In this document: piece after piece, positions 1 to 64,000 of the stretch
Numbering within the stretch: the first letter of the stretch is position 1
How the letters are laid out: the number at the start of each line of letters is the position of its first letter
Sequence record: MZ501075
DNA: 64,000 bases
Origin: Escherichia phage IrisVonRoten
Reading direction: 5' to 3' (one strand)
Program-made: the position numbers and the translations under genes
The notes under the pieces: generated by a model
Databases searched by the model: none
What the model saw: only the letters and a program-made list of their open reading frames with translations
Told to the model about the DNA's origin: nothing

Positions 1-689
1 TGCTTTGAGGAAAATCTTTTAGCAAAAAGATAATCTTCTGCTTTAACTTCTCGCCAATTGCCTGTGGCTAAATCGCGATGAAATCCTGCATGACCTTGTA
101 GGATTGAAAACACAACAATACTCCTGTGTTGGAAATGAAATAAGTTTTCTTTAGGACTATTCAGAAAGAATAGAACAACTGTTACTGTCAATTTCTCAAC
201 AAATTAATTGCAAATACTGAAGTGGGGTGGCAACTTCCACTTTCACGCTGCGCTGCTGCCTCATTATATCGCACAAATCCTTGAGGATGGCCGCTAAGCC
301 AGATTTGCTCACCTAATGCTTCATATACTAGCTCATACTAGATGCAATATAACTTACAGAATCACGTCTCGGTAGTTTTTCACTCCTCCCATCTCACTTC
401 ACAACCACCTCATACTAGGTTGCTTCGAGGCCTTACCAGGGTTCCTATGGGACGCAGATCGCTAAGTATTCTATTAACTATTTGTTTAAAAACTAACACG
501 TAACAGTTAAAACAACCCTTAATGGGGCAGCCTAACTGTTCCGTATCGCGGATTGTAAACAAGAAAAATTAGTAAAACCAATTTTTACTAATGTCTCTCA
601 ATTCAATATAAATATTATATCAAGATTTTGAGTATCATGCAAGTAAAATTTTCCGGATGGTGCTATCAGTGTCTTTGAGTACAGAGAAA

Positions 690-715
690 ACCGAGCCAAA
701 ATGACTCGGTTATAC
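690..715 (-). terminator. Rho-independent terminator (minus strand) ending the minus-strand operon
   Basis: Hairpin aaccgagccaaaatgactcggtt; on minus strand followed by TTTTCTCT. Confidence 0.5.
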
Positions 716-718
716 GGA

Positions 719-913
719 TTAATCATAAAAAAGACCACGAATAGTATTAGCAAATTTAAGTATAATAGCGCGGTTTGAGCTACTTAACTTTTTAATATCG
801 AAAGTGGGATCAGTCAAATATCTCGCCATAAATTTTACTTGTTTAGCGGAAAGTTGACCCTTATTCCACTTTTTAATTTTACCATAACATACCCAATATT
901 CTTTATTCATCAT
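719..913 (-). CDS. hypothetical protein (64 aa)
   Basis: ORF track; start overlaps stop of upstream gene (operon-like packing). Confidence 0.35.
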   Translation of the reverse strand: MMNKEYWVCYGKIKKWNKGQLSAKQVKFMARYLTDPTFDIKKLSSSNRAIILKFANTIRGLFYD

Positions 914-1295
914 TTAGTCCCGGAACATAGATTCCAACACGATTTAATTGTTCTTTAGCTTCTTTGAGAATACCTGGAGTGTACTCCCAAATATCATCTT
1001 CCACCTGTAAAAGATGGGGCGAACAACCGTCACCAGGCACACGACATATGGCCAAACCACGTGGATGGAACAAAGAGAAATTTAGTGCAACAATTAAACC
1101 CATAGCAGACAATTCATTCCAATCCAATTCCCATTCCCTAGCGTAGCCTGATAGGAAAACACCAACACAGGGATCATCTATTTGCTGCTCTGGAAAAGTG
1201 AAGGAGGCTTGTCTTACCCCCAACCAACGTTGTAGCAGCTTCTCCGCACGCTTCACCAAACTAGGATCAATCTGACGCCAATATACTTGTTTCAT
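903..1295 (-). CDS. hypothetical protein, paralog of 1304..1732
   Basis: ORF track; shared motifs with neighbour (MGL[IV]xALN, W-Y-PG, C-terminal PGL). Confidence 0.5.
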   Translation of the reverse strand: MKQVYWRQIDPSLVKRAEKLLQRWLGVRQASFTFPEQQIDDPCVGVFLSGYAREWELDWNELSAMGLIVALNFSLFHPRGLAICRVPGDGCSPHLLQVEDDIWEYTPGILKEAKEQLNRVGIYVPGLNDE

Positions 1296-1303
1296 TGTGC
1301 CCC

Positions 1304-1732
1304 TTAGGCAGTTAAACCCGGAATTTGATAACCAAAACGACGAAGTTTTTGGATACCATCATTTACTTCTTCCGGTGAGTAAGACCAACCGTAATGTTCA
1401 TTAATTTGAAAGCCTGGAGATTCACTGGTTTTATAATTAACAACAATACGGTGTTTATTGGGCATAAATAGCTTATAGTTTAATGCAAAAACCAAGCCCA
1501 TTTCATCTAACTCTTTCCAGCCGACAATCTCTTCAAGACCATCCTCTACCTGCACAATTAAACCAATACAGGGAGCTTCTTCAATCTCACCTTTAAAAGC
1601 AAAGGAGATTTCATTATTCTCACACCATATTTTCAGAGCATTAATAGCCTCATTGTACAGGTTGTCTGGAAGAGTACGCCAAAAATTAACCAATATTGGG
1701 TTAGCTTCTTTAGAGAATACATTATTGAACAT
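1304..1732 (-). CDS. hypothetical protein, paralog of 903..1295
   Basis: ORF track; tandem paralog pair. Confidence 0.5.
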   Translation of the reverse strand: MFNNVFSKEANPILVNFWRTLPDNLYNEAINALKIWCENNEISFAFKGEIEEAPCIGLIVQVEDGLEEIVGWKELDEMGLVFALNYKLFMPNKHRIVVNYKTSESPGFQINEHYGWSYSPEEVNDGIQKLRRFGYQIPGLTA

Positions 1733-1734
1733 AT

Positions 1735-2241
1735 TTACACCTTAAATTGTTGTAGGGCTTTACACATTTCAAGATCTGGACTAAATTCTAACATATAGCT
1801 AACAGCTTTTAAATCTTGAAGATTTATTCCAGTTCTACCGTTGACTATAACCGTTGGATACTGGTACATCATAGCACCAGCGTCATCCAGCACACACCAA
1901 TGTTTGAGCTTATGCTTTTCAACAAAGCGAAGAACAGAATTACCCCTAGATAGCCCACCACCAGTAAAATCCGTTGTACCAAGAAAACGATCGATAAGAT
2001 CTAATCCGGTCATAATCTGAACGTTCTCCATCTCATTCCTAACAGAGAACCATGAAGATACCCCAACAATCATTATTGGAGAAGGACTAATAAAGTCCTG
2101 AAAAGCCTTGAGAAGCGGTTTAAAAACCCAGTCACTTCCAAAGAAAATCTTTTCATCATCAGGTGCATGGTGATGGGAGATGCTCGAGTTGAGCACCCCA
2201 TCAATATCTAGAAAAATAATTGGAGTATTACTTATTTCCAT
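1735..2241 (-). CDS. HAD-superfamily phosphatase-like protein
   Basis: N-terminal IFLDIDGVLN (DxDG motif) and later VLDD; manual motif reading only. Confidence 0.45.
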   Translation of the reverse strand: MEISNTPIIFLDIDGVLNSSISHHHAPDDEKIFFGSDWVFKPLLKAFQDFISPSPIMIVGVSSWFSVRNEMENVQIMTGLDLIDRFLGTTDFTGGGLSRGNSVLRFVEKHKLKHWCVLDDAGAMMYQYPTVIVNGRTGINLQDLKAVSYMLEFSPDLEMCKALQQFKV

Positions 2242-2410
2242 TTTTGTTCCTTTCTAAGAACGTATCATACTCAACTGTATCAACATATATGACACCATAG
2301 TCATCGGATTTATAGTCCATTTCCCATAGCTCACATCGATAGCACCAACTACCATCCGCCCATACAAATATATCATCGGGATGTGTATATACAGATTTAA
2401 CTATGGACAT
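2228..2410 (-). CDS. hypothetical protein (60 aa)
   Basis: ORF track; overlaps neighbours by few codons. Confidence 0.3.
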   Translation of the reverse strand: MSIVKSVYTHPDDIFVWADGSWCYRCELWEMDYKSDDYGVIYVDTVEYDTFLERNKNGNK

Positions 2411-3225
2411 ATCTGTTTCCCCGGCATATAAGGTCTACCCTCTAGATGAGCTTCCACACGAGCAATAAAACCAGGGTCACTGAAAGCATCTACCGCACCT
2501 TTACTCCAGTAAGGAATACCACGATCTTCCAGTTGGTACATATCACTACGAGTCATACCTTGATAGCCTGGTTCCGCCGCTAAGGCACTATCGTAGTAGT
2601 TAACTACCATAAGTTTCGCAGCAGTCCGATTAAGAACAGGGAATAATTCCCAGTAGAAGTTAATTACTTGGTTAGAGCAACCAACCACCACAATCATATC
2701 TTGACTGGTAATACCATCAAAAACATTGTACATCTCAGCGTATGCTGGAGCACACTCCCCAAAGAAGATTACATTAGGTTTAACCCATTTATAATCATCA
2801 GGGTCAATAGAGCTATACCCAACATCAATAACTCGTTTATTACTACTATTGTAGCTATCAGCTACAACAACCTCTTTTAAATACCCGTGAATGTGCAGAA
2901 TGTCACTATGTGGAACGCCAGCACGCTCAATAAGGTCATCAACGTTGGTAGTTAAGTTTACTACTTGACCCGGATATTTCTTATACCATTCACCAATACG
3001 CAGGTGTGCAAGATTGGGCTCAACAGTTTCTAACTCTTCACGACGTTTGTTGTAAAACATGTGGGTTTTATGATAAAAGTTACCACGAAAGGCATGAATA
3101 TTACATACCTCTTCTAAGTCATAATCATCCCACAATGCTTTACCACTAGCAGTATCAGTACGAAAAGCTCGTACACCACTTTCAACACTCAAACCCGCAC
3201 CGCTAATAATAATTAATCTACGCAC
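2401..3225 (-). CDS. Sir2-like (sirtuin family) NAD-dependent protein
   Basis: ISGAGLSVESGVRAFR...LW, NVDDLIERAG and HIHG motifs typical of SIR2 family. Confidence 0.7.
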   Translation of the reverse strand: MRRLIIISGAGLSVESGVRAFRTDTASGKALWDDYDLEEVCNIHAFRGNFYHKTHMFYNKRREELETVEPNLAHLRIGEWYKKYPGQVVNLTTNVDDLIERAGVPHSDILHIHGYLKEVVVADSYNSSNKRVIDVGYSSIDPDDYKWVKPNVIFFGECAPAYAEMYNVFDGITSQDMIVVVGCSNQVINFYWELFPVLNRTAAKLMVVNYYDSALAAEPGYQGMTRSDMYQLEDRGIPYWSKGAVDAFSDPGFIARVEAHLEGRPYMPGKQICP

Positions 3226-3419
3226 TATACGATTCCTTGCTTAAATCCTTCGATAATATTTCGGAGTAAAATTGCTTCCTCCGGGCGTACCTTTTCTTGT
3301 TTAATAAGCATATCCAATCTAGCAATACAAGTAGCTACACCAGCATTATAACCAAAGTTCCACTGCTCAATAAGCATGTTTTCTGGATTACTTTTTAGAT
3401 TCTGATTCAAGAAGTCCAT
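3225..3419 (-). CDS. hypothetical protein (64 aa)
   Basis: ORF track. Confidence 0.3.
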   Translation of the reverse strand: MDFLNQNLKSNPENMLIEQWNFGYNAGVATCIARLDMLIKQEKVRPEEAILLRNIIEGFKQGIV

Positions 3420-3591
3420 AAAGTTTCTCCTCTAGTTCCATAACACGATTTTCATAAGAAGCACGCAACTTTTCAATTGCCAGTGCACGCACTGTAACCT
3501 CATTAGAATTAATAGCTAGTTGGGCCAGATCTTCTGTTTCCATACGTCCGTTGTAAATTAAGCGATATTTAAGATGTTTTACGTTTTTCAT
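3388..3591 (-). CDS. hypothetical protein (67 aa)
   Basis: ORF track. Confidence 0.3.
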   Translation of the reverse strand: MKNVKHLKYRLIYNGRMETEDLAQLAINSNEVTVRALAIEKLRASYENRVMELEEKLYGLLESESKK

Positions 3592-3899
3592 TCTTGTTCC
3601 TCAAACATTTCAATTTCTGCATTAGCAATAGAAAGGGCGGGCTCAGATAAGCACAATCACGCCCTAAGATCAATCTTCTCTTCGTCCATCCAAGTATTTA
3701 CTAAACATAATTTAGTTATACCCTCACGGAGAATGGAACCATATGCCCCAGAATCCATAATAAAATAGATACGTTCTTTATCTACCTTGTGAACTCTCAT
3801 ATCTTTCTCCTCTCAAATTTATAAATCTATTATATATAAATTTTTGGCTGAAAGCAAATAAAATAAAAGCCAGGTCGACTAGCAACCCGGCTGATTAGC

Positions 3900-5774
3900 T
3901 TATTTAGCTCGAATATCCTGATGTTTCACCCTGCCCATAACCTCGTGCTGTTTGCCGGGGTTAAATGGACGAGCACCTGGATTTCCAAGATACCCACAAA
4001 CTCGACGAGTTACTTCAAGAGTTTCGGGGTCATGATTACCACAGATAGGGCACTTAAACCCATCTTCGGATGCTACTGTTTCACCTAAGAATCCACATTT
4101 ACCGCAAGAATCCACTGGAGTATTAATACCGAAGTAATGAACTTTACTAGCAGCATAATTAATAACCCATTCCAGTGCATCTGGGAATCGTTTCATATCT
4201 GGTAGTTCTACATAGGAAATACACCCACCAGAAGCAATAGGAGTAAAGTTAGATTCATAATCAAATTTCACGTTAGGAGCAACTTTACGTTCCACATCAA
4301 GGTGGTGAGAGTTGGTGTAGTATCCTTTGGACAGAATATCTTCATGCTCCGGGAAATATTCACGGTCTAGACGACAAAAGCGATCACATAGGGACTCTGA
4401 TGGTGTAGCATACAGGCTATAACCTAACTTAGTCTCTTCCTTCTTCTGATCGACCCTATCCCGCATGTACTGCAATACACGCTGAACAAACTTGATGCAG
4501 GTCTCAGACATTGTATCTACATCTTTGCCAAACATGAACTGTAGCATTTCATGGCAACCAATATACCCCAGAGATACAGAAGCACGGTTATAGAAATGAT
4601 CGAATACATATTCATCCGGCCCTAAGCGTAGTCCAAAGGCTCCTGACATATAGAGGATGGGTGCGGCTTTAGCTTGAATGTACTTTAAGCGATCAACTCT
4701 CCACTCCAATGCTTTTAACGCTGTATCCACACGTAGCTCGAGCAAATCAAAGAATAGATCAATATTCCCTTCAGCTTCGATAGCAATTCTAGGCAGGTTT
4801 ACAGAAACAACACCTAAGTTATTACGACCTGCAGTTTCACCATCTTCTGTAGCAGCCAGGAATGAACGGCAGCCCATAGAAACTTTATAGTCACCAGTAA
4901 CTTCCACAACCTTATCGTAGCTGATATAGTCGGGATACATACGTTCAGCAGTACATTTCATAGCTAACTTCTTGACGTCATAATTAACATCTCCTGGCTT
5001 CATATTTACGCCATCACGCAGAACAAACACCAGTTTCGGGAAGATAGCTGTACGTTTATTGATACCTAAACCATCCATGCGTACTTTCAGTATTGCTTTC
5101 TGTACTAGACGTGCTTCCCAAGAAGTTCCTAGACCAAAACCAAAGGTAATAAATGGACTCTGACCATTAGAGTTGAACATGGTATTGATTTCATATTCTA
5201 AACCCTGACAAGCGTCATAGACTTCTTTTTCAGTCATCTCCGTAGCCATTACGGATGCTTTGGCTTCATCCTTAGTCCAACGTTTTGCAAACGCATGATT
5301 TTTGTCATAGGATTTACGAACATAAGGGGCTAATACTTCATCAAGGCGATCTACAGAAGTACCACCATACTGATGGGAGCTAACCTGAGTGATAATCTGA
5401 GCAGTAATAGCCGCCGCAGTAGTGATAGAGTTTGGAGTGCTAATTTCAGCATTACCAACCTTCATACCATTCTTCAACATATCTTCCAAAGCTACCAGAC
5501 AACAGTTAGTCATACCTAATGCAGCATAATCAGCATCATGGAAATGAATATCTCCAATCATATGAGCATTTCGAATCTGAATTGGCATTTCTTCTAGAAT
5601 CAGATATTTACTTAACTCCCCTGCAAGCATATCCCTTTGTGTAGGGAAACGCTCAGAGGGTTTATTCGCATTATTAAAGAGAAGCTCTTCATCAGCAGAA
5701 CCCTCAATAATTTCTTTGCAGTTTCTAATCAAGGACTGCATTTCCTTGTATTTTAGTTCATCATTGCGATTCAT
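3900..5774 (-). CDS. nrdD: anaerobic ribonucleoside-triphosphate reductase (class III RNR)
   Basis: 624 aa; C-terminal Cys cluster CGKCGF...CPICG and glycyl-radical motif RRVCGYLG. Confidence 0.9.
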   Translation of the reverse strand: MNRNDELKYKEMQSLIRNCKEIIEGSADEELLFNNANKPSERFPTQRDMLAGELSKYLILEEMPIQIRNAHMIGDIHFHDADYAALGMTNCCLVALEDMLKNGMKVGNAEISTPNSITTAAAITAQIITQVSSHQYGGTSVDRLDEVLAPYVRKSYDKNHAFAKRWTKDEAKASVMATEMTEKEVYDACQGLEYEINTMFNSNGQSPFITFGFGLGTSWEARLVQKAILKVRMDGLGINKRTAIFPKLVFVLRDGVNMKPGDVNYDVKKLAMKCTAERMYPDYISYDKVVEVTGDYKVSMGCRSFLAATEDGETAGRNNLGVVSVNLPRIAIEAEGNIDLFFDLLELRVDTALKALEWRVDRLKYIQAKAAPILYMSGAFGLRLGPDEYVFDHFYNRASVSLGYIGCHEMLQFMFGKDVDTMSETCIKFVQRVLQYMRDRVDQKKEETKLGYSLYATPSESLCDRFCRLDREYFPEHEDILSKGYYTNSHHLDVERKVAPNVKFDYESNFTPIASGGCISYVELPDMKRFPDALEWVINYAASKVHYFGINTPVDSCGKCGFLGETVASEDGFKCPICGNHDPETLEVTRRVCGYLGNPGARPFNPGKQHEVMGRVKHQDIRAK

Positions 5775-5803
5775 TATACTCTCCTTCTCTAACTAAGACT
5801 ACT

Positions 5804-5832
5804 ATTATAGCTTATTCAAGGGCAAATGTCAA
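5804..5832 (-). promoter_or_regulatory. consensus sigma70 promoter for nrdD (TTGACA-17-TATAAT on minus strand)
   Basis: Minus-strand reading ttgacatttgcccttgaataagctataat just upstream of nrdD start. Confidence 0.6.
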
Positions 5833-5901
5833 TATAATTTTTCTCTTAGATATTGTATTTTGATCTGTGCTAAAAGGTTAGCAAATTGTTAAAAAATTTA
5901 T

Positions 5902-5930
5902 TTGCTATTTTGTACTTAAAATAGTATAAT
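5902..5930 (+). promoter_or_regulatory. T5-type early promoter (TTGCTA-17-TATAAT)
   Basis: tttgctattttgtacttaaaatagtataat. Confidence 0.55.
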
Positions 5931-6042
5931 CACGCGCCTATGTACGCGGTATAAAATGATTATCTAATACCATACATTTCCCATTAAAAGCAAGCAAATT
6001 TTTTATTTAAATGCAATATCATAGGCTTATTTAAAATTGTAG

Positions 6043-6071
6043 TTGCTTTTTACTGTATATACTGGTATAAT
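6043..6071 (+). promoter_or_regulatory. T5-type early promoter upstream of phoH-like gene
   Basis: ttgctttttactgtatatactggtataat then ATTTGTAAGTTGATAAAC. Confidence 0.55.
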
Positions 6072-6144
6072 ATATTTGTAAGTTGATAAACAAGATCTTT
6101 TTGTTGATCCTCTGTTAGCGAAGTACACTATAGGAGTGTTATTT

Positions 6145-6897
6145 ATGGGAAAAGCACGTCAAAAAAGAGAGAACCGCAATGGTTCAAGAAAGCGTGGCAA
6201 CAAATATGAGAATAACGTAATTCAGGCTGATTTTTCTAATGATTACGCTAACCCAGTTGCTAAATCCCTAGTAGGTAAAAACCGAGAGCAAAAATCATAT
6301 ATCAATATGATCAAGAACAACACAGTGACTGTGGGTATCGGTGAGCCAGGTACTGGTAAAACCTTTATCCCGTCTGTTCTTGCAGCTCAGGAACTCGTAG
6401 ACATTCACTCAGATATTGAGCAAGTGATCCTCGTACGTCCTAACGAACCTCTAGGTAAGTCTCTTGGTATGCTTCCTGGTGACCTAGCAGAAAAGCTAGA
6501 GCCTTGGTTAGAGCCAATAGCTGATGGTATGAAATGGGCCATCGGTGATCATGCCTATAAGGGATATGTCGAACGTCAGAAAATTAAATTTTTGGCTATA
6601 GAACATGCTCGTGGCAGAACTTTCAACAACTCCTATGTAATTGTCGATGAAGCTCAGAATATTTCCGTTGAGGCAATGGTTTGTCTCCTAACTCGTGTAG
6701 GACAAGACTGCCGTTTAATTATCTGCGGGGATATAGCTCAAAAAGACATTAAAGGTGACTCAGGTCTAGCACTTCTTATGGAAGTTTATGAGAAATATGA
6801 AAATGCTCCATTCTCAATGATCGAATTAATTGATAACGTTCGTTCTGCTGAGTCTAAAGCATTCTACGATATTTTTAAAGACATGGGGAAGGTGTAA
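6145..6897 (+). CDS. phoH: PhoH-like ATPase
   Basis: Walker A GEPGTGKT, Walker B-like VIVDEAQN; start chosen at ATG after RBS taggag. Confidence 0.8.
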   Translation: MGKARQKRENRNGSRKRGNKYENNVIQADFSNDYANPVAKSLVGKNREQKSYINMIKNNTVTVGIGEPGTGKTFIPSVLAAQELVDIHSDIEQVILVRPNEPLGKSLGMLPGDLAEKLEPWLEPIADGMKWAIGDHAYKGYVERQKIKFLAIEHARGRTFNNSYVIVDEAQNISVEAMVCLLTRVGQDCRLIICGDIAQKDIKGDSGLALLMEVYEKYENAPFSMIELIDNVRSAESKAFYDIFKDMGKV

Positions 6898-6898
6898 T

Positions 6899-7096
6899 AT
6901 GGGAGACGTTGTACATCTACACCGAAAAACTAAAATACATCGTACTTCACTGAGTGCTGCTAATATGATTACACGTAAGGAAGGGGAAGAAAGTCCTAAG
7001 ACTACCCTAGCGTGGAAAATTGTAACCTCAAATCCAAATCGGCCCTTCAATTATAATGAACTAAGTACCTCAATAGATATTCTGCTGAGAACTTAA
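6899..7096 (+). CDS. hypothetical protein (65 aa)
   Basis: ATG 1 nt after phoH stop; in ORF track frame 6830..7096. Confidence 0.3.
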   Translation: MGDVVHLHRKTKIHRTSLSAANMITRKEGEESPKTTLAWKIVTSNPNRPFNYNELSTSIDILLRT

Positions 7097-7240
7097 GTGG
7101 CCAAAAACTAGACTGACAACACAGAAGGCCTGGGTATGAAAATACTCGGGCCTTTTCTATCAGAAAATTTTATTTGCCAAATGACTGAGAATAAAGTAGA
7201 ATATTCCTTAAATCCTGATAACTATAAAAAGGAAAACCAA

Positions 7241-9571
7241 ATGAGCCATCGCATTGAAAAAGTAATTAAACGTGACGGTACTGTAGAAGACTTTGCTCCT
7301 GAAAAACTCAATGGTTGGGCAGAGTATGGTTGCAAAACAGTTGATGTAAGTTGGTCAGCCATTACTATGGCTGCTCAAAAAACTCTGCCTAAAGGGGTTG
7401 TAGATTCCGACACTCTGATGGATGCTTTAATTAAGGCTGCTGAAAGTCTTATCAAAGATAATCCAGCATACGACGTGCCAGCAAAGGAATTACGTCTTGC
7501 GCAAATGCGTAAACGCCTTTATGATTCCTTCGAACCACCTTCTCTGCGCTTTTTCCACGATCATATGGTTAGTGTAGGTGCATGGGAAGACATGAGTGCA
7601 TGGATTACCAATGAGCAATTTGAAGCTCTGAATCAGGTTATCGACCATGATCGCGACCGTCTTTTCACTAGCGGAGGATTGAAACAATTCTTTGATAAGT
7701 ATTCTCGTCGTAATATCGCAACTGGCGAAATTTACGAAACCCCGCAATTTGCCTATATGGGTATGGCAATGGCGATGTTATCTCAACCTAATTGGACAAT
7801 TCTAGATGCAATCGACCTCTACAACGCAATGTCGCTACACAAAATCAACGTTCCTACGCCGCCATTGGTTGGCTTGCGCTCTAGTGACCGTGGATTTGCT
7901 AGTTGCTGCCTCGTGGATTCCACTGACACGTTGGATTCAATCGACACAGCCGAGCACATCGTCTTCAAAATGGTCGCAGCCAGAGCGGGAATCGGGTATC
8001 ATCTTGAAAGCCGATCAATTGCTGATCCGGTGCGAAATGGGGCATTCCCGCATTCCGGAAAACTGCCATATTATCGACACATTGACCGATCAGTAAAGGC
8101 TAATACTCAGCAAACTCGTGGCGGTTCTGCTACAGTGTCTTATCCTTACTTTGACCCTGAAATCATTCAGTTGATGCAGGTTAAGCAACAACGTGCTACA
8201 GATGAGAATAAAATCGATAAGATGGATTATTCTCTGAGCTTCAACAATCTTTTGTTAAAACGTTATCTGAAAAATGAAGATATTACGCTAATGTCATACT
8301 TCTATGCTCCAGAAGTTCATGAAGCGTTTTATAGTGATGACGAGGCTAAATTTGAAGAAATCTATGTGGCAGCGGAGAAACGTGTGGCATCTCTTACAAA
8401 GATCGACCACGAAGGAAAAACAGTTCCAGCAGCTCCTAAAGTCTCTGCAAAAGAAATCCTAGATACTTGGCTACGTATCCGAATGGAAACAGGACGTATG
8501 TATGCTCACCACATCGGGGAATCTAATCGTCATGGTAACTTCCTTGATCCGATCCGTATGACAAACCTTTGTGTTGAAATTACTCAGCCTACACGCCCAT
8601 TCCACCACATTACAGAGCTGTATAAAACAAAAGAACAACTTGATCAAATGAAGCCGGAGGATATTGGGGAAGTATCTCTGTGTAACTTAGGTGGTGTTGT
8701 ACTAGGACGCATGGAATCTCTGGCTGAGTGGGAAAAGACTTGCTATATTCTTCTGAAATTCGTTGATACCATCATTGAAATTCAGGACTATCCGTTCCCA
8801 ACTATGGAATATACAGCTAAGAAACGTCGTAACGTTGGTATTGGCCTTATGAACGCAGCAGGTGCAATGGCAGCAGAAGGTCTGGCTTATGAAGGCGTTG
8901 AAGCACGTAACTGGATCCATCGTGAAGCTGAAAAACTGTCCTACTTCCTGCATAAAGCTTCTGTACGTCTGGCTAAAGAACAAGGTGCATGTGAATGGTT
9001 TAATCGTACTAAACCATCTAAAGGAACTCTGGTAATCGATACGTATAAGAAAACTGTTGATGAGCTGGTATCAGTAGGCCTAGAAATGGATTGGGAATCT
9101 CTGCGTGCAGATATTCTGAAATACGGTATGCGTAACTCTGTTCTGACGGCACAGATGCCGGGAGAAAGTTCTTCCGTTCTGTTAGGGGTTACTAACTCTA
9201 TTGAACCACCTCGTAAGATTGTATCTATCAAGGGTAGTGCAGTGAATAAAGTAATTGCAATTGCTCCCGGTGCAACCGATTGGGAAACTTTAATGAGCTA
9301 TAAACTGGCTTATGATGTGGATCGTATTGAATGGATCAAATGGGTAGCAACTATGCAGAAATTCTTCAGCCAGTCTATCAGTACTAATATGTACTACGAC
9401 TACACCAAGTTTGAGAATGAAATCATTCCTGGCCCAGTAGTAGTTCGTGATTTCATGACTGCTGTTAAATATGGTTGGAAGACTTGGTACTACGCAAACT
9501 TCAACACTGCGAATGGTGGAGGAGCGGGTGAAGAAGCAGCGGGTTGTGCTTCTGGTGGTTGCCAGTTGTAA
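7241..9571 (+). CDS. nrdA: ribonucleoside-diphosphate reductase alpha subunit (class I)
   Basis: ATP-cone start MSHRIEKVIKRDG; catalytic motifs NLCxEI and PGESSS; start set at ATG after RBS aaggaaaa. Confidence 0.9.
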   Translation: MSHRIEKVIKRDGTVEDFAPEKLNGWAEYGCKTVDVSWSAITMAAQKTLPKGVVDSDTLMDALIKAAESLIKDNPAYDVPAKELRLAQMRKRLYDSFEPPSLRFFHDHMVSVGAWEDMSAWITNEQFEALNQVIDHDRDRLFTSGGLKQFFDKYSRRNIATGEIYETPQFAYMGMAMAMLSQPNWTILDAIDLYNAMSLHKINVPTPPLVGLRSSDRGFASCCLVDSTDTLDSIDTAEHIVFKMVAARAGIGYHLESRSIADPVRNGAFPHSGKLPYYRHIDRSVKANTQQTRGGSATVSYPYFDPEIIQLMQVKQQRATDENKIDKMDYSLSFNNLLLKRYLKNEDITLMSYFYAPEVHEAFYSDDEAKFEEIYVAAEKRVASLTKIDHEGKTVPAAPKVSAKEILDTWLRIRMETGRMYAHHIGESNRHGNFLDPIRMTNLCVEITQPTRPFHHITELYKTKEQLDQMKPEDIGEVSLCNLGGVVLGRMESLAEWEKTCYILLKFVDTIIEIQDYPFPTMEYTAKKRRNVGIGLMNAAGAMAAEGLAYEGVEARNWIHREAEKLSYFLHKASVRLAKEQGACEWFNRTKPSKGTLVIDTYKKTVDELVSVGLEMDWESLRADILKYGMRNSVLTAQMPGESSSVLLGVTNSIEPPRKIVSIKGSAVNKVIAIAPGATDWETLMSYKLAYDVDRIEWIKWVATMQKFFSQSISTNMYYDYTKFENEIIPGPVVVRDFMTAVKYGWKTWYYANFNTANGGGAGEEAAGCASGGCQL

Positions 9572-9580
9572 TAAAAGACA

Positions 9581-9606
9581 AGGAGATCTTCGGGTCTCCT
9601 TTTTCT
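9581..9606 (+). terminator. Rho-independent terminator after nrdA
   Basis: aggagatcttcgggtctcct followed by TTTTCTTT. Confidence 0.6.
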
Positions 9607-9618
9607 TTGAAATTTTAC

Positions 9619-9647
9619 TTGCTAATCGCTACCTGATTTGCTATAAT
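9619..9647 (+). promoter_or_regulatory. T5-type early promoter upstream of nrdB
   Basis: ttgctaatcgctacctgatttgctataat. Confidence 0.6.
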
Positions 9648-9678
9648 ATTCCTGAAATAGTGAGAAAGAGGAAAATCA

Positions 9679-10824
9679 ATGACTACTTTACTAAACCTGA
9701 ATTGGGATCATACTAACGCTGATCTTTTCCTGGGCGATTCTCTAGGTATCGCAGATTATGTACGTGTAGCACATCCAGAACTAGAACGTCTGGCACTTCT
9801 GCAACGCTCTCAATTTTGGACTGAGACAGAAATCAGTTTAGAAGCTGATAAGAAACAATGGCCTAACCTCCCACGTGAAATTCAGGAAATTACACTTCTG
9901 AATTTAGCATGGCAGACTCAAACTGATTCCTTTATCAGTCGAGCGCCTGAAGCAGCTATTATGCCACTTGTAAGTCGTCCAGAACTAGAGGGTATGCTCA
10001 AGCAGTGGAGCTACTTTGAAGACCTGCATAGTCGTGCTTATAGTAATATTATTCGTAATGTGCTGACTGATCCAGCAGAATTTATTGATTCTGTAACTAA
10101 AAACCAAGAAGCATTTGCACGTATTGCAGATTCTGTTGAACTGTTCGATGAACTGTACCAGTTAGGTCAGTATTTCATCGCAGTACGTGATCATCGTGGT
10201 GACAATACATATCCAGAAACTGAGTTCCCTGAAGTTAAGCGTGAAACTCAGGCTAAACTGTTAGATGCTTATTTTGCAATCTACGGTCTGGAAGCAATGC
10301 AGTTCTACGCATCCTTTGCGTGTACTTTTGCTCTAGCAGAGAACGATATTCTGCAGGGTATTGCTAAAAATCTGCAATTAATCGCTAAAGATGAGGCTCT
10401 GCACACCCAGATGTCTAAAGCAATCATCCAGATTATGTTCCAGCAGTTTGACAAAGATCTGGTAGATGAAGCAGTGGCTAAAGCACCAGCACAGCTCCTG
10501 AAAACTCTGAAAACTGAAATTGAATGGGGTCATTTCATCTTCAAAGGTCGTAGTCTAATCGGTTTGAATGCAGAACTTCTAGAAGAATACTTGTACTTTG
10601 TGGGGCGTAATGCATTTATGCACATTGGTGTAGAATGGCCTAGTCACTTACCAGTAATCACTAAAAACCCTATTCCGTGGATCATGAACTGGTTGGATAC
10701 TACTTCTCTACAGCCTGCTCCACAAGAAATCCAGATTGGCGCAGCCTACCGTGTAGGTCAGGTAACTGAGACCTCTACTGATACTCTGAAAGATCTGGGC
10801 AATGAATTTGGAGATTTCCTATGA
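9679..10824 (+). CDS. nrdB: ribonucleoside-diphosphate reductase beta subunit (class I)
   Basis: 381 aa; di-iron ligand motifs DEALH and FYASFA..FALAE typical of R2. Confidence 0.9.
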   Translation: MTTLLNLNWDHTNADLFLGDSLGIADYVRVAHPELERLALLQRSQFWTETEISLEADKKQWPNLPREIQEITLLNLAWQTQTDSFISRAPEAAIMPLVSRPELEGMLKQWSYFEDLHSRAYSNIIRNVLTDPAEFIDSVTKNQEAFARIADSVELFDELYQLGQYFIAVRDHRGDNTYPETEFPEVKRETQAKLLDAYFAIYGLEAMQFYASFACTFALAENDILQGIAKNLQLIAKDEALHTQMSKAIIQIMFQQFDKDLVDEAVAKAPAQLLKTLKTEIEWGHFIFKGRSLIGLNAELLEEYLYFVGRNAFMHIGVEWPSHLPVITKNPIPWIMNWLDTTSLQPAPQEIQIGAAYRVGQVTETSTDTLKDLGNEFGDFL

Positions 10825-11354
10825 TTACAGCAATGTATGCAGTTGGGCCGAATGGGGAGTTCGGCCTCCGAGGTAAGCTTCCCTGGGGTTCTTTTAAAGA
10901 AGAACTAGATGCTTTTTATTCACAATTAGATGTACTAAATCCTGATAATATTATTATTGGGGCGGGTACTTATTTAGCTCTTCCATATGCCGTTAGGGAA
11001 CGTATGATTGGAGCTTCTGACCTATTTATTCGTGCTGATCGTCCATTGCCAGACGATATTACACATGATATTTACACTCCCATATCAATGATAGGTGATA
11101 CACTACCTACTTTTCTAAAAGATCAGCAAACAGTAGTTCTAGGTGGAGCTAATCTTCTTCTAGAAATGTACCAACATGGACATATTGAAAGTGCTTTTGT
11201 ATCTACAATTTTTAGCGAGCAGAAGCTAGAGGCAGATACACACCTAGATAGTATGATACTGGATTATAACTATGAATCCACTCGATTAGTCTATGCAGTT
11301 GGCGCAAACAGTGATAACAGCCTGCGATTTGTACAGGAATTGGTTACTTATTAA
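10821..11354 (+). CDS. dihydrofolate reductase
   Basis: 177 aa; position between nrdB and thymidylate synthase; overlapping ATGA junctions; weak motif support. Confidence 0.65.
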   Translation: MITAMYAVGPNGEFGLRGKLPWGSFKEELDAFYSQLDVLNPDNIIIGAGTYLALPYAVRERMIGASDLFIRADRPLPDDITHDIYTPISMIGDTLPTFLKDQQTVVLGGANLLLEMYQHGHIESAFVSTIFSEQKLEADTHLDSMILDYNYESTRLVYAVGANSDNSLRFVQELVTY

Positions 11355-12193
11355 TGCAACAATACTTAAAAATTTTGACAGATGTAATTTTACTAGGTGA
11401 ACCCCGTAATGACCGTACAGGAACAGGCACAGTTTCAATTTTTGATTCCTATGCTAAGTTTGACCTACGTGAAGGGTTCCCGGCTGTAACTACTAAACGC
11501 CTGGCCTGGAAATCAGTAGTAGGAGAACTTTTATGGTTCTTGTCTGGCTCCACAAATCTTCATGATCTACGTGTATTCACATTTGGGCGTGACGAAGGAC
11601 AGTGGACCATCTGGACTCCAAATTATGAAGACCAAGCTATAAGTATGGGGTATGATAAGGGTAATCTAGGACCAGTATATGGTAAACAGTGGCGTAACTT
11701 TGGTGGGCGAGATCAGATTCTAGAACTTATTGAAGGACTCAAGAATAATCCTCATGGCCGCAGACATCTAGTTTCTGCGTGGAACGTAGCTGAACTTGAT
11801 AAAATGGCATTACCACCTTGTCACTACGGCTTCCAGTGTTATGTAAGTAACGATGGATACCTAGATCTTAAATGGACACAACGCTCTGTGGATTGTTTCC
11901 TCGGTTTACCTTTCAATATTGCTAGTTATGCTTTATTAACGCATATATTAGCAAAACTGACAGGATTAAAACCTCGTTATCTTATCTTTAGTGGCGGTGA
12001 TACTCATATCTATAATGACCACATGGAACAGGTAGAAGAACAGGTAAAACGCAAGCCACGCCCTCTACCAACTCTAGTAATGCCAGAGTTTGTAGATCTT
12101 TACGATTTATTAGAAAACAATACAGCAGCTTGGTCATTCCATTTAGAGGGGTACGATCCTCATCCAGCTCTTAAAGCTAAAATGTCCTCTTAA
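11354..12193 (+). CDS. thyA: thymidylate synthase
   Basis: ThyA-type motifs RxxxSAWN and PPCH..FQCYV (active-site Cys). Confidence 0.9.
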   Translation: MQQYLKILTDVILLGEPRNDRTGTGTVSIFDSYAKFDLREGFPAVTTKRLAWKSVVGELLWFLSGSTNLHDLRVFTFGRDEGQWTIWTPNYEDQAISMGYDKGNLGPVYGKQWRNFGGRDQILELIEGLKNNPHGRRHLVSAWNVAELDKMALPPCHYGFQCYVSNDGYLDLKWTQRSVDCFLGLPFNIASYALLTHILAKLTGLKPRYLIFSGGDTHIYNDHMEQVEEQVKRKPRPLPTLVMPEFVDLYDLLENNTAAWSFHLEGYDPHPALKAKMSS

Positions 12194-12199
12194 CTTAAA

Positions 12200-12222
12200 T
12201 AGCCCTTCGGGGCTATTATATT
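12200..12222 (+). terminator. putative terminator hairpin after thyA
   Basis: tagcccttcggggcta then T-rich. Confidence 0.45.
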
Positions 12223-12232
12223 TAAATTTCAT

Positions 12233-12261
12233 TTGCTTATTTAGTGAAATTTAAATATAAT
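12233..12261 (+). promoter_or_regulatory. T5-type early promoter
   Basis: ttgcttatttagtgaaatttaaatataat. Confidence 0.55.
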
Positions 12262-12286
12262 ATATTTTATAAATTGGAGGTATACA

Positions 12287-12568
12287 ATGATTTCAGCCAA
12301 AGAAGCCCAAGAACTTGCAGGATTAACAGAAGTACCTGCATTTCTAAAGTTTATAGAAGAAAAGATTGTAGAAGCTGCTAAGTCTGGAAATACAGAAGTA
12401 ATTATTCGAGATAATCCTTACGCTAGGTGGCTATATAATCCTAGAGAAATGCCAGGAGCCGCTAAATCGGTACTAAAAACCTTATCGGATAAGGGGTATC
12501 ATCTCTCACAATACTACCGAGAAGCCACCTTTGTAGACATGGGTCTTAAAATTAGTTGGGAGGTATAA
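12287..12568 (+). CDS. hypothetical protein (93 aa)
   Basis: ORF with RBS ggagg upstream. Confidence 0.45.
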   Translation: MISAKEAQELAGLTEVPAFLKFIEEKIVEAAKSGNTEVIIRDNPYARWLYNPREMPGAAKSVLKTLSDKGYHLSQYYREATFVDMGLKISWEV

Positions 12569-13044
12569 TGTCGGTTTTCCACATTTATACAGATGGTGCT
12601 TGTAAGTCTAACCCAGGTCCAGGCGCTTGGGGTTTTATTGTCTATGATGATAACGACGATCGTTTAGGTTCTAAATCTGGTTATAACCCTAAAACTACAA
12701 ATAATGAGATGGAACTCACAGCTATCGTAGAAGCCCTACGTTGGTCTGTTAAAAAAGATAATAGACCAATTGCTATCTATACTGACTCTGCTTATTGCAA
12801 AAATGGCATGGAAAGTTGGATGTTTTCTTGGCAAAGGAAAGGCTGGAAGAAAGCAGATGGTGAAGTTCCTCTTAATCTAGAACTTTGGCAGGAAGCATTT
12901 AAATTAACACAGCAGTATATCAACTTTCATAATACTAACCCTACTTTTATTAAGGTTAAAGGACATTCTGGTATTAGTGGTAATGAAGCTGTAGACGCCT
13001 TATGTAACACAGTTATTACTGAAGCTGAAATGGCTGAGATGTGA
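12568..13044 (+). CDS. rnhA: ribonuclease H
   Basis: YTDGACKSNPGPGAWG...NNEMEL...YTDS motifs of RNase HI; start at ATG after gggagg. Confidence 0.8.
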   Translation: MSVFHIYTDGACKSNPGPGAWGFIVYDDNDDRLGSKSGYNPKTTNNEMELTAIVEALRWSVKKDNRPIAIYTDSAYCKNGMESWMFSWQRKGWKKADGEVPLNLELWQEAFKLTQQYINFHNTNPTFIKVKGHSGISGNEAVDALCNTVITEAEMAEM

Positions 13045-13064
13045 TAAATAAGTTAAAAATCTTC

Positions 13065-13093
13065 TTGCTTAAAGCCCTCTAATTTAGTATAAT
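13065..13093 (+). promoter_or_regulatory. T5-type early promoter
   Basis: ttgcttaaagccctctaatttagtataat. Confidence 0.55.
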
Positions 13094-13120
13094 ATTCGTA
13101 TTGAAAGTGAGGAGGGCTTT

Positions 13121-13405
13121 ATGCGAATTTATAACTCAAATTCATTAGGATTTAAACCGTTGAGAAAACGTGCACAATCACCTCGTCAAATAAGAAAGGC
13201 TAATATTGGTGAGCCAGAAACACGTCTTCCACCTCCTCCAGAACAACGTTTAGTTTATCTGGATGAAGAATTAGCTGAACGCGAAGGAAAAGCTCAAGAA
13301 GAGATTGAGCGTAAGAAAATGTGTACTGCTCCAGCCTACTCCAAAGGGGCTTATCAGTATATCTATACAGCCGAAGAGGCTAAAGATGCGGGGCGTAAAA
13401 AATGA
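13121..13405 (+). CDS. hypothetical protein (94 aa)
   Basis: ORF after RBS gaggaggg. Confidence 0.45.
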   Translation: MRIYNSNSLGFKPLRKRAQSPRQIRKANIGEPETRLPPPPEQRLVYLDEELAEREGKAQEEIERKKMCTAPAYSKGAYQYIYTAEEAKDAGRKK

Positions 13406-13851
13406 AGATTACTGAATTTAAAGGTGCTTATAGTTTCTTATCTAACTTTTATTTATCACCAATTACTTTCGAATATCTAAATGAAATATGGCATGCTGAT
13501 ACTGTAGAACATGCTTTTCAGGCTATGAAATCCGACCAAAAAGATGATGTAGCTCATGTACTACGCTCCCTAAATGCAGGAGTTGCTAAACGTAGAGGAC
13601 GTAAATTAACTCTACGCTCTGACTGGGATAAGGTAAAAGATGATGTAATGCTAGAGCTTTTACGGTTAAAGTTTGCAATCCCTGATTTGAGAGATAAACT
13701 GTTAGCAACAGAAAATGCAACTTTGATTGAAGGAAATACCTGGGGAGATACATATTGGGGTGTTTGCCGAGGCATCGGGGATAATACTTTAGGAGTTCTT
13801 TTGATGCAGGTAAGGTCTGAAATTAAAAGAAGCTTACAGTTAATAAATTAA
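13402..13851 (+). CDS. NADAR / YbiA-like (DUF1768) domain protein
   Basis: FLSNFY, EHAFQAMK and GNTWGDTYWG motifs characteristic of the NADAR (YbiA) fold. Confidence 0.65.
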   Translation: MKITEFKGAYSFLSNFYLSPITFEYLNEIWHADTVEHAFQAMKSDQKDDVAHVLRSLNAGVAKRRGRKLTLRSDWDKVKDDVMLELLRLKFAIPDLRDKLLATENATLIEGNTWGDTYWGVCRGIGDNTLGVLLMQVRSEIKRSLQLIN

Positions 13852-13859
13852 AAATTCAT

Positions 13860-13889
13860 TTGCTAAACGCTTCAAATTCTCGTATAATA
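13860..13889 (+). promoter_or_regulatory. T5-type early promoter
   Basis: ttgctaaacgcttcaaattctcgtataat. Confidence 0.55.
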
Positions 13890-13926
13890 TACTTCATAAA
13901 TTGATAAACAAAAAGGAAAACAAATA

Positions 13927-14442
13927 ATGGCTAAGCAGAAAAACGCAAAAACTCAAGCAGCTACTACAGTTAAAACTTTCCCGCAGACTGAGGCTAACCG
14001 CAAAGCTCGTCTGGAACGCCATCTGCGCAAGCACCCTACTGATGCTCAAGCTGCACAGGCACTGAATCGTCCGGCTCCGATTCGTCAAAAGCCGAAGGCT
14101 AAGAATGCTACTCGTTCTGTAGCCCGCCTTGTGACCTATGTACAGGGTTATGGCCACAAATCTGTTCCAGTAACACTGAGTTTCAATGCTGGAGCTGAAT
14201 TGTTCTCTCGTAATGGCATGGCCATGAAAGATTATGAGAAAGCAGTTAACCAGAAGCGTAAACCAACGGCAGATGTACTGCGTGATACTCGCGGACAGTT
14301 CGGTTCTGTTAAACCAAATATCTTTGGTGTAGAATATAGCAAAGATAACGTTCGTGCTCTGTGTTATGGTGTGGGGATTAAATTCACAGGCGATTCTGCT
14401 CGTAAATCTGCTAAACCAGCTCGCAAGCGTAAAGCGAAGTAA
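13927..14442 (+). CDS. basic (Lys/Arg-rich) protein, possible nucleic-acid binding
   Basis: 171 aa; highly basic N- and C-termini. Confidence 0.45.
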   Translation: MAKQKNAKTQAATTVKTFPQTEANRKARLERHLRKHPTDAQAAQALNRPAPIRQKPKAKNATRSVARLVTYVQGYGHKSVPVTLSFNAGAELFSRNGMAMKDYEKAVNQKRKPTADVLRDTRGQFGSVKPNIFGVEYSKDNVRALCYGVGIKFTGDSARKSAKPARKRKAK

Positions 14443-14501
14443 TAGATAGGGGCGAAAGCCCCTACAGTCAACTAATTCTCTAACCAATCCAGGATATTTT
14501 T

Positions 14502-14717
14502 ATGTTCTCTAAGAAACCACGTTCCGTTACTGAAATCGTTGCTTCCTTTACTACTATTACTGATGAACTTCAAGCTCGTATTGAGGCTGATCAGAAAATT
14601 GCTGCTGATATTCAGAAACAGCAGGAAGAACTCGCTCTGAAGTTGGCTGAAACCAACAAGAGCGAAAAATCTGCCCAAACTATTATGGAAAATATCCTTA
14701 AACTGCTTGGCAAGTAA
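14502..14717 (+). CDS. hypothetical coiled-coil protein (71 aa)
   Basis: ORF track. Confidence 0.4.
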   Translation: MFSKKPRSVTEIVASFTTITDELQARIEADQKIAADIQKQQEELALKLAETNKSEKSAQTIMENILKLLGK

Positions 14718-14724
14718 TTTAAAT

Positions 14725-14750
14725 CAGGGGGCGAAAGCCCCTCTTATTTG
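14725..14750 (+). terminator. putative terminator hairpin
   Basis: gggggcgaaagcccctc followed by TTATTT. Confidence 0.45.
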
Positions 14751-14758
14751 GAGAAATT

Positions 14759-14995
14759 ATGCGTAATTTTGTAGCAAAGAATGATTTTAACCGTGCTAGC
14801 ACTCATAAGTCCGCTAGAGATTATACACGACTTTCTAGTCATGAGGTAATGGATACCTGTTATGAAGAGCTGGAAGGTAGTTGGAATGAATGGCCTGACT
14901 TCTCTATGGAAGAGAACTGGGATGTCAGTGAGGATATGCTTCCTGGTTTCAAAGACCCCAAGAAGTGGGAGTCTATTAAAGAGACAGCTCTTTAA
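14759..14995 (+). CDS. hypothetical acidic protein (78 aa)
   Basis: ORF track. Confidence 0.4.
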   Translation: MRNFVAKNDFNRASTHKSARDYTRLSSHEVMDTCYEELEGSWNEWPDFSMEENWDVSEDMLPGFKDPKKWESIKETAL

Positions 14996-15023
14996 TAGTT
15001 TTCTACACAATAAAGGATAAGTT

Positions 15024-15725
15024 ATGAAAGTAAAACCATTTGGTATGCTAGATATTGAATCTCTAGGAACTCCAGGAGATTGTGGTACTACTCATATCGC
15101 AATGCCTTCTTTCGCTTTTGTGGCTATGCACGGAATTGATAAAGACCCTGATCTAGTGTTTGTTACTTTGGATGTACAAGATCAGCTTAACTCTGGAGCT
15201 AAAGTTACGGCATCTACTCTAGCATTCTGGATGGATCAAGCTAAGAATAGCCCATCAGCTCTACATATTATGGAAGCTATGAAGGAATGCAATCCAAAGC
15301 TGATTGCTTTTCAAGATGGTAAACATCACTGTACTAATAAGCTAGGCTCTAACTATGCAGCTTATTCTATGGCTAAAAACATTATGGAGTTGGCTCTAGG
15401 TGAGAATGCTTTGTATTATGGCAATGGCCCAGAGTTTGATATGACTATCTACTCTGCAAACACTTTCCATGCTGGAACCAATGAAGAAATAGTTCCGTGG
15501 AAATTCTGGAACTTAGGCAATGTTCGATCTCTCCGCAATCTCTGGATGCAGGCTGGTTATAGTTACAAAGACCTAGAAGCAGAGGGAATTAGCTGGGCAA
15601 AAGCTAAGATGGAGAAGATGGACACTATTCGTTATGGGATCTATCCGGTTAAGCATGATCCAGCATTCGATGCCTTAGTTGAGAGCTATTGTGTTGCAGC
15701 TATGGTCGAAAAAATCAAAATTTGA
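15024..15725 (+). CDS. putative DEDDh-type 3'-5' exonuclease
   Basis: N-terminal MLDIESLG (Exo I DxE-like) and C-terminal HDPAFDA (Exo III H-x4-D-like); motif reading only. Confidence 0.4.
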   Translation: MKVKPFGMLDIESLGTPGDCGTTHIAMPSFAFVAMHGIDKDPDLVFVTLDVQDQLNSGAKVTASTLAFWMDQAKNSPSALHIMEAMKECNPKLIAFQDGKHHCTNKLGSNYAAYSMAKNIMELALGENALYYGNGPEFDMTIYSANTFHAGTNEEIVPWKFWNLGNVRSLRNLWMQAGYSYKDLEAEGISWAKAKMEKMDTIRYGIYPVKHDPAFDALVESYCVAAMVEKIKI

Positions 15726-15754
15726 TTTGCTTCCAGCTTCAAAATTCTGTATAA
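15726..15754 (+). promoter_or_regulatory. T5-type early promoter
   Basis: ttgcttccagcttcaaaattctgtataat. Confidence 0.55.
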
Positions 15755-15795
15755 TATACTCATAAATTTGAGAAAACAACAAAAGGAAAACAAAT

Positions 15796-15978
15796 ATGCC
15801 AGTATCTAAAAATGTTCGTAAAAATGGTAAGAAAGCTACTCGTAATCTGGGTATTCGTCGTATGGCTGAACGTCAATCAGGTGTCCAGAAAATCTTTGAT
15901 ATGCTAAATCGTGCTAATCCTAAAATTGATAACAGTAAAGATACTGTTCTGCGTACCTTACTGGCAATGGGTCTGTAA
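15796..15978 (+). CDS. hypothetical protein (60 aa)
   Basis: ORF after RBS aaaggaaaa. Confidence 0.4.
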   Translation: MPVSKNVRKNGKKATRNLGIRRMAERQSGVQKIFDMLNRANPKIDNSKDTVLRTLLAMGL

Positions 15979-16030
15979 TAGACCAACTTTAAACAAATTC
16001 AAATCTTAAACTTCATATAAGGAAGAAACA

Positions 16031-16669
16031 ATGACCACTCGTATTTCTAAAACTCGTGCTCTAGCAACTATCAAATCTCTGGAAGCTAAAATCCGTAAAG
16101 CTACTGAACAGCAGCTTCTGATCGCTGTTGGTGAAGGTAAGGATAAAAACCAGGTTGTAGTTGGCGCTGCAATCGAAGTAGCTGATCTGTCTACTCGTAT
16201 TAAGACTGATTTCCAGTCTCTGCTGGATATGATGTCCCAGCGTGATCGTATCAAAGCTGCTCTGATTAAGAGCAATGCGGAAACAATCGTTGAGATTGGC
16301 TCTCGTAAGATGACTGTTGCGGAAGCAATTGAAGCTAAGCGTTCTATGGAGCTTAAAGCTCAGCTGCTGGCTAACATGCGTAAGCAGTTCCATGCCGCTA
16401 CGGTTAAGTTTAATACGCAGAAAGCACAGTTTGATGCTAAATATGAGCGTTTGCAGGATAGCATGGCTACCCGCGATAAGAAAACTTCCGAAGATGAAGT
16501 TAAAATGCAGCTCAACCTGCTGGAACTCAAGAATACTCCATTCTTGATTGATCCGCTGGAACTGGAAAAGCTGATTAAGCAGCATGACGAGGAATATCAG
16601 GACTTTGCAACAAATGTTGACTTTGTTCTGTCCGAGTCTAACGCCTCTACCTTCATTGAAGTAGAGTAA
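16031..16669 (+). CDS. hypothetical coiled-coil protein (212 aa)
   Basis: ORF after RBS aaggaag; large antisense ORF 16061..16810 judged spurious. Confidence 0.5.
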   Translation: MTTRISKTRALATIKSLEAKIRKATEQQLLIAVGEGKDKNQVVVGAAIEVADLSTRIKTDFQSLLDMMSQRDRIKAALIKSNAETIVEIGSRKMTVAEAIEAKRSMELKAQLLANMRKQFHAATVKFNTQKAQFDAKYERLQDSMATRDKKTSEDEVKMQLNLLELKNTPFLIDPLELEKLIKQHDEEYQDFATNVDFVLSESNASTFIEVE

Positions 16670-17052
16670 TAATTTAAAAGCTAGTAAATCGGTAGACGAA
16701 AGCCCAAGCATCTTACCTCGCAGCAGCGGTTGAAATACGAGGTTAAATAAGACCGCTGACCATACTATAAAGTATAATCTATTGGAGATTATGTTTATTA
16801 CATCAGACATTTAATCTGACACGTAAAAACAAAGCGTCGTTGATATTACCGACACAACTTCAAAGATCAACATTTAAGTATGAAAGCTGAAAAGTTTAAA
16901 GAACTCAAACTTCTAAACTTCTAAAGCTAAAAGATGCAAAGTATTCGTTGATGATTCAAACCCTAGATCAAAGGTACATGGCTCATAAGATATGGCCTGT
17001 GGCGCCTCTAGGCTGTTTATCGGTTTACTAGTTTCACAATTTAAAAATGTAT

Positions 17053-17081
17053 TTGCTAATTTATTAAGTTATCTGTATAAT
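17053..17081 (+). promoter_or_regulatory. T5-type early promoter
   Basis: ttgctaatttattaagttatctgtataat. Confidence 0.55.
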
Positions 17082-17111
17082 ATATTTTTAAATTGATGAA
17101 ACGAGGCTATT

Positions 17112-17429
17112 ATGACTTTTCATATTTTGATTGATGATGTGCGTAATCTTCACGGAATGGACATTATCATTCGAACCCCAGAAGCCGCTGTAGAGTTTCT
17201 GAATAAAACTGATACCACAGGCCACTTCGTTTATATGGATAATGACTTGGCTGTAGATGGTATGGAAGGTTATCAAATTCTTCGTTTACTCTTAGAATTT
17301 GGGCAGAGACCAAAGAAAGTGGTACTAGTAACCTCGAACCCAGTAGCTAAGCAAAATATGCGTAATGATTTGCTTGACTTAGGGTATAAAGAAAATCCCA
17401 ATCGTGTTGAATATGATTGGCAGGAGTAA
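17112..17429 (+). CDS. stand-alone receiver (CheY/REC-like) domain protein
   Basis: ILIDDV...YMDNDL..DGMEG...VVLVTSNP pattern resembling a receiver domain; motif reading only. Confidence 0.4.
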   Translation: MTFHILIDDVRNLHGMDIIIRTPEAAVEFLNKTDTTGHFVYMDNDLAVDGMEGYQILRLLLEFGQRPKKVVLVTSNPVAKQNMRNDLLDLGYKENPNRVEYDWQE

Positions 17430-17434
17430 AAAGA

Positions 17435-17884
17435 ATGAAGGCAGCGTTGCTTTTAGTAGCTGCCCTTACCTTCAGCTTTAGTAGTCAGGCATCGCACGAT
17501 GCAAAAGAAATAGATTGCATTGCTAAAAATATCTATTTCGAAAGTCGTGGTGAGGGCATAAAGGGAATGACGGCGATTGCACATGTTACTAAAAACCGTG
17601 TAAACTCCGGTAAATTCCCAGATTCCTACTGTAAAGTAGTATATCAGTCTAACCAGTTCTCTTGGGTATCTAAGAGACCAAAAGTTGATAAAACTGATGA
17701 GGCTTGGCAAACCGCTAAGAATTTAGCTAGAGTGATATACTACGTTGATTTACCACAAGATCCTACATATGGAGCACTTTACTTCCATAGTGGTAAAGAT
17801 AAACCTTACTGGACAAAGAAGTTTAAGAAAACAACTAAGATTAAGGGACATACGTTTTATAAACCTGTTGTCACTAAAACTTAA
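17435..17884 (+). CDS. secreted cell-wall hydrolase (SleB/Hydrolase_2-like)
   Basis: Signal peptide MKAALLLVAALTFSFSSQA; NIYFESRGEG...AIAHVTKNR...YCKVVYQSNQFSW motifs. Confidence 0.55.
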   Translation: MKAALLLVAALTFSFSSQASHDAKEIDCIAKNIYFESRGEGIKGMTAIAHVTKNRVNSGKFPDSYCKVVYQSNQFSWVSKRPKVDKTDEAWQTAKNLARVIYYVDLPQDPTYGALYFHSGKDKPYWTKKFKKTTKIKGHTFYKPVVTKT

Positions 17885-17892
17885 AAATTTAC

Positions 17893-17921
17893 TTGCTTAA
17901 ATACTTAAACTTCTGTATAAT
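17893..17921 (+). promoter_or_regulatory. T5-type early promoter
   Basis: ttgcttaaatacttaaacttctgtataat. Confidence 0.55.
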
Positions 17922-17952
17922 ACTTTCATAAATTAATGAGAGGAAGCGAAAT

Positions 17953-18123
17953 ATGAAATCAGTTGTAATTATTGGTGTTAATACTCGCGGTATTCGTACT
18001 ACGAAAACTGTTAAAACTTCCAACGTTGCTGAGATCACTACGAACCCTAAAAAGTTTGATTTCGCCAAAGTCTCAGCAGTTATGACAGAACAATCTTTTA
18101 ACCAAGCGTTAGGAATGAAATAA
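17953..18123 (+). CDS. hypothetical small protein (56 aa)
   Basis: ATG after RBS gagaggaagcg; below ORF-track length cutoff. Confidence 0.4.
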   Translation: MKSVVIIGVNTRGIRTTKTVKTSNVAEITTNPKKFDFAKVSAVMTEQSFNQALGMK

Positions 18124-18566
18124 TGGAAGAGAATATTTTAGATGTTTTGCGTAGAGCTTTGCAGGATTCTAAGTTTAATGGTTCTGATAAAGAAGTCGCT
18201 AAAAGCTACCAGACCATAATCGGGGATCTTCAGCGTATTGATAAAGATTTCATCACTTCTGAACAATTTGTGTCTTATCTCAAAGCTCAACTAAAAAGCA
18301 TTAACCAGATGAAAGCTAAACTTCATGGTCAAGATCTTGATAGTTATAGCTTGCAGTCCGCTCAGTATGAATACATTCTAAATAAGTGGTTGCAGGAGTA
18401 TCTGCCTCCTCAGTTATCTGATACTGAGATTCGTAAATACTTTGCAGAATTAGTTAAGCTAAACCCTGGAATTACAAAAGGTATGCTGATGAAAGCGATT
18501 AAGGAAGAATTTCCTGGGCGTTATGATGGTGGTACTGCTGCTCAGATTGCTGGCGAATTTAATTAA
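18123..18566 (+). CDS. GatB/YqeY-domain protein
   Basis: C-terminal KYFAELVKLNPGITKGMLMKAIKEEFPGRYDGG resembles YqeY family. Confidence 0.5.
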   Translation: MEENILDVLRRALQDSKFNGSDKEVAKSYQTIIGDLQRIDKDFITSEQFVSYLKAQLKSINQMKAKLHGQDLDSYSLQSAQYEYILNKWLQEYLPPQLSDTEIRKYFAELVKLNPGITKGMLMKAIKEEFPGRYDGGTAAQIAGEFN

Positions 18567-18574
18567 AAATTTAT

Positions 18575-18603
18575 TTGCTAAATGCCTATAAATTCTGTAT
18601 AAT
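18575..18603 (+). promoter_or_regulatory. T5-type early promoter driving an ORF-less RNA region
   Basis: ttgctaaatgcctataaattctgtataat; no ORF for about 900 bp downstream. Confidence 0.55.
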
Positions 18604-18826
18604 ATATTCATAAATTAGAGAACAGCGAGCCGATTACGCTGAGTGCAGAATCCCAACCGGAGCGCATTGAATAGAGTCGGTGGGTTAGTTGGAAAACTAG
18701 TACACAGGGGGCGGCAATCCCGGTTAGTGGCTAGAACGTGTAAAATGGGGCGTCTGAAACCTCTCCCCTAAACTCTTCTTTAATTTACTGATAGTGGGGT
18801 GTGGAAATCACTTATGTAGTAACACT

Positions 18827-18899
18827 GCCGATCTAGTATAAAACGGTATTATCAAGCCGTAACTGGTGGAAGATGTAGGTTCGAATCCTACGGTCGGTA
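18827..18899 (+). tRNA. tRNA-like gene; canonical acceptor and T-arm, anticodon arm unresolved
   Basis: Acceptor gccgatc/ggtcggt; T-arm gtagg-ttcgaat-cctac. Confidence 0.45.
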
Positions 18900-19401
18900 A
18901 GAACTGGATAACTGGTGCTTTTAATGTAAAAGCTTCCGAGGTTAGTTGCGCACTGCCTAAACCACGCGGTAGTTGGTTCCAGACTAACCAACCAGTCTGC
19001 TGAATAGTTTTATTACGATTTAACTATGTCCAGGCTAAAGAAGAACTTTAGAAGGTATTCTAGGATAGTGAAGTTCTTTCTCCATATCGGAGTAGTTTTT
19101 CAAACTATCCACAAAGTGGGAAATGCTGGCATGAGAGATGCCACTAATGGTGCACAATAGCACAGGTAATTCGCGATAACTCCTGTTGAGTAGCAGCAAA
19201 AAGGTGGGGAGTCATGACCCTAACCTAACCGAGTCCTCAGTATACCGCAGGACATAACCACTAAGTCACCTTGACTTAAACTGGAAAATAATAGACGTTA
19301 CTGTATTTTGTCTTGAAATACTTAATGAGTGAGACTTATGACTCTCCCGGTATCGTCTGTATTTTTAAGAGTTTTTACGAGAGTTCTTAAAAATACTTAA
19401 A

Positions 19402-19473
19402 CGGGGTGTAGTCTAAGGGAGAGGCAGGAGTCTTCTAAATTCCTTTATGCAGGTTCGAATCCTGTCACCTCGG
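19402..19473 (+). tRNA. tRNA-Arg (anticodon TCT)
   Basis: Acceptor cggggtg/cacctcg, T-arm gcagg-ttcgaat-cctgt, anticodon loop cttctaa, encoded CCA. Confidence 0.65.
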
Positions 19474-19510
19474 CCAATTTTATTAACTGTAACTAAAACA
19501 AAGGAAATAT

Positions 19511-20458
19511 ATGTCTAATACTAAAAATATGAAAGAACTGACTTCTGAGCAAAAAGTAATTCGCACTATTAAACGTTGGAGTATTGGTGCTGTAGTTGGT
19601 TTAGCAGGTTTAATCCTAGCTTTTAATTCATATACTATTGTTTCTGATGGTACGGTTAAAACCCAAACATTTCTAGGTAAAGTAGATCCTAACCCAGTAT
19701 TACCTGGTTTCCATCTTGTAAACCCATTTGCATCTTTCGATACTTTTAGTACAAAAGATATTGCTGTAAAATTAGATAAACTTCAGGTTCCTAGCCAGGA
19801 TAAGTTTAAATCCACTGTTGACCTGACTGTTATGTTGCAGTTTGATGGTTCTAAGGCACCGATCAACCGTATTAATGCGGGTACTCAAGATCAGGCTCTA
19901 GATAAGTATGTAACTGAAAAATTACTGTCTACTATTCGTGAGTTTGGTAAGTCTGTACCTAAAGCACAAGATTTGTTTGATGCTAAAATTCAAGCACAAT
20001 TGCAAACTGCAATTCAACAGGAAGTTGAAGAGTATGCACGCCCCTATGGTTACACAGTTAAGCAAGTGTTCCTTCAGGATATTACATTGCCACCGGTAAT
20101 TATGGAACAGGTACAGAATACCAAAGTTCGCGAAGAACAAGTTAATGCTGCGAAAGCTGAATTAGCTCGCGTTGAACAAGAAGCACAGCAGAAGGTTAAA
20201 CAAGCAGAAGCAGATCGTGAAGCTCGTAACAACCAAGCTATTGCAAACGAACGTGATGCAGATGCTAAACTGTATGCAGCTAAGAAAGAAGCTGAAGCTA
20301 ACGCTGCTCTGCAACGTACCATTACTCCTGAGATGATTCGCTGGAAGCAACTAGAAGTTGAAATGATTCGTGCTCAGAAGTATCAAGGTGGTGTACCGCA
20401 GACTGTGGTTGGCACTGGTTATGATGGCCAGATGATTATGGATATGCGTAACAAGTAA
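19511..20458 (+). CDS. SPFH/band-7 (prohibitin/HflC-like) membrane protein
   Basis: N-terminal TM helix then SPFH-like core; C-terminal coiled-coil. Confidence 0.6.
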   Translation: MSNTKNMKELTSEQKVIRTIKRWSIGAVVGLAGLILAFNSYTIVSDGTVKTQTFLGKVDPNPVLPGFHLVNPFASFDTFSTKDIAVKLDKLQVPSQDKFKSTVDLTVMLQFDGSKAPINRINAGTQDQALDKYVTEKLLSTIREFGKSVPKAQDLFDAKIQAQLQTAIQQEVEEYARPYGYTVKQVFLQDITLPPVIMEQVQNTKVREEQVNAAKAELARVEQEAQQKVKQAEADREARNNQAIANERDADAKLYAAKKEAEANAALQRTITPEMIRWKQLEVEMIRAQKYQGGVPQTVVGTGYDGQMIMDMRNK

Positions 20459-20482
20459 TACCCACACGTAATATTCGAAGTA

Positions 20483-20518
20483 AGCCCTGCGTTCCCTGGA
20501 GAGCGCAGGGCTTTTCTG
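20483..20518 (+). terminator. Rho-independent terminator
   Basis: gccctgcg..cgcagggc hairpin then TTTTCTG. Confidence 0.6.
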
Positions 20519-20534
20519 TATTTAAGATAAGAGA

Positions 20535-20572
20535 AAAGCCCCTAAGTCTTTCGACTAGGGGCTTTTTATTAT
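20535..20572. terminator. bidirectional terminator hairpin
   Basis: agcccctag..ctaggggct flanked by T-tracts on both strands. Confidence 0.6.
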
Positions 20573-20579
20573 TGGTTCT

Positions 20580-20774
20580 TTAGAACCATATACTCTTGTT
20601 ACAGCAACCACCCATACGGGAGGCCAATCTTGACTGAAAATCTACTCTAGGGGGCAGGATAAGAGTAGGCTTAAAGGCAAAGGGATTGAACGCCGGTATT
20701 TGTGTAAACATTGCTGGAGAGCAACAACGTGCTACAGGCATTGGGCAGCACGAAACAGATTTTCTGCAACACAT
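20580..20774 (-). CDS. Cys-rich small protein (64 aa, 9 Cys)
   Basis: Strong RBS taaggagg upstream on minus strand. Confidence 0.45.
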   Translation of the reverse strand: MCCRKSVSCCPMPVARCCSPAMFTQIPAFNPFAFKPTLILPPRVDFQSRLASRMGGCCNKSIWF

Positions 20775-20783
20775 AATTCCTCC

Positions 20784-21200
20784 TTAGGAGTTATTACCAC
20801 CATTTTGAGCTTTTGCAACTTGGCTTTGGCAGAAGCTATTAAACTTACCCATAAGTGATACAAGCTGCTTCCCATCCTCTGTCTTTGCGAAGTCTTCGAA
20901 AAGGGCTAGTACTGCTTGTCCTTCCGTAGAAACCTGCGGTTGTTGGGTTTGCTGCTGAACTTGCTGCTGAGGCACCTGTTGCTGCATTTGTTGAGGCATT
21001 TGCGACTGCCCGCTCATTTGCTGCATCATTTGCATAGGACTCACACTTCCAGGGTTTTGCTGGAAGTGTTGCTGCATCTGTTGCGCTTCTGCTAAACGCT
21101 GTTGCAACTGTTGTAGGTAAGGATTATCCAGACCCGGAACGGGCTGCTGGGAGCCCATTGGTTGATTAAATCCGTTGTTTACAAAACCATATTTACTCAT
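20784..21200 (-). CDS. Gln-rich low-complexity protein
   Basis: 138 aa, long Q/M-rich repeats. Confidence 0.5.
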   Translation of the reverse strand: MSKYGFVNNGFNQPMGSQQPVPGLDNPYLQQLQQRLAEAQQMQQHFQQNPGSVSPMQMMQQMSGQSQMPQQMQQQVPQQQVQQQTQQPQVSTEGQAVLALFEDFAKTEDGKQLVSLMGKFNSFCQSQVAKAQNGGNNS

Positions 21201-21221
21201 AATGGGCTCCTCCCCTTAATT

Positions 21222-22202
21222 TTAAGCCGGCAGTTTAGCCTGCAGACCAGCCAGAGTCTGAGTGATAGCACCAAGACTTACAGCGATTTGATTAATTACC
21301 TGACCGTTAGCACCACTACCTGCAGCGATTGCTTCGCGCAGACGGCATTCATTCAGTTCGTCCTGGATACGTGCAGTAGTTACACCAGCGATTGCAGTCT
21401 GAAGCTCACAGCAACATTCAGCAAGCTGACGTTCGATAGCGTTCTGGTTAGCACACATCTGAGCCTGAACAGCGGCAAACTGGTTGTTGGTCTGAATAGA
21501 CTGCTGGAAAGCAATCTGAGCAGAGTCAAACTTATCTTGAGCACGTGCGATCTGGTTAGCAGCGAAAGATTGATCCATCTGACGAGAAAGATCGAATTGA
21601 CCCTGAATAACGTTACGAGTTTCAGCACAGATCTGGTTTGACAGATTAGCACCTGTACCATAGATAGTAGTCAGAACTTGCTGAGTGCTAGCAGCTTGAG
21701 CAGCTCCCACACCGTTTACTGCGCTTAGAACAGCCCCAGTGCCCTGGTTAGCTTCTGTACGAGTAGTATTGATTGCAGCTAGAATACTTGCAGTATCTTG
21801 GTTAGAAAGGATCGCGTCCACAGCAGTCCCTTCAGCGGCAACGCCAGCACCACGGCCAAAACCACCAAAACCACCAAATCCGCCCGTTAATAGAGCACCG
21901 ATTAGGATAGCTCCGAATAGACCCATACCTTCTCCACCGAAAGCACTTGCGTTAGCTGGGAATGCACCCATGCCAGGGAAGCCGTTAGTAAATACGTTTA
22001 CTGGTTCTTGCATTTTATGTTTTCCATATTTATGACAATGTTCATCATAGTCATCTTCTTCATCTTTATCATCGTGTTCACGATGTTCTTCTTCGTAGGC
22101 TTTGACTTTCTCCCACTTTTTCTTATCTGATTCCTCGTGACGGTGCAGTTCTGCTGCTACGCTAGCGACGGTTTCAGGACTCTTAGCTACTTCTTCTGTC
22201 AT
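21222..22202 (-). CDS. Gly-rich membrane-associated protein with acidic/His-rich N-terminus
   Basis: Start set at MTEEV after RBS aggaggtg; GGFGGFGGFGRG segment and TM stretch. Confidence 0.5.
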   Translation of the reverse strand: MTEEVAKSPETVASVAAELHRHEESDKKKWEKVKAYEEEHREHDDKDEEDDYDEHCHKYGKHKMQEPVNVFTNGFPGMGAFPANASAFGGEGMGLFGAILIGALLTGGFGGFGGFGRGAGVAAEGTAVDAILSNQDTASILAAINTTRTEANQGTGAVLSAVNGVGAAQAASTQQVLTTIYGTGANLSNQICAETRNVIQGQFDLSRQMDQSFAANQIARAQDKFDSAQIAFQQSIQTNNQFAAVQAQMCANQNAIERQLAECCCELQTAIAGVTTARIQDELNECRLREAIAAGSGANGQVINQIAVSLGAITQTLAGLQAKLPA

Positions 22203-22409
22203 TTTTTGACACCTCCTAGTATATAGAAAATGTGTGTCTCTTTGATCACTCATCCATAACATATACTTTACACTACCCTGGCAAAAATGTCAAGGGGTCT
22301 TTAAAAATTGCCCCCAGATTTTTAGTGGGGTCACAAATTTCGGTCCTGACCACTTACCTGCTACCCTTAAGCACCCTGTGATTTTCCTCTAAAAAGTTAA
22401 AAAATTCAA

Positions 22410-22438
22410 TTGCTTGAATGCTAAATTCTCTGTATAAT
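22410..22438 (+). promoter_or_regulatory. T5-type early promoter
   Basis: ttgcttgaatgctaaattctctgtataat. Confidence 0.55.
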
Positions 22439-22468
22439 ATATTTATAAATTTGAGAGAGGAATCTAGT

Positions 22469-22987
22469 ATGACTGTTGATGAACTAACAGAACACCTCTT
22501 ATCTAGAGGGTTTGATGCAGATAAATATCATTGCTGGTTAAGCCCGGAAGGATGGCTAACAGTACCATTGTATGACTTCTCTGGGATGTTGAGAGGCTAT
22601 CAGACGTATAATCCTTCTGCTCCAAAAGGTCATGGTAAATCTCCTTTTGAAGCTAAGTATTTTACTTATTCTACTACACAGTGTGTATGGGGGCTGGAAA
22701 CTCTCAATGGGGATGAAAAAGTAGTATTGGTTGCGGAATCTGTATTTAAGGCTGTAGCATTACATAACGCTGGTTATCCAGCCCTGGCAATGTTGGGTTC
22801 TTCTCCAGGAAAAGCGTTGTTAAAGCAATTGAAATTACTACCTTTTAAATTGGTAGCTGTTGGGGATAATGATCCTGCTGGTGAAAAATTTGCTAGACAA
22901 TTAAATGGATTTGTTTCTCCTGTAGATGTGGATGAGATGTCTACCGAAAACTTGAAAAATTTTCTTGCTATGAAGCTAAATTTCTAA
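22469..22987 (+). CDS. Toprim-domain-like protein
   Basis: VVLVAESVFKA...VAVGDNDPAG (E ... DxD Toprim-like); start at ATG after RBS gagagagg. Confidence 0.45.
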   Translation: MTVDELTEHLLSRGFDADKYHCWLSPEGWLTVPLYDFSGMLRGYQTYNPSAPKGHGKSPFEAKYFTYSTTQCVWGLETLNGDEKVVLVAESVFKAVALHNAGYPALAMLGSSPGKALLKQLKLLPFKLVAVGDNDPAGEKFARQLNGFVSPVDVDEMSTENLKNFLAMKLNF

Positions 22988-22993
22988 TATAAT
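22965..22993 (+). promoter_or_regulatory. T5-type promoter embedded in 3' end of preceding CDS, driving tRNAs
   Basis: ttgctatgaagctaaatttctaatataat. Confidence 0.5.
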
Positions 22994-23008
22994 ATATCTT
23001 ATAAATTC

Positions 23009-23094
23009 GGAAGAATAGCATAACGGTATTGCAGCAGATTGCTAATCTGTCGGTTTGAAATATAGCCTTGTGGGTTCGATTCCCACTTCTTCCG
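23009..23094 (+). tRNA. tRNA-Ser (anticodon GCT), long variable arm
   Basis: Acceptor ggaagaa/ttcttcc, T-arm gtggg-ttcgatt-cccac, anticodon loop ttgctaa, encoded CCA. Confidence 0.65.
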
Positions 23095-23103
23095 CCAAAT
23101 TCT

Positions 23104-23178
23104 GGTTCTCAAGCTCATATGGTATGAGCACCCGGCTCATAACCGGAAGGTACGTAGGTTCGAATCCTCGGGGAGCCA
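23104..23178 (+). tRNA. tRNA (anticodon CAT; Met or Ile2)
   Basis: Acceptor ggttctc/gggagcc, D-arm gctc..gagc, anticodon loop ctcataa; T-stem imperfect. Confidence 0.55.
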
Positions 23179-23202
23179 CCATCTTGATTAGAGAGGTTAC
23201 AA

Positions 23203-23391
23203 GTGGAACTATACCTAGTTTGTGTTGTGTTTATTCCAGATAGGGAATACCCGGATGAATATAAAAAAGGATATAGGTTAGCTAGGGCTACCTCTGAAGC
23301 TCAGGCTATGGATAAAGTGGCAGATTATATGATTACGGTAGAAAACGTACACTATATCGACTCCCTTGAAGCCTCAAAAGTAATTGAATAA
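23203..23391 (+). CDS. hypothetical protein (62 aa)
   Basis: ORF track. Confidence 0.3.
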   Translation: MELYLVCVVFIPDREYPDEYKKGYRLARATSEAQAMDKVADYMITVENVHYIDSLEASKVIE

Positions 23392-23400
23392 GGAAACTAT

Positions 23401-23586
23401 ATGTCTAAGTTTCAAGAACTCAAGCAAGAGCTAGAAGAATGTGCCTGCCCTGAATGTCGGGGGATTGGAGAAAGTTCTGATGCAGAAGCAGGGGATACTT
23501 TTTGCAATATCTGGGTTTGCCCTACATGCAAAGGCACAGGCATTAATCCTACCTGTGGTATTTCTCTAGATATTGAACGAGGTTGA
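23401..23586 (+). CDS. zinc-ribbon small protein (CPECRG..CPTCKG)
   Basis: Two CxxC pairs. Confidence 0.4.
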   Translation: MSKFQELKQELEECACPECRGIGESSDAEAGDTFCNIWVCPTCKGTGINPTCGISLDIERG

Positions 23587-23688
23587 TACCCGTGAAACTA
23601 AAAGATTATTATATTGGTTGGTTTGTAGGATTAGTAGTAGGGTTTTCTCTAGGCTATAATATGTATCAACTAATAAACTGATTACATG

Positions 23689-23762
23689 GGGGGTGTAATC
23701 GAATTGGCATAGGTACTGGACTTAAAATTCAGGTTTTGTGGGTTCGAATCCCACCACCCCTA
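23689..23762 (+). tRNA. tRNA, anticodon tentatively TAA (Leu) but class-I length
   Basis: Acceptor gggggtg/cacccct, T-arm gtggg-ttcgaat-cccac, anticodon loop cttaaaa. Confidence 0.5.
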
Positions 23763-23940
23763 CCAACTTAAGGAAATAAGATGTATAGACATCCACCTCC
23801 GCCAACACGTCGTTCTAGGGAAGTCATCCTCATGGAATTGACGAAAAACTTCAAGGCGACCCTTGAGGATAGAGACTTAGGCACAGATGAAGACGTTGAT
23901 TTCATCTGTAAACTATTAAAAATGAAACTGGAGAAACAAC

Positions 23941-24147
23941 ATGGCTAATCCTGAAATTACCATGCAACGATTCATGGCTAAAGGCATGATAGCCGAGGCA
24001 GGCATTGAACAAGAAGTAAAAAGTTATTACGAACAGATTAAGGATATTATAGACTCTGCTAAAAACACCGGAGAAAAAGAACACGGTGCGGCAATTATGG
24101 CTATAACTCTTATTAGTCTAGACTTGGCCGAAGAATCCGGAGTTTAG
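23941..24147 (+). CDS. hypothetical protein (68 aa)
   Basis: ORF track. Confidence 0.4.
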   Translation: MANPEITMQRFMAKGMIAEAGIEQEVKSYYEQIKDIIDSAKNTGEKEHGAAIMAITLISLDLAEESGV

Positions 24148-24177
24148 CTCCTCCAAACAGAATTTTTAAAAATGTAC

Positions 24178-24207
24178 TTGCCTTTTGCTTTAAATCTCTG
24201 ATATAAT
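24178..24207 (+). promoter_or_regulatory. T5-type early promoter
   Basis: ttgccttttgctttaaatctctgatataat. Confidence 0.5.
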
Positions 24208-24237
24208 AGTTATATAAATTGATGAAGGAGTTAACTA

Positions 24238-24513
24238 ATGCAAAATCGTGTTGTAGCAACTGGTATTGAAAGTGCAATCTGTAAATCCTGGGAAGACTGG
24301 GAAGGTGAGATTGAGTGGCTCTATCTCTATAACGTAGAACTCCTGCCGGAAGTTAAAGCTAAATGTGTTGAAGCTGGCATGGCTCCAGATGCAAAAGCTG
24401 ATATTGATATTTCAATGCCTGAACTTAAAGGTCGTGTAGTTACCGTTAGTAATGAGGGCGAAGAAGTTTTTGAACTTCCGTTCTCCTTAACTGTCACTCC
24501 TAAGTTCGACTAA
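24238..24513 (+). CDS. hypothetical protein (91 aa)
   Basis: ORF after RBS aaggag. Confidence 0.45.
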   Translation: MQNRVVATGIESAICKSWEDWEGEIEWLYLYNVELLPEVKAKCVEAGMAPDAKADIDISMPELKGRVVTVSNEGEEVFELPFSLTVTPKFD

Positions 24514-24549
24514 CTAATACAGCACTGAGCAAGTTCTTCAAAATCTGAC

Positions 24550-24578
24550 TTGCTCAGTGCCTTAAAACTTGATATAAT
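24550..24578 (+). promoter_or_regulatory. T5-type promoter driving tRNA cluster
   Basis: ttgctcagtgccttaaaacttgatataat. Confidence 0.5.
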
Positions 24579-24641
24579 AGTTATCTAATTTGGAAACATA
24601 TTTAAAAGTGTTTAAACAAGTATTTGAATGCTTCTAAATAT

Positions 24642-24726
24642 GGGCGTTTATTCCGTAAGTGGTAGCGGAGGGGATTGTAAATCCCCGGTCATTGCGACTC
24701 GAGTGGTTCGACTCCATTAACGCCCA
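24642..24726 (+). tRNA. tRNA-Tyr (anticodon GTA), long variable arm
   Basis: Acceptor gggcgtt/aacgccc, anticodon arm gggga-ttgtaaa-tcccc, encoded CCA. Confidence 0.65.
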
Positions 24727-24737
24727 CCAAATTTAAT

Positions 24738-24809
24738 ACACCTATCGTCTAAAGGCTAGGACATCAGGATTTCAATCTGAGAATCGGAGTTCAATTCTCC
24801 GTGGGTGTA
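24738..24809 (+). tRNA. tRNA-Glu (anticodon TTC)
   Basis: Acceptor acaccta/tgggtgt, T-arm cggag-ttcaatt-ctccg, anticodon loop atttcaa. Confidence 0.65.
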
Positions 24810-24820
24810 CCAATTTCTGC

Positions 24821-24894
24821 ATTCCTAGAGTGTTACTGGACAGCATGTCGGTCTCCAAAACCGTACGGTCTAGGTTCGAGTCCTAGTAGGTTTG
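24821..24894 (+). tRNA. tRNA-Trp-like (anticodon CCA) with mismatched acceptor stem
   Basis: T-arm ctagg-ttcgagt-cctag; anticodon loop ctccaaa; acceptor has two U-U mismatches. Confidence 0.4.
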
Positions 24895-24903
24895 CCAAAA
24901 TTT

Positions 24904-24975
24904 GCACCTTTAGCTGAGATGGATTAGCGCTTGCCTGAAGAGCTTGAGAGGTTCGTTCGATACGAACAGGGTGCA
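24904..24975 (+). tRNA. tRNA (tentatively Phe, GAA)
   Basis: Acceptor gcacctt/agggtgc, T-arm gttcg-ttcgata-cgaac; anticodon stem imperfect. Confidence 0.45.
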
Positions 24976-24980
24976 CCAAA

Positions 24981-25259
24981 TTGAAGGAGATGCTGATGCA
25001 TCCTGAAAACTTCTTTATTTACTGCGCGGATAAGTCGCTGAAACGTAGAATTAACAAAGTCTATCATTATCGTGCTAGTCAACAGCCTTATGTATACGCT
25101 TTTGACGGCGATCACATTCCACTAGAACAATTATCCTGTGATTACATGATATTGAAGAACTTTGACGAGACAAAGATCTCAAGCGTTTATAATCGACAAA
25201 ATCCATTAACGTGGAAATATAAGAAGAAAAAGAAAGGCATCAAATCCTTAAAAATGTAG
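24981..25259 (+). CDS. hypothetical protein (92 aa)
   Basis: ORF track. Confidence 0.35.
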   Translation: MKEMLMHPENFFIYCADKSLKRRINKVYHYRASQQPYVYAFDGDHIPLEQLSCDYMILKNFDETKISSVYNRQNPLTWKYKKKKKGIKSLKM

Positions 25260-25288
25260 TTGCTTAGTTTCCAAAAGTTCTATATAAT
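25260..25288 (+). promoter_or_regulatory. T5-type promoter
   Basis: ttgcttagtttccaaaagttctatataat. Confidence 0.5.
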
Positions 25289-25336
25289 AATTACATAAAT
25301 TGAACTGGAGAAGCAACATGACAGAACAAGATAAAC

Positions 25337-25409
25337 CGACCGTTGGCTGAATGGCTTAGGCGAAGGATTGCAAATCCTTTTTATGTGAGTTCAAATCTCA
25401 TGCGGTCGT
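25337..25409 (+). tRNA. tRNA-Cys (anticodon GCA)
   Basis: Acceptor cgaccgt/gcggtcg, anticodon arm aagga-ttgcaaa-tcctt, T-loop ttcaaat. Confidence 0.65.
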
Positions 25410-25414
25410 CCAAT

Positions 25415-25555
25415 TTGCTGAAAGAATTGTTAAATCAATTCAGGCACGCGTAGGAACACTGTCTCCGTAATTGAAAGATGAGGCACGGTTTGGAGAGGTA
25501 TGCCGCTACACGCTACGGTGCTAACTCCGTCTAGGTGAAAATCCTAGTCAGCAAT
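25415..25555 (+). ncRNA. approx. 140-nt tRNA-like structured RNA (possible tRNA with insertion)
   Basis: 5' ttgctga pairs with 3' tcagcaa; T-arm-like ctagg-tgaaaat-cctag adjacent to 3' end. Confidence 0.3.
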
Positions 25556-25564
25556 ATAAATTTA

Positions 25565-25644
25565 GGGTCGTTAGCCAAGCGGTTTGGCGGCGGATTGTTA
25601 ATCCGTGTCGAAAGACAACGTAGGTTCGAATCCTACACGGCCCG
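25565..25644 (+). tRNA. tRNA-Asn (anticodon GTT) with unusually long variable region
   Basis: Acceptor gggtcgt/acggccc, anticodon loop ttgttaa, T-arm gtagg-ttcgaat-cctac. Confidence 0.5.
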
Positions 25645-25749
25645 CCAAATTCTGTGTAGAGTTAAGTAAACCGGTAGCCAACCAGCTATCATTGCTGACA
25701 TCGAATTCAGCCACAGATACCATTTTCATTAATAACTGAGGAAACAAGC

Positions 25750-25935
25750 ATGTCCAAGAATGTGATTGCGCAGCTAGAAGTTCATCGTGATAGTACTATC
25801 AACAATATTGAAGTTGAGAAGAAATACATCGAAGAACTTAAACATGATATACTAGTAAGTCTCAATCGTCTTAATGTACGAAAAGAGTTTCTTAAAGAAC
25901 TTAATGCAGCTATTGAAAAACTCAAAGCTGAGTAA
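25750..25935 (+). CDS. hypothetical protein (61 aa)
   Basis: ORF after RBS tgaggaaa. Confidence 0.4.
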   Translation: MSKNVIAQLEVHRDSTINNIEVEKKYIEELKHDILVSLNRLNVRKEFLKELNAAIEKLKAE

Positions 25936-25944
25936 ATAAATTAT

Positions 25945-26018
25945 GCGACCGGGGCTGGCTTGGTAATGGTACTCCCCTGTCACGGGAGGGAATGTGGGTT
26001 CAAATCCCATCGGTCGCG
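25945..26018 (+). tRNA. tRNA-Asp (anticodon GTC)
   Basis: Acceptor gcgaccg/cggtcgc, anticodon arm ctccc-ctgtcac-gggag, T-loop ttcaaat. Confidence 0.65.
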
Positions 26019-26039
26019 CCAAATAAGGTAGGTTAGCTA

Positions 26040-26198
26040 TGGAACGTAGGGAGTTTACTCCAGAAGAGATAGAGCAGATAAAAGAATCTGCTATGAAAAA
26101 TGCTAGAATATCTCTGTCACTGGAAGGTATCATTATTAGTGATGTAAACTTTGAAAAAATCAAAGCCATAGCTGATGAACTGGAAAAAGTAATTTAAT
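26040..26198 (+). CDS. hypothetical small protein (52 aa)
   Basis: Manual ORF MERREFTPEE...; below track cutoff. Confidence 0.35.
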
Positions 26199-26271
26199 AC
26201 ATCCATAGCTCAATGGTTAGAGCTACCGCCTCTTAAGCGGAGGGTTCTAGGTTCAAGTCCTAGTGGGTGTA
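26199..26271 (+). tRNA. tRNA-Lys (anticodon CTT)
   Basis: Acceptor acatcca/tgggtgt, T-arm ctagg-ttcaagt-cctag, anticodon loop ctcttaa. Confidence 0.6.
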
Positions 26272-26300
26272 CCAAATTAAACTAGCACGAGAAATATGCT

Positions 26301-26648
26301 ATGATTAATGCTAAAGAAGAGTTGTTACTTGCCCTAAAGAATACTAAGTCTGAAGTTAAGTGTATTAAGATAGAATTCGGTTATTATGGGGACAAAGAAG
26401 TTTGGGTATTACCAGTAGGTTATACAGAAAAAGATATTGAAGATTTTCTAAATAACCTAGACTTTAAATATGATTCTGGTTTTGGTGGACAATTGCTTTA
26501 TGGTAACGTATGGTTTACTGATGGAACTTGGTTAGAACGTGGTGAATATGATGGTTCTGAATGGTGGGAGTATAAGACTACGCCAGCAATCCCAGAAGAA
26601 TGCCGAACAATTAATGGTGAAGTAGATAATACTTTACGGTTAAACTAA
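26301..26648 (+). CDS. hypothetical protein (115 aa)
   Basis: ORF track. Confidence 0.45.
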   Translation: MINAKEELLLALKNTKSEVKCIKIEFGYYGDKEVWVLPVGYTEKDIEDFLNNLDFKYDSGFGGQLLYGNVWFTDGTWLERGEYDGSEWWEYKTTPAIPEECRTINGEVDNTLRLN

Positions 26649-26770
26649 TAAAATTTCAGTGCAGAACACGGAGCTAGCAATTCGGAAGTGCTGACTCATG
26701 ATAAGCTGCCTATGTACTTGCTAAGCGGTCGTGTCCAAGACTCGGACTCTTGCACTGAAAACAATCAAAC

Positions 26771-26891
26771 ATTCTAGCGTGGTTGATGGGGAAACCAGCT
26801 TGGCGAGGGCAGAAGCTCGTTCGATTCGAGTGAAAGAATGGTTCTCGTAAGTCCGCACAAGTGATAACAGGTTCGAGTCCTGTCTAGAATG
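26771..26891 (+). ncRNA. approx. 120-nt tRNA-like element (acceptor and T-arm canonical, large internal insertion)
   Basis: 5' attctag pairs 3' ctagaat; T-arm acagg-ttcgagt-cctgt; internal about 50 nt extra. Confidence 0.3.
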
Positions 26892-27040
26892 ACACTATAA
26901 AGTTTACTTATTATGTAGGTTCCGATAGATCGGCGGGTCTATTCTGGCATTTAAGAGAGGTCTCGCAAACTTCTTTGTCAGCCGTGGGGTTGGTAGCCTC
27001 CAGGTGGCCTACACAATAAGTAAATTTATTAAAAATTCAT

Positions 27041-27069
27041 TTGCTATTTTGCTTAATTCTCTGTATAAT
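27041..27069 (+). promoter_or_regulatory. T5-type early promoter
   Basis: ttgctattttgcttaattctctgtataat. Confidence 0.55.
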
Positions 27070-27101
27070 ATATCTTATAAAGTGAAGAGAAGGAAAGCTA
27101 A

Positions 27102-27260
27102 ATGAAGTATAAAATTGCATCAGTATTCATGTGTACTTGGGTTATTCCTATAGTAATAGTAGGGTTTAACATAGATAACTTTTCTATCATAGAAAAGTTA
27201 TTAGGACTAAGTACAGGCTTTACAATGCTAGGATTAAGCATGTTGTGGCTGAAGAAATAA
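27102..27260 (+). CDS. small membrane protein (52 aa)
   Basis: ATG after RBS aaggaaag; hydrophobic. Confidence 0.4.
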   Translation: MKYKIASVFMCTWVIPIVIVGFNIDNFSIIEKLLGLSTGFTMLGLSMLWLKK

Positions 27261-27264
27261 TTTT

Positions 27265-27338
27265 CTCCGATTAGCTCAATTGGCTAGAGTACACCGTTTG
27301 GGGCGGTGGGGTTGAAGGTTCGAGTCCTTCATTGGAGA
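27265..27338 (+). tRNA. tRNA-Pro (anticodon TGG)
   Basis: Acceptor ctccgat/attggag, anticodon arm caccg-tttgggg-cggtg, T-arm gaagg-ttcgagt-ccttc. Confidence 0.65.
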
Positions 27339-27348
27339 CCAAACAATT

Positions 27349-27420
27349 GCGGGTGGGAGGCATAGAGTTCTTCTTAGTCTCATAAGCTAAGTAAGTCCAG
27401 GGCAGTACTGGAACCCGCTA
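27349..27420 (+). ncRNA. tRNA-sized tRNA-like element with non-canonical T-loop and 9-nt anticodon-like loop
   Basis: Acceptor gcgggt/acccgc; loop ggcagta in T position. Confidence 0.3.
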
Positions 27421-27444
27421 CCATTTTAATAGGGGATTTCGAAA

Positions 27445-27609
27445 TGAAAGTATTTCGATTAGTAGTAAGTGATCGACGTTCTAGCAAAGATCGTTCGAAG
27501 TATACCTTAGCCCATTATGGTAAAGATGAAAATGAAGTAATGGCTGAATTTGGTATTAACCATCCTTACTTAAAAGTCTACTCTATTAAGGAAGTTTATG
27601 CTTATTAAC
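27445..27609 (+). CDS. hypothetical small protein (54 aa)
   Basis: Manual ORF after RBS aggggatttcgaaATG. Confidence 0.3.
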
Positions 27610-28071
27610 AGGGTACTTCAAGCCCTGGATCTTCCAAGGCACTTTACTATTACTGACTCCTTAATACGTAGGTATATGGAGAAGTATAACGAAATATCTG
27701 GTAAAGAAGGTAAACTAAAGTCCTCGGAGTTTAAGTTCTGTTATAGAATGGCAGCGTTAAACCTGCTGAAGTATAAAAGGGAGCATAAAATCCCTATAAC
27801 AGAAGGGTTTGTATATGTAATAGGTAATCCAGCATGGCCTGGACTCTATAAGATAGGTATGACAGTAGACGTAAATGAAAGACTGTCTAGTTATCAAACA
27901 TATTCTCCCTATCGTGATTACAAGTTATACCATTTTAGATTCTCCTCGGACAAGAGAAGAACTGAAAAAGCATTACATAGTCTTCTGAAAGACTACAAAG
28001 TATCAGGAGAATGGTTTGAAGTACCTCTGTTAGACGCTTTCAAACTATTAGTAGAGAATTTGGATTGCTAG
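27598..28071 (+). CDS. T5orf172 (MUG113-like) domain protein
   Basis: GFVYVIGNPAWPGLYKIGMT...SGEWFEV pattern. Confidence 0.55.
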   Translation: MLINRVLQALDLPRHFTITDSLIRRYMEKYNEISGKEGKLKSSEFKFCYRMAALNLLKYKREHKIPITEGFVYVIGNPAWPGLYKIGMTVDVNERLSSYQTYSPYRDYKLYHFRFSSDKRRTEKALHSLLKDYKVSGEWFEVPLLDAFKLLVENLDC

Positions 28072-28146
28072 CTCAACTGGATAAGAGTAGCGGACCTTTA
28101 ATCCGTCAGTTCTGGGTTCGAATCCCAGGCAATCCACCAAATTTTT
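28072..28146 (+). tRNA. tRNA-Lys (anticodon TTT)
   Basis: Acceptor ggattgc/gcaatcc, anticodon loop cctttaa, T-arm ctggg-ttcgaat-cccag. Confidence 0.65.
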
Positions 28147-28156
28147 GCTCGGTTAG

Positions 28157-28227
28157 TTTAATGGGAGAACCCCGTCTTTACACGGCGGTTGCGATAGTTC
28201 GATTCTATCACCGAGTACCAAGTACAA
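28157..28227 (+). tRNA. tRNA-Val (anticodon TAC)
   Basis: Acceptor gctcggt/accgagt, anticodon stem ccgtc/ggcgg, loop tttacac. Confidence 0.6.
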
Positions 28228-28245
28228 GAAATTTCAAAAACTCAT

Positions 28246-28274
28246 TTGCTTAATGCTTAATTTCTTGTTATAAT
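28246..28274 (+). promoter_or_regulatory. T5-type promoter driving structured RNA and tRNAs
   Basis: ttgcttaatgcttaatttcttgttataat. Confidence 0.55.
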
Positions 28275-28289
28275 ATTTATATAAATTGA

Positions 28290-28510
28290 TGAGGAGAAAT
28301 CCTCATCATAGTTCACTAAGGTATTAGCTCGACCTAGGACTGGCTGCCAAAAAGCACGATCCCTACGATTTGGGAGAAGTTCTAGATTAGTCCACTAGAT
28401 TCAGCGGCAACTGAATAGTGTATCGGGTTTGCGAGATGACGTAGTTCCTTCCGCTCGAAGCGAAGGTGCTGTAGTTACGCCGAGCTAATAGCCTTAGTAA
28501 ACTAAAGAAT
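28290..28510 (+). ncRNA. ORF-free structured transcript (leader or small RNA)
   Basis: Hairpin gatgaggagaaatcctcatc; long-range pairing attagctcg (28323) with cgagctaat (28480). Confidence 0.3.
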
Positions 28511-28512
28511 TT

Positions 28513-28588
28513 GGGGAATGGGTCTGCATGGAGTGGACACCTCGCTTGCACCGAGGACATCAGAACGGTTCGATTCCGTTATTCTCCA
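28513..28588 (+). tRNA. tRNA-Ala (anticodon TGC)
   Basis: Acceptor ggggaat/attctcc, anticodon arm cctcg-cttgcac-cgagg, T-arm aacgg-ttcgatt-ccgtt. Confidence 0.6.
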
Positions 28589-28596
28589 CCAAATAC

Positions 28597-28670
28597 GCGT
28601 GATTGATGGAATGGGCATACATACCGTCCTTAGAAGTCGGGTTTTGAGGGTTCGAATCCCTTGTCACGCA
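28597..28670 (+). tRNA. tRNA, anticodon tentatively TAG (Leu) but class-I length
   Basis: Acceptor gcgtgat/gtcacgc, T-arm gaggg-ttcgaat-ccctt, anticodon loop cttagaa. Confidence 0.5.
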
Positions 28671-28785
28671 CCAAATTTGATGGTCAGAGTAAATTAAACC
28701 TACTATCTCGGTTGAGCTGTTTTAATGGGTTCGAATCCCAGCGAGGCGTAACTGCCTGGTGTGATAGAGGCATCATCTTATTATT

Positions 28786-28873
28786 GGAAGAGCAAATCGA
28801 ATTGGCGACGAAAACCGCTTGGAAAGCGGCTGACTGGTAAAACGGCTTGAGAGTTCAAATCTCTCCTCTTCCG
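28786..28873 (+). tRNA. tRNA-Ser (anticodon GGA), long variable arm
   Basis: Acceptor ggaagag/ctcttcc, anticodon loop ttggaaa, T-arm gagag-ttcaaat-ctctc. Confidence 0.6.
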
Positions 28874-28895
28874 CCAAACAATTGAGGTAATAATA

Positions 28896-29243
28896 ATGCT
28901 AGCAAAAGATAAAGCTCTAGAGTTTTTAGCATCTTTAGATGAAGATAAGATTATAGATGCAGCTGAAAAAGCTGGAATGCCTGATTTAACATATCTGGAA
29001 CGTGCTATTATTGCTCGTGATAAACTACAGAAAGAATTTGCTATTGCTCAGGAGGAGTTTTATACTCGCTATAACGCTCTTACTAAGCAAATTGAAAATG
29101 AGTGTTCTCATACTTGGGGAGTAACAGAAAACCTAGGTAATGATCACGATGGCTGGTCTAAAGTAAAAATTACCTATTATCATCGTAGGACTTGTAAAAT
29201 CTGTGGAAAAGTAGAAAACTTCACTAGTACGAGTGACTATTAG
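28896..29243 (+). CDS. hypothetical protein with C-terminal CxxC pairs
   Basis: ORF track. Confidence 0.4.
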   Translation: MLAKDKALEFLASLDEDKIIDAAEKAGMPDLTYLERAIIARDKLQKEFAIAQEEFYTRYNALTKQIENECSHTWGVTENLGNDHDGWSKVKITYYHRRTCKICGKVENFTSTSDY

Positions 29244-29256
29244 TATAATAAATACT

Positions 29257-29343
29257 AGAAGATAGGACGTAGTGGTACGTAACTGGTCTTGAAAACCAGC
29301 CCGCTGTAGTGATACGGTGATGGTTCGACTCCATTATCTTCTG
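29257..29343 (+). tRNA. tRNA-Ser (anticodon TGA), long variable arm
   Basis: Acceptor agaagat/atcttct, anticodon arm ctggt-cttgaaa-accag, T-arm gatgg-ttcgact-ccatt. Confidence 0.65.
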
Positions 29344-29362
29344 CCAACTTATAGGGTAATAT

Positions 29363-29545
29363 ATGTCTTTAACGAAAACTGTGAAGGTTACACTAACTGA
29401 TGGCACAGAGTTTAGTGCACAAATAACCTTACTAGAAGACGGTTATTGGGAAGTATATCTTCCACACGTTAATTCTACTGGTAGAGGATGGACTCAACAA
29501 CAGGCTATTGTTGATGCTTTAAATGAGGCTTCCGCTGGTTTATAA
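29363..29545 (+). CDS. hypothetical protein (60 aa)
   Basis: ORF track. Confidence 0.35.
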   Translation: MSLTKTVKVTLTDGTEFSAQITLLEDGYWEVYLPHVNSTGRGWTQQQAIVDALNEASAGL

Positions 29546-29552
29546 AAATTCT

Positions 29553-29683
29553 TGGAATATGCCGGAATTGGTAGACGGGACTGCCCAATAGGTTTACTAG
29601 GAACATCCACTCCTAGAAATATACCTTAAAAGCGGTTGAGTTAAATGGTCTAACTCATGAAGGTTCAAGTCCTTCTATTCCTT
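29553..29683 (+). ncRNA. approx. 130-nt tRNA-like element with Leu-like D-arm and internal insertions
   Basis: D-arm ccggaattggtagacgg; T-arm gaagg-ttcaagt-ccttc; hairpin ctaggaacatccactcctag. Confidence 0.3.
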
Positions 29684-29922
29684 GATACATCAATGGCTCA
29701 AAGTGTAACGGTGCTATTTGATGCGCTTGGAAAGACTTTCCCGACATGCGTTCGGGGGTAAGCTTCTGAGGCTAGAATAGAAGAGTTTCTGAGAGCCGCC
29801 ACAATTGAAAATTCGTACTCGTCTTGAGCTGCGTGCAATAGGAGATAACTTGATTAGTATTCTAGAACATGCTAATTGAGGATGGTTTCGCTAACCCTGC
29901 GAGTTTTCAATTGTGGCTATAT

Positions 29923-29996
29923 CATAATTGGTTAATGATCCTGATTGTGAATCAGGCCTATGTGGATTCGAATTCCACTAGCCACCCCAAATTAAC
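29923..29996 (+). tRNA. tRNA-His (anticodon GTG)
   Basis: Acceptor gtggcta/tagccac, anticodon arm cctga-ttgtgaa-tcagg, T-arm gtgga-ttcgaat-tccac. Confidence 0.65.
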
Positions 29997-30014
29997 TTAA
30001 ATAGGAAATAAAAT

Positions 30015-30215
30015 ATGGCTGATTTCTGCAAACAATGCTCCATTGATATGTGGGGCAGAGATACTGGTGACTTAGCTGGTCTGATTACAGAAGCCGAAGT
30101 CAAAGAAGGTTATGGTGCAGTTGTGGTTTGCGAAGGATGCGGAGTCATTCGAGTAGACCATGAAGGTAAGCGCCTTGAAGAACCTGAGCCAATCGCAACG
30201 GTTCCTGTAGAGTGA
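30015..30215 (+). CDS. hypothetical protein with CxxC pairs (66 aa)
   Basis: ORF track. Confidence 0.35.
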   Translation: MADFCKQCSIDMWGRDTGDLAGLITEAEVKEGYGAVVVCEGCGVIRVDHEGKRLEEPEPIATVPVE

Positions 30216-30216
30216 A

Positions 30217-30798
30217 ATGAAATTAGAGAATTTTAAAGTAATCCCAGAATATCCAGAATACTTAATCTCTCCATACGGAGAGGTTTACTCTACCAAGAGT
30301 AATAAATTACTTACACATCATTTAGGCAGTGCAGGATACCCGTTTGTAACGTTCTATGAACAGGGTAAAAATGTTTCTGTTGTACTGCATAGATTATTGG
30401 CTAGAGTATTTAAAGATTTACCTTCGCTAGAATCTGAACTAGAGGTGGATCACAAAGATAGGAATAAATTGAACTTTGCCCTGGATAATCTAGTTGTCAT
30501 GACCAAGGAAGATCACAGAGTAAAAACTACACTTGAAAGAGGACATATAATAGGTGGTAACAAGTGCCCTTATTGTAGTAAACAAATAAATTCTTCAGCT
30601 AAAACTTGTTTTAATTGTAAACCTAAGAGTAACCCTGCTATTACAGCAGAGCAAATAGAATATTGGGTAATAAATTATTCGTGGGTTAAAGCATCAAAAG
30701 AGCTGGGACTATCTGATAATGGTCTACGTAAACGTTATAAATCCTTAACAGGTAAAGATCCAAAAAGTATTAAGAAGAAGGTTAGCCAAGTCGGTTAA
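30217..30798 (+). CDS. HNH homing-endonuclease-like protein
   Basis: EVDHKDRNKLNFALDNLVVMTKEDH (HNH core) plus zinc-finger CPYC..CFNC. Confidence 0.55.
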   Translation: MKLENFKVIPEYPEYLISPYGEVYSTKSNKLLTHHLGSAGYPFVTFYEQGKNVSVVLHRLLARVFKDLPSLESELEVDHKDRNKLNFALDNLVVMTKEDHRVKTTLERGHIIGGNKCPYCSKQINSSAKTCFNCKPKSNPAITAEQIEYWVINYSWVKASKELGLSDNGLRKRYKSLTGKDPKSIKKKVSQVG

Positions 30799-30848
30799 GG
30801 CTGGGGTCTCTGAAATCCTGATCAGTGGTTCAAATCCACTACCTTCTG
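30776..30848 (+). tRNA. tRNA-Gln (anticodon CTG), overlapping 3' end of HNH gene
   Basis: Acceptor agaaggt/accttct, anticodon loop ctctgaa, T-arm agtgg-ttcaaat-ccact. Confidence 0.55.
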
Positions 30849-30857
30849 CCAAACAAT

Positions 30858-30932
30858 TGGGGATTAGCTTAGCTTGGCCTAAAGCTTCGGCCTTTGAAGT
30901 CGAGATCATTGGTTCAAATCCAATATCCCCTG
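30858..30932 (+). tRNA. tRNA (anticodon unresolved, possibly CCT)
   Basis: Acceptor ggggat/atcccc, T-arm attgg-ttcaaat-ccaat; anticodon loop non-canonical. Confidence 0.45.
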
Positions 30933-30946
30933 CCAGCCAAATTAAT

Positions 30947-31018
30947 GCGTGATTAGTTCAGTGGCTAGAATAACTGGCTTCCAACCAGTAGACACGAGTT
31001 CGACTCTCGTATCCCGCA
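30947..31018 (+). tRNA. tRNA-Gly (anticodon TCC)
   Basis: Anticodon arm actgg-cttccaa-ccagt, T-arm acgag-ttcgact-ctcgt, one acceptor mismatch. Confidence 0.6.
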
Positions 31019-31035
31019 CCAAATAAGGAATCTCT

Positions 31036-31287
31036 ATGCACGTTTTTGAGTTTCGTAATAAAAGTACCGATAAACGAGTTATCATTATTGGGGAAACATA
31101 CCGAGCTTATGAACAAACTGACGGCTCTGTTATCTTGAATGATGAAAAAGGAGGTTTTAGCTTTTATCCAGAAGAACCTTACGAAGAGTTTCGAAAACAA
31201 TTTAACCTAGACTGGAGAAAGCATTTAAACACTGTTGCTTCATCTGTAGTATTGCCAACTACCAGTACTGTACTCTCTAATGGCTGA
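31036..31287 (+). CDS. hypothetical protein (83 aa)
   Basis: ORF track. Confidence 0.35.
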   Translation: MHVFEFRNKSTDKRVIIIGETYRAYEQTDGSVILNDEKGGFSFYPEEPYEEFRKQFNLDWRKHLNTVASSVVLPTTSTVLSNG

Positions 31288-31454
31288 CAACCTAAAAGTA
31301 AAGATTGATAAACAAAAGAAACGTGTAGAAGTAGAGATTGGTGAAGAACGTGTTGCCTTTACTTTTGAATTTCTACAGCAAATGGCAATGACAGTTATGA
31401 CTGATAAGTCCCCTGTTATTGAAAAAGAAATCCCGTTGAAATAACGGGATTATC

Positions 31455-31526
31455 GCTCCTAAAGCATTGCTGGCGATGCAGTTGCCTTGTAAGCATCTGA
31501 ACCGGGTTCGATTCCTGGTGGGAGCA
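31455..31526 (+). tRNA. tRNA-Thr (anticodon TGT)
   Basis: Acceptor gctccta/tgggagc, D-stem gcat/atgc, anticodon loop cttgtaa, T-arm ccggg-ttcgatt-cctgg. Confidence 0.6.
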
Positions 31527-31544
31527 CCAAATTTAAAAATTCAT

Positions 31545-31573
31545 TTGCTTTCTCTCTTATTTATCGCTATAAT
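31545..31573 (+). promoter_or_regulatory. T5-type early promoter
   Basis: ttgctttctctcttatttatcgctataat. Confidence 0.55.
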
Positions 31574-31603
31574 ATTTATATAAATTAATGAGAGGGAAAC
31601 CAA

Positions 31604-31897
31604 ATGAAACGTTATCTTTCTGTAGTATTCCAAACTGGTGGCCAAAGATACACCTATGAATTTCCATCTTCTTGGAAAATCAAAGAGGGTGATCAAGTAG
31701 TAGTGCTAACACCGCGTGAAGAGTATAAAGTAGTAACGGTTAAACAAGTATTTCCAAAAGATCATGAACCAGCTAAAGGCATCCGCTATAAGATGATTCA
31801 TGGTGTGGTTCGTCAAGTACCACGAACTGAGGTAGAAGTAGATAAGACTGGAGAAGCTAAATTTCATTATACTTCTTACCTAAACGAGAGGCGATAA
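31604..31897 (+). CDS. hypothetical protein (97 aa)
   Basis: ORF after RBS gagagggaaacc. Confidence 0.45.
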   Translation: MKRYLSVVFQTGGQRYTYEFPSSWKIKEGDQVVVLTPREEYKVVTVKQVFPKDHEPAKGIRYKMIHGVVRQVPRTEVEVDKTGEAKFHYTSYLNERR

Positions 31898-32103
31898 TGA
31901 GAATTTCTTTTACAGAAAAGATCATGAGTAATGGTGTTATGATCATTACCGCGTGGGATGGTAATCAGTGGTGCAGTATTTCAGGTATTAAGCCTGCAGA
32001 TCAAACACCTGAAAACATCCGTAAAGTAAAACGAAAGATGGCGGAATGTGCCCGACTTCCCGGTGCGCCTAGAAATGGTAAACGTTCTACAATTAAATGT
32101 TAA
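31897..32103 (+). CDS. hypothetical protein (68 aa)
   Basis: ORF track; ATGA overlap. Confidence 0.35.
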   Translation: MRISFTEKIMSNGVMIITAWDGNQWCSISGIKPADQTPENIRKVKRKMAECARLPGAPRNGKRSTIKC

Positions 32104-32104
32104 T

Positions 32105-32178
32105 GCTTCGGTAGCTTAGCGATCTAAAGCACTCGGCCGATAACCGAGAGATCGGGGGTTTAAATCCCTCCCGGAGTA
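32105..32178 (+). tRNA. tRNA-Ile (anticodon GAT)
   Basis: Acceptor gcttcgg/ccggagt, anticodon arm ctcgg-ccgataa-ccgag; T-loop tttaaat atypical. Confidence 0.55.
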
Positions 32179-32277
32179 CCAAATTTAGGAATTAAGACTA
32201 TGCGTCCAGGAAAGTTTAAAAAAGCTAATTGGTCTATAGAGTATAAAGAATACTTACTTAGTCTAATAAAACATAAT

Positions 32278-32350
32278 AGTTAGTTGGCAGAGTGGTTATG
32301 CACCTCCTTCATACGGAGCGACTACAGTGGTTCAAATCCACTACTAACTA
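32278..32350 (+). tRNA. tRNA (anticodon CAT; Met or Ile2)
   Basis: Acceptor agttagt/actaact, anticodon loop ttcatac, T-arm agtgg-ttcaaat-ccact. Confidence 0.55.
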
Positions 32351-32390
32351 CCATTAACAGAGCTAGAGATAGCTAAATATAGGAGCAATT

Positions 32391-32585
32391 ATGTTAACAG
32401 TTAAAATAATGTCCACTGATGGTGGTGAGCAGATTCATGTTGGTAAAAGCGTAGGGTTTAATCCCAGAAATAAAAGCATAGCTATTTCTGGAATAGATCA
32501 AGCAATCTTCTTAAAAGAAGATGAAGTAGCATACGTTATGAACCAAACTGGTAAGACAGTTTCTGTATATCGTGGTAAACTATAA
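32391..32585 (+). CDS. hypothetical protein (64 aa)
   Basis: ORF after RBS taggag. Confidence 0.4.
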   Translation: MLTVKIMSTDGGEQIHVGKSVGFNPRNKSIAISGIDQAIFLKEDEVAYVMNQTGKTVSVYRGKL

Positions 32586-32627
32586 AGAATAAAGAGCTGA
32601 GCCAATTTCTAACATCGGGGAGAGCTA

Positions 32628-32996
32628 ATGAAAGCATATCAAAATCTTAAGTCTGGCGTAATTAATCTTGTTCATGATAATCAGATTATTCAACTATACT
32701 CTAAAGATGGTGAACTTAAACAAAAAGTTCTGGTTGAGGATCTAGAAGGTATCACACCACATTTTGACCCCGAATCCTTCCGTGAAGTCAAGGTGGAAGT
32801 AGTTCCTCAAATCGAGGGAGGTCAGCACCTAAATGTCAATGTGTTAAGTCGTGATCAGCTTTTGGATGCACAGAAACATCCTGAAAAATACCCTCAATTA
32901 ACTATCCGTGTTTCAGGGTATGCTGTACGTTTTAACTCACTGACGCGTGAACAGCAGAACGACGTTATTAGTCGTACATTTACTCAGGCGATGTAA
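32628..32996 (+). CDS. grcA: autonomous glycyl-radical cofactor (GrcA/YfiD-like)
   Basis: C-terminal half [38 protein letters not shown] closely matches GrcA/PFL C-terminal glycyl-radical domain. Confidence 0.8.
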
Positions 32997-33077
32997 TGGG
33001 GCTTGGATACGGTTTCTACGAACTACGTAAGGTAGTCGAGCAAACTCCATTTATCTCCCAAGTTTTAGGAGAAATGT

Positions 33078-33392
33078 GTGGATCGAGCATTAAGACGTCA
33101 TCACCGGCAACGTGTAAAGAATAACCGCAAGAAGTATTGGACAGTCTTCCCACATGAAGAAAGCCCTAAACGGTTAGGTATTATCACTACTACTCCTTGT
33201 ATCTGTTCTTGTTGGATGTGCGGGAATCCTCGCAAACACTTTAAGAATAGTAAAGCAGGGATGAAAACCTCGGAGATTAGGAAAATGGAAGCAATGATTA
33301 CGGATATTTCAAATGATGAATTTGATGGCTTCGTAGGATTCGGAGAAGGAATTAGCTCAGGCTGTTTCGAAGATGACCACCCCGATCTGTAA
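33078..33392 (+). CDS. hypothetical Cys-containing protein (104 aa)
   Basis: ORF track; CICSCWMCGNP. Confidence 0.4.
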   Translation: MDRALRRHHRQRVKNNRKKYWTVFPHEESPKRLGIITTTPCICSCWMCGNPRKHFKNSKAGMKTSEIRKMEAMITDISNDEFDGFVGFGEGISSGCFEDDHPDL

Positions 33393-33401
33393 TTAATAAC
33401 A

Positions 33402-33438
33402 AACCCCAGCTATTGAATAAGTAGTCTGGGGTTTTTCT
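33402..33438 (+). terminator. Rho-independent terminator
   Basis: aaccccag..ctggggtt hairpin + TTTTTCT. Confidence 0.6.
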
Positions 33439-33513
33439 ATATACAGGTAAATAATTTATGTATAATAAAATTCATCCACATTAGGTTAATTTAAAAGACT
33501 TAATGGAGGTAAT

Positions 33514-33861
33514 ATGAGCCGTACTTATCGTAAACAATCTGGTGATCAGTGGTGGAAGTCTAAAGAACAATTCTCTCAAGAATATTCTTTCCTCAAAGAA
33601 AATGGCTACTGGATTCGTGTTACTTATGCTAAATCCTGGGACGACATCAAAAAAGAAATGAAGGAAGCAACCATTCGTAATGAGAAAAAGGATGGTTATA
33701 GCTGGAATTCTGTTAGTAAGAATGTTAAGTGGCATTCTAATAAAATGGTTCGTCAAGGAAATCGTCAAGAACTCCACCGCGTGATGAAAGATCCAGAAAA
33801 TTACGACTATAATCGCGATCATGACATGCGTAAGCGTGGATTATGGTGGTGCTATGACTAA
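33514..33861 (+). CDS. hypothetical protein (115 aa)
   Basis: ORF after RBS ggaggtaat. Confidence 0.45.
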   Translation: MSRTYRKQSGDQWWKSKEQFSQEYSFLKENGYWIRVTYAKSWDDIKKEMKEATIRNEKKDGYSWNSVSKNVKWHSNKMVRQGNRQELHRVMKDPENYDYNRDHDMRKRGLWWCYD

Positions 33862-33878
33862 ATTCTGAAATAATTCAT

Positions 33879-33907
33879 TTGCTAAACCTCTCTTTTCTTG
33901 CTATAAT
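33879..33907 (+). promoter_or_regulatory. T5-type early promoter
   Basis: ttgctaaacctctcttttcttgctataat. Confidence 0.55.
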
Positions 33908-33937
33908 ATATTTATAAATTGATGAGAGAGGTTTGAA

Positions 33938-34219
33938 ATGAAAACTCGTCTAGACTGTGCCATTCATGTTCTTGAACATGATGTTGCGGGAACCTGTATG
34001 TCTTACCACGAAGCAGGTCGTTTAATTAAAGAACGTGTGGCAGATGTGTGCGGATTGAAGATTACTGCTGAGGAAGCTGATGATCTTTTAGGTCAAGCAC
34101 TGGAGAAAACCGAAATGTTTCTCTGCGATTCTTGTTCTTGGTGGTGTGAAGCTCACGAACATTCTTTCAACGATTATGATGTATGTCGTGATTGTAGTGG
34201 GGAGGATGAAGATGAATAA
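33938..34219 (+). CDS. Cys-rich small protein (93 aa)
   Basis: ORF after RBS gagagagg; CDSCSWWC..CRDCSG. Confidence 0.45.
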   Translation: MKTRLDCAIHVLEHDVAGTCMSYHEAGRLIKERVADVCGLKITAEEADDLLGQALEKTEMFLCDSCSWWCEAHEHSFNDYDVCRDCSGEDEDE

Positions 34220-34508
34220 GTTTATTATTGCACTGATGATCTCCGCAGTTAGTTTCGGTTCTCTGGCATCTACCAAAGTTTCTATGAAAAATGGTAATGT
34301 TAAAGTCCAACAGAACGGCATTATTACCGAGTATGGTAAAGTTCGTGATGTTAAAGAACGTAATGGTAAAGTAGAGGTATACACTAACAAAAATTTCTCT
34401 ACACCAGCAGTAACTATTCACCGTAATGGTAATATTACTACCCAGCGTTCGAACAATTCAGACTCCTTCACTTGCCGTTACGACTGTGATATTGAGATGG
34501 AAGAATGA
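34212..34508 (+). CDS. secreted small protein (signal peptide)
   Basis: MNKFIIALMISAVSFGSLAS signal-like N-terminus; start after RBS ggagg. Confidence 0.45.
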   Translation: MNKFIIALMISAVSFGSLASTKVSMKNGNVKVQQNGIITEYGKVRDVKERNGKVEVYTNKNFSTPAVTIHRNGNITTQRSNNSDSFTCRYDCDIEMEE

Positions 34509-35014
34509 TTACACAAGAAAGGTTAAAAGAACTGCTGATATATGATCCAGAAACAGGATTATTTTCTAGACGTCTAAAAAGTGGTAGAATAAAACCTATA
34601 AATAATAAGCCTAATAACTATGGGTATATTCAGATTAGAGTTGGAGATGGACACAGGGAACTAGCGCATAGATTAGCCTTCTTGTTTATGGAAGGGTATA
34701 TTCCTGAATTTGTTGATCATATCAATAGAATTAGGGATGATAATAGGTGGAGTAATCTCAGAGATAGTTCTAGGCAGGAAAATAATAGAAATAGGACTGC
34801 TACTAGCAATTCGGGATACTTAGGAGTATCTTGGGATACTCATCTCCAGAAAGGGAGAGTTTATACTAATAATAACGAAGGTATTAGAGTTTACGGTGGT
34901 CTATTCGATTATGAAGACTTAGAATCTGCAGTATACAAAGCTAATGGATTACGATTAGAATTGCACGGAACTCTAGCAGTCATCGAAGAGTTTAATGGGT
35001 TTCCTAAAGAATAA
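34505..35014 (+). CDS. HNH homing-endonuclease-like protein (paralog family, copy 1)
   Basis: MITQERLKELL..HRLAFLFMEGYIPEFVDHINRIRDDNRWSNLR; paralogous to 41913 and 45863 ORFs. Confidence 0.6.
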   Translation: MITQERLKELLIYDPETGLFSRRLKSGRIKPINNKPNNYGYIQIRVGDGHRELAHRLAFLFMEGYIPEFVDHINRIRDDNRWSNLRDSSRQENNRNRTATSNSGYLGVSWDTHLQKGRVYTNNNEGIRVYGGLFDYEDLESAVYKANGLRLELHGTLAVIEEFNGFPKE

Positions 35015-35324
35015 CAGAGAGAAGAACGTGAAAAGACTAAACATCAATAGCACAGTGCAGATTCCAGCAACTAAGGATGTTTTAACATTCCTACGTAGTG
35101 AAAACGCTCAGTTTTGGCATGACTATATTCAGGAAAATAAAAATAATCCAGGTGTAGTTGCCTTTGCCAAAAAACGTATCGAAGAATATAAAGATCCAGA
35201 GATTAAAGATGGGATGATTACTATGCAATTGTGGGTAGCCATGAATACGTTTGGACCCACTATGAGTCTAGGAGTTACTCCACTGTTTACTAATATTCTA
35301 ATTAATGAAAAGGATCTGAAATGA
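34995..35324 (+). CDS. hypothetical protein (109 aa)
   Basis: ORF track. Confidence 0.35.
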   Translation: MGFLKNNREKNVKRLNINSTVQIPATKDVLTFLRSENAQFWHDYIQENKNNPGVVAFAKKRIEEYKDPEIKDGMITMQLWVAMNTFGPTMSLGVTPLFTNILINEKDLK

Positions 35325-35605
35325 TTATTTCTCCGTTTGCTCTTTGGTTCGTCATTGGCTCTGTGGTTGCTATTTACAGCTGTGTTGACGATGTGTTCTT
35401 CTCGAAAAACAAGGCTGTATTATTAGAGCATCTGTGGCGAACTTCCCCAGATACTTTAATCTTCTTTGGTGCGGAAAAGGGATACAAGATCGCCCTAGTG
35501 ATGTTTATTATAATTGACACATTATTAGGGCCAGTAGCTCTCTACGGATTCTATCGTAAAACCCGCAAGATGAAACAACTCGAAGCTAAATACTTTGGGA
35601 AGTAA
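35321..35605 (+). CDS. small membrane protein (94 aa)
   Basis: Hydrophobic segments; ATGA overlap. Confidence 0.4.
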   Translation: MIISPFALWFVIGSVVAIYSCVDDVFFSKNKAVLLEHLWRTSPDTLIFFGAEKGYKIALVMFIIIDTLLGPVALYGFYRKTRKMKQLEAKYFGK

Positions 35606-35715
35606 AGAACTCGCGTAGGACCGAGTTGCGTCACCTGCAACTGTTACGGATAAGGGAGTCGTGCCCCTTAGTGCGGTAAGTGGTGAGGTTGCTGCTAGCA
35701 CTAACTGGAGATAAT

Positions 35716-36060
35716 ATGAGCTTTATTTTATTCATTGTAGCAGCATGGTTTATTATTGGTTTAGGCTATGCTATTGCAGTTATTCGTCATCTGGATGAAT
35801 ATTCTGCTGAATGGTTTATTAAGTACCTACGTTTAGACGATCAAGAATACGAGTTCGACAGTGATGAGGAAAGGCAGGCTGTCCAGTCAATGACTCCCAA
35901 AGAATGCTTGCTCTACATGCGTGTAATTGGTTTCTTTGGACTGTTGGTAGCAGGACCGCTAGGTCTTACTATTGCTCCTTACAAAGAAGTTATTGACGAC
36001 ATTAAACTATGGAGAACCGCTGGATCGCTACGCAAAGCTAGAGAAACTAATATTACATAA
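35716..36060 (+). CDS. membrane protein (about 114 aa)
   Basis: Start at ATG after RBS ctggag; two hydrophobic helices. Confidence 0.4.
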   Translation: MSFILFIVAAWFIIGLGYAIAVIRHLDEYSAEWFIKYLRLDDQEYEFDSDEERQAVQSMTPKECLLYMRVIGFFGLLVAGPLGLTIAPYKEVIDDIKLWRTAGSLRKARETNIT

Positions 36061-36104
36061 GATTGACACTAAGTCAACTTACTAGCAAAAGCAAATAATG
36101 ACAA

Positions 36105-36140
36105 AGCCCAGCCTGCACTTTTGCGACTGGGCTATTTTTA
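36105..36140 (+). terminator. Rho-independent terminator
   Basis: agcccag..ctgggct hairpin + TATTTTTAT. Confidence 0.55.
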
Positions 36141-36154
36141 TAATAAAATTTTAG

Positions 36155-36183
36155 TTGCTTAGATGCCCAAACTTTTGTATAAT
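36155..36183 (+). promoter_or_regulatory. T5-type early promoter
   Basis: ttgcttagatgcccaaacttttgtataat. Confidence 0.55.
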
Positions 36184-36214
36184 ATGTTTATAGATTGAGG
36201 CAAGAGGATTAAAT

Positions 36215-36913
36215 ATGAGGATTATTTCTAAGTTCTCCGATGTGTATGATTTGCAGAACAGTTTGTTTGACCCCGATCGTGTTTGGGAGCGTAAAACTGA
36301 AGAGTTACTGGTTAAGGTAACTGATGATGCAGAAAAGAACATTGTGCATACTCGCCAAGTATTTCGTGAAGGTTCACTATCTTTCCGTGGCGACTTCGAA
36401 TACTTTGTAAACCCACTGTTTGTTGCAGGTGAAGTTTACTGGTTACACGAGTTGTACTGCTGGCATCCAGCGTTTAGCTTTAAAACGTTCGACCTCGACA
36501 CTATGTTCGATAAAATGAAAGAGATGGGATTGCATGCTCGCTCTTACTTAATGGATAAGAGTCGCGGAGATGTTCGTGAAACAATGCGTGATCTGCTAGC
36601 TGAAGCAAAACCTAAAGCAGAACGTATCTTATCCGAACTACGTGTACCGATTGCATATGTGAAAGGTATTAAGAAGAACGATAACGATGATGTTCGTAAC
36701 TTCGTGATTCAGACTAACATTCGTTTTCATCAGTCAGGTATTCCGTGGCAGGAAATTGAAAGTAACTTATACCGTTTACACCAGATGATCGAGCAATATA
36801 TCTGGGGCGTGTTAGGAACCGGTGAACCAAATACCATTACGATTTCCGATAAGGATCGCTTAGCTGCACATGGATTTGATACTGTTACTTCTTTTAGGAA
36901 TATGAAAAGATGA
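36215..36913 (+). CDS. hypothetical protein (232 aa)
   Basis: ORF after RBS aagaggatt. Confidence 0.45.
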   Translation: MRIISKFSDVYDLQNSLFDPDRVWERKTEELLVKVTDDAEKNIVHTRQVFREGSLSFRGDFEYFVNPLFVAGEVYWLHELYCWHPAFSFKTFDLDTMFDKMKEMGLHARSYLMDKSRGDVRETMRDLLAEAKPKAERILSELRVPIAYVKGIKKNDNDDVRNFVIQTNIRFHQSGIPWQEIESNLYRLHQMIEQYIWGVLGTGEPNTITISDKDRLAAHGFDTVTSFRNMKR

Positions 36914-37335
36914 TAAAAAACTTTATTAGTTCTCTATGGCAAGGTAAATGGTATATCCTGGGAGCAGGTCTAGCGATAGGCATCGGGTTCGGTGCTTATC
37001 ACTTAGTAAATAAAGTGGAGACTTTGGCGGGAGATCTTGCGGTAGCTACTAAAAAGATTTCTTCTCTAGAGACTTCCCTTAATAAGGTGAAAGCTGAAAG
37101 CGAGCTTCGTGAGACTAGAATGAATCAGTATTTCACTATGAATAATATTTCGCAAGCAGATCTAGACAAAAAGATTAAGCAGTTAGATAAAGCTCTTAGT
37201 CGACAAGATATTATAGCTGCAAAGCCTGGATTGGTAACATTAATTGCTAAAAAGCAGAGTAAAGAGTTCGAGGAAAGATTAGCATGTCTTTCTGGTAGCC
37301 TGGAATACTGTGGGAATGAGCATAAAAATAAATAA
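36910..37335 (+). CDS. type-II membrane coiled-coil protein (i-spanin-like candidate)
   Basis: N-terminal TM helix then coiled-coil. Confidence 0.4.
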   Translation: MIKNFISSLWQGKWYILGAGLAIGIGFGAYHLVNKVETLAGDLAVATKKISSLETSLNKVKAESELRETRMNQYFTMNNISQADLDKKIKQLDKALSRQDIIAAKPGLVTLIAKKQSKEFEERLACLSGSLEYCGNEHKNK

Positions 37336-38014
37336 AGAAATCTTTAATAATGATTTAGAAGCTCAGGGCAGAACAGTAAGATTAGTTGGAGAGTATAAGC
37401 ATAATAAGACAAAAGCACAATTTAAGTGCCTTATATGTTCTAATATATGGTTAACAGCCCCTACAAATGTTAGGAATAAGGGTAGAGGGTGTCCAAAGTG
37501 TGCTGGCAATGAAAAATTAACCAAAGATAAGATTAACTTACTTCTTAGTCCTAGAAAAATCACATTACTAAGTGAATATACTAATTCTGCTTCTAAGTTA
37601 AAATTTTTATGTAATACGTGCTCCCATCAATGGGAGACAACTACCAACCATGTTTTACATGGTAGTGGTTGCCCAAATTGTGCTAAAACAGCTTGGGATA
37701 CTCAAGGATTTTTATACATATTTATATCTGATAAAGGTATAAAAATAGGAATAAGTAAGAATGTACAAAAGAGACTTTTAGAAGTTAGGTCTTGCAGTGG
37801 ATTTAAAGACTTGAGAATACTATCTTACTATCTTTGTGGTAATGGTTCAAAAGAAGAAACAGCTAAAATAGAAGCTGACCTACATAGTATCTATAAAGCT
37901 AAAAGATGCAATTATACAGGGTTTAGTGGTAGTACAGAGTTTTTCAATGTTCCCCCAAAAGAAGTAGAACAGTATATAGAAGCACATTATGAGGTGCGTA
38001 AATGCGCAAAATAA
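37310..38014 (+). CDS. zinc-ribbon repeat plus T5orf172-like domain protein
   Basis: Repeated CxxC..CPKC/CPNC units; C-terminal GFLYIFISDKGIKIGISKN..EFF. Confidence 0.5.
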   Translation: MGMSIKINKEIFNNDLEAQGRTVRLVGEYKHNKTKAQFKCLICSNIWLTAPTNVRNKGRGCPKCAGNEKLTKDKINLLLSPRKITLLSEYTNSASKLKFLCNTCSHQWETTTNHVLHGSGCPNCAKTAWDTQGFLYIFISDKGIKIGISKNVQKRLLEVRSCSGFKDLRILSYYLCGNGSKEETAKIEADLHSIYKAKRCNYTGFSGSTEFFNVPPKEVEQYIEAHYEVRKCAK

Positions 38015-38355
38015 AACTTGGAATACTGCTCGCAGCCGCAATCACAATCACAGGCTGTGCACAAGAAATAAAGCCAGAACCTACACATGAGCTACCAACA
38101 GCCCATGTGGATTGGCCTAAAGGACTTCAGCCTTGTAGCTTTGATTTCAAATTCGAAAAGAAATTAGCTACAAATGGCGAAGATGGCGTAGTAGTTGTTG
38201 TACCATATAAAGATTGGAATATGTTGGCAAAATGCCGGGAGGCAGAATATTCATATATCTCACGATTGACTAGTATGGTTTGCTTCTATCGCCAAGATTT
38301 ACAAGAAAAACGTTGCTTAGTTTACTATCCACCCATTAACAATAGGAAAGATTAA
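38002..38355 (+). CDS. lipoprotein (o-spanin-like candidate)
   Basis: Signal peptide with lipobox ITGC. Confidence 0.45.
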   Translation: MRKIKLGILLAAAITITGCAQEIKPEPTHELPTAHVDWPKGLQPCSFDFKFEKKLATNGEDGVVVVVPYKDWNMLAKCREAEYSYISRLTSMVCFYRQDLQEKRCLVYYPPINNRKD

Positions 38356-39107
38356 TGTCAGTATTAGTAGGTCTGCATGGTGAAGCTGGTTCGGGAAAAG
38401 ATACCGTTGCAAAATTAATTATCGATTGGTGTAATTACACGTATCCAACGTGTTTACCCCGTCGTTATAGTTTTGCTAAGCCCGTTTATGAACTTGCATC
38501 CGTAATCCTCGGTGTAACTCCAGAGTTTCTAGGAGAGCGCAGGGGAAAAGAGATTAACCAATGGTTTACGGTCACACAATCTCAATTGGAGCGAGCTAGA
38601 GACGTATGGTTTAAATACGGTATCGATAAGTTTGAAGACTTCTCGTACGTTTGGCCAATTTTTGAGGAAAAATATCTTAATCCTCAACAACTTATCTCAG
38701 AGAATAAAGAAGACGGACTTTATAGTTTATTTATTTCTACGAGAAAAATGTTACAGCTCGTAGGAACAGAGCTAGGAAGGCAGCTGGTACATGAACGCAT
38801 TTGGCTCATAATTCTGGAGCAATCCATCGCTAAAGACGACCCAGATGTCGCCGTAATAACAGATGTGAGATTCCCCAATGAAGGAGAGTTACTCAGAGAA
38901 ACGAACCATTTAGATATGGATTCTTTACTAGTAAATGTAGTGCCCGCTGAGCAGAAGTTCACTATTAAATCAGATCATCCATCTGAAAGTGGTATTCCTG
39001 CAAAATATATCACTCACGAATTAGTTAATAAATTCGATGGTATCAATAACCTTAAACTAGAAGTGTATAACTTCTGTGACTTAGAGCTAGAACCACTAGT
39101 TGGATAA
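38355..39107 (+). CDS. deoxynucleoside monophosphate kinase-like P-loop protein
   Basis: Walker A GLHGEAGSGKDT at N-terminus; 250 aa. Confidence 0.6.
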   Translation: MSVLVGLHGEAGSGKDTVAKLIIDWCNYTYPTCLPRRYSFAKPVYELASVILGVTPEFLGERRGKEINQWFTVTQSQLERARDVWFKYGIDKFEDFSYVWPIFEEKYLNPQQLISENKEDGLYSLFISTRKMLQLVGTELGRQLVHERIWLIILEQSIAKDDPDVAVITDVRFPNEGELLRETNHLDMDSLLVNVVPAEQKFTIKSDHPSESGIPAKYITHELVNKFDGINNLKLEVYNFCDLELEPLVG

Positions 39108-39119
39108 TCAAGGATCGCT

Positions 39120-39719
39120 ATGACTAATAAAAAAGAAGAAAAGACTAACCTGTTCCACTCCATTCGCCAATCTAATGAGTATACCTTCTTCTTTGATGAA
39201 GAACTTGGTCCGCCGGATGAATACCGTGATTTATCAATGGTACTTATGCAGGCAAATGAGGACGATGAAATTAATCTGATGATTAATGGCCCTGGTGGTT
39301 ATGTTGATACTGCTGCACAGTTATCTAACTTAATTGCTAATTGCCGTGGAACAGTTATAGGACACCTGATTGGCCCTAGTGCTTCTGCTTACTGCACAAT
39401 TTTTCTATCTTGTCATGGATGGGTAGTACATCCACATGCTACGCTAATGGGACACACGTTCTCTGGCGGGTTCTGTGAGAAAGGTCAAGAAATCAAGAAA
39501 GCCTATGAATCTTACAACAAGTTCGTAGAAGATATGATGCTAGATGTCTACTATCCGTTCTTCTCAATAGATGAAATCGACGAGATGGTAAAAGACAACA
39601 AAAATATCTATCTAGATAGCAAGGAAATCCATAAGCGTATTGAAATCTTGGCAAAATATCGATCTGAGCAATATAATAAAGCCCAGTTACCTCAATCCGA
39701 GGAGCATAACGAAGAGTAA
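39120..39719 (+). CDS. ClpP-like serine peptidase family protein
   Basis: INGPGGYVDTAAQ and GPSASAYCTIF resemble ClpP NSPGG / active-site Ser region. Confidence 0.45.
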   Translation: MTNKKEEKTNLFHSIRQSNEYTFFFDEELGPPDEYRDLSMVLMQANEDDEINLMINGPGGYVDTAAQLSNLIANCRGTVIGHLIGPSASAYCTIFLSCHGWVVHPHATLMGHTFSGGFCEKGQEIKKAYESYNKFVEDMMLDVYYPFFSIDEIDEMVKDNKNIYLDSKEIHKRIEILAKYRSEQYNKAQLPQSEEHNEE

Positions 39720-39728
39720 GTAATTTTA

Positions 39729-39758
39729 AGCCAGGGTTAAGTACCCTGGCTTTTCTTT
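39729..39758 (+). terminator. Rho-independent terminator
   Basis: gccagggttaagtaccctggc + TTTTCTTTT. Confidence 0.6.
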
Positions 39759-39821
39759 TATCTAAAATTCTTCTTGACAACGACAAAATTTTGTGCTCCA
39801 AAGAAAATCTTTAAAAACACA

Positions 39822-39850
39822 TTGTAATTTTCCTCCAAAATTAGTATAAT
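39822..39850 (+). promoter_or_regulatory. promoter upstream of holin gene (TTGTAA-17-TATAAT)
   Basis: ttgtaattttcctccaaaattagtataat. Confidence 0.5.
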
Positions 39851-39875
39851 GGTACTGGTTAGAGGAGGTTACAAA

Positions 39876-40532
39876 TTGGAAAAGTTCTTACAATTATTAA
39901 CAGTACTGCTCCAAGAAGCGAAAGACCCAGCATCGCTTCTTAAACGTCTGCTAACTATCTTAGTTGCTGTCATTATTTTCTTATTTGTTAGTAATACTAG
40001 TGAAGTGATGTCATTCTTAAAGACTTTTTCCACGTCTGCAGTTTTACAAGATTTACAAACCCAGAGGATAGATAACTTCCCTAATGTGGCGAGGGAAAAG
40101 AGCATGGTTCTCTTCTCTCAGACGGGTGCAGATGCTGTTTTTGTAGTCAAGTATAAACCAGATGCTATCAATGATTATTCCAATATTATTGCATGGGAAA
40201 GTAATGCGCAATTAGATAGGGCTGACTTGGCCGATAAAGCGGTAAATAAAACGTCTGAATTATACAGACGTCATTTAGAGGGCTTTAACTACGCATCGGA
40301 TTTAAGTGTAAGAGTAAATAAATATATGGGGTTAAATATACCTGCGTTTAAGAACGTTACTTTTAATTACATATACACTTGTCCGTACTTCAATCTAAAC
40401 AATATCTATGCTGGATATATTGGTATTGCTTGGAAAGATAATCCTGTAGATGCAGCCGATTCTGAGAAATTTAACGAGTATTTAACAAAGCTCTGTTCCC
40501 CACAACAGAGATCTTTAGGTAGATCAATATGA
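39876..40532 (+). CDS. holin (T5-type), likely TTG start
   Basis: 218 aa from TTG after RBS agaggagg; N-terminal TM helix; immediately upstream of endolysin with overlapping stop/start. Confidence 0.55.
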   Translation: MEKFLQLLTVLLQEAKDPASLLKRLLTILVAVIIFLFVSNTSEVMSFLKTFSTSAVLQDLQTQRIDNFPNVAREKSMVLFSQTGADAVFVVKYKPDAINDYSNIIAWESNAQLDRADLADKAVNKTSELYRRHLEGFNYASDLSVRVNKYMGLNIPAFKNVTFNYIYTCPYFNLNNIYAGYIGIAWKDNPVDAADSEKFNEYLTKLCSPQQRSLGRSI

Positions 40533-40942
40533 GTTTTAAATTTGGTAAAAATAGCGAAAAACAATTAGCTACCGTTAAGCCAGAGCTACAAAAAGTAGCT
40601 CGTAGAGCTTTAGAATTATCTCCTTATGATTTCACGATCGTACAGGGTATTCGTACAGTAGCACAAAGTGCCCAGAATATTGCTAATGGTACTTCATTCT
40701 TAAAAGATCCTAGTAAAAGCAAGCATATTACTGGGGATGCTCTTGATTTTGCTCCATACATTAATGGTAAGATTGATTGGAATGATTTAGAAGCATTTTG
40801 GGCAGTTAAAAAGGCTTTTGAACAAGCAGGTAAAGAACTAGGCATTAAACTTCGTTTTGGTGCTGATTGGAATGCTTCGGGAGATTATCACGATGAAATA
40901 AAACGTGGTACCTATGATGGCGGTCATGTCGAACTAGTTTAA
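40529..40942 (+). CDS. endolysin, L-alanyl-D-glutamate peptidase type
   Basis: 137 aa; matches T5 endolysin size; H..D..H zinc-peptidase-like residues. Confidence 0.75.
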   Translation: MSFKFGKNSEKQLATVKPELQKVARRALELSPYDFTIVQGIRTVAQSAQNIANGTSFLKDPSKSKHITGDALDFAPYINGKIDWNDLEAFWAVKKAFEQAGKELGIKLRFGADWNASGDYHDEIKRGTYDGGHVELV

Positions 40943-40953
40943 TTAATAACTTA

Positions 40954-40978
40954 GGCGGGAATATTCCCGCCTTTTTAG
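40954..40978 (+). terminator. Rho-independent terminator after lysis genes
   Basis: ggcgggaatattcccgcc + TTTTT. Confidence 0.65.
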
Positions 40979-41019
40979 GCAAAGGGGGCTTTAATAACTT
41001 TTGAAGATAGGAGAAAGCC

Positions 41020-41436
41020 ATGTTTGCAGAACTATTCACTATGATGCTACTAGGTATCTGGAAAATAAGTCTAGTAGTATTCGTTTTAATGATAGTCTTT
41101 ACTATCGTTGCATTAACTACCCGAAATAGCTTATTAATAAAGGTTATTCACGGACTAGAGTATATAATTATGGGTTCATTCGGCGTTTGTAAATGCAATT
41201 GCCATAGAGATACGAAATATTGTTGGTTATGGATGGAACTAGAGAATCCTATATCCATAGCTTTGGCTGTTTCATTCGGTATGATTCTTATGGCCCTTAC
41301 TCTAGCATTAATACCTTTGATGTTAGCTGGGGGAGTTACAGCGTATTTCACCCTTTTCTCCCCGATACTTATGTACTCAATTTATCCAATAACTATGTAT
41401 CTAGTTAGGAAAAGATTTATACATGCAGTAGATTAA
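41020..41436 (+). CDS. multi-pass membrane protein (138 aa)
   Basis: Several hydrophobic helices. Confidence 0.4.
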   Translation: MFAELFTMMLLGIWKISLVVFVLMIVFTIVALTTRNSLLIKVIHGLEYIIMGSFGVCKCNCHRDTKYCWLWMELENPISIALAVSFGMILMALTLALIPLMLAGGVTAYFTLFSPILMYSIYPITMYLVRKRFIHAVD

Positions 41437-41449
41437 GATAAAAAAGTAG

Positions 41450-41478
41450 TTGACTTTTAGCCCTAGTTATTATATAAT
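41450..41478 (+). promoter_or_regulatory. promoter (TTGACT-17-TATAAT)
   Basis: ttgacttttagccctagttattatataat. Confidence 0.55.
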
Positions 41479-41511
41479 ATATACATAAATTAGTTAAGAA
41501 AGGTATATATT

Positions 41512-41916
41512 ATGTCTGATCGTTTCTACACTCAAATGGCGGAACATTATAACATGGCCCCATATGAGTTGAACATCGCATTACGTGACCTCAATTCACC
41601 AGAGCGTAAAAAACTTGAGAAGAGGGCAGGAACTACTATGTCTAAAGGCAAGAAACTTACTCGTATTGATCTTAATAACATGCTGACCGAAATGCTTGGT
41701 GTGAATATTGAGGGTGCGAAGTTGCCTCTCAATGTTCTTGAAGCTATGTTGGATAAAGTAAAGAATAAAACCTACAAAAAGGTAGAAGTCCCTGAAGGGC
41801 GTTTAAAAGCGCCTTACCAGGCAGCATTAACAGAATGTTTAGGAACTACTCTAGATCTCAGCACTGCAACTGTTAGGTGCATGAAAAACTTCTTGGAGGC
41901 CATTAATAAATTGTGA
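41512..41916 (+). CDS. hypothetical protein (134 aa)
   Basis: ORF after RBS aaaggtat. Confidence 0.45.
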   Translation: MSDRFYTQMAEHYNMAPYELNIALRDLNSPERKKLEKRAGTTMSKGKKLTRIDLNNMLTEMLGVNIEGAKLPLNVLEAMLDKVKNKTYKKVEVPEGRLKAPYQAALTECLGTTLDLSTATVRCMKNFLEAINKL

Positions 41917-42452
41917 TAACACAAGAAAGATTAAAGGAATTACTAGATTATAACCCGGAAACGGGTGTGTTTACCCGGTTAATAAGTGTTGGAGGCCAAA
42001 AAGTAGGTAGTATTGCTGGTACTCTAAGGAAAGATGGATATATACAAATCCGAGTTGATAGAAATCGTTATTATGCCCATCAGCTAGCTTTTCTTTTTAT
42101 GGAAGGTTATTTACCAGAAATAGTAGATCATATAAATCGTATACGAAATGATAATAGGTGGGTCAATCTTAGGGAATCCAATAGTCAGAAGAACAACAGA
42201 AATAGGAACACTAAAAGTAAATCTGGCTACTTGGGGGTCTTCTGGGATACCCAAAAACAAAAGTGGAGAATAACTATTAGAGATTCTACAGGTAAAAATA
42301 TTCATGGTGGTTATTTTAACTACTTAGACCTAAGATTAGCAGTCCAAAGAGCTAACGAACTCAGATTAAAATTACACGGACCCGATGCTATTCTAGAAAC
42401 TTTCAACCCTACCAAGCTATTACCAACTTTAGAGGATTTAAATAATGAGTAA
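41913..42452 (+). CDS. HNH homing-endonuclease-like protein (paralog family, copy 2)
   Basis: MITQERLKELLDYNPETG..HQLAFLFMEGYLPEIVDHINRIRNDNRW. Confidence 0.6.
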   Translation: MITQERLKELLDYNPETGVFTRLISVGGQKVGSIAGTLRKDGYIQIRVDRNRYYAHQLAFLFMEGYLPEIVDHINRIRNDNRWVNLRESNSQKNNRNRNTKSKSGYLGVFWDTQKQKWRITIRDSTGKNIHGGYFNYLDLRLAVQRANELRLKLHGPDAILETFNPTKLLPTLEDLNNE

Positions 42453-42738
42453 TAAATTAGTCTATCTATTAAAAGGTTCCACGTGTCGTCCTTGTGCTCT
42501 TTTTGAGCCAGTATTTGATAAAGTAGTCAATGAATATAATTTGGAAGTCCATAAAGAGACTGATAATACAGAATTAATGCAGAAGTTCGGAGTAAGAGCT
42601 GTTCCTGTAGTAGTTCTGGCGGATCGCTTACCTAATGGTCGAGTAGAAGCTAATCATATTTTGATTGGACGTCAGCTTCGTAAAGAAACTATGCACGAAG
42701 CTATTAAAAATTTCCTGGACGATAATCCAGAGGATTAA
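42445..42738 (+). CDS. thioredoxin/glutaredoxin-fold protein
   Basis: CRPC redox-like motif near N-terminus; 97 aa. Confidence 0.45.
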   Translation: MSNKLVYLLKGSTCRPCALFEPVFDKVVNEYNLEVHKETDNTELMQKFGVRAVPVVVLADRLPNGRVEANHILIGRQLRKETMHEAIKNFLDDNPED

Positions 42739-42745
42739 TAAACCA

Positions 42746-42778
42746 AGCCTGATCTTAGCGGATCAGGCTTTTATTTTA
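42746..42778 (+). terminator. Rho-independent terminator
   Basis: agcctgatcttagcggatcaggct + TTTTATTTT. Confidence 0.65.
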
Positions 42779-42779
42779 C

Positions 42780-42808
42780 TTGCTTTTTGCTAAAAATTTT
42801 GGTACAAT
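42780..42808 (+). promoter_or_regulatory. promoter (TTGCTT-17-TACAAT)
   Basis: ttgctttttgctaaaaattttggtacaat. Confidence 0.5.
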
Positions 42809-42898
42809 ACTTATATAAATTGATGAGAAGGCTATCTTCGTATGGGTTCTAGTCATACTAAGGGCTATCTACGCACTACAAGAAATAGGAGTATTCCA

Positions 42899-43276
42899 AT
42901 GAACTATGCATATCTTATTATTAATAATAACGTAGTTTGTGGTACTCGCGCTGTTGAGATGGGTATTACAGAAGAAAAGTATAAGTCACTTCCAGAAAAG
43001 GAACAACAATATTATGTTGAAGAAGCTGCTTGGGAGTATGCTGAGGTTTATCCCGAAGAACGTGAAGATCGTCTTACTCTTGTTGTGTCTCTGGGTTTGG
43101 TTGGCTATGATACCGAAGTTGATACAGACCTAGAGACTTTGGAGGAGTGGGAAGAGTTAGATATCTCAGCTAAAAACTCCTTAATCCGTGAAGCCTTTTG
43201 GGAAGCTGTAGATTGCCACGTAGTATTTGAGCCTAATGATGAAGAGGCTGAAAAACATACCAACCATTGGAGATAA
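42899..43276 (+). CDS. acidic hypothetical protein
   Basis: Start at ATG after RBS aataggag. Confidence 0.4.
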   Translation: MNYAYLIINNNVVCGTRAVEMGITEEKYKSLPEKEQQYYVEEAAWEYAEVYPEEREDRLTLVVSLGLVGYDTEVDTDLETLEEWEELDISAKNSLIREAFWEAVDCHVVFEPNDEEAEKHTNHWR

Positions 43277-43280
43277 TTAA

Positions 43281-43526
43281 ATGTTAGCAGAGCAAGCAAA
43301 ACATTTAGCTAGGGTTAATAGAGCTGCTCTTCTCAAGAGCAGAAAGAAACCGTATAGATACGTTAAAAGACGGATTATATCTTCTGTAGAATGTGGTGGT
43401 TCTTATGTGCAGTTTAACCGTGATGAAATTAGTTATGAGGCCATAAAAGCCATTTATAAAGAGGGTTATACTCTCAAACTATCTAATAACTATGGTACAA
43501 CTATTTTAAATGTTATTTGGGAATAA
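43281..43526 (+). CDS. hypothetical protein (81 aa)
   Basis: ORF track. Confidence 0.35.
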   Translation: MLAEQAKHLARVNRAALLKSRKKPYRYVKRRIISSVECGGSYVQFNRDEISYEAIKAIYKEGYTLKLSNNYGTTILNVIWE

Positions 43527-43528
43527 TT

Positions 43529-44392
43529 ATGAAAAAAGAATTTAATGTGCATAAAACACTAGTAGTACCTGATGATGTTAACTTATTTTTTGTTGGTGAT
43601 ATTCATGGATGTAACGATTTACTAGAAGATGCACTACAATTAGCTGGCTATAACGGCAAGAAAGATTGCGTTGTATGCGTGGGAGATTTAATTGATCGAG
43701 GCACGCAGAACCTACAAGTTCTAGCTAAATTCTTATATAATCCACGTTTCTGTAGTGTTCGTGGAAATCATGACCAGTTTATGATTGTAGGAGATTGGGC
43801 TAACTGGATGTATAATGGTGGTATGTGGGCTATGAATGAGCTGGACGCAGATACCATTAAAAATATTGCCGAAGACATGGCTGAAAAACTTCCAGTATTT
43901 CTGACTGTGCTGCATCGTGGCAAGAAGTATGGTGTTGTTCATGGTGGTGTACCTTTTACATACAAAGAATGTGGTAACGAAGTAGAAACTCCAGTATGGG
44001 ATAACCTTATTGCACAAGTAGAAGCAGCTAAGGAAGACCCACATGACCATCCTGGATACCATGTTGAACCATATTTATGGGATCGAGATGTAATACAAGA
44101 AATAGGCTTCCATTTGTCCAAAAATGGTGAGGAACACCCCTACTTCCAGCGTTATGCAGGATTTAAAGAAAAATACATGGTAGAAGTACCTTCAGTTAGT
44201 GGGGTAGACTTTGTGTTTCATGGACATACTGGAGTACCTTACCCTATTTTACACCAAAATCGTGTTTACCTAGATACTGGCGGTGTCTTCAACGGGCAGT
44301 TGACGGTTGCGCAAGTTAATGATGAAACTGGGAAAATCACAACATTTACCACGCTTCGAGAAGATAGCTGTGGCATACAGAGGATTCTTTAA
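43529..44392 (+). CDS. Ser/Thr protein phosphatase (calcineurin-like metallophosphatase)
   Basis: GDIHG..GDLIDRG..RGNHD motifs. Confidence 0.75.
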   Translation: MKKEFNVHKTLVVPDDVNLFFVGDIHGCNDLLEDALQLAGYNGKKDCVVCVGDLIDRGTQNLQVLAKFLYNPRFCSVRGNHDQFMIVGDWANWMYNGGMWAMNELDADTIKNIAEDMAEKLPVFLTVLHRGKKYGVVHGGVPFTYKECGNEVETPVWDNLIAQVEAAKEDPHDHPGYHVEPYLWDRDVIQEIGFHLSKNGEEHPYFQRYAGFKEKYMVEVPSVSGVDFVFHGHTGVPYPILHQNRVYLDTGGVFNGQLTVAQVNDETGKITTFTTLREDSCGIQRIL

Positions 44393-44913
44393 TGAAAGTC
44401 TGCTTTTGGAGTGATCTACACTTAGGACATGCAAATATTACTAAATTCAGGCCAATCTTTTCTAGTATGGAAGAGCATGACGAATTTATTATGGATACCA
44501 TTACATCCATGAAGGATAAGCGTACAGTATTCTATATTTTAGGGGATGCATTTGTATCTAGAGATGGTTTGGAGAAGTTTGGGAAACTCTTCAGCAATGT
44601 TAGAACTACATTAGTTTTGGGGAACCACGACTTAGAACGAGAGGGGTTATCTTTCAAAGACTTAGTAGGAGTAGTAGATAGTGTACAATCCCTAGTTAAG
44701 TATAAAAACTTTTGGCTTTCCCATGCTCCAGTACATCCAGAAGAGTTAAGAGGCAAGAAGAACTTACACGGACATACTCACTTTGAGTTAATGGGAGACC
44801 CTCGTTATATTAACGTTTGTGTAGAGTATGCAAAATCACCGGTACGCCTGGAAGACATCATGAATGGTAAGTACACTTCTCATGATAAAACTAGCTGGAT
44901 GTTAAATGTCTAA
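44392..44913 (+). CDS. metallophosphoesterase (second, smaller)
   Basis: SDLHLGH..GD..GNHD..GHTH motifs. Confidence 0.55.
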   Translation: MKVCFWSDLHLGHANITKFRPIFSSMEEHDEFIMDTITSMKDKRTVFYILGDAFVSRDGLEKFGKLFSNVRTTLVLGNHDLEREGLSFKDLVGVVDSVQSLVKYKNFWLSHAPVHPEELRGKKNLHGHTHFELMGDPRYINVCVEYAKSPVRLEDIMNGKYTSHDKTSWMLNV

Positions 44914-45021
44914 GTATATAGCTGAGGCTATCATTAAACGAGTCATACAAGCAGTAGCAATACTTATAATCATTTGTATTGCTATTGGTACAGGATTAGG
45001 CATTTTAATTAAAAGTTTTAT

Positions 45022-45050
45022 TTGCTAAAATGCTTAAGTTTCTGTATAAT
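45022..45050 (+). promoter_or_regulatory. T5-type early promoter
   Basis: ttgctaaaatgcttaagtttctgtataat. Confidence 0.55.
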
Positions 45051-45080
45051 TACTTTATAAATTGATGAGAAGGAAACAAA

Positions 45081-45512
45081 ATGAACAAAGTTGATAAAGC
45101 TCTAGTTTTCGCAGCAGCAGATAAGTTTGAACAAGTTAAGGCAACTTTCCGAACCTTGTTTCAGTCTTACGTTCAGGATAAGTCTAACCCTATCTCTGAA
45201 CGATTAATGGTCTGGGAATGTCATGCTTGCAATGCCCTGCTAATTGCTGATTACCGTAGTGATATAGATAAAGATCTTTGTGAAATCCTTATCCCCGAGG
45301 AAGCAGAACGTTATCAGCTAATCTCTTTCCAAGATTTGGCAGAGCAGATCATCCCTGATGATCTTTGGGACAAATATTACGGTGATCCTGAAGACGAAGG
45401 AATGGCTCCAGAAGCATGTATTGAGTTAATCTGTAAAGATTATCCTGAAATTGCGGAAAAATTTGAAAAAGTTTTTGCTTCTGAGTTCTCTGGTGTTGTT
45501 AACGATTGGTAA
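45081..45512 (+). CDS. hypothetical acidic protein (143 aa)
   Basis: ORF after RBS gagaaggaaac. Confidence 0.45.
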   Translation: MNKVDKALVFAAADKFEQVKATFRTLFQSYVQDKSNPISERLMVWECHACNALLIADYRSDIDKDLCEILIPEEAERYQLISFQDLAEQIIPDDLWDKYYGDPEDEGMAPEACIELICKDYPEIAEKFEKVFASEFSGVVNDW

Positions 45513-45529
45513 GTAATTAAAAAATTCAG

Positions 45530-45558
45530 TTGCTTTAAGCCTTAAAATTCTGTATAAT
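45530..45558 (+). promoter_or_regulatory. T5-type early promoter
   Basis: ttgctttaagccttaaaattctgtataat. Confidence 0.55.
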
Positions 45559-45590
45559 AAGTTCATAAATTAATGAGAGAGGAAATTCTA

Positions 45591-45869
45591 ATGGAAAACA
45601 TGACTAAAGACTTCGACGCCTCTAACCTTACCAAGACTGAAATGGCCAATGTATTAGCAATTCTCCTCGACATGCAAGGATTTGAGGGGCAACTGATGAA
45701 AATGTCTATTCCGGCGATGAAGAAGATGTACGATTCTCTTAACAAGAACGCTATGGCCTTTAATTTAGCAAAACAAGAGGCACGCTTTGCTAAGGAGCAT
45801 CAAGCAGTGGCAGAACGCCGAGCAGCTAGCTTTGAGCGTGAAGTCAAGCAATTAAAGAAAAAATGTTAA
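45591..45869 (+). CDS. hypothetical protein (about 92 aa)
   Basis: Start after RBS gagagagg. Confidence 0.4.
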   Translation: MENMTKDFDASNLTKTEMANVLAILLDMQGFEGQLMKMSIPAMKKMYDSLNKNAMAFNLAKQEARFAKEHQAVAERRAASFEREVKQLKKKC

Positions 45870-46399
45870 CACAAGAAAGATTAAAAGAGTTATTTGAATA
45901 CCGCCCGGAAACGGGCGAGTTTATTAGATTAGTAAGTATAGGTAATCAAAAAGCTGGTAGTATTGCTGGCTGTCTAAGAAAGACTGGGTATATAGAAATA
46001 AGAGTAGATAAAGTAGGCTACAAAGCACATCGACTAGCCTTCCTCTATATGGAAGGTTATATTCCCAAAGTAATAGACCACGTAAATCGTATACGGAGTG
46101 ATAATAGGTGGTCTAACCTTAGAGAATCTAATAACCAAGAAAATTCTAGAAATAGAACAGCAAGAAGCAAATCAGGGTATTTGGGAATCTTTTGGCATAA
46201 ACAAAAGCAAAAATGGGAAGTAAGGGTTGTAGATTCATACAAAAAGTTAGTACATGGCGGGTATTTTGATTTCCTAGATCTAGAATTAGCGGTTCAAAGA
46301 GCTAATGAACTACGTTTAGAACTACAGGGGGCTAACGCTGTTATAGAAACTTTTGACCATACAAAACCCTTACCTACTTTAGAGGAATTAAATAAATGA
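45863..46399 (+). CDS. HNH homing-endonuclease-like protein (paralog family, copy 3)
   Basis: MLTQERLKELFEYRPETG..HRLAFLYMEGYIPKVIDHVNRIRSDNRW. Confidence 0.6.
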   Translation: MLTQERLKELFEYRPETGEFIRLVSIGNQKAGSIAGCLRKTGYIEIRVDKVGYKAHRLAFLYMEGYIPKVIDHVNRIRSDNRWSNLRESNNQENSRNRTARSKSGYLGIFWHKQKQKWEVRVVDSYKKLVHGGYFDFLDLELAVQRANELRLELQGANAVIETFDHTKPLPTLEELNK

Positions 46400-46677
46400 T
46401 TACAGAAATTCTTATTGGGTTACTAATTCTTACTACGCTAGTAGCGATTGGTGGAATTATTGGGATTGTAAACGCGCGAAAAAACATGGAAAGTATGCTT
46501 ATTACTAATGATGGACTACACCACCGTTTGCTAGAGCAAGAGCAAGATATTGAAATAGCCCAAAGACGCTCGGATATTCTTAAGGAAAAACTAAGTAATA
46601 TAGAAGCAATAGTTGGGAATAATAAATTACCTGCTAAAGTAATGCGTACACAGATAATCATGGAGATTAAAAAATGA
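46396..46677 (+). CDS. small membrane/coiled-coil protein (93 aa)
   Basis: ORF track; ATGA overlaps. Confidence 0.35.
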   Translation: MITEILIGLLILTTLVAIGGIIGIVNARKNMESMLITNDGLHHRLLEQEQDIEIAQRRSDILKEKLSNIEAIVGNNKLPAKVMRTQIIMEIKK

Positions 46678-46919
46678 TGATGTTTATTCTAGCATTTTAT
46701 TTGGTTGTGGTAGGGGTTCTAGTTACTAAGTACCATACATGGGCACCAAAGAATATAGCTAAGGTAGCATTATTTGTTATTCCAGTCCCACTTATTATAC
46801 TTTCTATGTTACTGGTGATGTTAATCGGTAAAGTGACGAAGACCGATACTAAGCGCATTGCTGACGAATTGCAACAGTCCTGTGATATGATTGAGGATAT
46901 TCTTAAAGATGAAACTTAA
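46674..46919 (+). CDS. small membrane protein (81 aa)
   Basis: Two hydrophobic helices. Confidence 0.4.
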   Translation: MMMFILAFYLVVVGVLVTKYHTWAPKNIAKVALFVIPVPLIILSMLLVMLIGKVTKTDTKRIADELQQSCDMIEDILKDET

Positions 46920-47235
46920 TTTTAACGAATTAAATACTTTGCATGAGCTGTTACAGTTTGTAAATAATAATATTAGTATTCCAGATGACACACTAGAAGT
47001 TCTCATGGTAATCGAGAAAAAGGTAGGAATTGCAATTGAGGACTCTTGGAAACCGCTCTCTGAACTGACACCTCTCAAAATGAAGGTGGTTGTTAAAAAT
47101 ATTGAAACTGGAGAAGAACGTGAGATGGTTCGTACAGAACTGGCGAATAGTTACTCTCCAACGTCTGTAGTAATGCAACATGATGATGTTTCCGAAGTTC
47201 TACAGACAGCTAATTACGTATGGCGTCTCCCATGA
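46909..47235 (+). CDS. hypothetical protein
   Basis: ORF track frame 46891..47235, start at overlapping ATG. Confidence 0.35.
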   Translation: MKLNFNELNTLHELLQFVNNNISIPDDTLEVLMVIEKKVGIAIEDSWKPLSELTPLKMKVVVKNIETGEEREMVRTELANSYSPTSVVMQHDDVSEVLQTANYVWRLP

Positions 47236-47334
47236 TTGATTTAGTACCAATTACTGCAGGGCTAATAGCACTATTAGTGCTCGCAGTTTTCATTATTGTG
47301 GAGCAGGCCAAAGTAATAAGGAGACTTAAAAACA

Positions 47335-47535
47335 ATGATAAAACGTCTTGTTTATCAGGCACCAAAGATTGTAACTGAGTATTTTGTATTACTTCCCCAG
47401 ATTGTATTTCTAACAGCATTATTTAATATACTTTTTCGACATCTAGGAATAACGGAAAATATATTCTACACTTCTGGGTTACTTCCTTTTATGTACGAAG
47501 GCATCATTATGGCAATTAACGGGGTTCGTAAATGA
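47335..47535 (+). CDS. small membrane protein (66 aa)
   Basis: ORF track. Confidence 0.35.
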   Translation: MIKRLVYQAPKIVTEYFVLLPQIVFLTALFNILFRHLGITENIFYTSGLLPFMYEGIIMAINGVRK

Positions 47536-47993
47536 CAGCACTACAACAACTACAGAATTATTGGTTTGATAACCAATTTAACGATCTCTTCATCCAGTTA
47601 TTTGTCGAAACGAATGGACGCTTCAATTACCGATTCTTTAATAAGTTTCATGAAACAAAGTTCTCACATACAGAAATTAATGCAGCGATTCAAGACCTAA
47701 CTGGTTCTAAAGTAATTCAATATCGCGAAGTAGACTTTACACCAGATTGTTTTGGATTTGAATTGTTTAAGAAAGCGTATAAATTTGGTAAGTTTGAAGA
47801 TGCTCGTCAATGGGTTCACGATTTTTGGTATAACACCGATATTGTTCCTAGTCGCGTGCTGATTCTTAACTGGATTGCTAAACAACATCCTCCTAAGACA
47901 CAATCATCCTTCTTACCCACAGATACAGGAAACCTCTACCATGACAGAAAAGAAAAATCCATTGCTGGAACAGATGAAGGAGTGGGAGAGTAA
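47532..47993 (+). CDS. hypothetical protein (153 aa)
   Basis: ORF track. Confidence 0.4.
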   Translation: MTALQQLQNYWFDNQFNDLFIQLFVETNGRFNYRFFNKFHETKFSHTEINAAIQDLTGSKVIQYREVDFTPDCFGFELFKKAYKFGKFEDARQWVHDFWYNTDIVPSRVLILNWIAKQHPPKTQSSFLPTDTGNLYHDRKEKSIAGTDEGVGE

Positions 47994-48312
47994 TATTGAA
48001 TTTGGTCTAATAGACGGTGAAGATATTGTTAACTCCATGCTAGAAGTAACAGTAGATAATATTAATCCTATTTTGGCTGGAGAAACCTCAGATCTTATAG
48101 GACTCTCTAGCACATTTGATTCTTTGGCTAAATTAGCTTTAGACGATGAAGAGATAACCAAAGAAGATCTCGCTACAGCTATGAATATGGCTATTAATGC
48201 TTACATCAGTAAACGTACTGATGAACTTGGTAAACAGATCAATAAGCGTGATACTACGCTAGGTCTTATGGAAACGGCCACTATGTTAAGAAGTGGTAAA
48301 CAACTTCATTAA
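47941..48312 (+). CDS. hypothetical acidic protein
   Basis: ORF track frame 47875..48312, start at internal ATG; overlaps previous CDS. Confidence 0.35.
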   Translation: MTEKKNPLLEQMKEWESNIEFGLIDGEDIVNSMLEVTVDNINPILAGETSDLIGLSSTFDSLAKLALDDEEITKEDLATAMNMAINAYISKRTDELGKQINKRDTTLGLMETATMLRSGKQLH

Positions 48313-48320
48313 TTTTAGGA

Positions 48321-48350
48321 GGCCAGGACTTAATTGTTCTGGCCTTTTAT
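48321..48350 (+). terminator. Rho-independent terminator
   Basis: ggccaggacttaattgttctggcc + TTTTATGTTTT. Confidence 0.6.
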
Positions 48351-48368
48351 GTTTTCAAGGAACTTCAA

Positions 48369-48572
48369 ATGCAAGTATATGTCCTTACTAGAGATATAAA
48401 TGAGTATAATCAGGATGGCGAGTATTTTGTAAAAGTATTCGCTGAAAAGCCAAGTAAACAACAATTATTAGATGCTGGAGTACCGGAAGACCAGGCTAAG
48501 TGTTTACTACAAGATAAAGAGTTTACTGGGGATGCTTACGAATGTTTCCACCTTAGTTGTGAGAGTATCTAA
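48369..48572 (+). CDS. hypothetical protein (67 aa)
   Basis: ORF track. Confidence 0.4.
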   Translation: MQVYVLTRDINEYNQDGEYFVKVFAEKPSKQQLLDAGVPEDQAKCLLQDKEFTGDAYECFHLSCESI

Positions 48573-48573
48573 T

Positions 48574-49020
48574 ATGAGAGAGAAAGTAAATGAATTATTA
48601 ATCGAGGAAGCTAACAACTTCCCAATAAATAGGTTCATCAAATCGGATGGATCTATTAATAGAACTAAGATTAAGCAGCTACACCCCGACTTTCAACAAG
48701 AAGCACTAAACCTTATATTTATCAAGAAAGCCGTTGCAGCTCATGGGGCTTTCTTCGGGTATGAGCGTGTAAATTATAAGACAATGCAACAGCAAGTCGA
48801 GATCTATTGTCCCGACCATGATGGTTATTACTGGCAAACTGCTAGATCTCATTTAGAAGGGCATGGTTGTCGACTGTGTGCACACAAGGTTGTGCAGCGT
48901 GTCACAGATTATGGAACTTATACCGTACCAGCATGTTACCATAAATTTGTAATTGACGATAATCATATAGTTTGGTATAATAAGTTTTCAAAGTTAAGAA
49001 TGGAGATAAATAGTGAGTAG
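48574..49020 (+). CDS. hypothetical protein with His/Cys cluster
   Basis: Internal start of track ORF 48472..49020; CPDHDG..HGCRLCAHK. Confidence 0.4.
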   Translation: MREKVNELLIEEANNFPINRFIKSDGSINRTKIKQLHPDFQQEALNLIFIKKAVAAHGAFFGYERVNYKTMQQQVEIYCPDHDGYYWQTARSHLEGHGCRLCAHKVVQRVTDYGTYTVPACYHKFVIDDNHIVWYNKFSKLRMEINSE

Positions 49021-49303
49021 CTATATTGTATGGTCAAACCCACTAGCAGCACTTAGTAACAAACTATTTAAAACAACGTGGGGATATAATGAAATAGACT
49101 TAGGTAGTCGCCCAATACCAAACAAACACCCCTTAGTTCCAGAGCTGTATAGGGTAGTGATAAATGGCACGGAGTATTTGGTTGATAAATTTGACAGAAA
49201 ACGTTTACTAGAGGGTATCTACGATAATTCTACATCGATAAATGAATTAGTAGAACATGCCCAAATATACGATAAGAGCTGGATGTTAATATGGAGATCA
49301 TAG
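49013..49303 (+). CDS. hypothetical protein (96 aa)
   Basis: ORF track. Confidence 0.4.
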   Translation: MSSYIVWSNPLAALSNKLFKTTWGYNEIDLGSRPIPNKHPLVPELYRVVINGTEYLVDKFDRKRLLEGIYDNSTSINELVEHAQIYDKSWMLIWRS

Positions 49304-49524
49304 TAATTATTTTAGCAGTTATGTTATTTATTGTAACATTTGTATCATTTGCTATTATGCGCAGAGCTAGAGAACTAGCGGAAGATATAACAAAATTACG
49401 TGGTGAGTTAGCTGCTCTTAAATTACAGCGTGAGGCTTTAAAGTTGTTTGTAGCTCAAGGTAGTGTGGAGCATACAGCAGAAGACTTCGTCATATATCTC
49501 AAACGTTACATGGGAATTAAATAA
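49291..49524 (+). CDS. small membrane protein (77 aa)
   Basis: ORF track. Confidence 0.4.
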   Translation: MEIIVIILAVMLFIVTFVSFAIMRRARELAEDITKLRGELAALKLQREALKLFVAQGSVEHTAEDFVIYLKRYMGIK

Positions 49525-49709
49525 TGGAAACTCTTTTTCTTTTAATGCTCGTAGGTTCCCTACTAGTTATACTAGCACTTCTACTAATCTGCAATATTCT
49601 TAATAATAAGAATTTAGAGTTAAAGTGTGAGAACCAAATCCTTAACCGTGAGGTTAAACAATATAATCTAGCAGCTCATAAGCTGTTAGACAAACTGGAG
49701 AATAAATAA
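49524..49709 (+). CDS. small membrane protein (61 aa)
   Basis: ORF track. Confidence 0.4.
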   Translation: METLFLLMLVGSLLVILALLLICNILNNKNLELKCENQILNREVKQYNLAAHKLLDKLENK

Positions 49710-50326
49710 TGACTTTATATACACAACAACCTATTCAAGTAGTACCAGACCATGAACTGAACACATGGGATTATAGCTTTAAAGATTTAACTGCTACTGT
49801 ACAATTCAAATCTATGAAGCTAACATTTGCACACACTGACCTTAGAGCATGTAAAGATCTTGAAGGTAAGCTCGAAGATGCTCGTAAGATTTTTGGCACG
49901 GCTCGCATCCCGGCTGATAACCTGATTAATGCACTGATCGATGCAGGATACAAACTCGTGAAGGCTGAGGTGAACCGCCCTAGTACTCCAGTGACTATTA
50001 GAGATCCGTGGCAGTCAGGGACAATCTCAATGCTGAATAACTCCGATAAAAGATTAATGTCGGATTTGCACAATGTTCCTTGTGGGGGTGTGGTAAGTAG
50101 TACGAAGTCATATAAGTTTGGTGAAGATTACGGCCCTTCTGTACAGTTGCAACATACTCAAGAAGCTTTTGAATCTGATATGCGAAGCGTAGCACCTGCG
50201 GATACTGAAGGTTTTAGAAGCCCCATCTATGTTACTCACTTTAATAATCTTAGACCTGGAGGTATAAATGATGCAATTATGGAAGCACTAGGGGCTGCTC
50301 TTAGCGAAGATAAGAGAGGTAGTTAA
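49709..50326 (+). CDS. hypothetical protein (205 aa)
   Basis: ORF track. Confidence 0.45.
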   Translation: MTLYTQQPIQVVPDHELNTWDYSFKDLTATVQFKSMKLTFAHTDLRACKDLEGKLEDARKIFGTARIPADNLINALIDAGYKLVKAEVNRPSTPVTIRDPWQSGTISMLNNSDKRLMSDLHNVPCGGVVSSTKSYKFGEDYGPSVQLQHTQEAFESDMRSVAPADTEGFRSPIYVTHFNNLRPGGINDAIMEALGAALSEDKRGS

Positions 50327-50814
50327 TGAAAGAAGCATTTAAATTTGCTAATATACTGTTTGAACCGACAGAGGATTCGTCGGTTTACTTTCTACAAATA
50401 ACCGATGGTTCTAATGTACGGCGTTATCTAACTGTACTAACTTTTGAAGCTATTAACCTTATTGAAGCTATCAGAAAAATCTCCTATGATTCAGAAGATG
50501 TCCAAACTATCGGATTCCTGAATTTCTTGAAAGAACAGAAATGTGCTGTGATCCCTATGAAAGAACATATTCCTATTGATAGTACGGGAATACTAGAGTC
50601 TTTCCCACTTACTAAATATACTCAATTACATTTGAAAGAGTATACTATATGTCTTGGGGAGGAAGAGTTTGAGGTTCCTAACCCAAGATTCTTATTTGAC
50701 CTAATAAAGAAAACAGCCAAAAATAAATCTGATGCAAAAGATATTATTAATAATATCTTGAGACGTGAAAAAAGATTAGCAGCAACAGCTAGTGGACAGG
50801 CGGATGATATATGA
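50326..50814 (+). CDS. hypothetical protein (162 aa)
   Basis: ORF track. Confidence 0.45.
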   Translation: MKEAFKFANILFEPTEDSSVYFLQITDGSNVRRYLTVLTFEAINLIEAIRKISYDSEDVQTIGFLNFLKEQKCAVIPMKEHIPIDSTGILESFPLTKYTQLHLKEYTICLGEEEFEVPNPRFLFDLIKKTAKNKSDAKDIINNILRREKRLAATASGQADDI

Positions 50815-51536
50815 GTATTAAAAAGAATTTAGCAGAGATTATTAAATTAGCTAGAGCTTGTAATGGAAAATGTGTTTCTCAGCTTAATGAACTAGAAGCA
50901 CATGCAGTAGCGTTTTGTGCAGAGTTTTATCCTGCATACCTTAATGCTAGTGGACAGCCCAAATATAATAAAGATGCAGAAGAAGTTACTTTAGCACCTT
51001 CTTATATTAGTTTACGTCGTTTAATTCAAACCGTTGATCCTACTATTAAAGGGTTCTCAGCAGATTCATTCCATGTCTTTGCGGATAAAGAACTCCCACA
51101 TTTTAAAGAAGGAAATGCAAAGGCTTGTCTAGAATGTTATCCTAATATTTTGATGGTTCCACCTAAGCAATGTAAGTATGATCATCTCCCTAGGCTCACT
51201 AAGAAAGTAGCACCACCTTATTCTTCTCTATCTGAATTAAAGCTAGGAATTGTATCTACACTTGCGCAGATTCATCTAAGTATAGTTGACGACTCAACAA
51301 CATCTAACCCTATTCTAGATGCTGCACATTATGAAATCTTACGTGATCCTGAGCAGGCTAGAAAAGTTGCGAAGTCTGTTAAGTTTGACATCTCAACAAT
51401 TCTTGATACGATGCAAGATACGAGACCTAGGGGAAGTGTAGATTATTCTGCGCTTAATTCTGAGTCATCTTACCTAGCAACATTCCTTTTCATGGCATCG
51501 AAGGGAATCATACTCAAAGTCAATCACGATGTATAA
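50811..51536 (+). CDS. hypothetical protein (241 aa)
   Basis: ORF track. Confidence 0.45.
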   Translation: MSIKKNLAEIIKLARACNGKCVSQLNELEAHAVAFCAEFYPAYLNASGQPKYNKDAEEVTLAPSYISLRRLIQTVDPTIKGFSADSFHVFADKELPHFKEGNAKACLECYPNILMVPPKQCKYDHLPRLTKKVAPPYSSLSELKLGIVSTLAQIHLSIVDDSTTSNPILDAAHYEILRDPEQARKVAKSVKFDISTILDTMQDTRPRGSVDYSALNSESSYLATFLFMASKGIILKVNHDV

Positions 51537-51553
51537 ACGTTAACGAAAAATTC

Positions 51554-51582
51554 TTGACATTATTTGAGCTGCATGTTATAAT
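51554..51582 (+). promoter_or_regulatory. perfect-consensus sigma70 promoter (TTGACA-17-TATAAT) with no downstream ORF
   Basis: ttgacattatttgagctgcatgttataat. Confidence 0.55.
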
Positions 51583-51936
51583 AATCTCATAGATTAAAAA
51601 CATCAACTTGTTTTTACCTCTAGGCCGTAGATTTACATCATTCCTCGTAGGAAAACACTTGATGACGGTTCTGTTCGCAGGTTCTCGTCAATTGTTCTTC
51701 CACACCGAGACTTAGGAGGATGTATCAAATCGCACGCGCCTAGAGGGGCTAACTCTCATGAAATGGGGGTATATTAACTTTTAAATAACTGATAAATATT
51801 TAAAGGCAATATCTGTGTTCAAGATGATACACTTGTTGCCGCTCATCTGCTAGGATGGCATAACACTTTCTTCTAGACTCCTAAGTTTCTAGGAAATTGA
51901 TAAGCACAAATTCTAGAGATCACATAAAAATATTCA

Positions 51937-52674
51937 TCGGATTTGCACATATTCTAGGGCAGTTTTCATGTTCCTAGAAACTCCAGCAATAGGCGGTTTA
52001 ATACAGGGCGGTTATAGGGAGGGCGGTTATTTCTAGGAGACATTTTTCGAAAACACATTTCTGGATTTTACTGTCGGATTTGCACATTGATATTCTAGAA
52101 ATTTATGGTCGGATTTGCACAAATGCCTAAGTTTTTAGGAACTCATACTCTCTTGAGAATAGCAGCATTATTTCGGGCCGAAGGCCCATGATTGCCTGAG
52201 TTTTTAGAGCCACAAGAATTTTCACTTGTCAAGCTATTTTGCCCCATTTTGCTAATAAAATTTTACTTTTTCTGCACCTATCTCAAATTTCCCCAAATTA
52301 TCTCAACTCTTCCCCAAAATCCCCGCAAATCAGGTGCTCCGCACCAATCCTGCGCCCCCACCATTCTAGCCCCCAAATTTCTCTCGCTCTCTCATCTTCT
52401 CCTCAAACCTATACAATCACACACCCTCCAATCGAAGTCACAAAAATCTTGTCGGATTCGCACATCTTAATCCTAGAAAAACCGTGTCGGATTTGCACAT
52501 ATCCCATAGGATTCGAACGCAGTTCGTGATTGCTGGAGTTTTTGGGAAAATTCGTCGTCGGATTCGCACATTACAAAAGTTTTTGGGGTCGGATTTGCAC
52601 ACTACCAAAAATTGTCGGATTCGCACATACATGCCCGCACGTAACACCCGTGGAGCAATGTCGGATTTGCACAA
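51937..52674. repeat. array of nine dispersed copies of a 14-bp motif GTCGGATT(T/C)GCACA
   Basis: Copies near 51937, 52073, 52108, 52451, 52486, 52557, 52588, 52614, 52660. Confidence 0.75.
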
Positions 52675-52731
52675 AAGCGCAGGGCAATTGCCCTGCTCGC
52701 CTGAATGCGAATGATAATGAGAATCAATCTT

Positions 52732-52890
52732 ATTTAAAAAGCGGAATGAGAATGATAATGATTCGCATTTAAAAAGCGGAATGAGAATCAATCTCATTTA
52801 AAAAGCGGAATGATTCTCATTTAAGAAGTGGAAGGATTCTCATTTAAAAAGCGGAATGAGAATCAATCTCATTTAAGAACGGAAGTGAGA
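52732..52890. repeat. iteron-like tandem repeats (about 6 copies of CATTTAARAAGCGGAATGA-like unit)
   Basis: Direct repeats with variable spacers; degenerate copies at 52820 and 52870. Confidence 0.7.
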
Positions 52891-52892
52891 AA

Positions 52893-53010
52893 CACTGTTA
52901 TTTAAGTTATCCACAGACTTATCAACAGCACGATTTGCCTTGACAGAATTCTAGCCATTTTGAGGCGTTATCAACAGACTTATCAACAGCTTATCCTACT
53001 GTATAAATAT
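52893..53010. repeat. left arm of approx. 120-bp imperfect inverted repeat (contains DnaA-box-like TTATCCACA)
   Basis: Reverse complement of 55215-55345 aligns (atttaagttatccaca ... ttatcctactgtataaatatacag). Confidence 0.65.
52907..52915 (+). promoter_or_regulatory. DnaA box consensus TTATCCACA
   Basis: Exact 9-mer. Confidence 0.5.
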
Positions 53011-53162
53011 ACAGTATTCCTATGCAGTGAATAATTCTAATATAGGCTTAAAACGTCCTGAATCGCATTCTAACGCGTTTTATTTTGGAGGAGGTATTTT
53101 AATAAGGGGAAATTTGTTTGCAGGCAGAAAAGGCGGGGCCAGATAGTTGCGCCCCGTTATTA

Positions 53163-53357
53163 TTAGTCCGGTATTTGATGGGAGAACTCTACGCTTTCAC
53201 CGTAGGAATCTACTAGATTAGTGTAGTAACCATACTCATCATATATAAGTTTGTCATACTCTTGATTCTCACAAATTGCGCGGTTTTCTTTTGTATCTTC
53301 TACATAGAATGTATCCACGGTAACACTAGTTTTACTAATAACAATTTTATCACTCAT
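53163..53357 (-). CDS. hypothetical protein (64 aa)
   Basis: ORF track; motif aacggggcgttact immediately upstream of ATG. Confidence 0.4.
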   Translation of the reverse strand: MSDKIVISKTSVTVDTFYVEDTKENRAICENQEYDKLIYDEYGYYTNLVDSYGESVEFSHQIPD

Positions 53358-53598
53358 AGTAACGCCCCGTTATTAATAGATGTATTGTTGAAAATAGCGG
53401 CGGATATTGTCGCCACCGTTGGGATCATTAGCAGGCTTAATATTACCCACGAAAATATATAGTCTCATAACGCCATCGCTCCTAGAATGAGAATGATTAT
53501 CAATATCATTGTAAAGCCATTACCAAATCGTAAACGCTGGGAATGTTTCCCAGCGGTATTATTAGATTTGTGACTTTGCGTTTTACGCCACCAGCTAT

Positions 53599-53811
53599 TC
53601 ACGGTTTTAAATTCTCTATAGTTAATTTTGCGCGAATAGTGATTCCATATAATTCGCCTCCCTTGTTTCTTACATCAGGTAGCCAGTCCCACAATTCAGG
53701 GTATCCGCTTAAAATTCCTAGCGATGCAAGATTAGCAATAAAACCGGCTATAGTAACCGCTTCCAGTGAAATAGTTACACGATTATTAATAACTAAAGTA
53801 AACTTTTTCAT
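53599..53811 (-). CDS. hypothetical protein (70 aa)
   Basis: ORF track. Confidence 0.4.
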   Translation of the reverse strand: MKKFTLVINNRVTISLEAVTIAGFIANLASLGILSGYPELWDWLPDVRNKGGELYGITIRAKLTIENLKP

Positions 53812-54167
53812 TGCGCCACCTTTCGAAACGCTGTTTCGATACTTTCAGCGGTTGATTGAATATACGCGCCTTTCATAATTAGACGCTCCGTACATACTTT
53901 GCGGAAAATGTCAATAAATTCATTTTCATTTTCCGCTATTAACGCTTCCCCCATAACCTGAACGTCACAAGACCCAAAAGTTAAAAATTGAAACGCTAGT
54001 TCACGGGCGACAACGGCATTAATTTTATAGTGCGCCTTGCCCTCATAAATATTAATAACGCCCTTATATGCTGGTGAAAGCTGATTTAAATAGTTTGCTA
54101 ATAATGCCGGACGGCAATTAGTAATAAAGCGATTGCCTTCATAAATAACCATTTTATAACCTCCCAA
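53808..54167 (-). CDS. hypothetical protein (119 aa)
   Basis: ORF track. Confidence 0.45.
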   Translation of the reverse strand: MGGYKMVIYEGNRFITNCRPALLANYLNQLSPAYKGVINIYEGKAHYKINAVVARELAFQFLTFGSCDVQVMGEALIAENENEFIDIFRKVCTERLIMKGAYIQSTAESIETAFRKVAQ

Positions 54168-54275
54168 TCAGGTATCCAGATAAAAGCATAAAAATCCCCA
54201 GTAAAAGGGGATCATTCTTAAATAAGGTGGCGGTAAAACCGCCAACCATTGCAAGGAGAATAACAATAACGCTTT

Positions 54276-54488
54276 TCATAGTACCCCACGAAAGGCCGCG
54301 TAAAAGGTGGCAAAATATTTAACCGTTTCAGCTATCACGTTGCCGCGCTTATCAAATTTCTTTTCTGTAACACGAAAGGCGTTTTTATTCCGTGCTACAT
54401 ATTCGATTTTACAATCCTCCCGCTCGAACGTGTTAACGTCCACCAGCTTAAAACCTTTTGAACGGGCAAGAGAAACGTTGCGGATCAT
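54276..54488 (-). CDS. hypothetical protein (70 aa)
   Basis: ORF track. Confidence 0.4.
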   Translation of the reverse strand: MIRNVSLARSKGFKLVDVNTFEREDCKIEYVARNKNAFRVTEKKFDKRGNVIAETVKYFATFYAAFRGVL

Positions 54489-54683
54489 TTTTATTCTCCT
54501 TTACTCATGCAGCCCAGCAAGTAAGAAAAAACAGCGATACCCGCGCCAATAATAACCGCGTGAACGTCGAAAGCTATTGCAAACAACGATAAAATAGCGC
54601 CCAAGATACCCGCTAGAATAGCTCGAAAAATAACCATTTTTATTCCCCTAGTTAGTGGGGCGAAAGTAACGCCCCGTTATTAA

Positions 54684-54947
54684 TTACATTAAAACGATTT
54701 TGGCGGCTTGTTTTTTGGTGCAATGTTCCGCCTTCAGGGTATCCAGCAAAAAGCCAGCCGTTTGCTGATCGATTTGATCATTATCATAAAGCGCCTGAAT
54801 GGTAGTGTATGTTTTAGCAATGCCGTATTCTTGCACCATTTCTTGAATGATCCAGCGATTTGATACCCAACCTTTTCCAGTGAAAAGAGCGTCAGAAGAA
54901 GAATAAGCAACCATTTTAAGCCTCCAATTTTTTGGGAAAATTTTCAA
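54684..54947 (-). CDS. hypothetical protein (87 aa)
   Basis: ORF track. Confidence 0.4.
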   Translation of the reverse strand: MKIFPKNWRLKMVAYSSSDALFTGKGWVSNRWIIQEMVQEYGIAKTYTTIQALYDNDQIDQQTAGFLLDTLKAEHCTKKQAAKIVLM

Positions 54948-55214
54948 CCGTCCTCGAACGGTGTAAAGGCATTATAACAAAAAAGGCCGCTATAAAAGGC
55001 GACCTTTACAAAACTTTACATTAGGTTAGTTATTACTCTCTTTCTCTTTCTAGTTACTTGGGGCATATTGGTCAACCGCGCAGCGGTACAGTAAAGAGCA
55101 AAACACGGTGAAGCCACCAGGGCGACGGGTGAAGGCTTCACTTTAATATTACCCCACCGCATTTAGCTCGTTAGAAAGCGTTTTAGGCCGCCTAAAATTG
55201 ATTGCAGTTGTTAA

Positions 55215-55345
55215 CACTACCCATTTACCCTGTATATTTATACAGTAGGATAACATGTGGATAAGTCTGTGGATAAGTCCTTATATCGCCGCCTATCGTG
55301 TCAAATCATTTTGTGCTGTTAATAACATTGTGGATAACTTAAATG
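55215..55345. repeat. right arm of approx. 120-bp imperfect inverted repeat with three DnaA boxes
   Basis: tgtggataag x2 and tgtggataa (reverse-complement TTATCCACA). Confidence 0.65.
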
Positions 55346-55371
55346 ATAGTGGTTCTCACTTAGGACGATAG

Positions 55372-55424
55372 TTTCTTATAGTTATTATTTCTATCGGTTA
55401 CGATTTCTTATAATTATTATTTCT
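55372..55424. repeat. 21-bp direct repeat pair (TTTCTTATARTTATTATTTCT)
   Basis: Two near-identical copies 11 bp apart. Confidence 0.6.
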
Positions 55425-55620
55425 CATTAATTTATAAGTATATTATATATCATGAAATAGTTAGTTGGCTAATGAGATTTTCCGTGATTAATAGTCTGCT
55501 AATAGTTCCGGCTGTTACAATCCACCAGCATGATTATCATCCTAGCAACTATTAGTCTGCTATCTTTCCGATGCATACTAACAAATAAAAGTCAATTAAT
55601 TTATTTCATAAAATAAGTAG

Positions 55621-55653
55621 TTATCCACTGGAAAATAAAAGTCAAGTGGATAA
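55621..55653. promoter_or_regulatory. pair of convergent DnaA-box-like sites (TTATCCACT / AGTGGATAA)
   Basis: 8/9 matches to TTATCCACA in inverted orientation. Confidence 0.4.
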
Positions 55654-56109
55654 CTAGGAAAATTTCATTTTTGCTTTTGGGGATAAGTTATCAACAAGGC
55701 TAGAATGCGCCTAAAACGCCCTAGAACGCGATGAAAGTTTTAGCCATGCCATTGCATTGCCTACCCTCGTTTATCGCTACCACGAGCTTTTTAGTTTTTG
55801 TCAAGTAGGGCAAGGCAAATATAAATGAAAAAATTACTTGCCAACCTGCTCGGTTTTATGGTATTCGCGCGCCCGTTTCCTTTAATTTTAGTGCGCCGCG
55901 CCCAGGTCGCCGCACGGTGTCCGGTGGCATTTTGTCTTTACGTTTCTTTACAAAAATAAGGTTGCGCCATTTTTACTATTTGCTATTATTTATCTCGTAG
56001 GGCGGCAATGACGAACTACACGGCGGGAAGTTTACCGCCGCGCTCTTTAAAAATTGGGTACATCTTAAAGTCTATCGGCGGTAAACTTATATTATAAGGA
56101 ATCGCAGAT

Positions 56110-56313
56110 ATGAAACAAACTTTATTGATCACTGGTAAACCAGCTAAAAAATTAGATGGTACTACTAAAAAATTGTTGACAATAGCCCAGCAATCCGTAA
56201 AATACCGATTTGCTCAGTACAAGAAAGGCCGCCAGCAGGGTTTAGAAATGATCTGGCGTAATATTATGATCGACCTGAAAGAAAATCATAAAAAACTGCA
56301 AAAAACAGTTTGA
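56110..56313 (+). CDS. hypothetical basic protein (67 aa)
   Basis: ORF after RBS taaggaatcgcagatATG. Confidence 0.4.
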   Translation: MKQTLLITGKPAKKLDGTTKKLLTIAQQSVKYRFAQYKKGRQQGLEMIWRNIMIDLKENHKKLQKTV

Positions 56314-56542
56314 CACTCTAGCCGATAGGCTTTAAGATGTACCCAGTTCGATGAGAGCGATAACTTGATACAATTTGACGGCCGGTACTTGCCATAATGT
56401 GCCCCGCCCCCCTAACTGGGATATAGCGGCCCGCGTGGAGTTCCTTAAATTGATTATAATGGCGAGTGGATTTTTTCTTATTATCTGCTAGAAAGTAGCA
56501 GATAATGCGGAACAATCCGTTTAATAAACTGGAGTTTATACC

Positions 56543-56794
56543 ATGAAAAACGTTATTAATACGCCTAAAATTGGTCAATCCGTTTTCATCCCTTTCGTTA
56601 CTAAAACGGATGAACTAACCGGAAAAGCCGAACGTATTAAAGGTGCGGCGCTTATGCCGTTTGATACAATCGACGCGGTATACGCTGAAAATGAACGTAG
56701 TAACAACGGCAAAACCGTTTTTAGCGTTCGCGTTAAATCCGGCGACGTTGTAAAGGTTGTACAGCGTAACGAAAAATGGGAAGCTGTAGCGTAA
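56543..56794 (+). CDS. hypothetical protein (83 aa)
   Basis: ORF after RBS ctggagttt. Confidence 0.45.
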   Translation: MKNVINTPKIGQSVFIPFVTKTDELTGKAERIKGAALMPFDTIDAVYAENERSNNGKTVFSVRVKSGDVVKVVQRNEKWEAVA

Positions 56795-56890
56795 TAGTGT
56801 TACTTTTATATCCCCCAGTAGTTCGGGGGATATAACGATTAACATTATGTTAATCTTATCCCTTAAATTAAACTAATAGGAGTTTTTACC

Positions 56891-57298
56891 ATGACTAACG
56901 TTAAAACCGCAAAATTTGCTTGGAATGAAGAAAACACTCAAAAAGCTGTTTCTATGTACCAGCAGTTAATTAATGAAAACGGTTTAGATTTCGCAAATAG
57001 CGACGGTTTAAAAGAGATTGCAAAAGCAGTGGGCGCGTCTTCTCCCGTGTCTGTTCGCTCAAAATTGACCAGCGCAAAAGCGTATCAGAAAAGCGATAAG
57101 CCTCGCAAAGTTGGCGGCGGTAGCTCAATCCGCAAAGCTCACTATGTACGCGTTATCGCTAAACATGCTATTGATTCCGGCATTATTAAAGACGCCGACG
57201 ATCTGGCAAGTCTGGAAAGTGCAAAACTTGAAACGCTGGACGCCGTAGCGCAACTGTTAGGCGTTGCCGATGAAGTAAAACAGGCCGCAGGTGAATAA
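56891..57298 (+). CDS. A2: A2-like pre-early protein (candidate)
   Basis: 135 aa protein just upstream of A1-like gene; identification by size/position only. Confidence 0.4.
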   Translation: MTNVKTAKFAWNEENTQKAVSMYQQLINENGLDFANSDGLKEIAKAVGASSPVSVRSKLTSAKAYQKSDKPRKVGGGSSIRKAHYVRVIAKHAIDSGIIKDADDLASLESAKLETLDAVAQLLGVADEVKQAAGE

Positions 57299-57306
57299 AT
57301 TTAATT

Positions 57307-57332
57307 AGTGGGGAATATTCCCCACTATAATT
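57307..57332 (+). terminator. terminator-like hairpin
   Basis: agtggggaatattccccact. Confidence 0.45.
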
Positions 57333-57354
57333 TCCCTTTGACTGGAGTTTTAAA

Positions 57355-57552
57355 ATGATCTTTTACCCCACTGAATCGTTAATTCTAGGCTTATTTATTA
57401 TGGCGGCCTCGTTATTATTCGCTTATTTTCAAAATGATTTAGACTCATATTATTTTAAACGTAAGTCTAAATTGGCAAAGCGTTTAGGTCTGATTTGTTT
57501 TATTGCCGCCATTGCTTGTGGTGTTAGTTCTAGCCTAGTGCCTTTAAATTAA
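57355..57552 (+). CDS. small membrane protein (65 aa)
   Basis: Two hydrophobic helices. Confidence 0.4.
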   Translation: MIFYPTESLILGLFIMAASLLFAYFQNDLDSYYFKRKSKLAKRLGLICFIAAIACGVSSSLVPLN

Positions 57553-57642
57553 TGTTGCAAATTATAACGCCTATTGTTCGAGGCGTTATATTTGGCAATA
57601 TTGCCGTTATTAACCTAATCCCTTTAATGGAGTTTTATTACT

Positions 57643-59313
57643 ATGATTATTTCCGCAGAAAAACAAACCGTTATCCTGAAAATGGCCGCTGACTTTAACT
57701 TCTACGGTAAACGCCTGCGCGCCACTAAATTGGAAGTTTGTGACGATATTTCGAAAGCGGTATACGATACTACTAAACACTCCACCGCCATTTGTGATTG
57801 GTTGGAAGCAAATAAACCAGCGAAACCAAAAGCGGCAAAAGTAGCAAAAGCCATTAAAAATGATGAGCGCCCAGAAGCGGCTGGGATTGTTTCTAGTACG
57901 GTGGAGCAATGGGAAGTAAAACAAGGTAAACGCTTTATTATTACATCGATTCAGAATAATACTTTCCCGCATAAAAACTTTTTAGCCTCACTGGAGCAAT
58001 TTGCTAAATATATCGGTGCTGATTTGCTTGTTTCTAAGTATATTTATAATAAAAACGGTTTTCAAAATGGGGAAGGTGCGGATGGAATCAAATATGATTC
58101 CGCGTTCGATAAATATATTTGCAGCAAAAACGTGTTTTTAAATAACCGCCGCTTTGCTTTCATGGCTGAAATTAATGTTTTGCCAACCGCAGATTATCCG
58201 CTTTCTGGATTCGCCGAGACTGCAACGGCTTTAAATATTGAGGGGCTGGCAATTGGTCACGCTAAAATTACCGCTGAAAGCGTGCCAGCTTTAAAAGGTG
58301 AAGTAGTGCGCCGTATGTATTCAACCGGAACGGCAACGTTAAAAAACTACATTCAGCAGAAAGCAGGACAAAAGGCCGAGGCGCTGCATAACTTCGGTGC
58401 GCTAATTGTCGAGTTCGACGAGGACGGGGAATTTTTTGTTCGCCAGCTTGAAACAATGGACGAAAGCGGGGTGTTTTATGATCTGAACGTTTGCGCTACT
58501 CCTGCCGGATGCTATGAGACATCGGGGCATGTTTTAGGCTTGCAGTATGGCGATATTCACGCCGAAAAATTAGATGAGGAGTGCGCCGCCGCATCTTGGG
58601 GGCATGGTGATACTTATGGGCTAGTAGATATTCTTAAACCAAAATATCAGTTTGTGCATGACGTTCACGATTTTACATCCCGCAATCATCATAACCGCGC
58701 ATCCGGTGTATTCCTAGCTAAACAATACGCCGCCGGACGTGATAAAGTTCTGGATGATCTTATCGATACGGGGCGCGTGCTGGAATCAATGGAACGTGAT
58801 TTTAGTCAAACAATCATTGTTGAATCTAATCACGATTTGGCGCTATCCCGTTGGCTTGATGATCGTAATGCTAACATCAAAGACGATCCAGCAAACGCCG
58901 AGTTATATCACCGCCTGAATGCTGCAATTTACGCGGCAATCGGTGAACACGACGAAACGTTTAACGTGCTAGATTATGCGTTGCGCAAGGTTGCAGGTTG
59001 TGAATTTAACGCCATTTTCCTGACCACTGATCAATCTTTCAAGATTGCAGGCATTGAATGCGGCGTACACGGTCACAATGGCATTAACGGCAGTCGTGGC
59101 AATCCTAAACAATTTAAAAAATTGGGCAAGTTAAACACGGGGCATACCCATACCGCCAGCATTTATGGCGGCGTATATACCGCTGGCGTTGCTGGTAGTC
59201 TGGATATGGGTTACAACGTTGGCGCGTCAAGCTGGACGCAAACGCATTTAATTACCTATGCAAATGGTCAACGCACTTTGATTGACTTTAAAAACGGTAA
59301 ATTCTTTGCATAA
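57643..59313 (+). CDS. A1: A1-like pre-early protein with metallophosphoesterase motifs
   Basis: 556 aa; GDIHAEKLD, GHGDTYG, HDVHDF, GHTHT phosphoesterase-like motifs. Confidence 0.55.
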   Translation: MIISAEKQTVILKMAADFNFYGKRLRATKLEVCDDISKAVYDTTKHSTAICDWLEANKPAKPKAAKVAKAIKNDERPEAAGIVSSTVEQWEVKQGKRFIITSIQNNTFPHKNFLASLEQFAKYIGADLLVSKYIYNKNGFQNGEGADGIKYDSAFDKYICSKNVFLNNRRFAFMAEINVLPTADYPLSGFAETATALNIEGLAIGHAKITAESVPALKGEVVRRMYSTGTATLKNYIQQKAGQKAEALHNFGALIVEFDEDGEFFVRQLETMDESGVFYDLNVCATPAGCYETSGHVLGLQYGDIHAEKLDEECAAASWGHGDTYGLVDILKPKYQFVHDVHDFTSRNHHNRASGVFLAKQYAAGRDKVLDDLIDTGRVLESMERDFSQTIIVESNHDLALSRWLDDRNANIKDDPANAELYHRLNAAIYAAIGEHDETFNVLDYALRKVAGCEFNAIFLTTDQSFKIAGIECGVHGHNGINGSRGNPKQFKKLGKLNTGHTHTASIYGGVYTAGVAGSLDMGYNVGASSWTQTHLITYANGQRTLIDFKNGKFFA

Positions 59314-59369
59314 TTAAATTATTCCCCTAGCGGCTTGAAATATAGCCGCTATTACAGGAGTCACAAAAA

Positions 59370-59627
59370 ATGAAAGTTACATTACCCAAAACATTGGACG
59401 AAAAAGTATTCATTTCACCGGATGAAATGGAATCTGATAAAGTTTACAGCTTCGGGCCTATCCTAGCCGCTAAAACTAACACTGATGGTATTATTTCCGT
59501 CGATTCCCGTGATAATGATGTTGTTCCTTTTGATGACGATGGCGCTTTTTATGAGTGGCTGAGCGATAATAATTTACCCGTAAACGGTGAATTAACGCCG
59601 TACCAGATGCAGATTATTATCAAATAA
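59370..59627 (+). CDS. hypothetical acidic protein (85 aa)
   Basis: ORF track. Confidence 0.4.
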   Translation: MKVTLPKTLDEKVFISPDEMESDKVYSFGPILAAKTNTDGIISVDSRDNDVVPFDDDGAFYEWLSDNNLPVNGELTPYQMQIIIK

Positions 59628-59665
59628 ATTAAATCAATTATTAAACTAATTGGAGTTTTATAAAC

Positions 59666-60064
59666 ATGAAAAAGCAAAATATTCCATTTGACCGCGCTCA
59701 GTCTTCCATTGTTCTGGTTTATTCTAATGGCGAACGTTACCACGTCGAGGCGGGGCACGTTATTGATGAATTACTAGACTTTAATGACGCTTTGCAGGTT
59801 ACAACATTTGCATATACGCAGGGCAAACTAACCAGCCATATTAAAGCAAAAGGCGTTTATGTTGACACGGTGAAACAAGAAACGACCATTATTGACGCCG
59901 TAAAATCCGGCCTAGCCTTTGCAGTTGTAGCGCCTTGCCTCGCTTGCCTCGATGATCAATTGATCAGCGCAAAGGTATACACCTGCGCGGGTATTCGTTC
60001 CAGCGTATCCGGTGAGGATGTTAGTTTTATCGCTGATGCGTTGGCTTTTGGTCTGGCGTTCTAA
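59666..60064 (+). CDS. hypothetical protein (132 aa)
   Basis: ORF track. Confidence 0.4.
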   Translation: MKKQNIPFDRAQSSIVLVYSNGERYHVEAGHVIDELLDFNDALQVTTFAYTQGKLTSHIKAKGVYVDTVKQETTIIDAVKSGLAFAVVAPCLACLDDQLISAKVYTCAGIRSSVSGEDVSFIADALAFGLAF

Positions 60065-60144
60065 TAGTTAATTTATTATTACCCGCTATCTATAAGCGGG
60101 TAATGCTGAATTAATCTAATCCCTTAAATGGAGAACGTAACAAA

Positions 60145-60879
60145 ATGAATCAAGTTAAGACGAATATTACCCGTAATTTCCCGCATATTTCCCGCGTCAT
60201 GATTTGGGATCTGGACGGCACTATCATTAACTCTTTCCATCGTGTAGCGCCTTGCTTTGATAGCGAGGGCAATTTAGATTTAAATAAGTATAAAAATGAA
60301 GCCTGCAAACATGATTTAATAATGCAAGATACACTATTGCCCCTTGTTACATATATGCGCCAGTGCATGAATGACGCAAATACTTTAAACATTATTTGCA
60401 CCGCTCGACTAATGAGCAAGTCGGACTATTATTATTTGCGTAAACAAGGGTTGCGCGGTCGTGGTGATAGTAATATCCGTGTATTTTCCCGCGATACACT
60501 ACACAAATATTTTGAAGCTGATAAAGTTAGCGAGATATACCACAGCAAAGACGCAGTTTATAAAAGTTACTATTTTGGGCTATTCAAACAATTATATCCG
60601 AACGCTGATTTTACAATGATTGATGATCATAAAGGCGTGCTATCAGCGGCAGCGTCATACGGATTTAAAACGCTGGACGCACAAGCCGTTAACGATATTC
60701 TATCAATCGGCGTGACATTGATAGGTGAAACCTTTATTGATGAATCTCTTGAGGATGATAATGATTATCAGTTCCTAGCCGACCGCCTGCAATTATGTTG
60801 GGAAGGTATGACCGAAGAAGAACGCGCAGAATATAGTTGCAGCCCGCAACAATATATTGAGAAATTAAAAGTTGCGTAA
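60145..60879 (+). CDS. dmp: deoxyribonucleoside-5'-monophosphatase-like HAD protein (Dmp-like)
   Basis: 244 aa; HAD motif I MIWDLDGTIINS; location next to A1-like gene. Confidence 0.55.
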   Translation: MNQVKTNITRNFPHISRVMIWDLDGTIINSFHRVAPCFDSEGNLDLNKYKNEACKHDLIMQDTLLPLVTYMRQCMNDANTLNIICTARLMSKSDYYYLRKQGLRGRGDSNIRVFSRDTLHKYFEADKVSEIYHSKDAVYKSYYFGLFKQLYPNADFTMIDDHKGVLSAAASYGFKTLDAQAVNDILSIGVTLIGETFIDESLEDDNDYQFLADRLQLCWEGMTEEERAEYSCSPQQYIEKLKVA

Positions 60880-61039
60880 TAATTAAAGTTGAAATTGTTT
60901 CACCTTGCAATTAAAATGGTTGCAGGGTGAAACAGTTAGCATGGTAATAGTAACGGGCGGTAATGAGACTCATTCTCATCTGAGAGGCCACTGGACACAC
61001 CCACGCGTACGTAATCCAAAGAAATTGGCAAAAGTCAAA

Positions 61040-61285
61040 TTAGCGCATAGAAGGGTCATCAAACCTGTGCTCTGGTCTGAACTCACGGAATCTCTTCCGC
61101 GACGCCCGAGATCCATCCGACCACTCCCGCTCAAACTCCGCACGTTTCTCGTCAAACTTCCGCTCCCTTTCCGCAATCTCCCGCGATACTTCCGCAGTAT
61201 ACTTACGATGCTTGTTAATAGCCGCAGTCATTCCGAAAATTCCCGCAAGTACCCCGATAATAAAAGCAATTATAATACTAAACAT
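61040..61285 (-). CDS. small membrane protein (81 aa)
   Basis: N-terminal TM helix, charged C-terminus. Confidence 0.4.
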   Translation of the reverse strand: MFSIIIAFIIGVLAGIFGMTAAINKHRKYTAEVSREIAERERKFDEKRAEFEREWSDGSRASRKRFREFRPEHRFDDPSMR

Positions 61286-61472
61286 CTAATTCCCTCTCAA
61301 TTTGCAGAATACGGGTACTATCACAACGTTGGAGTTCTACTAATTTTTCTATAGCAAATTGTTGCTGTTTTACCCGAGCCTCTAGAGTTTTTAGGCGAAC
61401 GTATACGGTGCAAGAAGCAATGAAAATTGTCCAGACTAGTATTACTGTTACTATAGCTACTACTTCCATCAT
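61278..61472 (-). CDS. small membrane protein (64 aa)
   Basis: N-terminal TM helix; overlapping start/stop with neighbours. Confidence 0.4.
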   Translation of the reverse strand: MMEVVAIVTVILVWTIFIASCTVYVRLKTLEARVKQQQFAIEKLVELQRCDSTRILQIERELDV

Positions 61473-61880
61473 TTACGTTTCTCCGTTAATAAAGTTTCAA
61501 TTCTAGCTAAGTGATTATCTAAAATACATTGCCCGATAATCACAACCCCTAGTAGTGCAATAATTATCCATTCCATTAAATCCACCCCGCCATAGCGGCT
61601 AACCAAAAACCTACGAAAATAAAGAATAGGATAGTTCCGAACCCAAAACTATTTATCCAACTCTCATACACTTCTCCACGCCTGCTCTTTCTTTTGTTTG
61701 ACATATCTTTCATGCTCCTATAAATGTGGTATTTAAAATATTTTATAATTTGGGCATAACCAACCGTGCCTGTGAACTCCTAGAAGGACTCCTATTTTTC
61801 TTACCTAGTGGTTTCTGCCAATATACCATCCAAGAAATAAAAAATTTAGTTTACTTGGATGTCTTTTTGTTTTATACTAA

Positions 61881-62147
61881 TTACAGGTAATTAGATTGCT
61901 CTAGTTTAAATTTACAATCACCATATTTAAGGTCAAACTGACTGAGATCCCACCACCCAAATTTAGTACGGAGCTGTACTACTGGGAAGCGATCTCCCTT
62001 AATACGAACTTTTTGAACCTTGAGGCCGTAATGTTCTTCTCCCGCACCACCAAAAGATTTTACAAATCCAGTACAAAATGGTTTGGGAGCAGGTGCACAA
62101 CCAGATAACATAACTGTGGCAACTAGTGCAATTACAAACTTTTTCAT
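61881..62147 (-). CDS. llp: lipoprotein, Llp-like (candidate superinfection-exclusion lipoprotein)
   Basis: Signal peptide + lipobox LSGC; divergent from adjacent receptor-binding-protein candidate. Confidence 0.5.
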   Translation of the reverse strand: MKKFVIALVATVMLSGCAPAPKPFCTGFVKSFGGAGEEHYGLKVQKVRIKGDRFPVVQLRTKFGWWDLSQFDLKYGDCKFKLEQSNYL

Positions 62148-62232
62148 ATTTATCTCTCCATTTCTAATTTATGAATTTATTATAGCAAAATAGAGGGATG
62201 AAAGCAAATACATTTTTATAATAGGAGATTAT

Positions 62233-63990
62233 ATGGGTTTTTTCGCTGGAAAGTATAGCGATGGTAAGACCGTACTATCCTTAAATACTGAATCTGGTGG
62301 TGACATTAATCGTCACTATAGTCCAAATGCCAATAGTATTTTTCATAGTGATATGCCATTTGTCCTAGTTGATGGTACTTACGAGGCTGGGCTAGGTAAT
62401 GCCGGAAATGGGTTTTTTGTATGTCAGATGCCTTCTGACATAATAAATATTAAATCCAATGACCCAGGTAGAGTTATACTAACTGCTATTGAAATTAATG
62501 GTACTCACAGAGCTTTTCTTAATGGTACTCAGAGTAAAGTTGGTCAAACTATAGTTGCCACTCAGGCAGATCCCTTTAGATCTTTTGCTAGTGTTTCTCA
62601 AACCAGTGGGTTTGCATTTGGTAATAGTCTAGCATCTGGCACTTATAATTATAATCCCTCGATAGGGCATGAAGAATCTATCTCTAGGAGTGGTACAGGG
62701 GGTACTACGTTACATAGTACCTATCATGGGATAGTTAGGCCCGGTGCGGGAGCTCCTGTAGGTGTTACTGTTGCAGAAGCCTTTGCACAATTAGGTTTTC
62801 CTACTAATAGTAGCACAGTACCTGTAGATGGCAATAACCCGTACTATTGGGATCCTGGATGGATGTCGCCTCTAGGAGCAGCGCATAGAGGGCATGATTG
62901 GTTTTATGTCTGCAATTCTAATATACGTGGATATGGTGGGGTTAGACAAGGGCTCCCAGGTAATGTAAATACTATGTACCACGACGGTGGGAACAGATTT
63001 GTTTGTAGGGGATCTACTACTAATTTAGCTAACCAGTCGGGTGACTCTACAATACTACAGGATTGGTATAATATAACTCCTACTAAGGTTATTTGGTATG
63101 TTCTTAATTTAAGGTACTCTAATGGTGGAATGAGTATTTCAGGCAACCCCTTTACTGGTTCCGATATTCTTATATCTCCTTCTAATTTCATAATTAAAGG
63201 GGTAAGTCTCCCCAATACCGGGTATAAATTTATAAATCAGAATGCTTTTGGTAACCTAGGTTACCGTCCTGATATGGAGTATATAGGGAATAACGCAGCG
63301 TATACTGGGGTTTTTGGGGATACTACTGCAAGGTGTGAACTTGTAGGGTCTAGTAATGGAGGATTATGGTCTCCTGTAGACTATGGTGGAGCTAAATCAC
63401 AGATTAGCATTTATAAGTTCGGAGTAGGTAAACAGTGGTATGTAAACTCAAATAATAATACTATTGGTAATGAACATGGGGTTGTTTGGGGGCCCTCAGC
63501 AGTTCCACTGCGACTTTTTGGTGGAAATGTAGGTAGTTCTTATATGGGAGATGATATTACACCCCACTATCCAGGAACTGGGGATAGATACGTTGGTTTA
63601 TCAACTATTGGGCTGGGTATACCAGGCGGAAATGCTACAGTAATTCTTACTACTGAAGTTATATCAGGTAATCTTAATTGTGCAGGTGTTCCCGCTAATA
63701 CATGGAATAATGGTGTGTTTCAGGTGCAAGGAAGAAGAGCATATAGCTATAGCGGCGGGGATGCAATATTCCACCAGATTTTAACGCTACCTGTGGGCTA
63801 TCTAGTACCTTTTCATACTACATCTGCTTTTAGATACACGCCTAACAATGCTCTTAGTAGAAACAGTTTTATATATACCGTTAAAAATCTAGGAAATGGA
63901 AATGTAGAGTTAGGAGTAGTTATGCACGTGAGTTTGGGTAGCGCAGTTTTCCTACCTAGATTAAGAGTAACAGTTCAACGCCTTACCTAA
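62233..63990 (+). CDS. candidate receptor-binding tail protein (pb5/Oad-like)
   Basis: 585 aa Gly/Asn/Ser-rich protein adjacent to Llp-like gene; assignment by context. Confidence 0.45.
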   Translation: MGFFAGKYSDGKTVLSLNTESGGDINRHYSPNANSIFHSDMPFVLVDGTYEAGLGNAGNGFFVCQMPSDIINIKSNDPGRVILTAIEINGTHRAFLNGTQSKVGQTIVATQADPFRSFASVSQTSGFAFGNSLASGTYNYNPSIGHEESISRSGTGGTTLHSTYHGIVRPGAGAPVGVTVAEAFAQLGFPTNSSTVPVDGNNPYYWDPGWMSPLGAAHRGHDWFYVCNSNIRGYGGVRQGLPGNVNTMYHDGGNRFVCRGSTTNLANQSGDSTILQDWYNITPTKVIWYVLNLRYSNGGMSISGNPFTGSDILISPSNFIIKGVSLPNTGYKFINQNAFGNLGYRPDMEYIGNNAAYTGVFGDTTARCELVGSSNGGLWSPVDYGGAKSQISIYKFGVGKQWYVNSNNNTIGNEHGVVWGPSAVPLRLFGGNVGSSYMGDDITPHYPGTGDRYVGLSTIGLGIPGGNATVILTTEVISGNLNCAGVPANTWNNGVFQVQGRRAYSYSGGDAIFHQILTLPVGYLVPFHTTSAFRYTPNNALSRNSFIYTVKNLGNGNVELGVVMHVSLGSAVFLPRLRVTVQRLT

Positions 63991-64000
63991 AGGAGGAAAT

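What the first reader, a model, noticed from the sequence alone, without database searches (positions are those of the whole stretch)
51540..61880. Window appears to cross a collapsed T5-type terminal repeat
Read in reverse, the order is: receptor-binding candidate and Llp-like lipoprotein, then Dmp-like, A1-like and A2-like genes, then the repeat/DnaA-box region, then early genes. In T5-type genomes this corresponds to the late end, the terminal repeat, and the early start. The roughly 10-kb span 51.6-61.8 kb is therefore probably a terminal repeat present once in a circularised assembly.
Basis: partly seen in the sequence, partly recalled or inferred. Interest (0 to 1): 0.5.

Follow-up and report, generated by a model that had tools for sequence, protein, structure and literature searches.

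The report
Collapsed T5-type terminal repeat, boundaries corrected

Summary
Read in reverse, the window runs receptor-binding protein, Llp lipoprotein, dmp, A1, A2, a repeat and DnaA-box region, then early genes. This is the T5 order "late end – terminal repeat – early start". The A2–dmp block occurs once in the window and has unique sequence from opposite virion ends on either side. That is how a collapsed or circularised assembly, or a concatemer junction, looks.

The limits are wrong. I projected the repeat ends of seven relatives onto the window. T5, BF23 (read-based PhageTerm), SIA3lw, MM-1 and Spc35 (inner end only) converge on 52207 and 60996/60997. Kenya-K37 is within 30 bp. chee24 is off by 100–200 bp. 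The predicted repeat is 52207–60997 (8,791 bp), not 51540–61880.

The excluded flanks hold a unique 670-bp non-coding spacer and four small membrane-protein genes. These lie outside the repeat in the relatives whose late-side junction I read.

The repeat is short because it lacks the T5.011 homologue, its 164-aa neighbour and hegG. Kenya-K36 has the same form, with an 8,641-bp repeat.

Every hallmark of the T5 first-step-transfer region is present. The duplication itself cannot be shown without reads. This is ordinary and well documented.

The parts
52207..60997 (.). Predicted terminal repeat, 8,791 bp, present once here (LTR and RTR collapsed). In window orientation the virion DNA would start at 52207 and end at 60997.
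   Evidence: Repeat ends of T5, BF23, SIA3lw and MM-1 project to 52207 and 60996/60997. Spc35's left-repeat end (the only junction read for it) also projects to 52207. K37 projects to 52236/60981 and chee24 to 52414/60895. Junction sequences are conserved...CCTGAGTTTTTA|GAGCCACA... and ...CTGGACA|CACC.... The reference repeats were checked as 100% identical pairs for T5, chee24, SIA3lw and BF23.
60145..60879 (+). dmp (deoxynucleoside-5'-monophosphatase), the pre-early gene nearest the terminus
   Evidence: phrog_415, E 4e-57. Maps base for base onto T5 dmp 124-858.
59666..60064 (+). T5.002 homologue, function unknown
   Evidence: phrog_4576, E 3e-81. T5 mapping.
59370..59627 (+). T5.003-like small pre-early ORF
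   Evidence: phrog_8297, E 2e-50. Partial T5 mapping.
57643..59313 (+). A1 DNA transfer protein, needed in T5 for second-step transfer and host DNA degradation
   Evidence: phrog_1745, E 2e-244. Maps onto T5 A1 1706-3376. An identical protein occurs in VEc33 and LR597655.
57355..57552 (+). T5.005-like 65-aa membrane protein
   Evidence: T5 mapping. Homologues carry PF26907.
56891..57298 (+). A2 DNA-binding protein
   Evidence: phrog_1725, E 1e-51. Maps onto T5 A2 3727-4134.
56543..56794 (+). T5.007 homologue (DUF7177)
   Evidence: Pfam PF23801, E 5e-42. T5 mapping.
56110..56313 (+). T5.008 homologue (DUF7416). It overlaps the counterpart of T5 promoter P-H22.
   Evidence: Pfam PF24188, E 7e-37. 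T5 P-H22 maps to 56155-56229. TTGACA-16-TAAAAT lies at 56176-56203.
55230..55361 (.). Inverted-repeat arm equivalent to T5 IRCspacerIRD, with two pairs of DnaA/DnaA* boxes on the - strand (55256, 55268, 55317, 55329)
   Evidence: Inverted repeat I1: 132 nt, 78% complementary. Boxes. Layout as in Davison, 10.1101/866236.
53163..54947 (-). Divergent block of small pre-early ORFs (T5.012-T5.015 homologues, then three small ORFs at 53163-53811 without clear T5 counterparts), ending at a terminator near 53129-53150
   Evidence: T5 mapping of T5.012-T5.015; T5.016 mapped only weakly and T5.017 not at all. ORFs. T5 terminator 9275-9296 maps to about 53129.
52883..53014 (.). Inverted-repeat arm equivalent to T5 IRD'spacerIRC', the proposed core of the injection stop signal. 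It has two pairs of boxes on the + strand (52907, 52919, 52968, 52980), 3 bp apart within each pair.
   Evidence: T5's annotated iss (9140-10149) maps from 52277 upward. Davison's description.
52703..52905 (.). Tandem array of 23/29/35-nt units (AATGAGAATCAATCTCATTTAAAAAGCGG), each partly palindromic
   Evidence: TRF: period 29, 6.8 copies, score 156. Family D1.
52676..52677 (+). Position homologous to T5's annotated major single-strand interruption (AAAA|GCGC). An 18-bp perfect palindrome follows.
   Evidence: T5 feature 9748/9749 maps here. Sequence. The nick itself was not observed.
51937..52673 (+). Nine same-strand copies of TCGGATT(T/C)GCACA (probably T5 'DRD'). Three lie outside the repeat and six inside, so they straddle the inner boundary.
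   Evidence: 10 in the window against 0.09 expected. Offsets from the boundary are -270, -133, -98, +245...+454, against T5's -270, -133, -98, +246...+455. Davison: nine DRD copies, and Repeat Region 3 overruns the LTR by 270 bp.
51537..52206 (.). Unique non-coding spacer between the last early ORF and the repeat.
   Evidence: Projection of boundaries. No ORF longer than 35 aa. Perfect promoter at 51554-51582.
60998..61880 (-). Unique late-end segment with four small single-pass membrane-protein genes (61040-61285, 61278-61472, about 61469-61576, about 61576-61713; T5.159-T5.162-like), co-directional with llp.
   Evidence: ORFs. The T5 annotation places T5.159-T5.162 before the RTR start. BF23 and MM-1 show four or more such genes there, and SIA3lw, Kenya-K37 and chee24 show two or three.
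61881..62147 (-). Llp / Cor-type receptor-blocking lipoprotein (late-end marker)
   Evidence: phrog_1119, E 1e-25. 99% identical to BF23 Llp. Lipobox LSGC.
62233..63990 (+). Receptor-binding tail protein (pb5/Oad type), late-end marker
   Evidence: phrog_4815, E 7e-275. 97-98% identical to chee24, SIA3lw and MM-1, 68% to BF23 and 30% to T5.
50811..51536 (+). Last early-region ORF before the repeat (early-start marker)
   Evidence: phrog_8993, E 2e-114. Collinear with Spc35_0016 and SIA3lw_00173.

Best explanation
The window comes from a Tequintavirus-like (T5-like) phage, in the reverse of the T5 record's orientation. Positions 52207-60997 (8,791 bp) are its long direct terminal repeat, written once. 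In the virion the DNA would be linear, beginning at 52207 and ending at 60997 in window orientation, with this segment at both ends. In replicative concatemers, and in any assembly that merges the two identical copies, the single copy sits between the late end (RBP, llp and four small membrane-protein genes) and the early start. That is what the window shows. By homology, the repeat is the first-step-transfer DNA. The end at 60997 enters the cell first. Strong sigma-70 promoters express dmp, A1, A2 and the small pre-early genes. Transfer pauses at the injection stop signal near 52.7-53.0 kb, where the tandem repeats and paired DnaA boxes lie. A1 and A2 then allow the rest of the DNA to enter. 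Shown here: gene identities, single-copy status, conservation of both terminus sequences, and conservation of every internal landmark. Inferred: the physical duplication, the exact ends, and all the injection steps.
For: 490 T5-like records match the region, and the genes are identified. The repeats in T5, chee24, SIA3lw and BF23 were verified from their own two ends. T5, BF23, SIA3lw and MM-1 project to 52207 and 60996/7, and Spc35's inner end also projects to 52207. BF23's ends come from reads via PhageTerm (PMC10644984). The sequence at both junctions is conserved, and T5_R, SIA3lw_L and the VEc33 record break exactly there. The DRD-like motif offsets from the boundary match T5 to within 1-9 nt. 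The eight paired DnaA/DnaA* boxes sit in a 132-nt inverted repeat, as Davison describes for 25 T5-like phages. The T5 nick site AAAA|GCGC is conserved. The region is single copy in the window. Kenya-K36 has an 8,641-bp DTR with the same deletion form. Published T5-like DTRs range from 8,451 to 10,020 bp, and PMC10783031 describes the 2x-coverage collapse into circular assemblies. There are 448 records but only 534 places for the A2-dmp block.
Against: No reads or virion DNA are available, so the duplication and the exact ends are inferred by homology only. chee24's annotated ends project 207 and 102 bp away, and K37's 29 and 16 bp away. An uncertainty of tens to about 200 bp therefore remains. 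The source contig was not found, so its length and topology are unknown. The 30-40 nt just inside the outer terminus vary among relatives.
Confidence: 0.88

Rival explanations
1. The repeat spans what the first reader proposed (51540-61880, about 10.3 kb). It would then include the spacer after the last early gene and the four small membrane-protein genes next to llp.
For: T5's own repeat is about 10.2 kb, so the proposed size looked right. Repeat-rich sequence (DRD-like copies and palindromes) does extend to about 51880.
Against: In T5, BF23, SIA3lw and MM-1 (and Spc35 for the early side) the homologous flanks are unique sequence outside the repeat. Davison states that Repeat Region 3 overruns the LTR by 270 bp, which matches the three outside DRD-like copies here. 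The missing 1.4 kb is explained by the absence of T5.011, the 164-aa gene and hegG.
Confidence: 0.03
2. The repeat is real but has chee24-like ends (about 52414-60895, roughly 8.5 kb). The outer terminus would then lie 16 nt past the dmp stop codon.
For: The chee24 annotation projects there. The window shares with chee24 the variable sequence just inside the outer terminus. Its RBP is 97% identical to chee24's.
Against: The other references agree on 52207 and 60997, including the classical T5 ends and the read-based BF23 ends. chee24 keeps the same conserved junction sequences and motif spacing, merely offset by 207 nt from its annotated boundary. That suggests an annotation difference rather than a different cut site.
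Confidence: 0.06
3. The layout is not an assembly artefact. The sequenced molecule was a replicative concatemer or circular intermediate, or the depositor wrote one repeat copy on purpose and opened the record at an arbitrary point.
For: The sequence is identical in all these cases. Several public records annotate a PhageTerm repeat yet deposit one copy, such as Sw2 and Sepoy. Many others open at arbitrary points with the block internal.
Against: Nothing in the sequence tells these apart from assembler collapse. This is a difference of history, not of biology.
Confidence: 0.3
4. This phage has lost terminal redundancy, or packages by a headful, permuted mechanism. The region would then be only homologous to a repeat and single copy in the virion.
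For: No direct evidence. It cannot be excluded without reads.
Against: Both terminus sequences and all flanking landmarks are conserved with phages whose repeats were shown by reads, PFGE or end sequencing. Every relative examined here whose termini were determined has such a repeat.
Confidence: 0.03

Closest known systems
Escherichia phage T5 left/right terminal repeat (NC_005859, 10,219 bp; first-step-transfer region)
   Same: It has the same gene order (dmp, T5.002, T5.003, A1, T5.005, A2, T5.007, T5.008). It has the same divergent small-ORF block and the same iss architecture. The DRD-like motif offsets from the boundary are the same, and so are the nick-site sequence and both terminus junction sequences.
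   Different: The window lacks hegG, T5.011 (DUF7566) and the neighbouring gene, so its repeat is about 1.4 kb shorter. Nucleotide identity is about 86-94%. All eight DnaA-type boxes are present, whereas T5 has seven in these positions. The adjacent RBP is only 30% identical to T5 pb5.
Escherichia phage BF23 terminal repeats (OR083247, 9,743 bp, PhageTerm-determined; PMC10644984)
   Same: Both boundaries project to the same window positions. The Llp is 99% identical. The untranslated repeat and DnaA-box region lies at the FST/SST border.
   Different: BF23 keeps the 330-aa and 164-aa genes that are absent here. Nucleotide identity is lower, at about 81-82% across the junctions.
Salmonella phage Kenya-K36 (OQ291033, 8,641-bp DTR) and its single-copy sibling Kenya-K42
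   Same: It has the short form of the repeat with a contiguous junction across the T5.011 deletion. The repeat size is close to the 8,791 bp predicted here. K42 (106,332 bp) matches at the same record coordinates as K36 but in only one place, an example of a single-copy record beside a two-copy one. The source paper documents the 2x coverage.
   Different: Only about 87% identical across that junction. The annotated ends of the Kenyan phage I projected (K37) sit about 16-30 bp from the T5/BF23 positions.
Salmonella phage vB_SalS-SIA3lw (PP094244, 9,916-bp repeats, deposited in the same orientation as the window)
   Same: It is the closest well-annotated relative across both junctions, at 90-94% identity. 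Its boundaries project to 52207 and 60996. The RBP is 98% identical.
   Different: It carries the 336-aa and 164-aa genes missing here, and a 127-bp internal duplication near T5.003.

Membership tests
T5-type long direct terminal repeat / first-step-transfer region (Tequintavirus, Demerecviridae) | The same sequence is present at both ends of the linear virion DNA | not testable with these tools
   Only one copy is in the window. There are no reads or virion DNA, and the source contig was not found.
T5-type long direct terminal repeat / first-step-transfer region (Tequintavirus, Demerecviridae) | dmp, A1 and A2 lie in this order starting from the outer terminus | tested here: met
   PHROGs hits and base-for-base mapping onto T5. 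Davison uses this as a criterion.
T5-type long direct terminal repeat / first-step-transfer region (Tequintavirus, Demerecviridae) | A large untranslated iss region at the inner end holds the IRD'spacerIRC' / IRCspacerIRD inverted repeat and about eight DnaA/DnaA* boxes in pairs 3 bp apart | tested here: met
   The 132-nt inverted repeat lies at 52883-53014 / 55230-55361. There are four + strand and four - strand boxes in pairs with 12-nt start-to-start spacing. Compare.
T5-type long direct terminal repeat / first-step-transfer region (Tequintavirus, Demerecviridae) | The DRD repeat array straddles the inner boundary, overrunning into unique DNA by about 270 bp | tested here: met
   Nine copies lie at offsets -270 to +454, matching T5.
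T5-type long direct terminal repeat / first-step-transfer region (Tequintavirus, Demerecviridae) | Sequences at both boundaries are homologous to termini determined experimentally or from reads | tested here: met
   T5, BF23, SIA3lw and MM-1 project to 52207 and 60996/7, and Spc35's inner end to 52207. The junction sequences are conserved.
T5-type long direct terminal repeat / first-step-transfer region (Tequintavirus, Demerecviridae) | In the collapsed or concatemer form, the repeat is flanked by oad/llp (late end) on the outer side and early genes on the inner side | tested here: met
T5-type long direct terminal repeat / first-step-transfer region (Tequintavirus, Demerecviridae) | A site-specific single-strand nick lies within the repeat | tested here: inconclusive
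   The sequence at the homologous position (AAAA|GCGC, 52676|52677) is conserved. A nick cannot be seen in sequence.
T5-type long direct terminal repeat / first-step-transfer region (Tequintavirus, Demerecviridae) | About 2x read depth over the repeat, with sharp edges and read-end pile-ups | not testable with these tools
   No read data. Described for relatives in PMC10783031.
Headful-packaged, circularly permuted genome (considered as an alternative) | No fixed ends, and terminal redundancy that is not sequence-specific | not testable with these tools
   Only indirect evidence exists, and it points the other way: both fixed-end junction sequences are conserved.

The most novel reading that the evidence does not exclude
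The nine same-strand DRD-like copies flank the inner terminus asymmetrically, three at -270 to -98 and six at +245 to +454. The motif-free gap between them holds an invariant GGGCCGAAGGCCC hairpin about 20 nt before the cut. This array could be the recognition array for the packaging enzyme that sets the right-hand genome end. The arrangement resembles the binding boxes that flank pac or cos cleavage sites in other phages. Separately, the conserved perfect promoter at 51554-51582 may drive a structured non-coding RNA with a variable core that reads across this site. I did not find either function described in the papers I read.
Probability: 0.12. Interest if true: 0.45.

Novelty: new member of a known kind. 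Interest (0 to 1): 0.12.

Why it matters
The value is mainly practical. The true genome of this phage should be about 8.8 kb longer than a collapsed contig suggests. The pre-early genes are diploid in the virion. The record should be opened at 52207 or 60997 rather than at an arbitrary point. Corrected boundaries prevent four late-end membrane-protein genes and the unique spacer from being wrongly annotated as duplicated. The short repeat form shows again that the T5.011-type gene and its neighbour are dispensable pre-early genes. None of this would surprise a T5 specialist.

Tried and rejected
1. Source contig. An exact 45-mer across the 55.05-kb deletion junction had no match in IMG/VR. An exact look-up of the A1 protein found other phages (VEc33, LR597655 and a metagenome scaffold) that carry genes absent here, so none is the source. 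The RBP is not on record. The nearest genomes are only about 92-93% identical.

2. Pfam on the pre-early proteins. This Pfam copy lacks the T5-specific families (PF26880, PF26822 and others) that are listed for homologues. Only DUF7177 and DUF7416 hit, so I relied on PHROGs and nucleotide collinearity.

3. Rfam on 51000-62300. Nothing credible appeared; there was one miRNA model at E 0.26.

4. A shared cut-site motif at the two termini. Both window junctions have CCAC 4-7 nt past the cut. T5's outer junction does not, so I rejected this as chance.

5. The +-strand ORF at 60905-61354 (149 aa, TTG start). It has no family hit and overlaps the conserved --strand T5.162/T5.161 homologues, so I treated it as spurious. 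The ORFs inside the repeat array at 52192-52797 were treated the same way.

6. chee24's annotated boundaries. I considered them and kept them only as a minor rival, because its conserved landmarks are simply offset from its annotation.

Full report
**What the window is.** The span 51540-61880 matches 490 phage records. Nearly all are T5-like phages of Salmonella and Escherichia, and the best matches reach about 89-92% identity over about 90% of the span. The rest of the window is also T5-like: 20-45 kb is 92-93% identical to VSe12, VEc33 and T5, and 25 tRNA genes lie at 18.8-32.4 kb. The window runs in the reverse of the T5 record's orientation. The exact phage is not in the collections I could search.

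**Checking the observation.** PHROGs identifies the following:
- A2 DNA-binding protein at 56891-57298 (+)
- A1 DNA transfer protein at 57643-59313 (+)
- the dmp-type nucleotidase at 60145-60879 (+)
- a Cor/Llp exclusion protein at 61881-62147 (-)
- a receptor-binding tail protein at 62233-63990 (+)

The Llp has a lipoprotein signal ending in LSGC. Each pre-early gene maps base for base onto its T5 counterpart. The last early ORF ends at 51536.

The repeat and DnaA-box region is also real:
- TTATCMACA occurs 8 times in the whole window, all between 52907 and 55696, against 1.8 expected.
- A 13-nt motif, TCGGATTYGCACA, occurs 10 times against 0.09 expected. Nine copies lie on the + strand at 51937-52673.
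- A tandem array of 23/29/35-nt units lies at 52703-52905.
- A 132-nt inverted repeat joins 52883-53014 to 55230-55361.

**Where the repeat really ends.**
- *Checking the references.* I compared the two ends of four reference records directly. The repeats are 100% identical pairs of 10,219 bp in T5, 9,968 bp in chee24 and 9,916 bp in SIA3lw, and 9,743 bp in BF23. For MM-1, Kenya-K37 and Spc35 I used the annotated boundaries.
- *Inner (early-side) end.* It projects to window 52207 for T5, SIA3lw and Spc35 and for BF23 and MM-1. Kenya-K37 gives 52236 and chee24 gives 52414.
- *Outer (late-side) end.* This is the genome's left terminus in T5 terms. It projects to 60997 for T5 and BF23 and to 60996 for SIA3lw and MM-1. 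K37 gives 60981 and chee24 gives 60895.
- *How the reference ends were found.* BF23's ends were determined from reads with PhageTerm (PMC10644984). The Kenyan phages were analysed with PhageTerm, coverage maps and PFGE (PMC10783031).
- *Conservation at the junctions.* The inner junction is almost invariant across ten sequences...TTTCGGGCCGAAGGCCCATGATTGCCTGAGTTTTTA|GAGCCACA.... The right ends of T5 and SIA3lw start exactly at GAGCCACA. At the outer junction...CTGGACA|CACC..., the T5 left end and the VEc33 record break at the same base.
- *Landmark spacing.* The motif copies sit at -270, -133, -98, +245, +280, +351, +382, +408 and +454 from the boundary. In T5 they sit at -270, -133, -98, +246, +271, +352, +383, +409 and +455. 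In chee24 the same landmarks are shifted by a constant 207 nt, so its outlying boundary looks like an annotation difference.

The predicted repeat is therefore 52207-60997, or 8,791 bp.

- *Early side, 51537-52206.* This is a unique non-coding spacer. Davison notes that T5's Repeat Region 3 overruns the LTR into unique DNA by 270 bp. That is exactly where the three outside motif copies lie here.
- *Late side, 60998-61880.* This holds four small single-pass membrane-protein genes on the - strand, co-directional with llp. Their T5 homologues T5.159-T5.162 lie before the RTR start. BF23 and MM-1 show four or more such genes outside the repeat, and SIA3lw, Kenya-K37 and chee24 show two or three.

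**Why the repeat is short.** Relative to T5 the window lacks hegG and jumps across T5.011. Relative to chee24, SIA3lw and BF23 it lacks both the roughly 330-aa DUF7566 gene and the 164-aa gene next to it. This form is not unique. Kenya-K36, Kenya-K42 and YJin-2024a match contiguously across the junction, and SP3 and a few others match over 82% or more of it. Kenya-K36 has an annotated DTR of 8,641 bp. Published T5-like repeats range from 8,451 to 10,020 bp.

**Is it collapsed?** Within the window the segment occurs once. Sequences that lie at opposite ends of the virion DNA in T5 flank it on the two sides. A record holding both copies at its ends could not look like this. The layout equals the concatemer junction, and it is also what an assembler produces when it merges two identical 8.8-kb copies. 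The literature supports this:
- Davison notes that many GenBank T5-like records are arranged wrongly because assembly software has difficulty with the large terminal repeats.

In the phage collection the A2-dmp block matches 448 records but only 534 places, so at most about one record in five holds it twice. In an evenly spaced sample, near-complete single-copy records are 103.7-115.5 kb and often have the block internal. Two-copy records are mostly 114.8-123.5 kb; the one exception, SP3 (109.3 kb), probably has a partial second match. I cannot tell assembler collapse from a deliberately single-copy, arbitrarily opened record, or from sequenced concatemers. The sequence is the same in all three cases.

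**How it most likely works (by homology; not shown here).**
- The end at 60997 enters first.
- Promoters homologous to T5's P-H22 and P-D/E20 map to 56155-56229 and 56364-56686. Consensus-like sites lie at 56176-56203 and 56310-56338. These would drive the +-strand pre-early operon through A2, A1 and dmp.
- The divergent --strand block at 53163-54947 ends at a terminator near 53129-53150.
- Transfer pauses at the injection stop signal. T5's annotated iss maps from 52277 to about 53280. The estimated shear point that Davison quotes falls in the tandem array near 52.73 kb, by my offset from the nick position.
- The eight DnaA-type boxes are arranged as in Davison's comparison of 25 phages: pairs 3 bp apart, with two pairs in each arm of the inverted repeat. 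His proposal that membrane-bound DnaA holds the DNA there is untested, as the BF23 paper also says.
- T5's annotated major nick maps to 52676|52677, at AAAA|GCGC, just after the last motif copy and before an 18-bp perfect palindrome.

**Verdict.** This is a correct recognition of a well-known situation, with the boundaries misplaced by 667 bp and 883 bp and the size overestimated by about 1.5 kb. It is a new member of a thoroughly described kind. The duplication itself awaits read mapping.

Noticed in passing
window 51554-51830 (+): A perfect extended sigma-70 promoter (TTGACA, 17 nt, TG-TATAAT) lies 18 nt after the last early ORF's stop codon and points at the repeat. The 242 nt downstream have no ORF longer than 35 aa and fold at -72.6 kcal/mol (z = -5.0). 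The promoter and the 3' part are conserved in all relatives checked. The middle 105-130 nt is replaced by unrelated sequence in several, while a closing helix is kept, with three pairs changed on both sides. This may be a structured non-coding RNA with a variable core. It has no Rfam match.
   Followed up: partly
window 51937-52673 (+), plus one copy at 50060: Nine same-strand copies of TCGGATT(T/C)GCACA straddle the inner repeat boundary, three outside and six inside. An invariant GGGCCGAAGGCCC hairpin at 52174-52188 lies about 20 nt before the terminus. No copy lies near the outer terminus. The motif probably corresponds to T5 'DRD', and I found no function assigned to it in the papers I read. 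It might serve in end recognition.
   Followed up: partly
window about 55044-55074: The deletion form of the repeat lacks the T5.011/DUF7566 gene (about 330 aa) and the adjacent 164-aa gene, as well as hegG. This brings the two DnaA-box arms 2.2 kb apart instead of 3.3-3.6 kb. Kenya-K36, Kenya-K42 and YJin-2024a share it contiguously, and SP3 and a few others over most of the junction.
   Followed up: yes
window 61881-63990: The receptor module is not of the T5/FhuA type. The RBP (585 aa) is 97-98% identical to chee24, SIA3lw and MM-1, 68% to BF23 and 30% to T5 pb5. The Llp (88 aa) is 99% identical to BF23 Llp. BF23 uses BtuB (PMC10644984), so BtuB is the likely receptor.
   Followed up: partly
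window 18826-32353 (+): Twenty-five tRNA genes lie on one strand, covering 19 amino-acid specificities. This is typical of the T5 early region.
   Followed up: no
L009 8398-8651 / L010 11524-11777 (SIA3lw): SIA3lw carries a 127-bp tandem duplication inside its repeat, near the T5.003-like ORF. The window does not have it.
   Followed up: no
window 60905-61354 (+): A 149-aa TTG-start ORF spans the outer repeat boundary. It has no family match and overlaps the conserved minus-strand T5.161/T5.162 homologues, so it is almost certainly spurious.
   Followed up: yes

What the first reader, a model, noticed from the sequence alone, without database searches (positions are those of the whole stretch)
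51554..51800. Perfect-consensus promoter with no ORF downstream
An exact TTGACA-17-TATAAT promoter fires into a region without any ORF. The downstream sequence contains complementary segments (ctctaggc near 51619, gcctagag near 51741) suggesting a structured RNA. It could be a small RNA or a transcription-driven regulatory element at the repeat boundary.
Basis: seen in the sequence. Interest (0 to 1): 0.45.

Follow-up and report, generated by a model that had tools for sequence, protein, structure and literature searches.

The report
Conserved structured RNA gene in T5-like phages
The perfect promoter is real and most likely drives a previously unannotated, roughly 200-base folded non-coding RNA that every T5-like phage examined carries just outside its terminal repeat, where it would be the first gene to enter the cell when the second stage of DNA injection starts; its function is unknown.

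Summary
The window is a T5-like phage (Demerecviridae), in the reverse of T5's standard orientation. In detail: TTGACA-17-TATAAT lies at 51554-51582, with a TG extension and an A-rich upstream tract. Two such sites occur in 64 kb against 0.02 expected. No conserved ORF follows on either strand.

There are at least 12 mutually diverged sequence types with one shared architecture:
- a 5' hairpin;
- a GC-rich helix closing a long irregular rod;
- a 3' hairpin with a near-invariant G-run;
- an A/U-rich tract.

Support for a sense-strand RNA:
- Compensatory changes: 18 of 50 pairs across types A-F, and 3 within the T5 type.
- 51 G·U pairs against 0 A·C appositions.

There is no Rfam match, no record annotation as RNA, and no mention in the searchable literature. 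The gene lies 618 bp outside the terminal repeat and points into the injection-stop region. Expression, the 3' end and function are untested. My best guess is a shape-dependent trans-acting RNA. A cis role in replication or packaging is the main rival.

The parts
51544..51553 (+). A-rich UP-like tract (CGAAAAATTC) just upstream of the -35
   Evidence: Read directly from the sequence. Related A-rich tracts (aacgaaaaattc, aacaaaatcttc, cgtaaaaattc) sit at the same place in most other types; T5 has caaactttcg, which is not clearly A-rich. An UP-element function is inferred, not tested.
51554..51559 (+). -35 hexamer TTGACA
51574..51582 (+). Extended -10, TGtTATAAT (hexamer 51577-51582)
   Evidence: The TG and hexamer are kept in all types (TATAAT, TATCAT, TAGAAT, TAAAAT), whereas the 17-bp spacer sequence varies between types. 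That is the pattern expected of a promoter under selection.
51589..51589 (+). Predicted transcription start (an A, 7 nt after the -10)
   Evidence: Inferred from promoter geometry only; it has not been measured. The covariance-model match begins at exactly this base.
51589..51791 (+). Predicted non-coding RNA, about 180-205 nt; the 3' end is uncertain
   Evidence: The covariance model built from types B/D/E/F matches 51589-51791 full length at E = 1.4e-10, and this is the only hit in the 64 kb. The fold has z = -5.0. There is no Rfam match and no conserved ORF.
51595..51616 (+). P1, the 5' hairpin (TAAAAACA / TGTTTTTA, 8 bp, 6-nt loop)
   Evidence: In most other types a hairpin sits at the same distance from the start but with a different sequence: AAAACAA/UUGUUUU, ACAAUAA/UUAUUGU, CAACUA/UAGUUG, GUUAAU/AUUAAC, UACAUA/UAUGUA, AAACAACAU/AUGUUGUUU. 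Types H (AKFV33) and K2 lack a clear one. Three pairs show compensatory changes.
51617..51746 (+). Rod domain: a long irregular hairpin closed by P2 (CCTCTAGGC 51617-51625 with GCCTAGAGG 51738-51746); apical loop UUCG at about 51673
   Evidence: Every type has a GC-rich closing helix and a rod of about 40-65 bp. Compensatory pairs are counted. Within type A, variation clusters in the apical loop (UUCG, CUCG, UUUG, GUA).
51752..51770 (+). P4, the 3' hairpin (ACTCTCAT-GAA-ATGGGGGT) carrying the conserved G-run at 51765-51769
   Evidence: The motif WWRGGGG(G)AWC follows the rod in all 12 types. It is part of a canonical intrinsic terminator only in types B and H. In the window's type the U-tract is interrupted, so termination here is inferred and may be partial.
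51771..51812 (+). A/U-rich tract (86% A+T) after the G-run, including a small AU hairpin at 51780-51804
   Evidence: A comparable A/T-rich stretch follows the G-run in T5, HdH2, the Klebsiella phages and My1.
50811..51536 (+). Context: the last early ORF before the RNA gene (241 aa), ending 18 nt before the -35
   Evidence: It corresponds to Spc35_0016. The upstream ORF family differs between phages that share the same RNA type (L005 versus the window), so the RNA cassette assorts independently of it.
52207..52213 (.). Context: first bases of the terminal repeat (boundary TTTTTA|GAGCCAC at 52206|52207), 618 bp downstream of the predicted start
   Evidence: The annotated repeat ends of T5 (10219), Spc35 (9573) and SIA3lw (106626) all map to the same sequence.
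51937..52673 (+). Context: the injection-stop (iss) repeat region into which the promoter points. It holds nine TCGGATTTGCACA-type repeats, all in the + orientation and straddling the repeat boundary.
   Evidence: 12 matches in the window against 1.3 expected. T5 records annotate this as the iss and as direct repeat D.

Best explanation
This is a non-coding RNA gene conserved across T5-like phages.

Shown by sequence and comparison. A near-ideal sigma-70 promoter (A-rich tract, TTGACA, 17 bp, TG-extended TATAAT) is followed by a segment with no conserved ORF. The fold is kept through compensatory changes across at least 12 diverged sequence types in three lineages of Demerecviridae.

Inferred from position. 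The gene lies in unique DNA 618 bp beyond the left terminal repeat and is transcribed back towards it. The left repeat is the DNA that enters first. This gene is therefore the first transcription unit to enter when second-step transfer resumes, and host RNA polymerase should transcribe it at once and heavily.

Inferred mechanism, my best guess. The RNA acts in trans through its shape and its few conserved single-stranded motifs (the 5' AUAGAUUA and the 3' G-run), by binding or titrating a protein, or as a substrate or decoy for a double-strand-specific RNase. It does not appear to act by base-pairing with a target or by coding. The 5' hairpin would protect it from 5'-end-dependent decay.

My estimates: about 0.8 that it is an expressed, structure-constrained RNA, and about 0.35 that it works in trans on a protein.
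For: - Promoter. It matches 12/12 and is TG-extended, with 2 such sites in the window against 0.02 expected.
- Reach. The module is also present in Klebsiella Sugarlandvirus phages and in Pectobacterium phages My1 and DU_PP_V.
- Fold. Window z = -5.0. Ten types give z from -4.2 to -6.1, with one at -2.1. My1 gives -5.1 for the 157-nt segment and -4.4 for 133 nt; DU_PP_V gives -4.3. All share one architecture.
- Covariation within the T5 type. Using T5's own fold, 98.9% of cells are paired, 3 pairs are compensatory and 4 show wobble-preserving changes. Slid controls give 35-43% paired.
- Covariation across types. RNAalifold on B/D/E/F finds 13 of 50 pairs compensatory. Across A-F, 91.6% of cells are paired and 18 of 50 pairs are compensatory, a level reached by 1 of 500 shuffles; slid controls give 2-7 pairs.
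- Strand. The sense fold is more stable than the antisense fold in 11 of 12 types. Helices contain 51 G·U pairs and 0 A·C appositions.
- Model. The covariance model from B/D/E/F finds the window element at E = 1.4e-10, and it is the only hit in 64 kb.
- Not coding. No ORF is conserved on either strand.
- Position..
- Prevalence. 286 GenBank records match the window-type query and 147 match the T5-type query, against 446 records that match the wider region. This is only approximately exhaustive, because overlap between the two sets was not checked.
Against: - No transcript data were available. The start site, the 3' end and the abundance are all predictions.
- The window's type lacks a canonical intrinsic terminator. 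Only types B and H have one. The transcript may therefore run on into the injection-stop region, which would favour a cis role.
- The cross-type alignment was fitted to the model, which inflates the pair counts.
- The three compensatory pairs inside the T5 type all lie on one phylogenetic split.
- The covariance model does not reach significance on the T5, AKFV33, Klebsiella or My1 types: with filters off, T5, AKFV33 and My1 give E of 0.16-0.46 and the Klebsiella loci have no hit at the element. Their homology rests on position and architecture alone.
- The promoter's discriminator (AATCTC) lacks the ATATT element reported for known T5 early promoters (PMC7472727), so its temporal class is unknown.
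- Nothing identifies a binding partner.
Confidence: 0.6

Rival explanations
1. The element acts in cis through transcription. The promoter's job would be to send RNA polymerase, or an RNA that stays hybridised to the DNA, into the adjacent A/T-rich tract, iterons and DnaA-box region. This could prime or activate replication, as with ColE1 RNA II or the R-loop origins of phage T4. Alternatively it could prepare the terminal-repeat boundary for terminase cutting and packaging initiation, as proposed for transcription into the T7 concatemer junction. The folded 5' domain would then only shape or stabilise the nascent RNA.
For: - There is no canonical terminator in the window's type before 52835.
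- A G-run is followed by an 86% A+T tract.
- Nine same-orientation iterons straddle the repeat boundary 350-1080 bp downstream.
- The T5 literature notes the oriC-like clustering of DnaA boxes in this region (10.1101/866236).
- Because the left end is injected first, the right end is presumably packaged first. The repeat/unique junction 618 bp downstream would then be the packaging start in concatemers. This step is inference from general knowledge.
Against: - Types B and H end in strong canonical terminators at P4, which should stop read-through.
- Selection acts on the whole rod by compensatory change. That is more than a primer leader would obviously need, although ColE1 RNA II folding is also constrained.
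- No consistent complementarity was found between the 3' tail and downstream DNA across types.
- Published electron-microscopy mapping places the main T5 origins near the genome centre, as cited.
Confidence: 0.2
2. The RNA binds RNA polymerase in the manner of 6S RNA. An abundant rod-shaped RNA of about 190 nt would bind the host sigma-70 holoenzyme and help shift transcription from pre-early to early promoters. This is a special case of the trans-acting reading.
For: - Its length and rod shape resemble 6S RNA (184 nt in E. coli, from my own knowledge).
- It would be made exactly at the pre-early to early transition, judging by position.
- The mechanism of T5 class switching is stated to be unknown (PMC7472727, abstract).
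Against: - No match to any Rfam family, 6S included, even at E up to 10 in the window and E up to 5 in six other loci.
- None of the 12 predicted folds has the large central bubble that defines 6S RNA.
Confidence: 0.06
3. The element is the 3' end or an insulator of the upstream early operon. The long hairpin would stabilise or terminate the convergent early transcripts before they enter the injection-stop region, and the promoter would be secondary.
For: - The element begins 18 nt after the stop codon of the last early ORF.
- Stable 3' hairpins protect mRNAs (general knowledge).
Against: - T5 and both Klebsiella phages place a separate terminator-like hairpin between the ORF and the promoter. 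The operon therefore appears to end before the element.
- The promoter is the most conserved part of the module.
Confidence: 0.06
4. The element works at the DNA level. The inverted repeats would act as a cruciform, a protein-binding palindrome or a single-strand hairpin (for example a priming signal), and the promoter would be unrelated.
For: - The region borders a DNA segment dense in repeats and palindromes with known cis functions.
- The antisense strand also folds better than shuffles do.
Against: - Helices hold 51 G·U pairs and 0 A·C appositions.
- The sense fold is more stable in 11 of 12 types.
- Wobble-preserving substitutions occur. A double-stranded cruciform would treat G·T and A·C alike.
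- A promoter is always placed the same few bases upstream.
Confidence: 0.04
5. It is a small-protein or leader-peptide gene that the ORF scan missed.
For: - Several GenBank records call short CDSs here on one strand or the other.
- In types B, D, E and F an ORF runs from the AUG in the 3' motif into the conserved downstream block.
Against: - No ORF, frame, start or peptide is shared across types.
- The window has only a 35-aa TTG ORF without a ribosome-binding site, and 7-8-codon ATG ORFs.
- The substitution pattern is that of paired RNA, not of codons.
Confidence: 0.03

Closest known systems
phi29-family packaging RNA (pRNA; Rfam RF00044); the comparison is from my own knowledge
   Same: Both are phage RNAs of about 170-200 nt, transcribed by host polymerase from a strong early promoter. 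Both genes sit next to a genome end and point towards it. In both, relatives share the fold but little sequence.
   Different: There is no Rfam match. The predicted fold is a single rod plus two small hairpins, not the three-way junction with two interacting loops of pRNA. T5-like phages package DNA with a conventional terminase and are not known to need an RNA. A packaging role is untested here.
6S RNA (Rfam RF00013)
   Same: It has a similar length and a largely double-stranded rod, and is presumably abundant. Its timing would suit a role in reprogramming sigma-70 polymerase.
   Different: The Rfam model does not match, and none of the 12 types has a central open-promoter-like bubble.
Primer or activator transcripts at replication origins (ColE1 RNA II; phage T4 ori(uvsY) and ori(34) R-loops); from my own knowledge
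   Same: A promoter is followed by a folded RNA, a G-run, an A/T-rich unwinding-type tract, and then iterons and DnaA boxes.
   Different: No origin has been mapped here. Two types carry strong terminators before the A/T-rich tract. No conserved RNA-DNA complementarity beyond composition was found.
Stable small RNAs of T-phages with unknown function (the T5 and T4 'stable RNAs' encoded in the tRNA clusters); from my own knowledge of the older literature
   Same: They are also phage-encoded, non-coding, structured, and made by host polymerase.
   Different: Those map inside the tRNA region, which is 18.8-32.4 kb in this window. This element is 19 kb away, beside the terminal repeat, and has its own promoter. 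It is not annotated in any of the three T5 records examined.
T5 injection-stop signal / Repeat Region 3 (Heusterspreute 1987; Wang 2005; Davison 2020, 10.1101/866236)
   Same: It is the immediate neighbour. The promoter fires into it, and both are conserved across T5-like phages.
   Different: Repeat Region 3 ends at T5 10409 in AY587007 numbering. The RNA gene lies beyond it, at about 10570-10765 in the same numbering. It is hypervariable in sequence rather than conserved, and the Davison paper mentions neither a promoter nor a transcript.

Membership tests
Sigma-70 promoter | -35 and -10 hexamers close to consensus with 16-18 bp spacing | tested here: met
   The match is 12/12 with a 17-bp spacer, a TG extension and an A-rich upstream tract.
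Sigma-70 promoter | Functional elements conserved in relatives while non-functional positions drift | tested here: met
   The hexamers, TG and spacing are kept in all 69 extracted loci and in My1 and DU_PP_V, while the spacer sequence differs between types.
Sigma-70 promoter | Transcription initiates in vivo or in vitro | not testable with these tools
   No transcript data are held. The literature searched does not cover this site.
Structured non-coding RNA (generic) | The fold is more stable than composition predicts | tested here: met
   Window z = -5.0. Eleven other types give -4.2 to -6.1, with one at -2.1.
Structured non-coding RNA (generic) | Base pairs are maintained by compensatory substitutions | tested here: met
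   3, 13 and 18 pairs changed on both sides. Slid and shuffled controls are far lower. Two caveats apply: one alignment was fitted to the model, and the three T5-type events share one branch.
Structured non-coding RNA (generic) | Strand specificity (G·U tolerated, A·C not) | tested here: met
   There are 51 G·U pairs against 0 A·C appositions in helices. The sense strand is more stable in 11 of 12 types.
Structured non-coding RNA (generic) | No conserved reading frame | tested here: met
Any Rfam 15 family | Covariance-model match at or near the gathering score | tested here: not met
   Nothing within 51589-51800 at E up to 10. Nothing credible at the orthologous segment in six other loci at E up to 5; the one overlapping hit is an implausible Plasmodium RUF6-5 match in HdH2 at 22.8 bits against a gathering score of 70.
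6S RNA | A large central bubble flanked by helices, and a match to RF00013 | tested here: not met
   There is no Rfam hit. No such bubble appears in any predicted fold. Binding to holoenzyme cannot be tested here.
phi29-type pRNA | A three-way junction with complementary left and right loops, a match to RF00044, and a requirement for packaging | tested here: not met
   There is no Rfam hit and the fold is a single rod. A packaging requirement cannot be tested here.
Intrinsically terminated sRNA (Hfq-type) | A GC-rich 3' hairpin followed directly by a run of U | tested here: inconclusive
   This is met in types B and H. In the window's type the P4 hairpin has three G-C and three G·U pairs and an interrupted U-tract, and it is not called by the scan.
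Cis-antisense or base-pairing regulator | Extended complementarity to a gene on the opposite strand or elsewhere in the phage | tested here: not met
   There is no opposite-strand gene. The best match in the 64-kb window is 13 nt at E = 0.16. No consistent downstream site was found across types. Only this window and not the whole genome was searched for window-internal targets. E. coli genomes gave no blastn similarity at E up to 1, a test for a host homologue or extended complementarity that would miss short seed pairings.
Origin primer / R-loop transcript | The transcript remains hybridised and is used as a primer at a mapped origin | not testable with these tools
   Only the sequence ingredients are seen: a G-run, an A/T-rich tract, iterons, and DnaA boxes reported by others.

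The most novel reading that the evidence does not exclude
The RNA is a working part of what makes T5 unusual. It would be either the signal that second-step transfer has begun, switching host polymerase or nucleases from the pre-early to the early programme. Or it would be an RNA cofactor or cis transcript needed to define and process the terminal-repeat boundary during replication and packaging. The discrete, hypervariable rod 'alleles' would then be specificity determinants matched to a phage protein.
Probability: 0.12. Interest if true: 0.85.

Novelty: new variant of a known kind. Interest (0 to 1): 0.62.

Why it matters
T5 has been a model phage for seventy years. How DNA transfer stops and restarts, how the phage switches between transcription classes, and how its DNA escapes restriction after the second step are all still open questions.

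A strongly promoted, structure-constrained RNA would be a new and directly testable player at that transition. It is conserved across Markadamsvirinae, Sugarlandvirus and Mccorquodalevirinae. It is placed as the first gene to enter at second-step transfer and is aimed at the injection-stop and packaging-boundary region.

It would also add a phage RNA family that is absent from Rfam, and it would correct hundreds of genome records that call spurious short CDSs here. The mosaic pattern, a conserved promoter and flanks around at least 12 fold-preserving sequence cassettes, is also unusual among phage RNAs.

Tried and rejected
- Rfam scans of the window region and six orthologous loci gave nothing credible at the element.
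- A search for an antisense target or a paralogue in the window by short-word BLAST found a best match of 13 nt at E = 0.16 and no second copy. The covariance model also finds only one copy.
- I saw an 8-9-nt complementarity between the 3' G-run motif and C-rich motifs just inside the terminal repeat (AAAUGGGG with CCCCATTT; in T5, GGGGGCAAA with TTTGCCCCC). I tested it across 10 types with duplex folding. The best sites differ in position and strand between types, and the energies are no better on the + strand than on the minus strand. I reject it as a composition effect.
- A host mimic was sought, but E. coli genomes show no similarity.
- A conserved small ORF is rejected.
- 6S-like and pRNA-like membership fails on Rfam and on fold shape.
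- An operator palindrome over the -10 and start site (TAATCTCATAGATTA) looked promising. It is compensated in T5 (TAACTCTATGAGTTA), but it is not kept in AKFV33 or in one Klebsiella type, so I do not count it as part of the element.
- Retron-msr resemblance (UAGCG motifs near the apex in T5, one Klebsiella type and type E) rests on a short motif recalled from memory. It lies in the wrong part of the fold, and the annotated neighbouring genes include no reverse transcriptase. I did not pursue it.
- Literature searches for a T5 small RNA, for promoter maps of this site, or for escape mutations here found nothing relevant. Pre-1990 T5 transcription-mapping papers are not in the searchable library, so an old report of a polymerase-binding site near 8.9% of the genome cannot be excluded.
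- A tblastn search with the neighbouring conserved protein reached only Markadamsvirinae. More distant members were found by synteny instead. Vibrio phage pVp-1 could not be assessed because its record has no annotated repeat.
Full report
**What the window is**

The 1.7 kb around the finding matches 446 phage records, almost all T5-like Salmonella and Escherichia phages. The window carries 25 tRNA genes at 18.8-32.4 kb.

Annotated relatives show that the window runs opposite to the standard T5 orientation:
- + strand ORFs up to 51536 are the last early genes. The ORF at 50811-51536 corresponds to Spc35_0016.
- The repeat-rich stretch from about 51900 is the injection-stop signal (iss) region.
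- Everything from 52207 rightwards is the left terminal repeat, the first-step-transfer DNA.

The repeat boundary in T5, Spc35 and SIA3lw falls at one sequence, TTTTTA|GAGCCAC. In the window this is 52206|52207.

**The observation**

The promoter is exactly as described: TTGACA at 51554-51559, a 17-bp spacer, and TATAAT at 51577-51582. It also has a TG extension and an A-rich tract upstream.

The exact pattern occurs twice in 64 kb, against 0.02 expected. The other copy, at 5832-5804 on the minus strand, sits in front of a normal 624-aa gene with a ribosome-binding site. Perfect promoters are therefore part of this phage's repertoire. What is unusual here is the lack of a gene.

Downstream there is only a 35-aa TTG ORF without a ribosome-binding site. 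They close the minimum-free-energy fold of 51589-51830, which is -72.6 kcal/mol with z = -5.0.

**Relatives**

I collected the orthologous interval from several sources:
- IMG/VR and metagenome contigs, by exact-pattern scans;
- a scan with the neighbouring protein;
- GenBank records.

All 69 loci then held, counting the window itself, contain a promoter at the same place followed by an ORF-less segment. The -35, the TG and the -10 are kept. The spacing is kept too, but the spacer sequence differs between lineages. That is the signature of a promoter under selection.

The transcribed segment falls into discrete sequence types:
- A: the window, Spc35, SIA3lw, H8
- B: HdH2
- C, D, E, F
- G: T5 and many Epseptimavirus phages
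- H: AKFV33
- K1 and K2: Klebsiella Sugarlandvirus phages

BLAST aligns only the promoter end and the 3' end between types. The middle is replaced (two-piece hits).

The same module turned up by synteny in Pectobacterium phages of another subfamily:
- My1 (Myunavirus) has TTGACA-17-TGtTAAAAT about 745 bp outside its annotated left repeat.
- DU_PP_V belongs to Hongcheonvirus.

In GenBank, 286 records match the window-type query and 147 match the T5-type query. Together these account for about all T5-like records, although overlap between the two sets was not checked.

**One architecture, many sequences**

Folded alone, each type gives the same plan:
- a short 5' hairpin starting 7-10 nt from the predicted start (not evident in AKFV33 and unclear in K2);
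- a GC-rich closing helix;
- a long irregular rod of about 40-65 bp;
- a short 3' hairpin or single-stranded stretch carrying a G-run (WWRGGGG(G)AWC);
- an A/T-rich tract.

Stability against dinucleotide shuffles:

| Types | z-score |
|---|---|
| Nine of the first ten types | -4.2 to -6.1 |
| K1 | -2.1 |
| My1 | -5.1 (157 nt); -4.4 (133 nt) |
| DU_PP_V | -4.3 |

**Covariation**

I tested three alignments.

| Alignment | Cells paired | Compensatory pairs | Controls |
|---|---|---|---|
| Nine distinct T5-type sequences, structure from T5 alone | 98.9% | 3, plus 4 wobble-preserving one-sided changes | Partner slid 1-3 columns: 35-43% paired |
| MAFFT alignment of types B/D/E/F, RNAalifold | not given | 13 of 50, including 3 in the 5' hairpin | none |
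| 19 distinct sequences of types A-F, aligned to the covariance model | 91.6% | 18 of 50 | 1 of 500 shuffles reached 18; slid controls 2-7 pairs and 39-50% paired |

In the first alignment the variable positions lie mostly in loops or in the changed pairs.

A covariance model built from the B/D/E/F alignment finds the window element full length at E = 1.4e-10, and type C at 7e-6. It finds no second copy in the window.

Caveats:
- The third alignment is fitted to the model.
- The three T5-type events lie on one branch.
- The model does not reach significance on types G, H, K and My1.

**Which strand folds**

The sense strand folds more stably than its complement in 11 of 12 types. Helices of the 12 sense folds contain 51 G·U pairs and no A·C apposition, which would be G·U on the other strand. 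A cruciform in duplex DNA would not show this asymmetry. The folded molecule is therefore the strand transcribed from the promoter.

**What it is not**

- It matches no Rfam 15 family at lenient thresholds, in the window or in six other loci.
- It shares no ORF between types.
- It has no extended complement elsewhere in the window.
- It has no similarity in E. coli genomes.
- A tempting complementarity between the G-run and C-rich motifs just inside the repeat did not hold up across types.
- None of the three T5 records annotates anything here. Other records call short CDSs on either strand or leave it blank. HdH2 annotates only a terminator.
- Davison's detailed comparison of the region stops at T5 10409 (AY587007 numbering) and never mentions a promoter or transcript.
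- Searches for T5 small RNAs, promoter maps or escape mutations at this site found nothing. Older transcription-mapping papers are not searchable here.

**The 3' end**

Types B and H end in canonical intrinsic terminators formed by the G-run hairpin. In the window's type the hairpin ACUCUCAU-GAA-AUGGGGGU is followed by AUAUUAACUUUU. This is a weak terminator at best, and the scan calls nothing on the + strand before 52835.

Some read-through into the iss region is therefore possible. A read-through RNA would meet a strikingly C-rich, G-poor stretch just inside the repeat, with GC skew down to -0.75 at 52250-52450. That stretch resembles a Rho loading site.

**How it most likely works**

Shown:
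- a conserved promoter;
- a conserved sense-strand fold;
- no coding capacity;
- a fixed position.

Inferred from position: the left repeat enters first and transfer pauses in the iss region (annotations; abstract). This gene, 0.4-0.65 kb beyond the repeat, is therefore the first transcription unit to enter when transfer resumes. Its near-ideal promoter should be used immediately.

The sequence of the rod is free to change as long as it stays paired, and only short single-stranded motifs are conserved. I therefore favour an RNA that acts through shape. It would bind or titrate a protein, or serve as a substrate or decoy for a double-strand-specific RNase. The 5' hairpin would stabilise it.

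My estimates are about 0.8 that it is an expressed, structure-constrained RNA and about 0.35 for this specific mode of action.

The main rival, at about 0.2, is a cis role. Transcription or a persistent hybrid would run into the A/T-rich tract, the iterons (nine same-orientation TCGGATTTGCACA copies) and the DnaA boxes. Its purpose would be replication or processing of the repeat boundary.

Minor rivals:
- a 6S-like polymerase binder;
- a 3' stabiliser of the upstream operon, disfavoured because T5 and the Klebsiella phages have a separate terminator-like hairpin before the promoter;
- a DNA-level palindrome;
- a missed peptide gene.

The promoter's discriminator lacks the ATATT element of known T5 early promoters. 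Its timing class cannot be read from the sequence.

**Comparison with known systems**

In functional style the closest analogue is the phi29 pRNA. It has a similar size, a host promoter and a terminal location pointing at the end, and its fold is conserved while its sequence diverges. Membership fails on both Rfam and fold shape, and no packaging role is known.

6S RNA also fails on Rfam and on the missing central bubble. ColE1 RNA II and the T4 R-loop origins share the sequence ingredients, but nothing could be tested. The known T5 'stable RNAs' lie in the tRNA cluster, not here.

**Verdict**

The element appears to be an undescribed, family-wide phage RNA gene of unknown function in a biologically loaded position. 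Experimental confirmation of the transcript is the missing step.

Noticed in passing
window 52230-52450 (just inside the terminal repeat, which starts at 52207): A block of about 200 bp is extremely C-rich and G-poor on the + strand, with GC skew down to -0.75 and repeated CCCCA(A/T)(A/T)(A/T) motifs. On a read-through transcript from the promoter it would resemble a Rho loading site. On the mature genome it makes the inner end of both repeats, and so the far right end of the genome, strongly strand-asymmetric.
   Followed up: partly
window 52175-52187: A perfect GGGCCGAAGGCCC hairpin lies 20 bp before the terminal-repeat boundary. It is conserved at the same place in T5, Spc35, SIA3lw and HdH2. 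It could mark the terminase cut or the repeat end.
   Followed up: no
window 51937-52673 (plus one copy at 50060-50072 inside an ORF): Nine TCGGATTTGCACA or TCGGATTCGCACA repeats all lie in the + orientation. Three are on the unique side of the repeat boundary and six are inside the repeat. The window has 12 matches against 1.3 expected. The same repeat, together with GGGCGGTT motifs, recurs in Pectobacterium phages My1 and DU_PP_V, so it is conserved across subfamilies.
   Followed up: partly
window 51802-51900: The block AAAGGCAATATCTGTGTTCAAGATGATACACYTGTTGCCGCT... is nearly invariant among Escherichia and Salmonella T5-like phages, even where the adjacent RNA cassette is completely different. 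It lies beyond the right-hand limit of the published Repeat Region 3. In types B, D, E and F an ORF starting in the RNA's 3' motif reads through it (...FKGNICVQDDTPVAAHLLGWHNTFF), but not in types A, C, G or H.
   Followed up: partly
window 51582-51596: The palindrome TAATCTCATAGATTA spans the end of the -10 and the predicted start site. T5 has TAACTCTATGAGTTA, with both arms changed in a compensating way. AKFV33 and one Klebsiella phage do not keep the symmetry. It could be an operator in some lineages, or it could be chance.
   Followed up: partly
window 5804-5832 (minus strand): This is the only other exact TTGACA-17-TATAAT in the window. It lies 30 nt upstream of a 624-aa ORF (3900-5774, minus strand) with a GAAGGAG ribosome-binding site.
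   Followed up: partly
window 18826-18900: ARAGORN calls a tRNA-Ser with anticodon ACT, placed at the unusual position 37. It may be a variant, a suppressor-like tRNA or a mis-called tRNA within the 25-gene tRNA cluster.
   Followed up: no
L076 (Pectobacterium phage DU_PP_V) about 715-815: In place of the TCGGATTTGCACA iterons, this phage has about four tandem copies of a roughly 29-bp unit (ctatcaatgtccttttcaactatatact) in the equivalent region downstream of its RNA module.
   Followed up: no
GenBank records OR847759, OR849063 (hits H34 and H79): Short records of 1.7-2.6 kb labelled 'Listeria phage' are 80-97% identical to this T5-like region. They are probably contaminant or mislabelled contigs.
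   Followed up: no

What the first reader, a model, noticed from the sequence alone, without database searches (positions are those of the whole stretch)
51937..52890. Dense ORF-free repeat landscape: nine GTCGGATTYGCACA motifs plus six iteron-like repeats
Nine copies of a 14-bp motif at irregular spacing are followed by six tandem CATTTAARAAGCGGAATGA units and a GC-rich palindrome (gcgcagggcaattgccctgctcgc, about 52676-52699). This looks like a protein-binding platform. Its position matches where T5-type phages carry the injection stop signal, but the motif itself is read directly from the sequence, not recalled.
Basis: partly seen in the sequence, partly recalled or inferred. Interest (0 to 1): 0.65.

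Follow-up and report, generated by a model that had tools for sequence, protein, structure and literature searches.

The report
Phage T5 injection-stop repeat region
This is the already-described non-coding repeat region at the inner end of the long terminal repeat of a T5-like phage, where DNA injection is known to pause; the repeats are real and strongly conserved, but which proteins read them is still unknown.

Summary
There are nine same-strand copies of [A/G]TCGGATTYGCACA, against 0.42 expected by chance. They are followed by a perfect 18-bp GC palindrome and six to seven tandem units of 23/29/35 bp, in a stretch with no credible gene.

The window is a T5-like phage. The region is homologous to T5's annotated "injection stop signal" (Repeat Region 3 of Wang and Davison). 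The 14-mer is their DRD repeat (nine copies) and the tandem units are their DRC repeats and palindromes. So the element is already known.

What this analysis adds:
- The terminal-repeat boundary (52206|52207) lies inside the array, with three copies outside and six inside. Nine genomes from three clades show the same layout.
- The last copy abuts GCGCAGGG, the consensus of T5's major nick sites.
- The motif core TCGGATTTGCAC persists in Vibrio phages whose A1 protein is only 34% identical, and paired copies occur only in T5-like genomes.
- Just outside the given coordinates lie paired DnaA boxes and a near-consensus LexA box, also conserved across the family.

My best reading is a composite cis-acting platform. 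The 14-mer array is most likely read by a conserved phage protein at the genome's right-end cut site (about 0.35-0.4). A role in stopping or restarting injection is the main rival (about 0.3).

The parts
51554..51582 (+). Consensus sigma-70 promoter (TTGACA-17-TATAAT, with TG before the -10) that reads toward the repeat array and the terminal repeat
   Evidence: 12 of 12 match. An equivalent near-consensus promoter 380-870 nt upstream of the first motif copy is present in T5, SPC35, SIA3lw, a Klebsiella phage, Vibrio D36 and Vibrio Cilsick.
51936..52121 (+). 14-mer cluster A: three copies (51936-51949, 52073-52086, 52108-52121), outside the terminal repeat
   Evidence: The same three copies occur in T5, SPC35 and SIA3lw.
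52175..52187 (.). Small GC hairpin GGGCC-GAA-GGCCC, 20 nt outside the repeat boundary
   Evidence: Read. Conserved in T5, SPC35 and SIA3lw.
52206..52207 (.). Inner boundary of the long terminal repeat, which is the right-end cut site of the virion DNA: ...CCTGAGTTTTTA|GAGCCACA...
   Evidence: The annotated repeat ends of T5 and SPC35 map to this junction, and that of SIA3lw to within 1 nt. Nine genomes holding both repeat copies place the boundary in the same gap between motif clusters.
52225..52445 (+). C-rich, G-poor spacer between the two motif clusters (about 38% C and 7% G in the most skewed 200 nt)
   Evidence: GC skew -0.53. Minimum skew -0.71. A comparable tract is found in every family member examined.
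52451..52673 (+). 14-mer cluster B: six copies (52451, 52486, 52557, 52588, 52614, 52660), inside the terminal repeat
52677..52696 (+). Nick-site consensus GCGCAGGG (52677-52684; predicted nick between 52676 and 52677 on the + strand). It overlaps the perfect palindrome GCAGGGCAATTGCCCTGC (52679-52696), which looks like a terminator on the - strand.
   Evidence: The 60 nt around it are identical to the T5 major nick at 9748/9749 from 19 nt upstream of the nick onward. GCGCAGGG marks three of T5's annotated major nicks (7.9%, 18.5%, 32.6%). Terminator-like on the - strand.
52703..52890 (+). Six to seven tandem palindrome-containing units of 23, 29 or 35 bp (GAATGA...TCATTTAAAAAGCG). These match the DRC repeats and palE/G/H of the T5 literature. 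The estimated first-step shear point falls at about 52725.
52907..52988 (+). Two pairs of DnaA boxes, each pair 3 bp apart: TTATCCACA and TTATCAACA at 52907 and 52919; TTATCAACA twice at 52968 and 52980. These match Davison's IRC'-spacer-IRD'.
52997..53016 (.). Near-consensus LexA (SOS) box TACTGTATAAATATACAGTA, which matches palD of the T5 literature
   Evidence: One mismatch to the 20-mer consensus, with 0.00 expected by chance. CTGT-N8-ACAG next to DnaA boxes is conserved in all family members where the region was in hand.
55228..55337 (-). Inverted second copy of the module: LexA-like box 55228-55247 plus DnaA boxes at 55256, 55268, 55317 and 55329 (- strand). This matches Repeat Region 2 (IRC-spacer-IRD).
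50059..50072 (+). Isolated tenth exact 14-mer copy inside the 205-aa ORF 49709..50326
   Evidence: Also present in T5 (12154), SPC35, SIA3lw and most IMG/VR T5-like contigs.

Best explanation
The stretch is the conserved non-coding region at the inner end of the long terminal repeat of a T5-like phage. It corresponds to T5's 'injection stop signal' region, called Repeat Region 3. It is a composite cis-acting platform, not a single signal.

In window orientation the order is:
1. a strong promoter;
2. three 14-mers;
3. the terminal-repeat boundary, which is the genome's right-end cut site;
4. a C-rich spacer;
5. six 14-mers;
6. the major nick site within a GC palindrome;
7. clade-specific tandem palindromic units;
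8. two pairs of DnaA boxes;
9. a consensus LexA box.

Committed mechanism (inferred, not shown):

(a) The co-oriented 14-mer array is bound by a conserved phage protein and marks the right-end cut site in replicated concatemers. It would work like the repeated motifs that flank the cut in P1 pac, or like pacL/pacR around pacC in SPP1. The most likely reader is the small terminase subunit. Because the left end is injected first, it was probably packaged last, so packaging should start at this boundary. I put this at about 0.35-0.4.

(b) The injection pause itself is more likely set by the parts just inside the nick: the tandem units and the DnaA and LexA boxes. These are the last sequences to reach the cytoplasm and can be bound by host proteins, as in Davison's DnaA-anchor model.

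Shown here: the homology, the anatomy, the conservation, the position of the boundary and the motif identities. Not shown: any protein binding.
For: Identity.
- 456 phage records match, nearly all T5-like.
- The region aligns to SPC35's left terminal repeat and to T5's annotated iss, repeat end and nick.
- A2, A1 and dmp follow inside the repeat.

The array as a real, directional binding array.
- Nine copies against 0.42 expected.
- 305 sites in 42 IMG/VR loci, none on the opposite strand.
- Paired copies occur only on T5-like contigs among 2.9 million viral contigs, apart from one unrelated duplication.
- The core TCGGATTTGCAC persists in Klebsiella, Pantoea and Vibrio phages, down to 34% A1 identity.

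Link to the terminus.
- The annotated repeat ends of T5, SPC35 and SIA3lw map to the same junction, 52206|52207, to within 1 nt.
- In nine genomes holding both repeat copies, from three clades, the boundary always falls in the gap between cluster A and cluster B.
- T5-type and Klebsiella-type genomes share the cut-site sequence TTTTTA|GAGCCACA although their flanks differ.

A conserved candidate reader exists. T5.156 matches the small terminase family PHROG 3802 (E = 6.5e-91) and is 45-46% identical between T5 and Vibrio phages.

Host-factor part. The region is the densest cluster of DnaA boxes with at most 1 mismatch in the 64 kb: 10 in 1.1 kb against 2.7 background, all on the + strand. The LexA box has 1 mismatch to consensus and is conserved across the family.
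Against: - No binding data exist for any part.
- The terminase genes lie about 13 kb from this boundary in the concatemer. The window's tail of 62233-63990 is the receptor-binding protein gene, and in T5 TerS is at 107934-108416. That is unlike most pac and cos sites.
- In the Vibrio phage Cilsick record the repeat boundary lies just after the whole array and the nick-like site, not inside the array. The reliability of that boundary is unknown.
- Much of the boundary evidence within the T5 clade is common descent, not independent observation.
- The array's position immediately distal to the pause point fits a role in stopping or restarting transfer equally well.
- Two isolated same-strand copies inside T5 genes (12154, 78951) are not explained by a cut-site role.
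- Right-end-first packaging is inferred from the 'last in, first out' rule, not demonstrated for T5.
Confidence: 0.55

Rival explanations
1. The 14-mer array is part of the injection stop or restart machinery. When transfer pauses near the nick, the array is the next DNA to enter. A conserved DNA-binding protein made from the first-step DNA (A2, with A1) or a host factor would bind the successive co-oriented sites. It would either hold the DNA (stop) or ratchet it inward (second-step restart).
For: - The array begins 4 nt distal to the nick at T5's 7.9% position, and about 50 bp distal to Davison's estimated shear point.
- A2 is annotated as a DNA-binding protein required with A1 for transfer, and A1 and A2 are the essential pre-early genes.
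- A2 matches the PHROG 'DNA binding protein' family and is 40-66% identical across the family, with a conserved basic core.
- Papers up to 2026 still describe the stop signal as this repeat-rich region with an unresolved mechanism.
Against: - Three copies lie outside the terminal repeat, and the boundary falls consistently inside the array, which this model does not explain.
- No binding data exist.
- At the pause the array is still on the phage side of the envelope, so cytoplasmic proteins could only reach it after some further entry.
Confidence: 0.3
2. The 14-mers are weak DnaA boxes. ATTTGCACA differs from TTWTNCACA at one position. On this reading they extend a DnaA oligomer outward from the four canonical boxes, as low-affinity sites do in oriC.
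For: - Six of the nine copies are 1-mismatch DnaA boxes, and all are co-oriented with the canonical boxes.
- Some relatives have a perfect TTTTGCACA at a homologous position (SPC35, Pantoea, Vibrio D36).
- My estimate is that a random 14-mer contains such a match with probability about 0.01.
Against: - The invariant part of the motif is TCGGA..GCAC, not the DnaA-box part.
- In Vibrio phage Cilsick the motif is GTCGGATTTGCACC (CACA becomes CACC), while the true DnaA boxes in the same locus stay TTATCCACA.
- Klebsiella variants such as GTCGGAAATGCACAT break the critical T2 position of the DnaA box.
- In the 305 IMG/VR sites, 20% carry C at the T4 position of the DnaA box, and three of the window's nine copies do.
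Confidence: 0.08
3. The region acts at the RNA or transcription level. The conserved strong promoter produces a non-coding transcript that carries the same-sense motif copies and is stopped by Rho in the C-rich, G-poor tract at the repeat boundary. The motif could be an RNA-protein binding element, or the unit could simply insulate the terminal repeat from early transcription.
For: - A consensus promoter is conserved upstream in the family, and a C-rich/G-poor 200-nt tract is conserved downstream.
- No + strand terminator-like hairpin lies between the promoter and 52835.
- All motif copies are on the transcribed sense strand.
Against: - No Rfam family matches.
- Six of the nine copies lie beyond the putative Rho site.
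- Strict strand bias is explained equally well by a directional DNA-binding array.
- No transcript data were available.
Confidence: 0.07
4. The region is an iteron-type replication origin: DnaA boxes plus tandem repeats bound by an initiator.
For: DnaA boxes lie next to tandem repeats, and a nick site lies beside a repeat array.
Against: - No Rep-like gene is adjacent, and the four nearest proteins tested (three upstream ORFs and A2) have no Pfam match.
- T5's putative origin-binding protein is encoded about 50 kb away.
- Davison cites electron-microscopy mapping of T5 origins near the centre of the genome, and notes that replication functions are not expressed from first-step DNA.
- The tandem units differ in sequence between clades, while the flanking motifs do not.
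Confidence: 0.04

Closest known systems
Bacteriophage T5 injection stop signal region / Repeat Region 3 of the left terminal repeat (Heusterspreute et al. 1987 and Wang et al. 2005, both as cited by Davison; Davison 2020 preprint 10.1101/866236)
   Same: Homologous sequence with the same order of parts: nine DRD copies, the palindrome at the major nick, DRC and palindrome units, paired DnaA boxes and palD. Same position at the inner end of the repeat that carries dmp, A1 and A2.
   Different: Only sequence divergence. Identity to the best-matching T5-like records is about 82-91%, and two spacings differ from T5 itself (35/71 here against 25/81). It is the same element in another isolate.
Terminase recognition sites with motif clusters flanking the cut: P1 pac (hexamers on both sides of the cut) and SPP1 pacL-pacC-pacR (from my own knowledge of these systems)
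   Same: A short asymmetric motif repeated in two clusters, 3 and 6 copies, on either side of a fixed cleavage site.
   Different: - The clusters lie farther from the cut (about 85 and 244 bp).
- The site is about 13 kb from the terminase genes.
- The product is a 9-10 kb direct terminal repeat, not a headful series.
- Binding by the small terminase is untested.
DnaA-box clusters of oriC and datA
   Same: Four co-oriented boxes matching or nearly matching TTATNCACA, arranged in pairs.
   Different: There is no adjacent unwinding element or evidence of initiation. The 14-mers are probably not DnaA sites.
LexA operators (SOS boxes, TACTG(TA)5CAGTA)
   Same: A 20-bp palindrome with one mismatch to the consensus, conserved next to the DnaA boxes across the family.
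   Different: It does not overlap a recognisable promoter, apart from one weak 9-of-12 match. It occurs as two inverted copies 2.2 kb apart that flank a block of pre-early genes.

Membership tests
T5-type injection stop signal region (Repeat Region 3) | Lies at the inner end of a roughly 9-10 kb direct terminal repeat that carries dmp, A1 and A2 | tested here: met
   Boundary at 52206|52207. A2 is 56891..57298, A1 is 57643..59313 and dmp is 60145..60879, all inside the repeat.
T5-type injection stop signal region (Repeat Region 3) | Sequence homology to the T5 region annotated as iss (AY543070 9140..10149) | tested here: met
   Megablast to T5-like records. Motif-by-motif correspondence with T5. 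Sequence identical to T5 from 19 nt upstream to 30 nt downstream of the nick.
T5-type injection stop signal region (Repeat Region 3) | Long non-coding stretch dense in stop codons | tested here: met
   185 stops over six frames in 1626 bp. The overlapping open frames show no sign of protein-level constraint.
T5-type injection stop signal region (Repeat Region 3) | The named repeat set in order: palD, IRD'/IRC' with paired DnaA boxes 3 bp apart, DRC and palindromes, palindrome at the nick, nine DRD copies | tested here: met
   compared with Davison's list. Assigning the published names to my coordinates is an inference from order and copy number, because the published figure is not held.
T5-type injection stop signal region (Repeat Region 3) | Major single-strand interruption at about 7.9%, consensus Pu|GCGC | tested here: inconclusive
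   The sequence consensus A|GCGCAGGG is present at 52676|52677 and matches T5's annotated nick. The physical nick cannot be seen in sequence data.
T5-type injection stop signal region (Repeat Region 3) | DNA transfer pauses here until A1 and A2 are made | not testable with these tools
   Needs infection experiments. Papers up to 2026 still call the mechanism unresolved.
pac/cos-type terminase recognition site | Repeated short motifs flanking a fixed cleavage site | tested here: met
   Three copies lie 85-270 nt outside the boundary and six lie 244-467 nt inside it. The same layout is seen in nine genomes of three clades.
pac/cos-type terminase recognition site | Specific binding by the small terminase subunit | not testable with these tools
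   A conserved TerS candidate exists (T5.156, PHROG 3802, 45-46% identity to Vibrio phage TerS), but binding is untested.
pac/cos-type terminase recognition site | Site lies in or next to the terminase genes | tested here: not met
   In T5, TerS is at 107934-108416 and the right repeat starts at 111532. That puts the inner boundary about 13 kb away in a concatemer.
Iteron-type replication origin | Iterons with a cognate initiator gene adjacent | tested here: not met
   No Pfam match for the three upstream ORFs or for A2. The origin-binding protein gene is distant. The tandem units are clade-specific.
DnaA box (TTWTNCACA), applied to the 14-mer | Conservation of the CACA end and of the T2 and T4 positions among homologous sites | tested here: not met
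   Cilsick copies end in CACC, while the canonical boxes in the same locus remain TTATCCACA. Klebsiella variants break T2. The invariant bases are TCGGA and GCAC.
LexA (SOS) box, for 52997-53016 | CTGT-N8-ACAG palindrome close to TACTGTATATATATACAGTA | tested here: met
   One mismatch, with 0.00 expected by chance. Conserved in T5, SPC35, Pantoea, Proteus and Vibrio phages.
LexA (SOS) box, for 52997-53016 | Operator overlaps a promoter that it represses | tested here: inconclusive
   Only a weak 9-of-12 promoter-like match overlaps it (53008-53035, + strand). No transcript data were available.
Fur box, for the tandem units | At least about 15 of 19 matches to GATAATGATAATCATTATC, more often than chance | tested here: inconclusive
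   15/19 at 52713 and 52748, and 15-16/19 at the same place in T5, SPC35, Klebsiella and Pantoea phages. But equal or better matches occur inside the dmp coding sequence (16-18/19), so the signal may only reflect the hexamer periodicity of the units.

The most novel reading that the evidence does not exclude
The 14-mer array is the binding platform of one family-wide conserved phage protein (small terminase or A2). That protein would tie together three T5 peculiarities that have been treated separately: the fixed right-end cut that creates the long terminal repeat, the major nick 4 nt from the last copy, and the two-step DNA transfer. In addition, the adjacent inverted modules of paired DnaA boxes plus a consensus LexA box would mean that host DnaA and LexA together are the missing host factors that hold the first-step DNA. 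I found no mention of the LexA box in the papers I could search.
Probability: 0.2. Interest if true: 0.7.

Novelty: already known. Interest (0 to 1): 0.3.

Why it matters
How T5 stops injecting its DNA after 8% has been an open question since the 1960s, and papers from 2026 still call it unresolved. The finding itself rediscovers the known repeat region.

The comparative results here sharpen what to test:
- The nine 14-mers straddle the genome's cut site.
- They are conserved as far as Vibrio phages.
- They are probably not DnaA sites.
- A conserved consensus LexA box sits beside the DnaA boxes.

Each of these can now be checked directly with the T5 genome-engineering methods used in the 2026 deletion study.

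Tried and rejected
1. 14-mer as a weak DnaA box. The idea was attractive at first. It was weakened by Cilsick and Klebsiella variants that keep TCGGA..GCAC but break the DnaA-box positions.

2. Tandem units as Fur boxes. There are 15-16/19 matches, conserved in enterobacterial relatives. Equal or better matches occur in the dmp coding sequence and none occur in the Vibrio phages, so this stays a weak note.

3. Search for the motif array in 185,579 bacterial genomes, hoping to find a host locus that would name the binding protein. Of 18 hits, 16 are unrelated tandem repeats and 2 are T5-like contaminant contigs in metagenome bins. One hit (L060) is a plasmid-like iteron set and looks coincidental.

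4. Rfam scan of 51000-56500. Nothing near any family's threshold.

5. Pfam on A2 and three upstream ORFs. No families.

6. Nick-enzyme recognition as the role of the 14-mer. The other T5 major nicks share A|GCGCAGGG but have no adjacent 14-mer, so the motif is not needed for nicking in general.

7. Readings considered by eye and dropped because spacing or bases do not fit: a sigma-54 promoter, a marbox, P1 parS boxes, CRP, and LexA (the motif has TGT-N9-ACA, one base off). A CsrA-type GGA hairpin in the RNA was also considered.

8. Davison's 2015 review could not be retrieved. The primary papers of 1987 and 2005 are not in the held library.

9. A1 homologues outside the family, such as Dinoroseobacter phage R5C, sit in structural modules and give no comparable context.
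Full report
**Observation.** The sequence is as described.
- The 14-mer [A/G]TCGGATTYGCACA occurs nine times between 51936 and 52673, always on the + strand. Spacings are 137, 35, 343, 35, 71, 31, 26 and 46 nt. Shuffles give 0.42 matches for the whole window.
- A perfect 18-bp palindrome, GCAGGGCAATTGCCCTGC, follows at 52679-52696.
- Then come six to seven tandem units of 23, 29 or 35 bp, each GAATGA...TCATTTAAAAAGCG.
- The stretch is not literally free of ORFs. But 51537-53162 has 185 stops over six frames. The open frames overlap one another on both strands, and they are mostly no better conserved as protein than the region is as DNA.

**What the window is.** The region matches 456 phage records, almost all T5-like phages of Salmonella and Escherichia.
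- Inside the adjoining repeat lie A2, A1 and dmp. A1 is 100% identical to that of Escherichia phage T5_ev219.
- After about 60957 the window runs on into the receptor-binding protein gene. The assembly therefore carries one collapsed copy of the terminal repeat, like a concatemer junction.

**Comparison with T5.** In record AY543070, 9140..10149 is annotated "injection stop signal (iss)". The left repeat ends at 10219, and a major single-strand interruption is placed at 9748/9749.
- T5 has the same nine 14-mers in the same order, the same palindrome and equivalent tandem units.
- The element is therefore already described. Papers from 2023 and 2026 still refer to it as the repeat-rich stop-signal region with an unknown mechanism.

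**The repeat boundary lies inside the array.**
- The annotated repeat ends of T5 and SPC35 map onto one junction...CCTGAGTTTTTA|GAGCCACA..., which is 52206|52207 here. That of SIA3lw maps within 1 nt of it.
- Three 14-mers are outside the repeat and six are inside. They are separated by a C-rich, G-poor spacer.
- In nine IMG/VR genomes that hold both repeat copies, one copy of the array has both clusters and the other has only cluster B. The boundary therefore falls in the gap every time.
- This holds for the T5 clade, for a Klebsiella-type genome that shares the cut sequence TTTTTA|GAGCCACA despite different flanks, and for a third type with a different cut sequence.

**The nick.**
- The window is identical to T5 from 19 nt before the annotated nick to 30 nt after it...GTCGGATTTGCACAAAA|GCGCAGGGCAATTGCCCTGC.
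- The T5 nicks at 18.5% and 32.6% share A|GCGCAGGG. In T5, this octamer occurs on the nicked strand only at those three sites.
- The window has it on the + strand at 20503, 38537 and 52677 and never on the - strand.
- The last 14-mer is followed within a few bases by GCGCAGG in Klebsiella, Proteus and Vibrio Cilsick phages as well.
- Davison's estimated shear point for the first-step fragment, corrected for the 80-bp offset between T5 records, falls about 50 bp inside the nick, near 52725. All nine 14-mers are therefore on the capsid side of the pause.

**Conservation and specificity of the 14-mer.**
- In 42 IMG/VR loci there are 305 sites and none on the opposite strand. The consensus is (T)GTCGGATTYGCACA.
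- A pattern of two cores 5-35 nt apart finds only contigs of about 96-123 kb of T5-like size, plus one unrelated duplication.
- In 185,579 bacterial genomes the same pattern finds only unrelated tandem repeats and two T5-like contaminant contigs.
- The motif is unchanged in Klebsiella and Pantoea phages (A1 74% and 65% identical). It is GTCGGATTTGCACC or AGAATTTGCACC in Vibrio phage Cilsick, and TTGAATTCGCACAT or TAGGTTTCGCACAT in Vibrio phage D36 (A1 34%). A single GTCGATTACGCACAT lies next to GCGCAGGG in a Proteus phage.
- The tandem units between the nick and the DnaA boxes are present in every member but differ in sequence from clade to clade.

**Is the 14-mer a DnaA box?** ATTTGCACA is one mismatch from TTWTNCACA. 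With the four canonical boxes, this makes the region the densest DnaA-box cluster in the window: 10 against 2.7 expected, all on the + strand. However, the invariant bases are TCGGA and GCAC. Cilsick changes CACA to CACC while its true boxes stay TTATCCACA, and Klebsiella variants break the T2 position. I therefore rate this reading low.

**Host-factor sites next to the finding.** Two pairs of DnaA boxes lie at 52907-52988, as Davison described.
- Immediately beyond them, TACTGTATAAATATACAGTA (52997-53016) is one mismatch from the LexA consensus, with 0.00 expected by chance.
- A second, inverted copy of the module lies at 55228-55337.
- CTGT-N8-ACAG next to DnaA boxes recurs in T5, SPC35, Pantoea, Proteus and Vibrio phages, and in about two-thirds of the IMG/VR loci.
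- Davison's text mentions neither LexA nor SOS, and my searches found no paper linking them to T5.

**Mechanism.** Two readings of the 14-mer array fit the anatomy.

*(a) Cut-site (pac-like) reading.*
- Two clusters of an asymmetric motif flank a fixed cleavage site, as in P1 pac or SPP1 pacL/pacC/pacR (from my own knowledge of those systems).
- The left end is injected first, so it was probably packaged last. Packaging should then begin at this boundary.
- A small terminase (T5.156, PHROG 3802) is 45-46% identical between T5 and Vibrio phages, which is enough to keep a DNA specificity.

*(b) Stop/restart reading.*
- The array is the first DNA to enter after the pause.
- A2 is a DNA-binding protein required for second-step transfer and is 40-66% identical across the family.

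I prefer (a), at about 0.35-0.4, because only it explains why the boundary sits inside the array in three clades. Reading (b) stands at about 0.3. Points against (a) are the 13-kb distance from the terminase genes and the Cilsick record, where the boundary lies just after the array.

For the pause itself, the better candidates are the parts just inside the nick: the tandem units and the DnaA and LexA boxes. This is in line with Davison's hypothesis. A recent deletion of hegG to 017 is viable. If that deletion is contiguous it removes Repeat Region 2, which suggests that the second DnaA/LexA module is not essential. That is my inference, not a statement in the paper.

**Other features.** A consensus promoter at 51554-51582 reads into the array, and similar promoters occupy the same place across the family. 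Together with the C-rich, G-poor tract, this suggests a Rho-terminated non-coding transcript that ends at the repeat boundary. This is a minor rival or an additional function. The palindrome at the nick resembles a terminator only on the - strand, where it would stop pre-early transcripts leaving the repeat. Rfam finds nothing.

**Verdict.** The element is already known. Interest is modest. It is raised slightly by the testable points added here: the boundary inside the array, family-wide motif conservation, the adjacency of the nick, and the conserved LexA box.

Noticed in passing
window 52997-53016 and 55228-55247: Near-consensus LexA (SOS) boxes: TACTGTATAAATATACAGTA (1 mismatch) and CCCTGTATATTTATACAGTA (3 mismatches). 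Each sits on the inner side of a paired DnaA-box module, and the two modules are inverted 2.2 kb apart. The arrangement is conserved in T5, SPC35, Pantoea, Proteus and Vibrio relatives. It is not mentioned in Davison's preprint or in any paper my searches found.
   Followed up: partly
window 20503-20510 and 38537-38544 (+ strand): GCGCAGGG occurs only three times in the window, all on the + strand. The contexts (GGAGA|GCGCAGGG) match T5's annotated major nicks at 32.6% and 18.5%. These are predicted nick sites of this phage.
   Followed up: partly
window 51554-51582, and 52225-52445: A perfect TTGACA-17-TATAAT promoter with an extended -10 follows the last early ORF and reads toward the terminal repeat. 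Downstream is a 200-nt tract with about 38% C and 7% G that looks like a Rho loading site, placed at the repeat boundary. Both features recur across the family.
   Followed up: partly
window 50059-50072; T5 AY543070 12154 and 78951: Isolated exact copies of the 14-mer core lie inside genes, always on the same strand as the array. About 0.03 would be expected by chance in T5. The T5 copy at 78951 is 377 nt from the 64.8% nick. Unexplained.
   Followed up: partly
window 52707-52772, 53483-53507, 56831, 60751-60775: All matches of at least 15/19 to the Fur-box consensus in the 64 kb fall inside the terminal repeat. Two are in the tandem units and one, at 53489, reaches 17/19. Those in dmp are coding sequence (Asp-Asp-Asn-Asp-Tyr), so the signal may be a composition effect.
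   Followed up: partly
window about 60957-62233: The left end of the terminal repeat abuts the region of the receptor-binding protein gene, so the assembly is a collapsed single-repeat (concatemer-like) form. T5's terminal 45 nt do not align with the window, so the left terminus differs from T5's.
   Followed up: partly
window 18826-32353: A cluster of 25 tRNA genes, all on the + strand, as expected for a T5-like early region.
   Followed up: no
window 51850-52480: CTAG is locally enriched: 10 in about 650 nt against 4.6 per kb in the whole window. Most copies are in the form TTCTAGR or CCTAGAAA, interleaved with the 14-mers.
   Followed up: no
L060 (CAZMBF010000179.1, alphaproteobacterial metagenome bin) 440-640: An unrelated small contig carries about eight 22-bp iterons, TATAGTCNCGATTGCACCATTT, two of which contain TCGGATTTGCAC. 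An ORF that looks to me like a plasmid replication initiator follows. The resemblance to the phage motif looks coincidental.
   Followed up: no
L012 (Vibrio phage Cilsick MN966730) 10081-10660: This phage has the same layout as T5: 14-mer copies, a C-rich spacer, more copies, GGCGCAGGAGGG, and then a 16-bp tandem array. The record's repeat boundary falls at the start of the tandem array, not inside the motif array. Either the boundary moved in this clade or it was mis-assigned near a nick or tandem repeat.
   Followed up: partly
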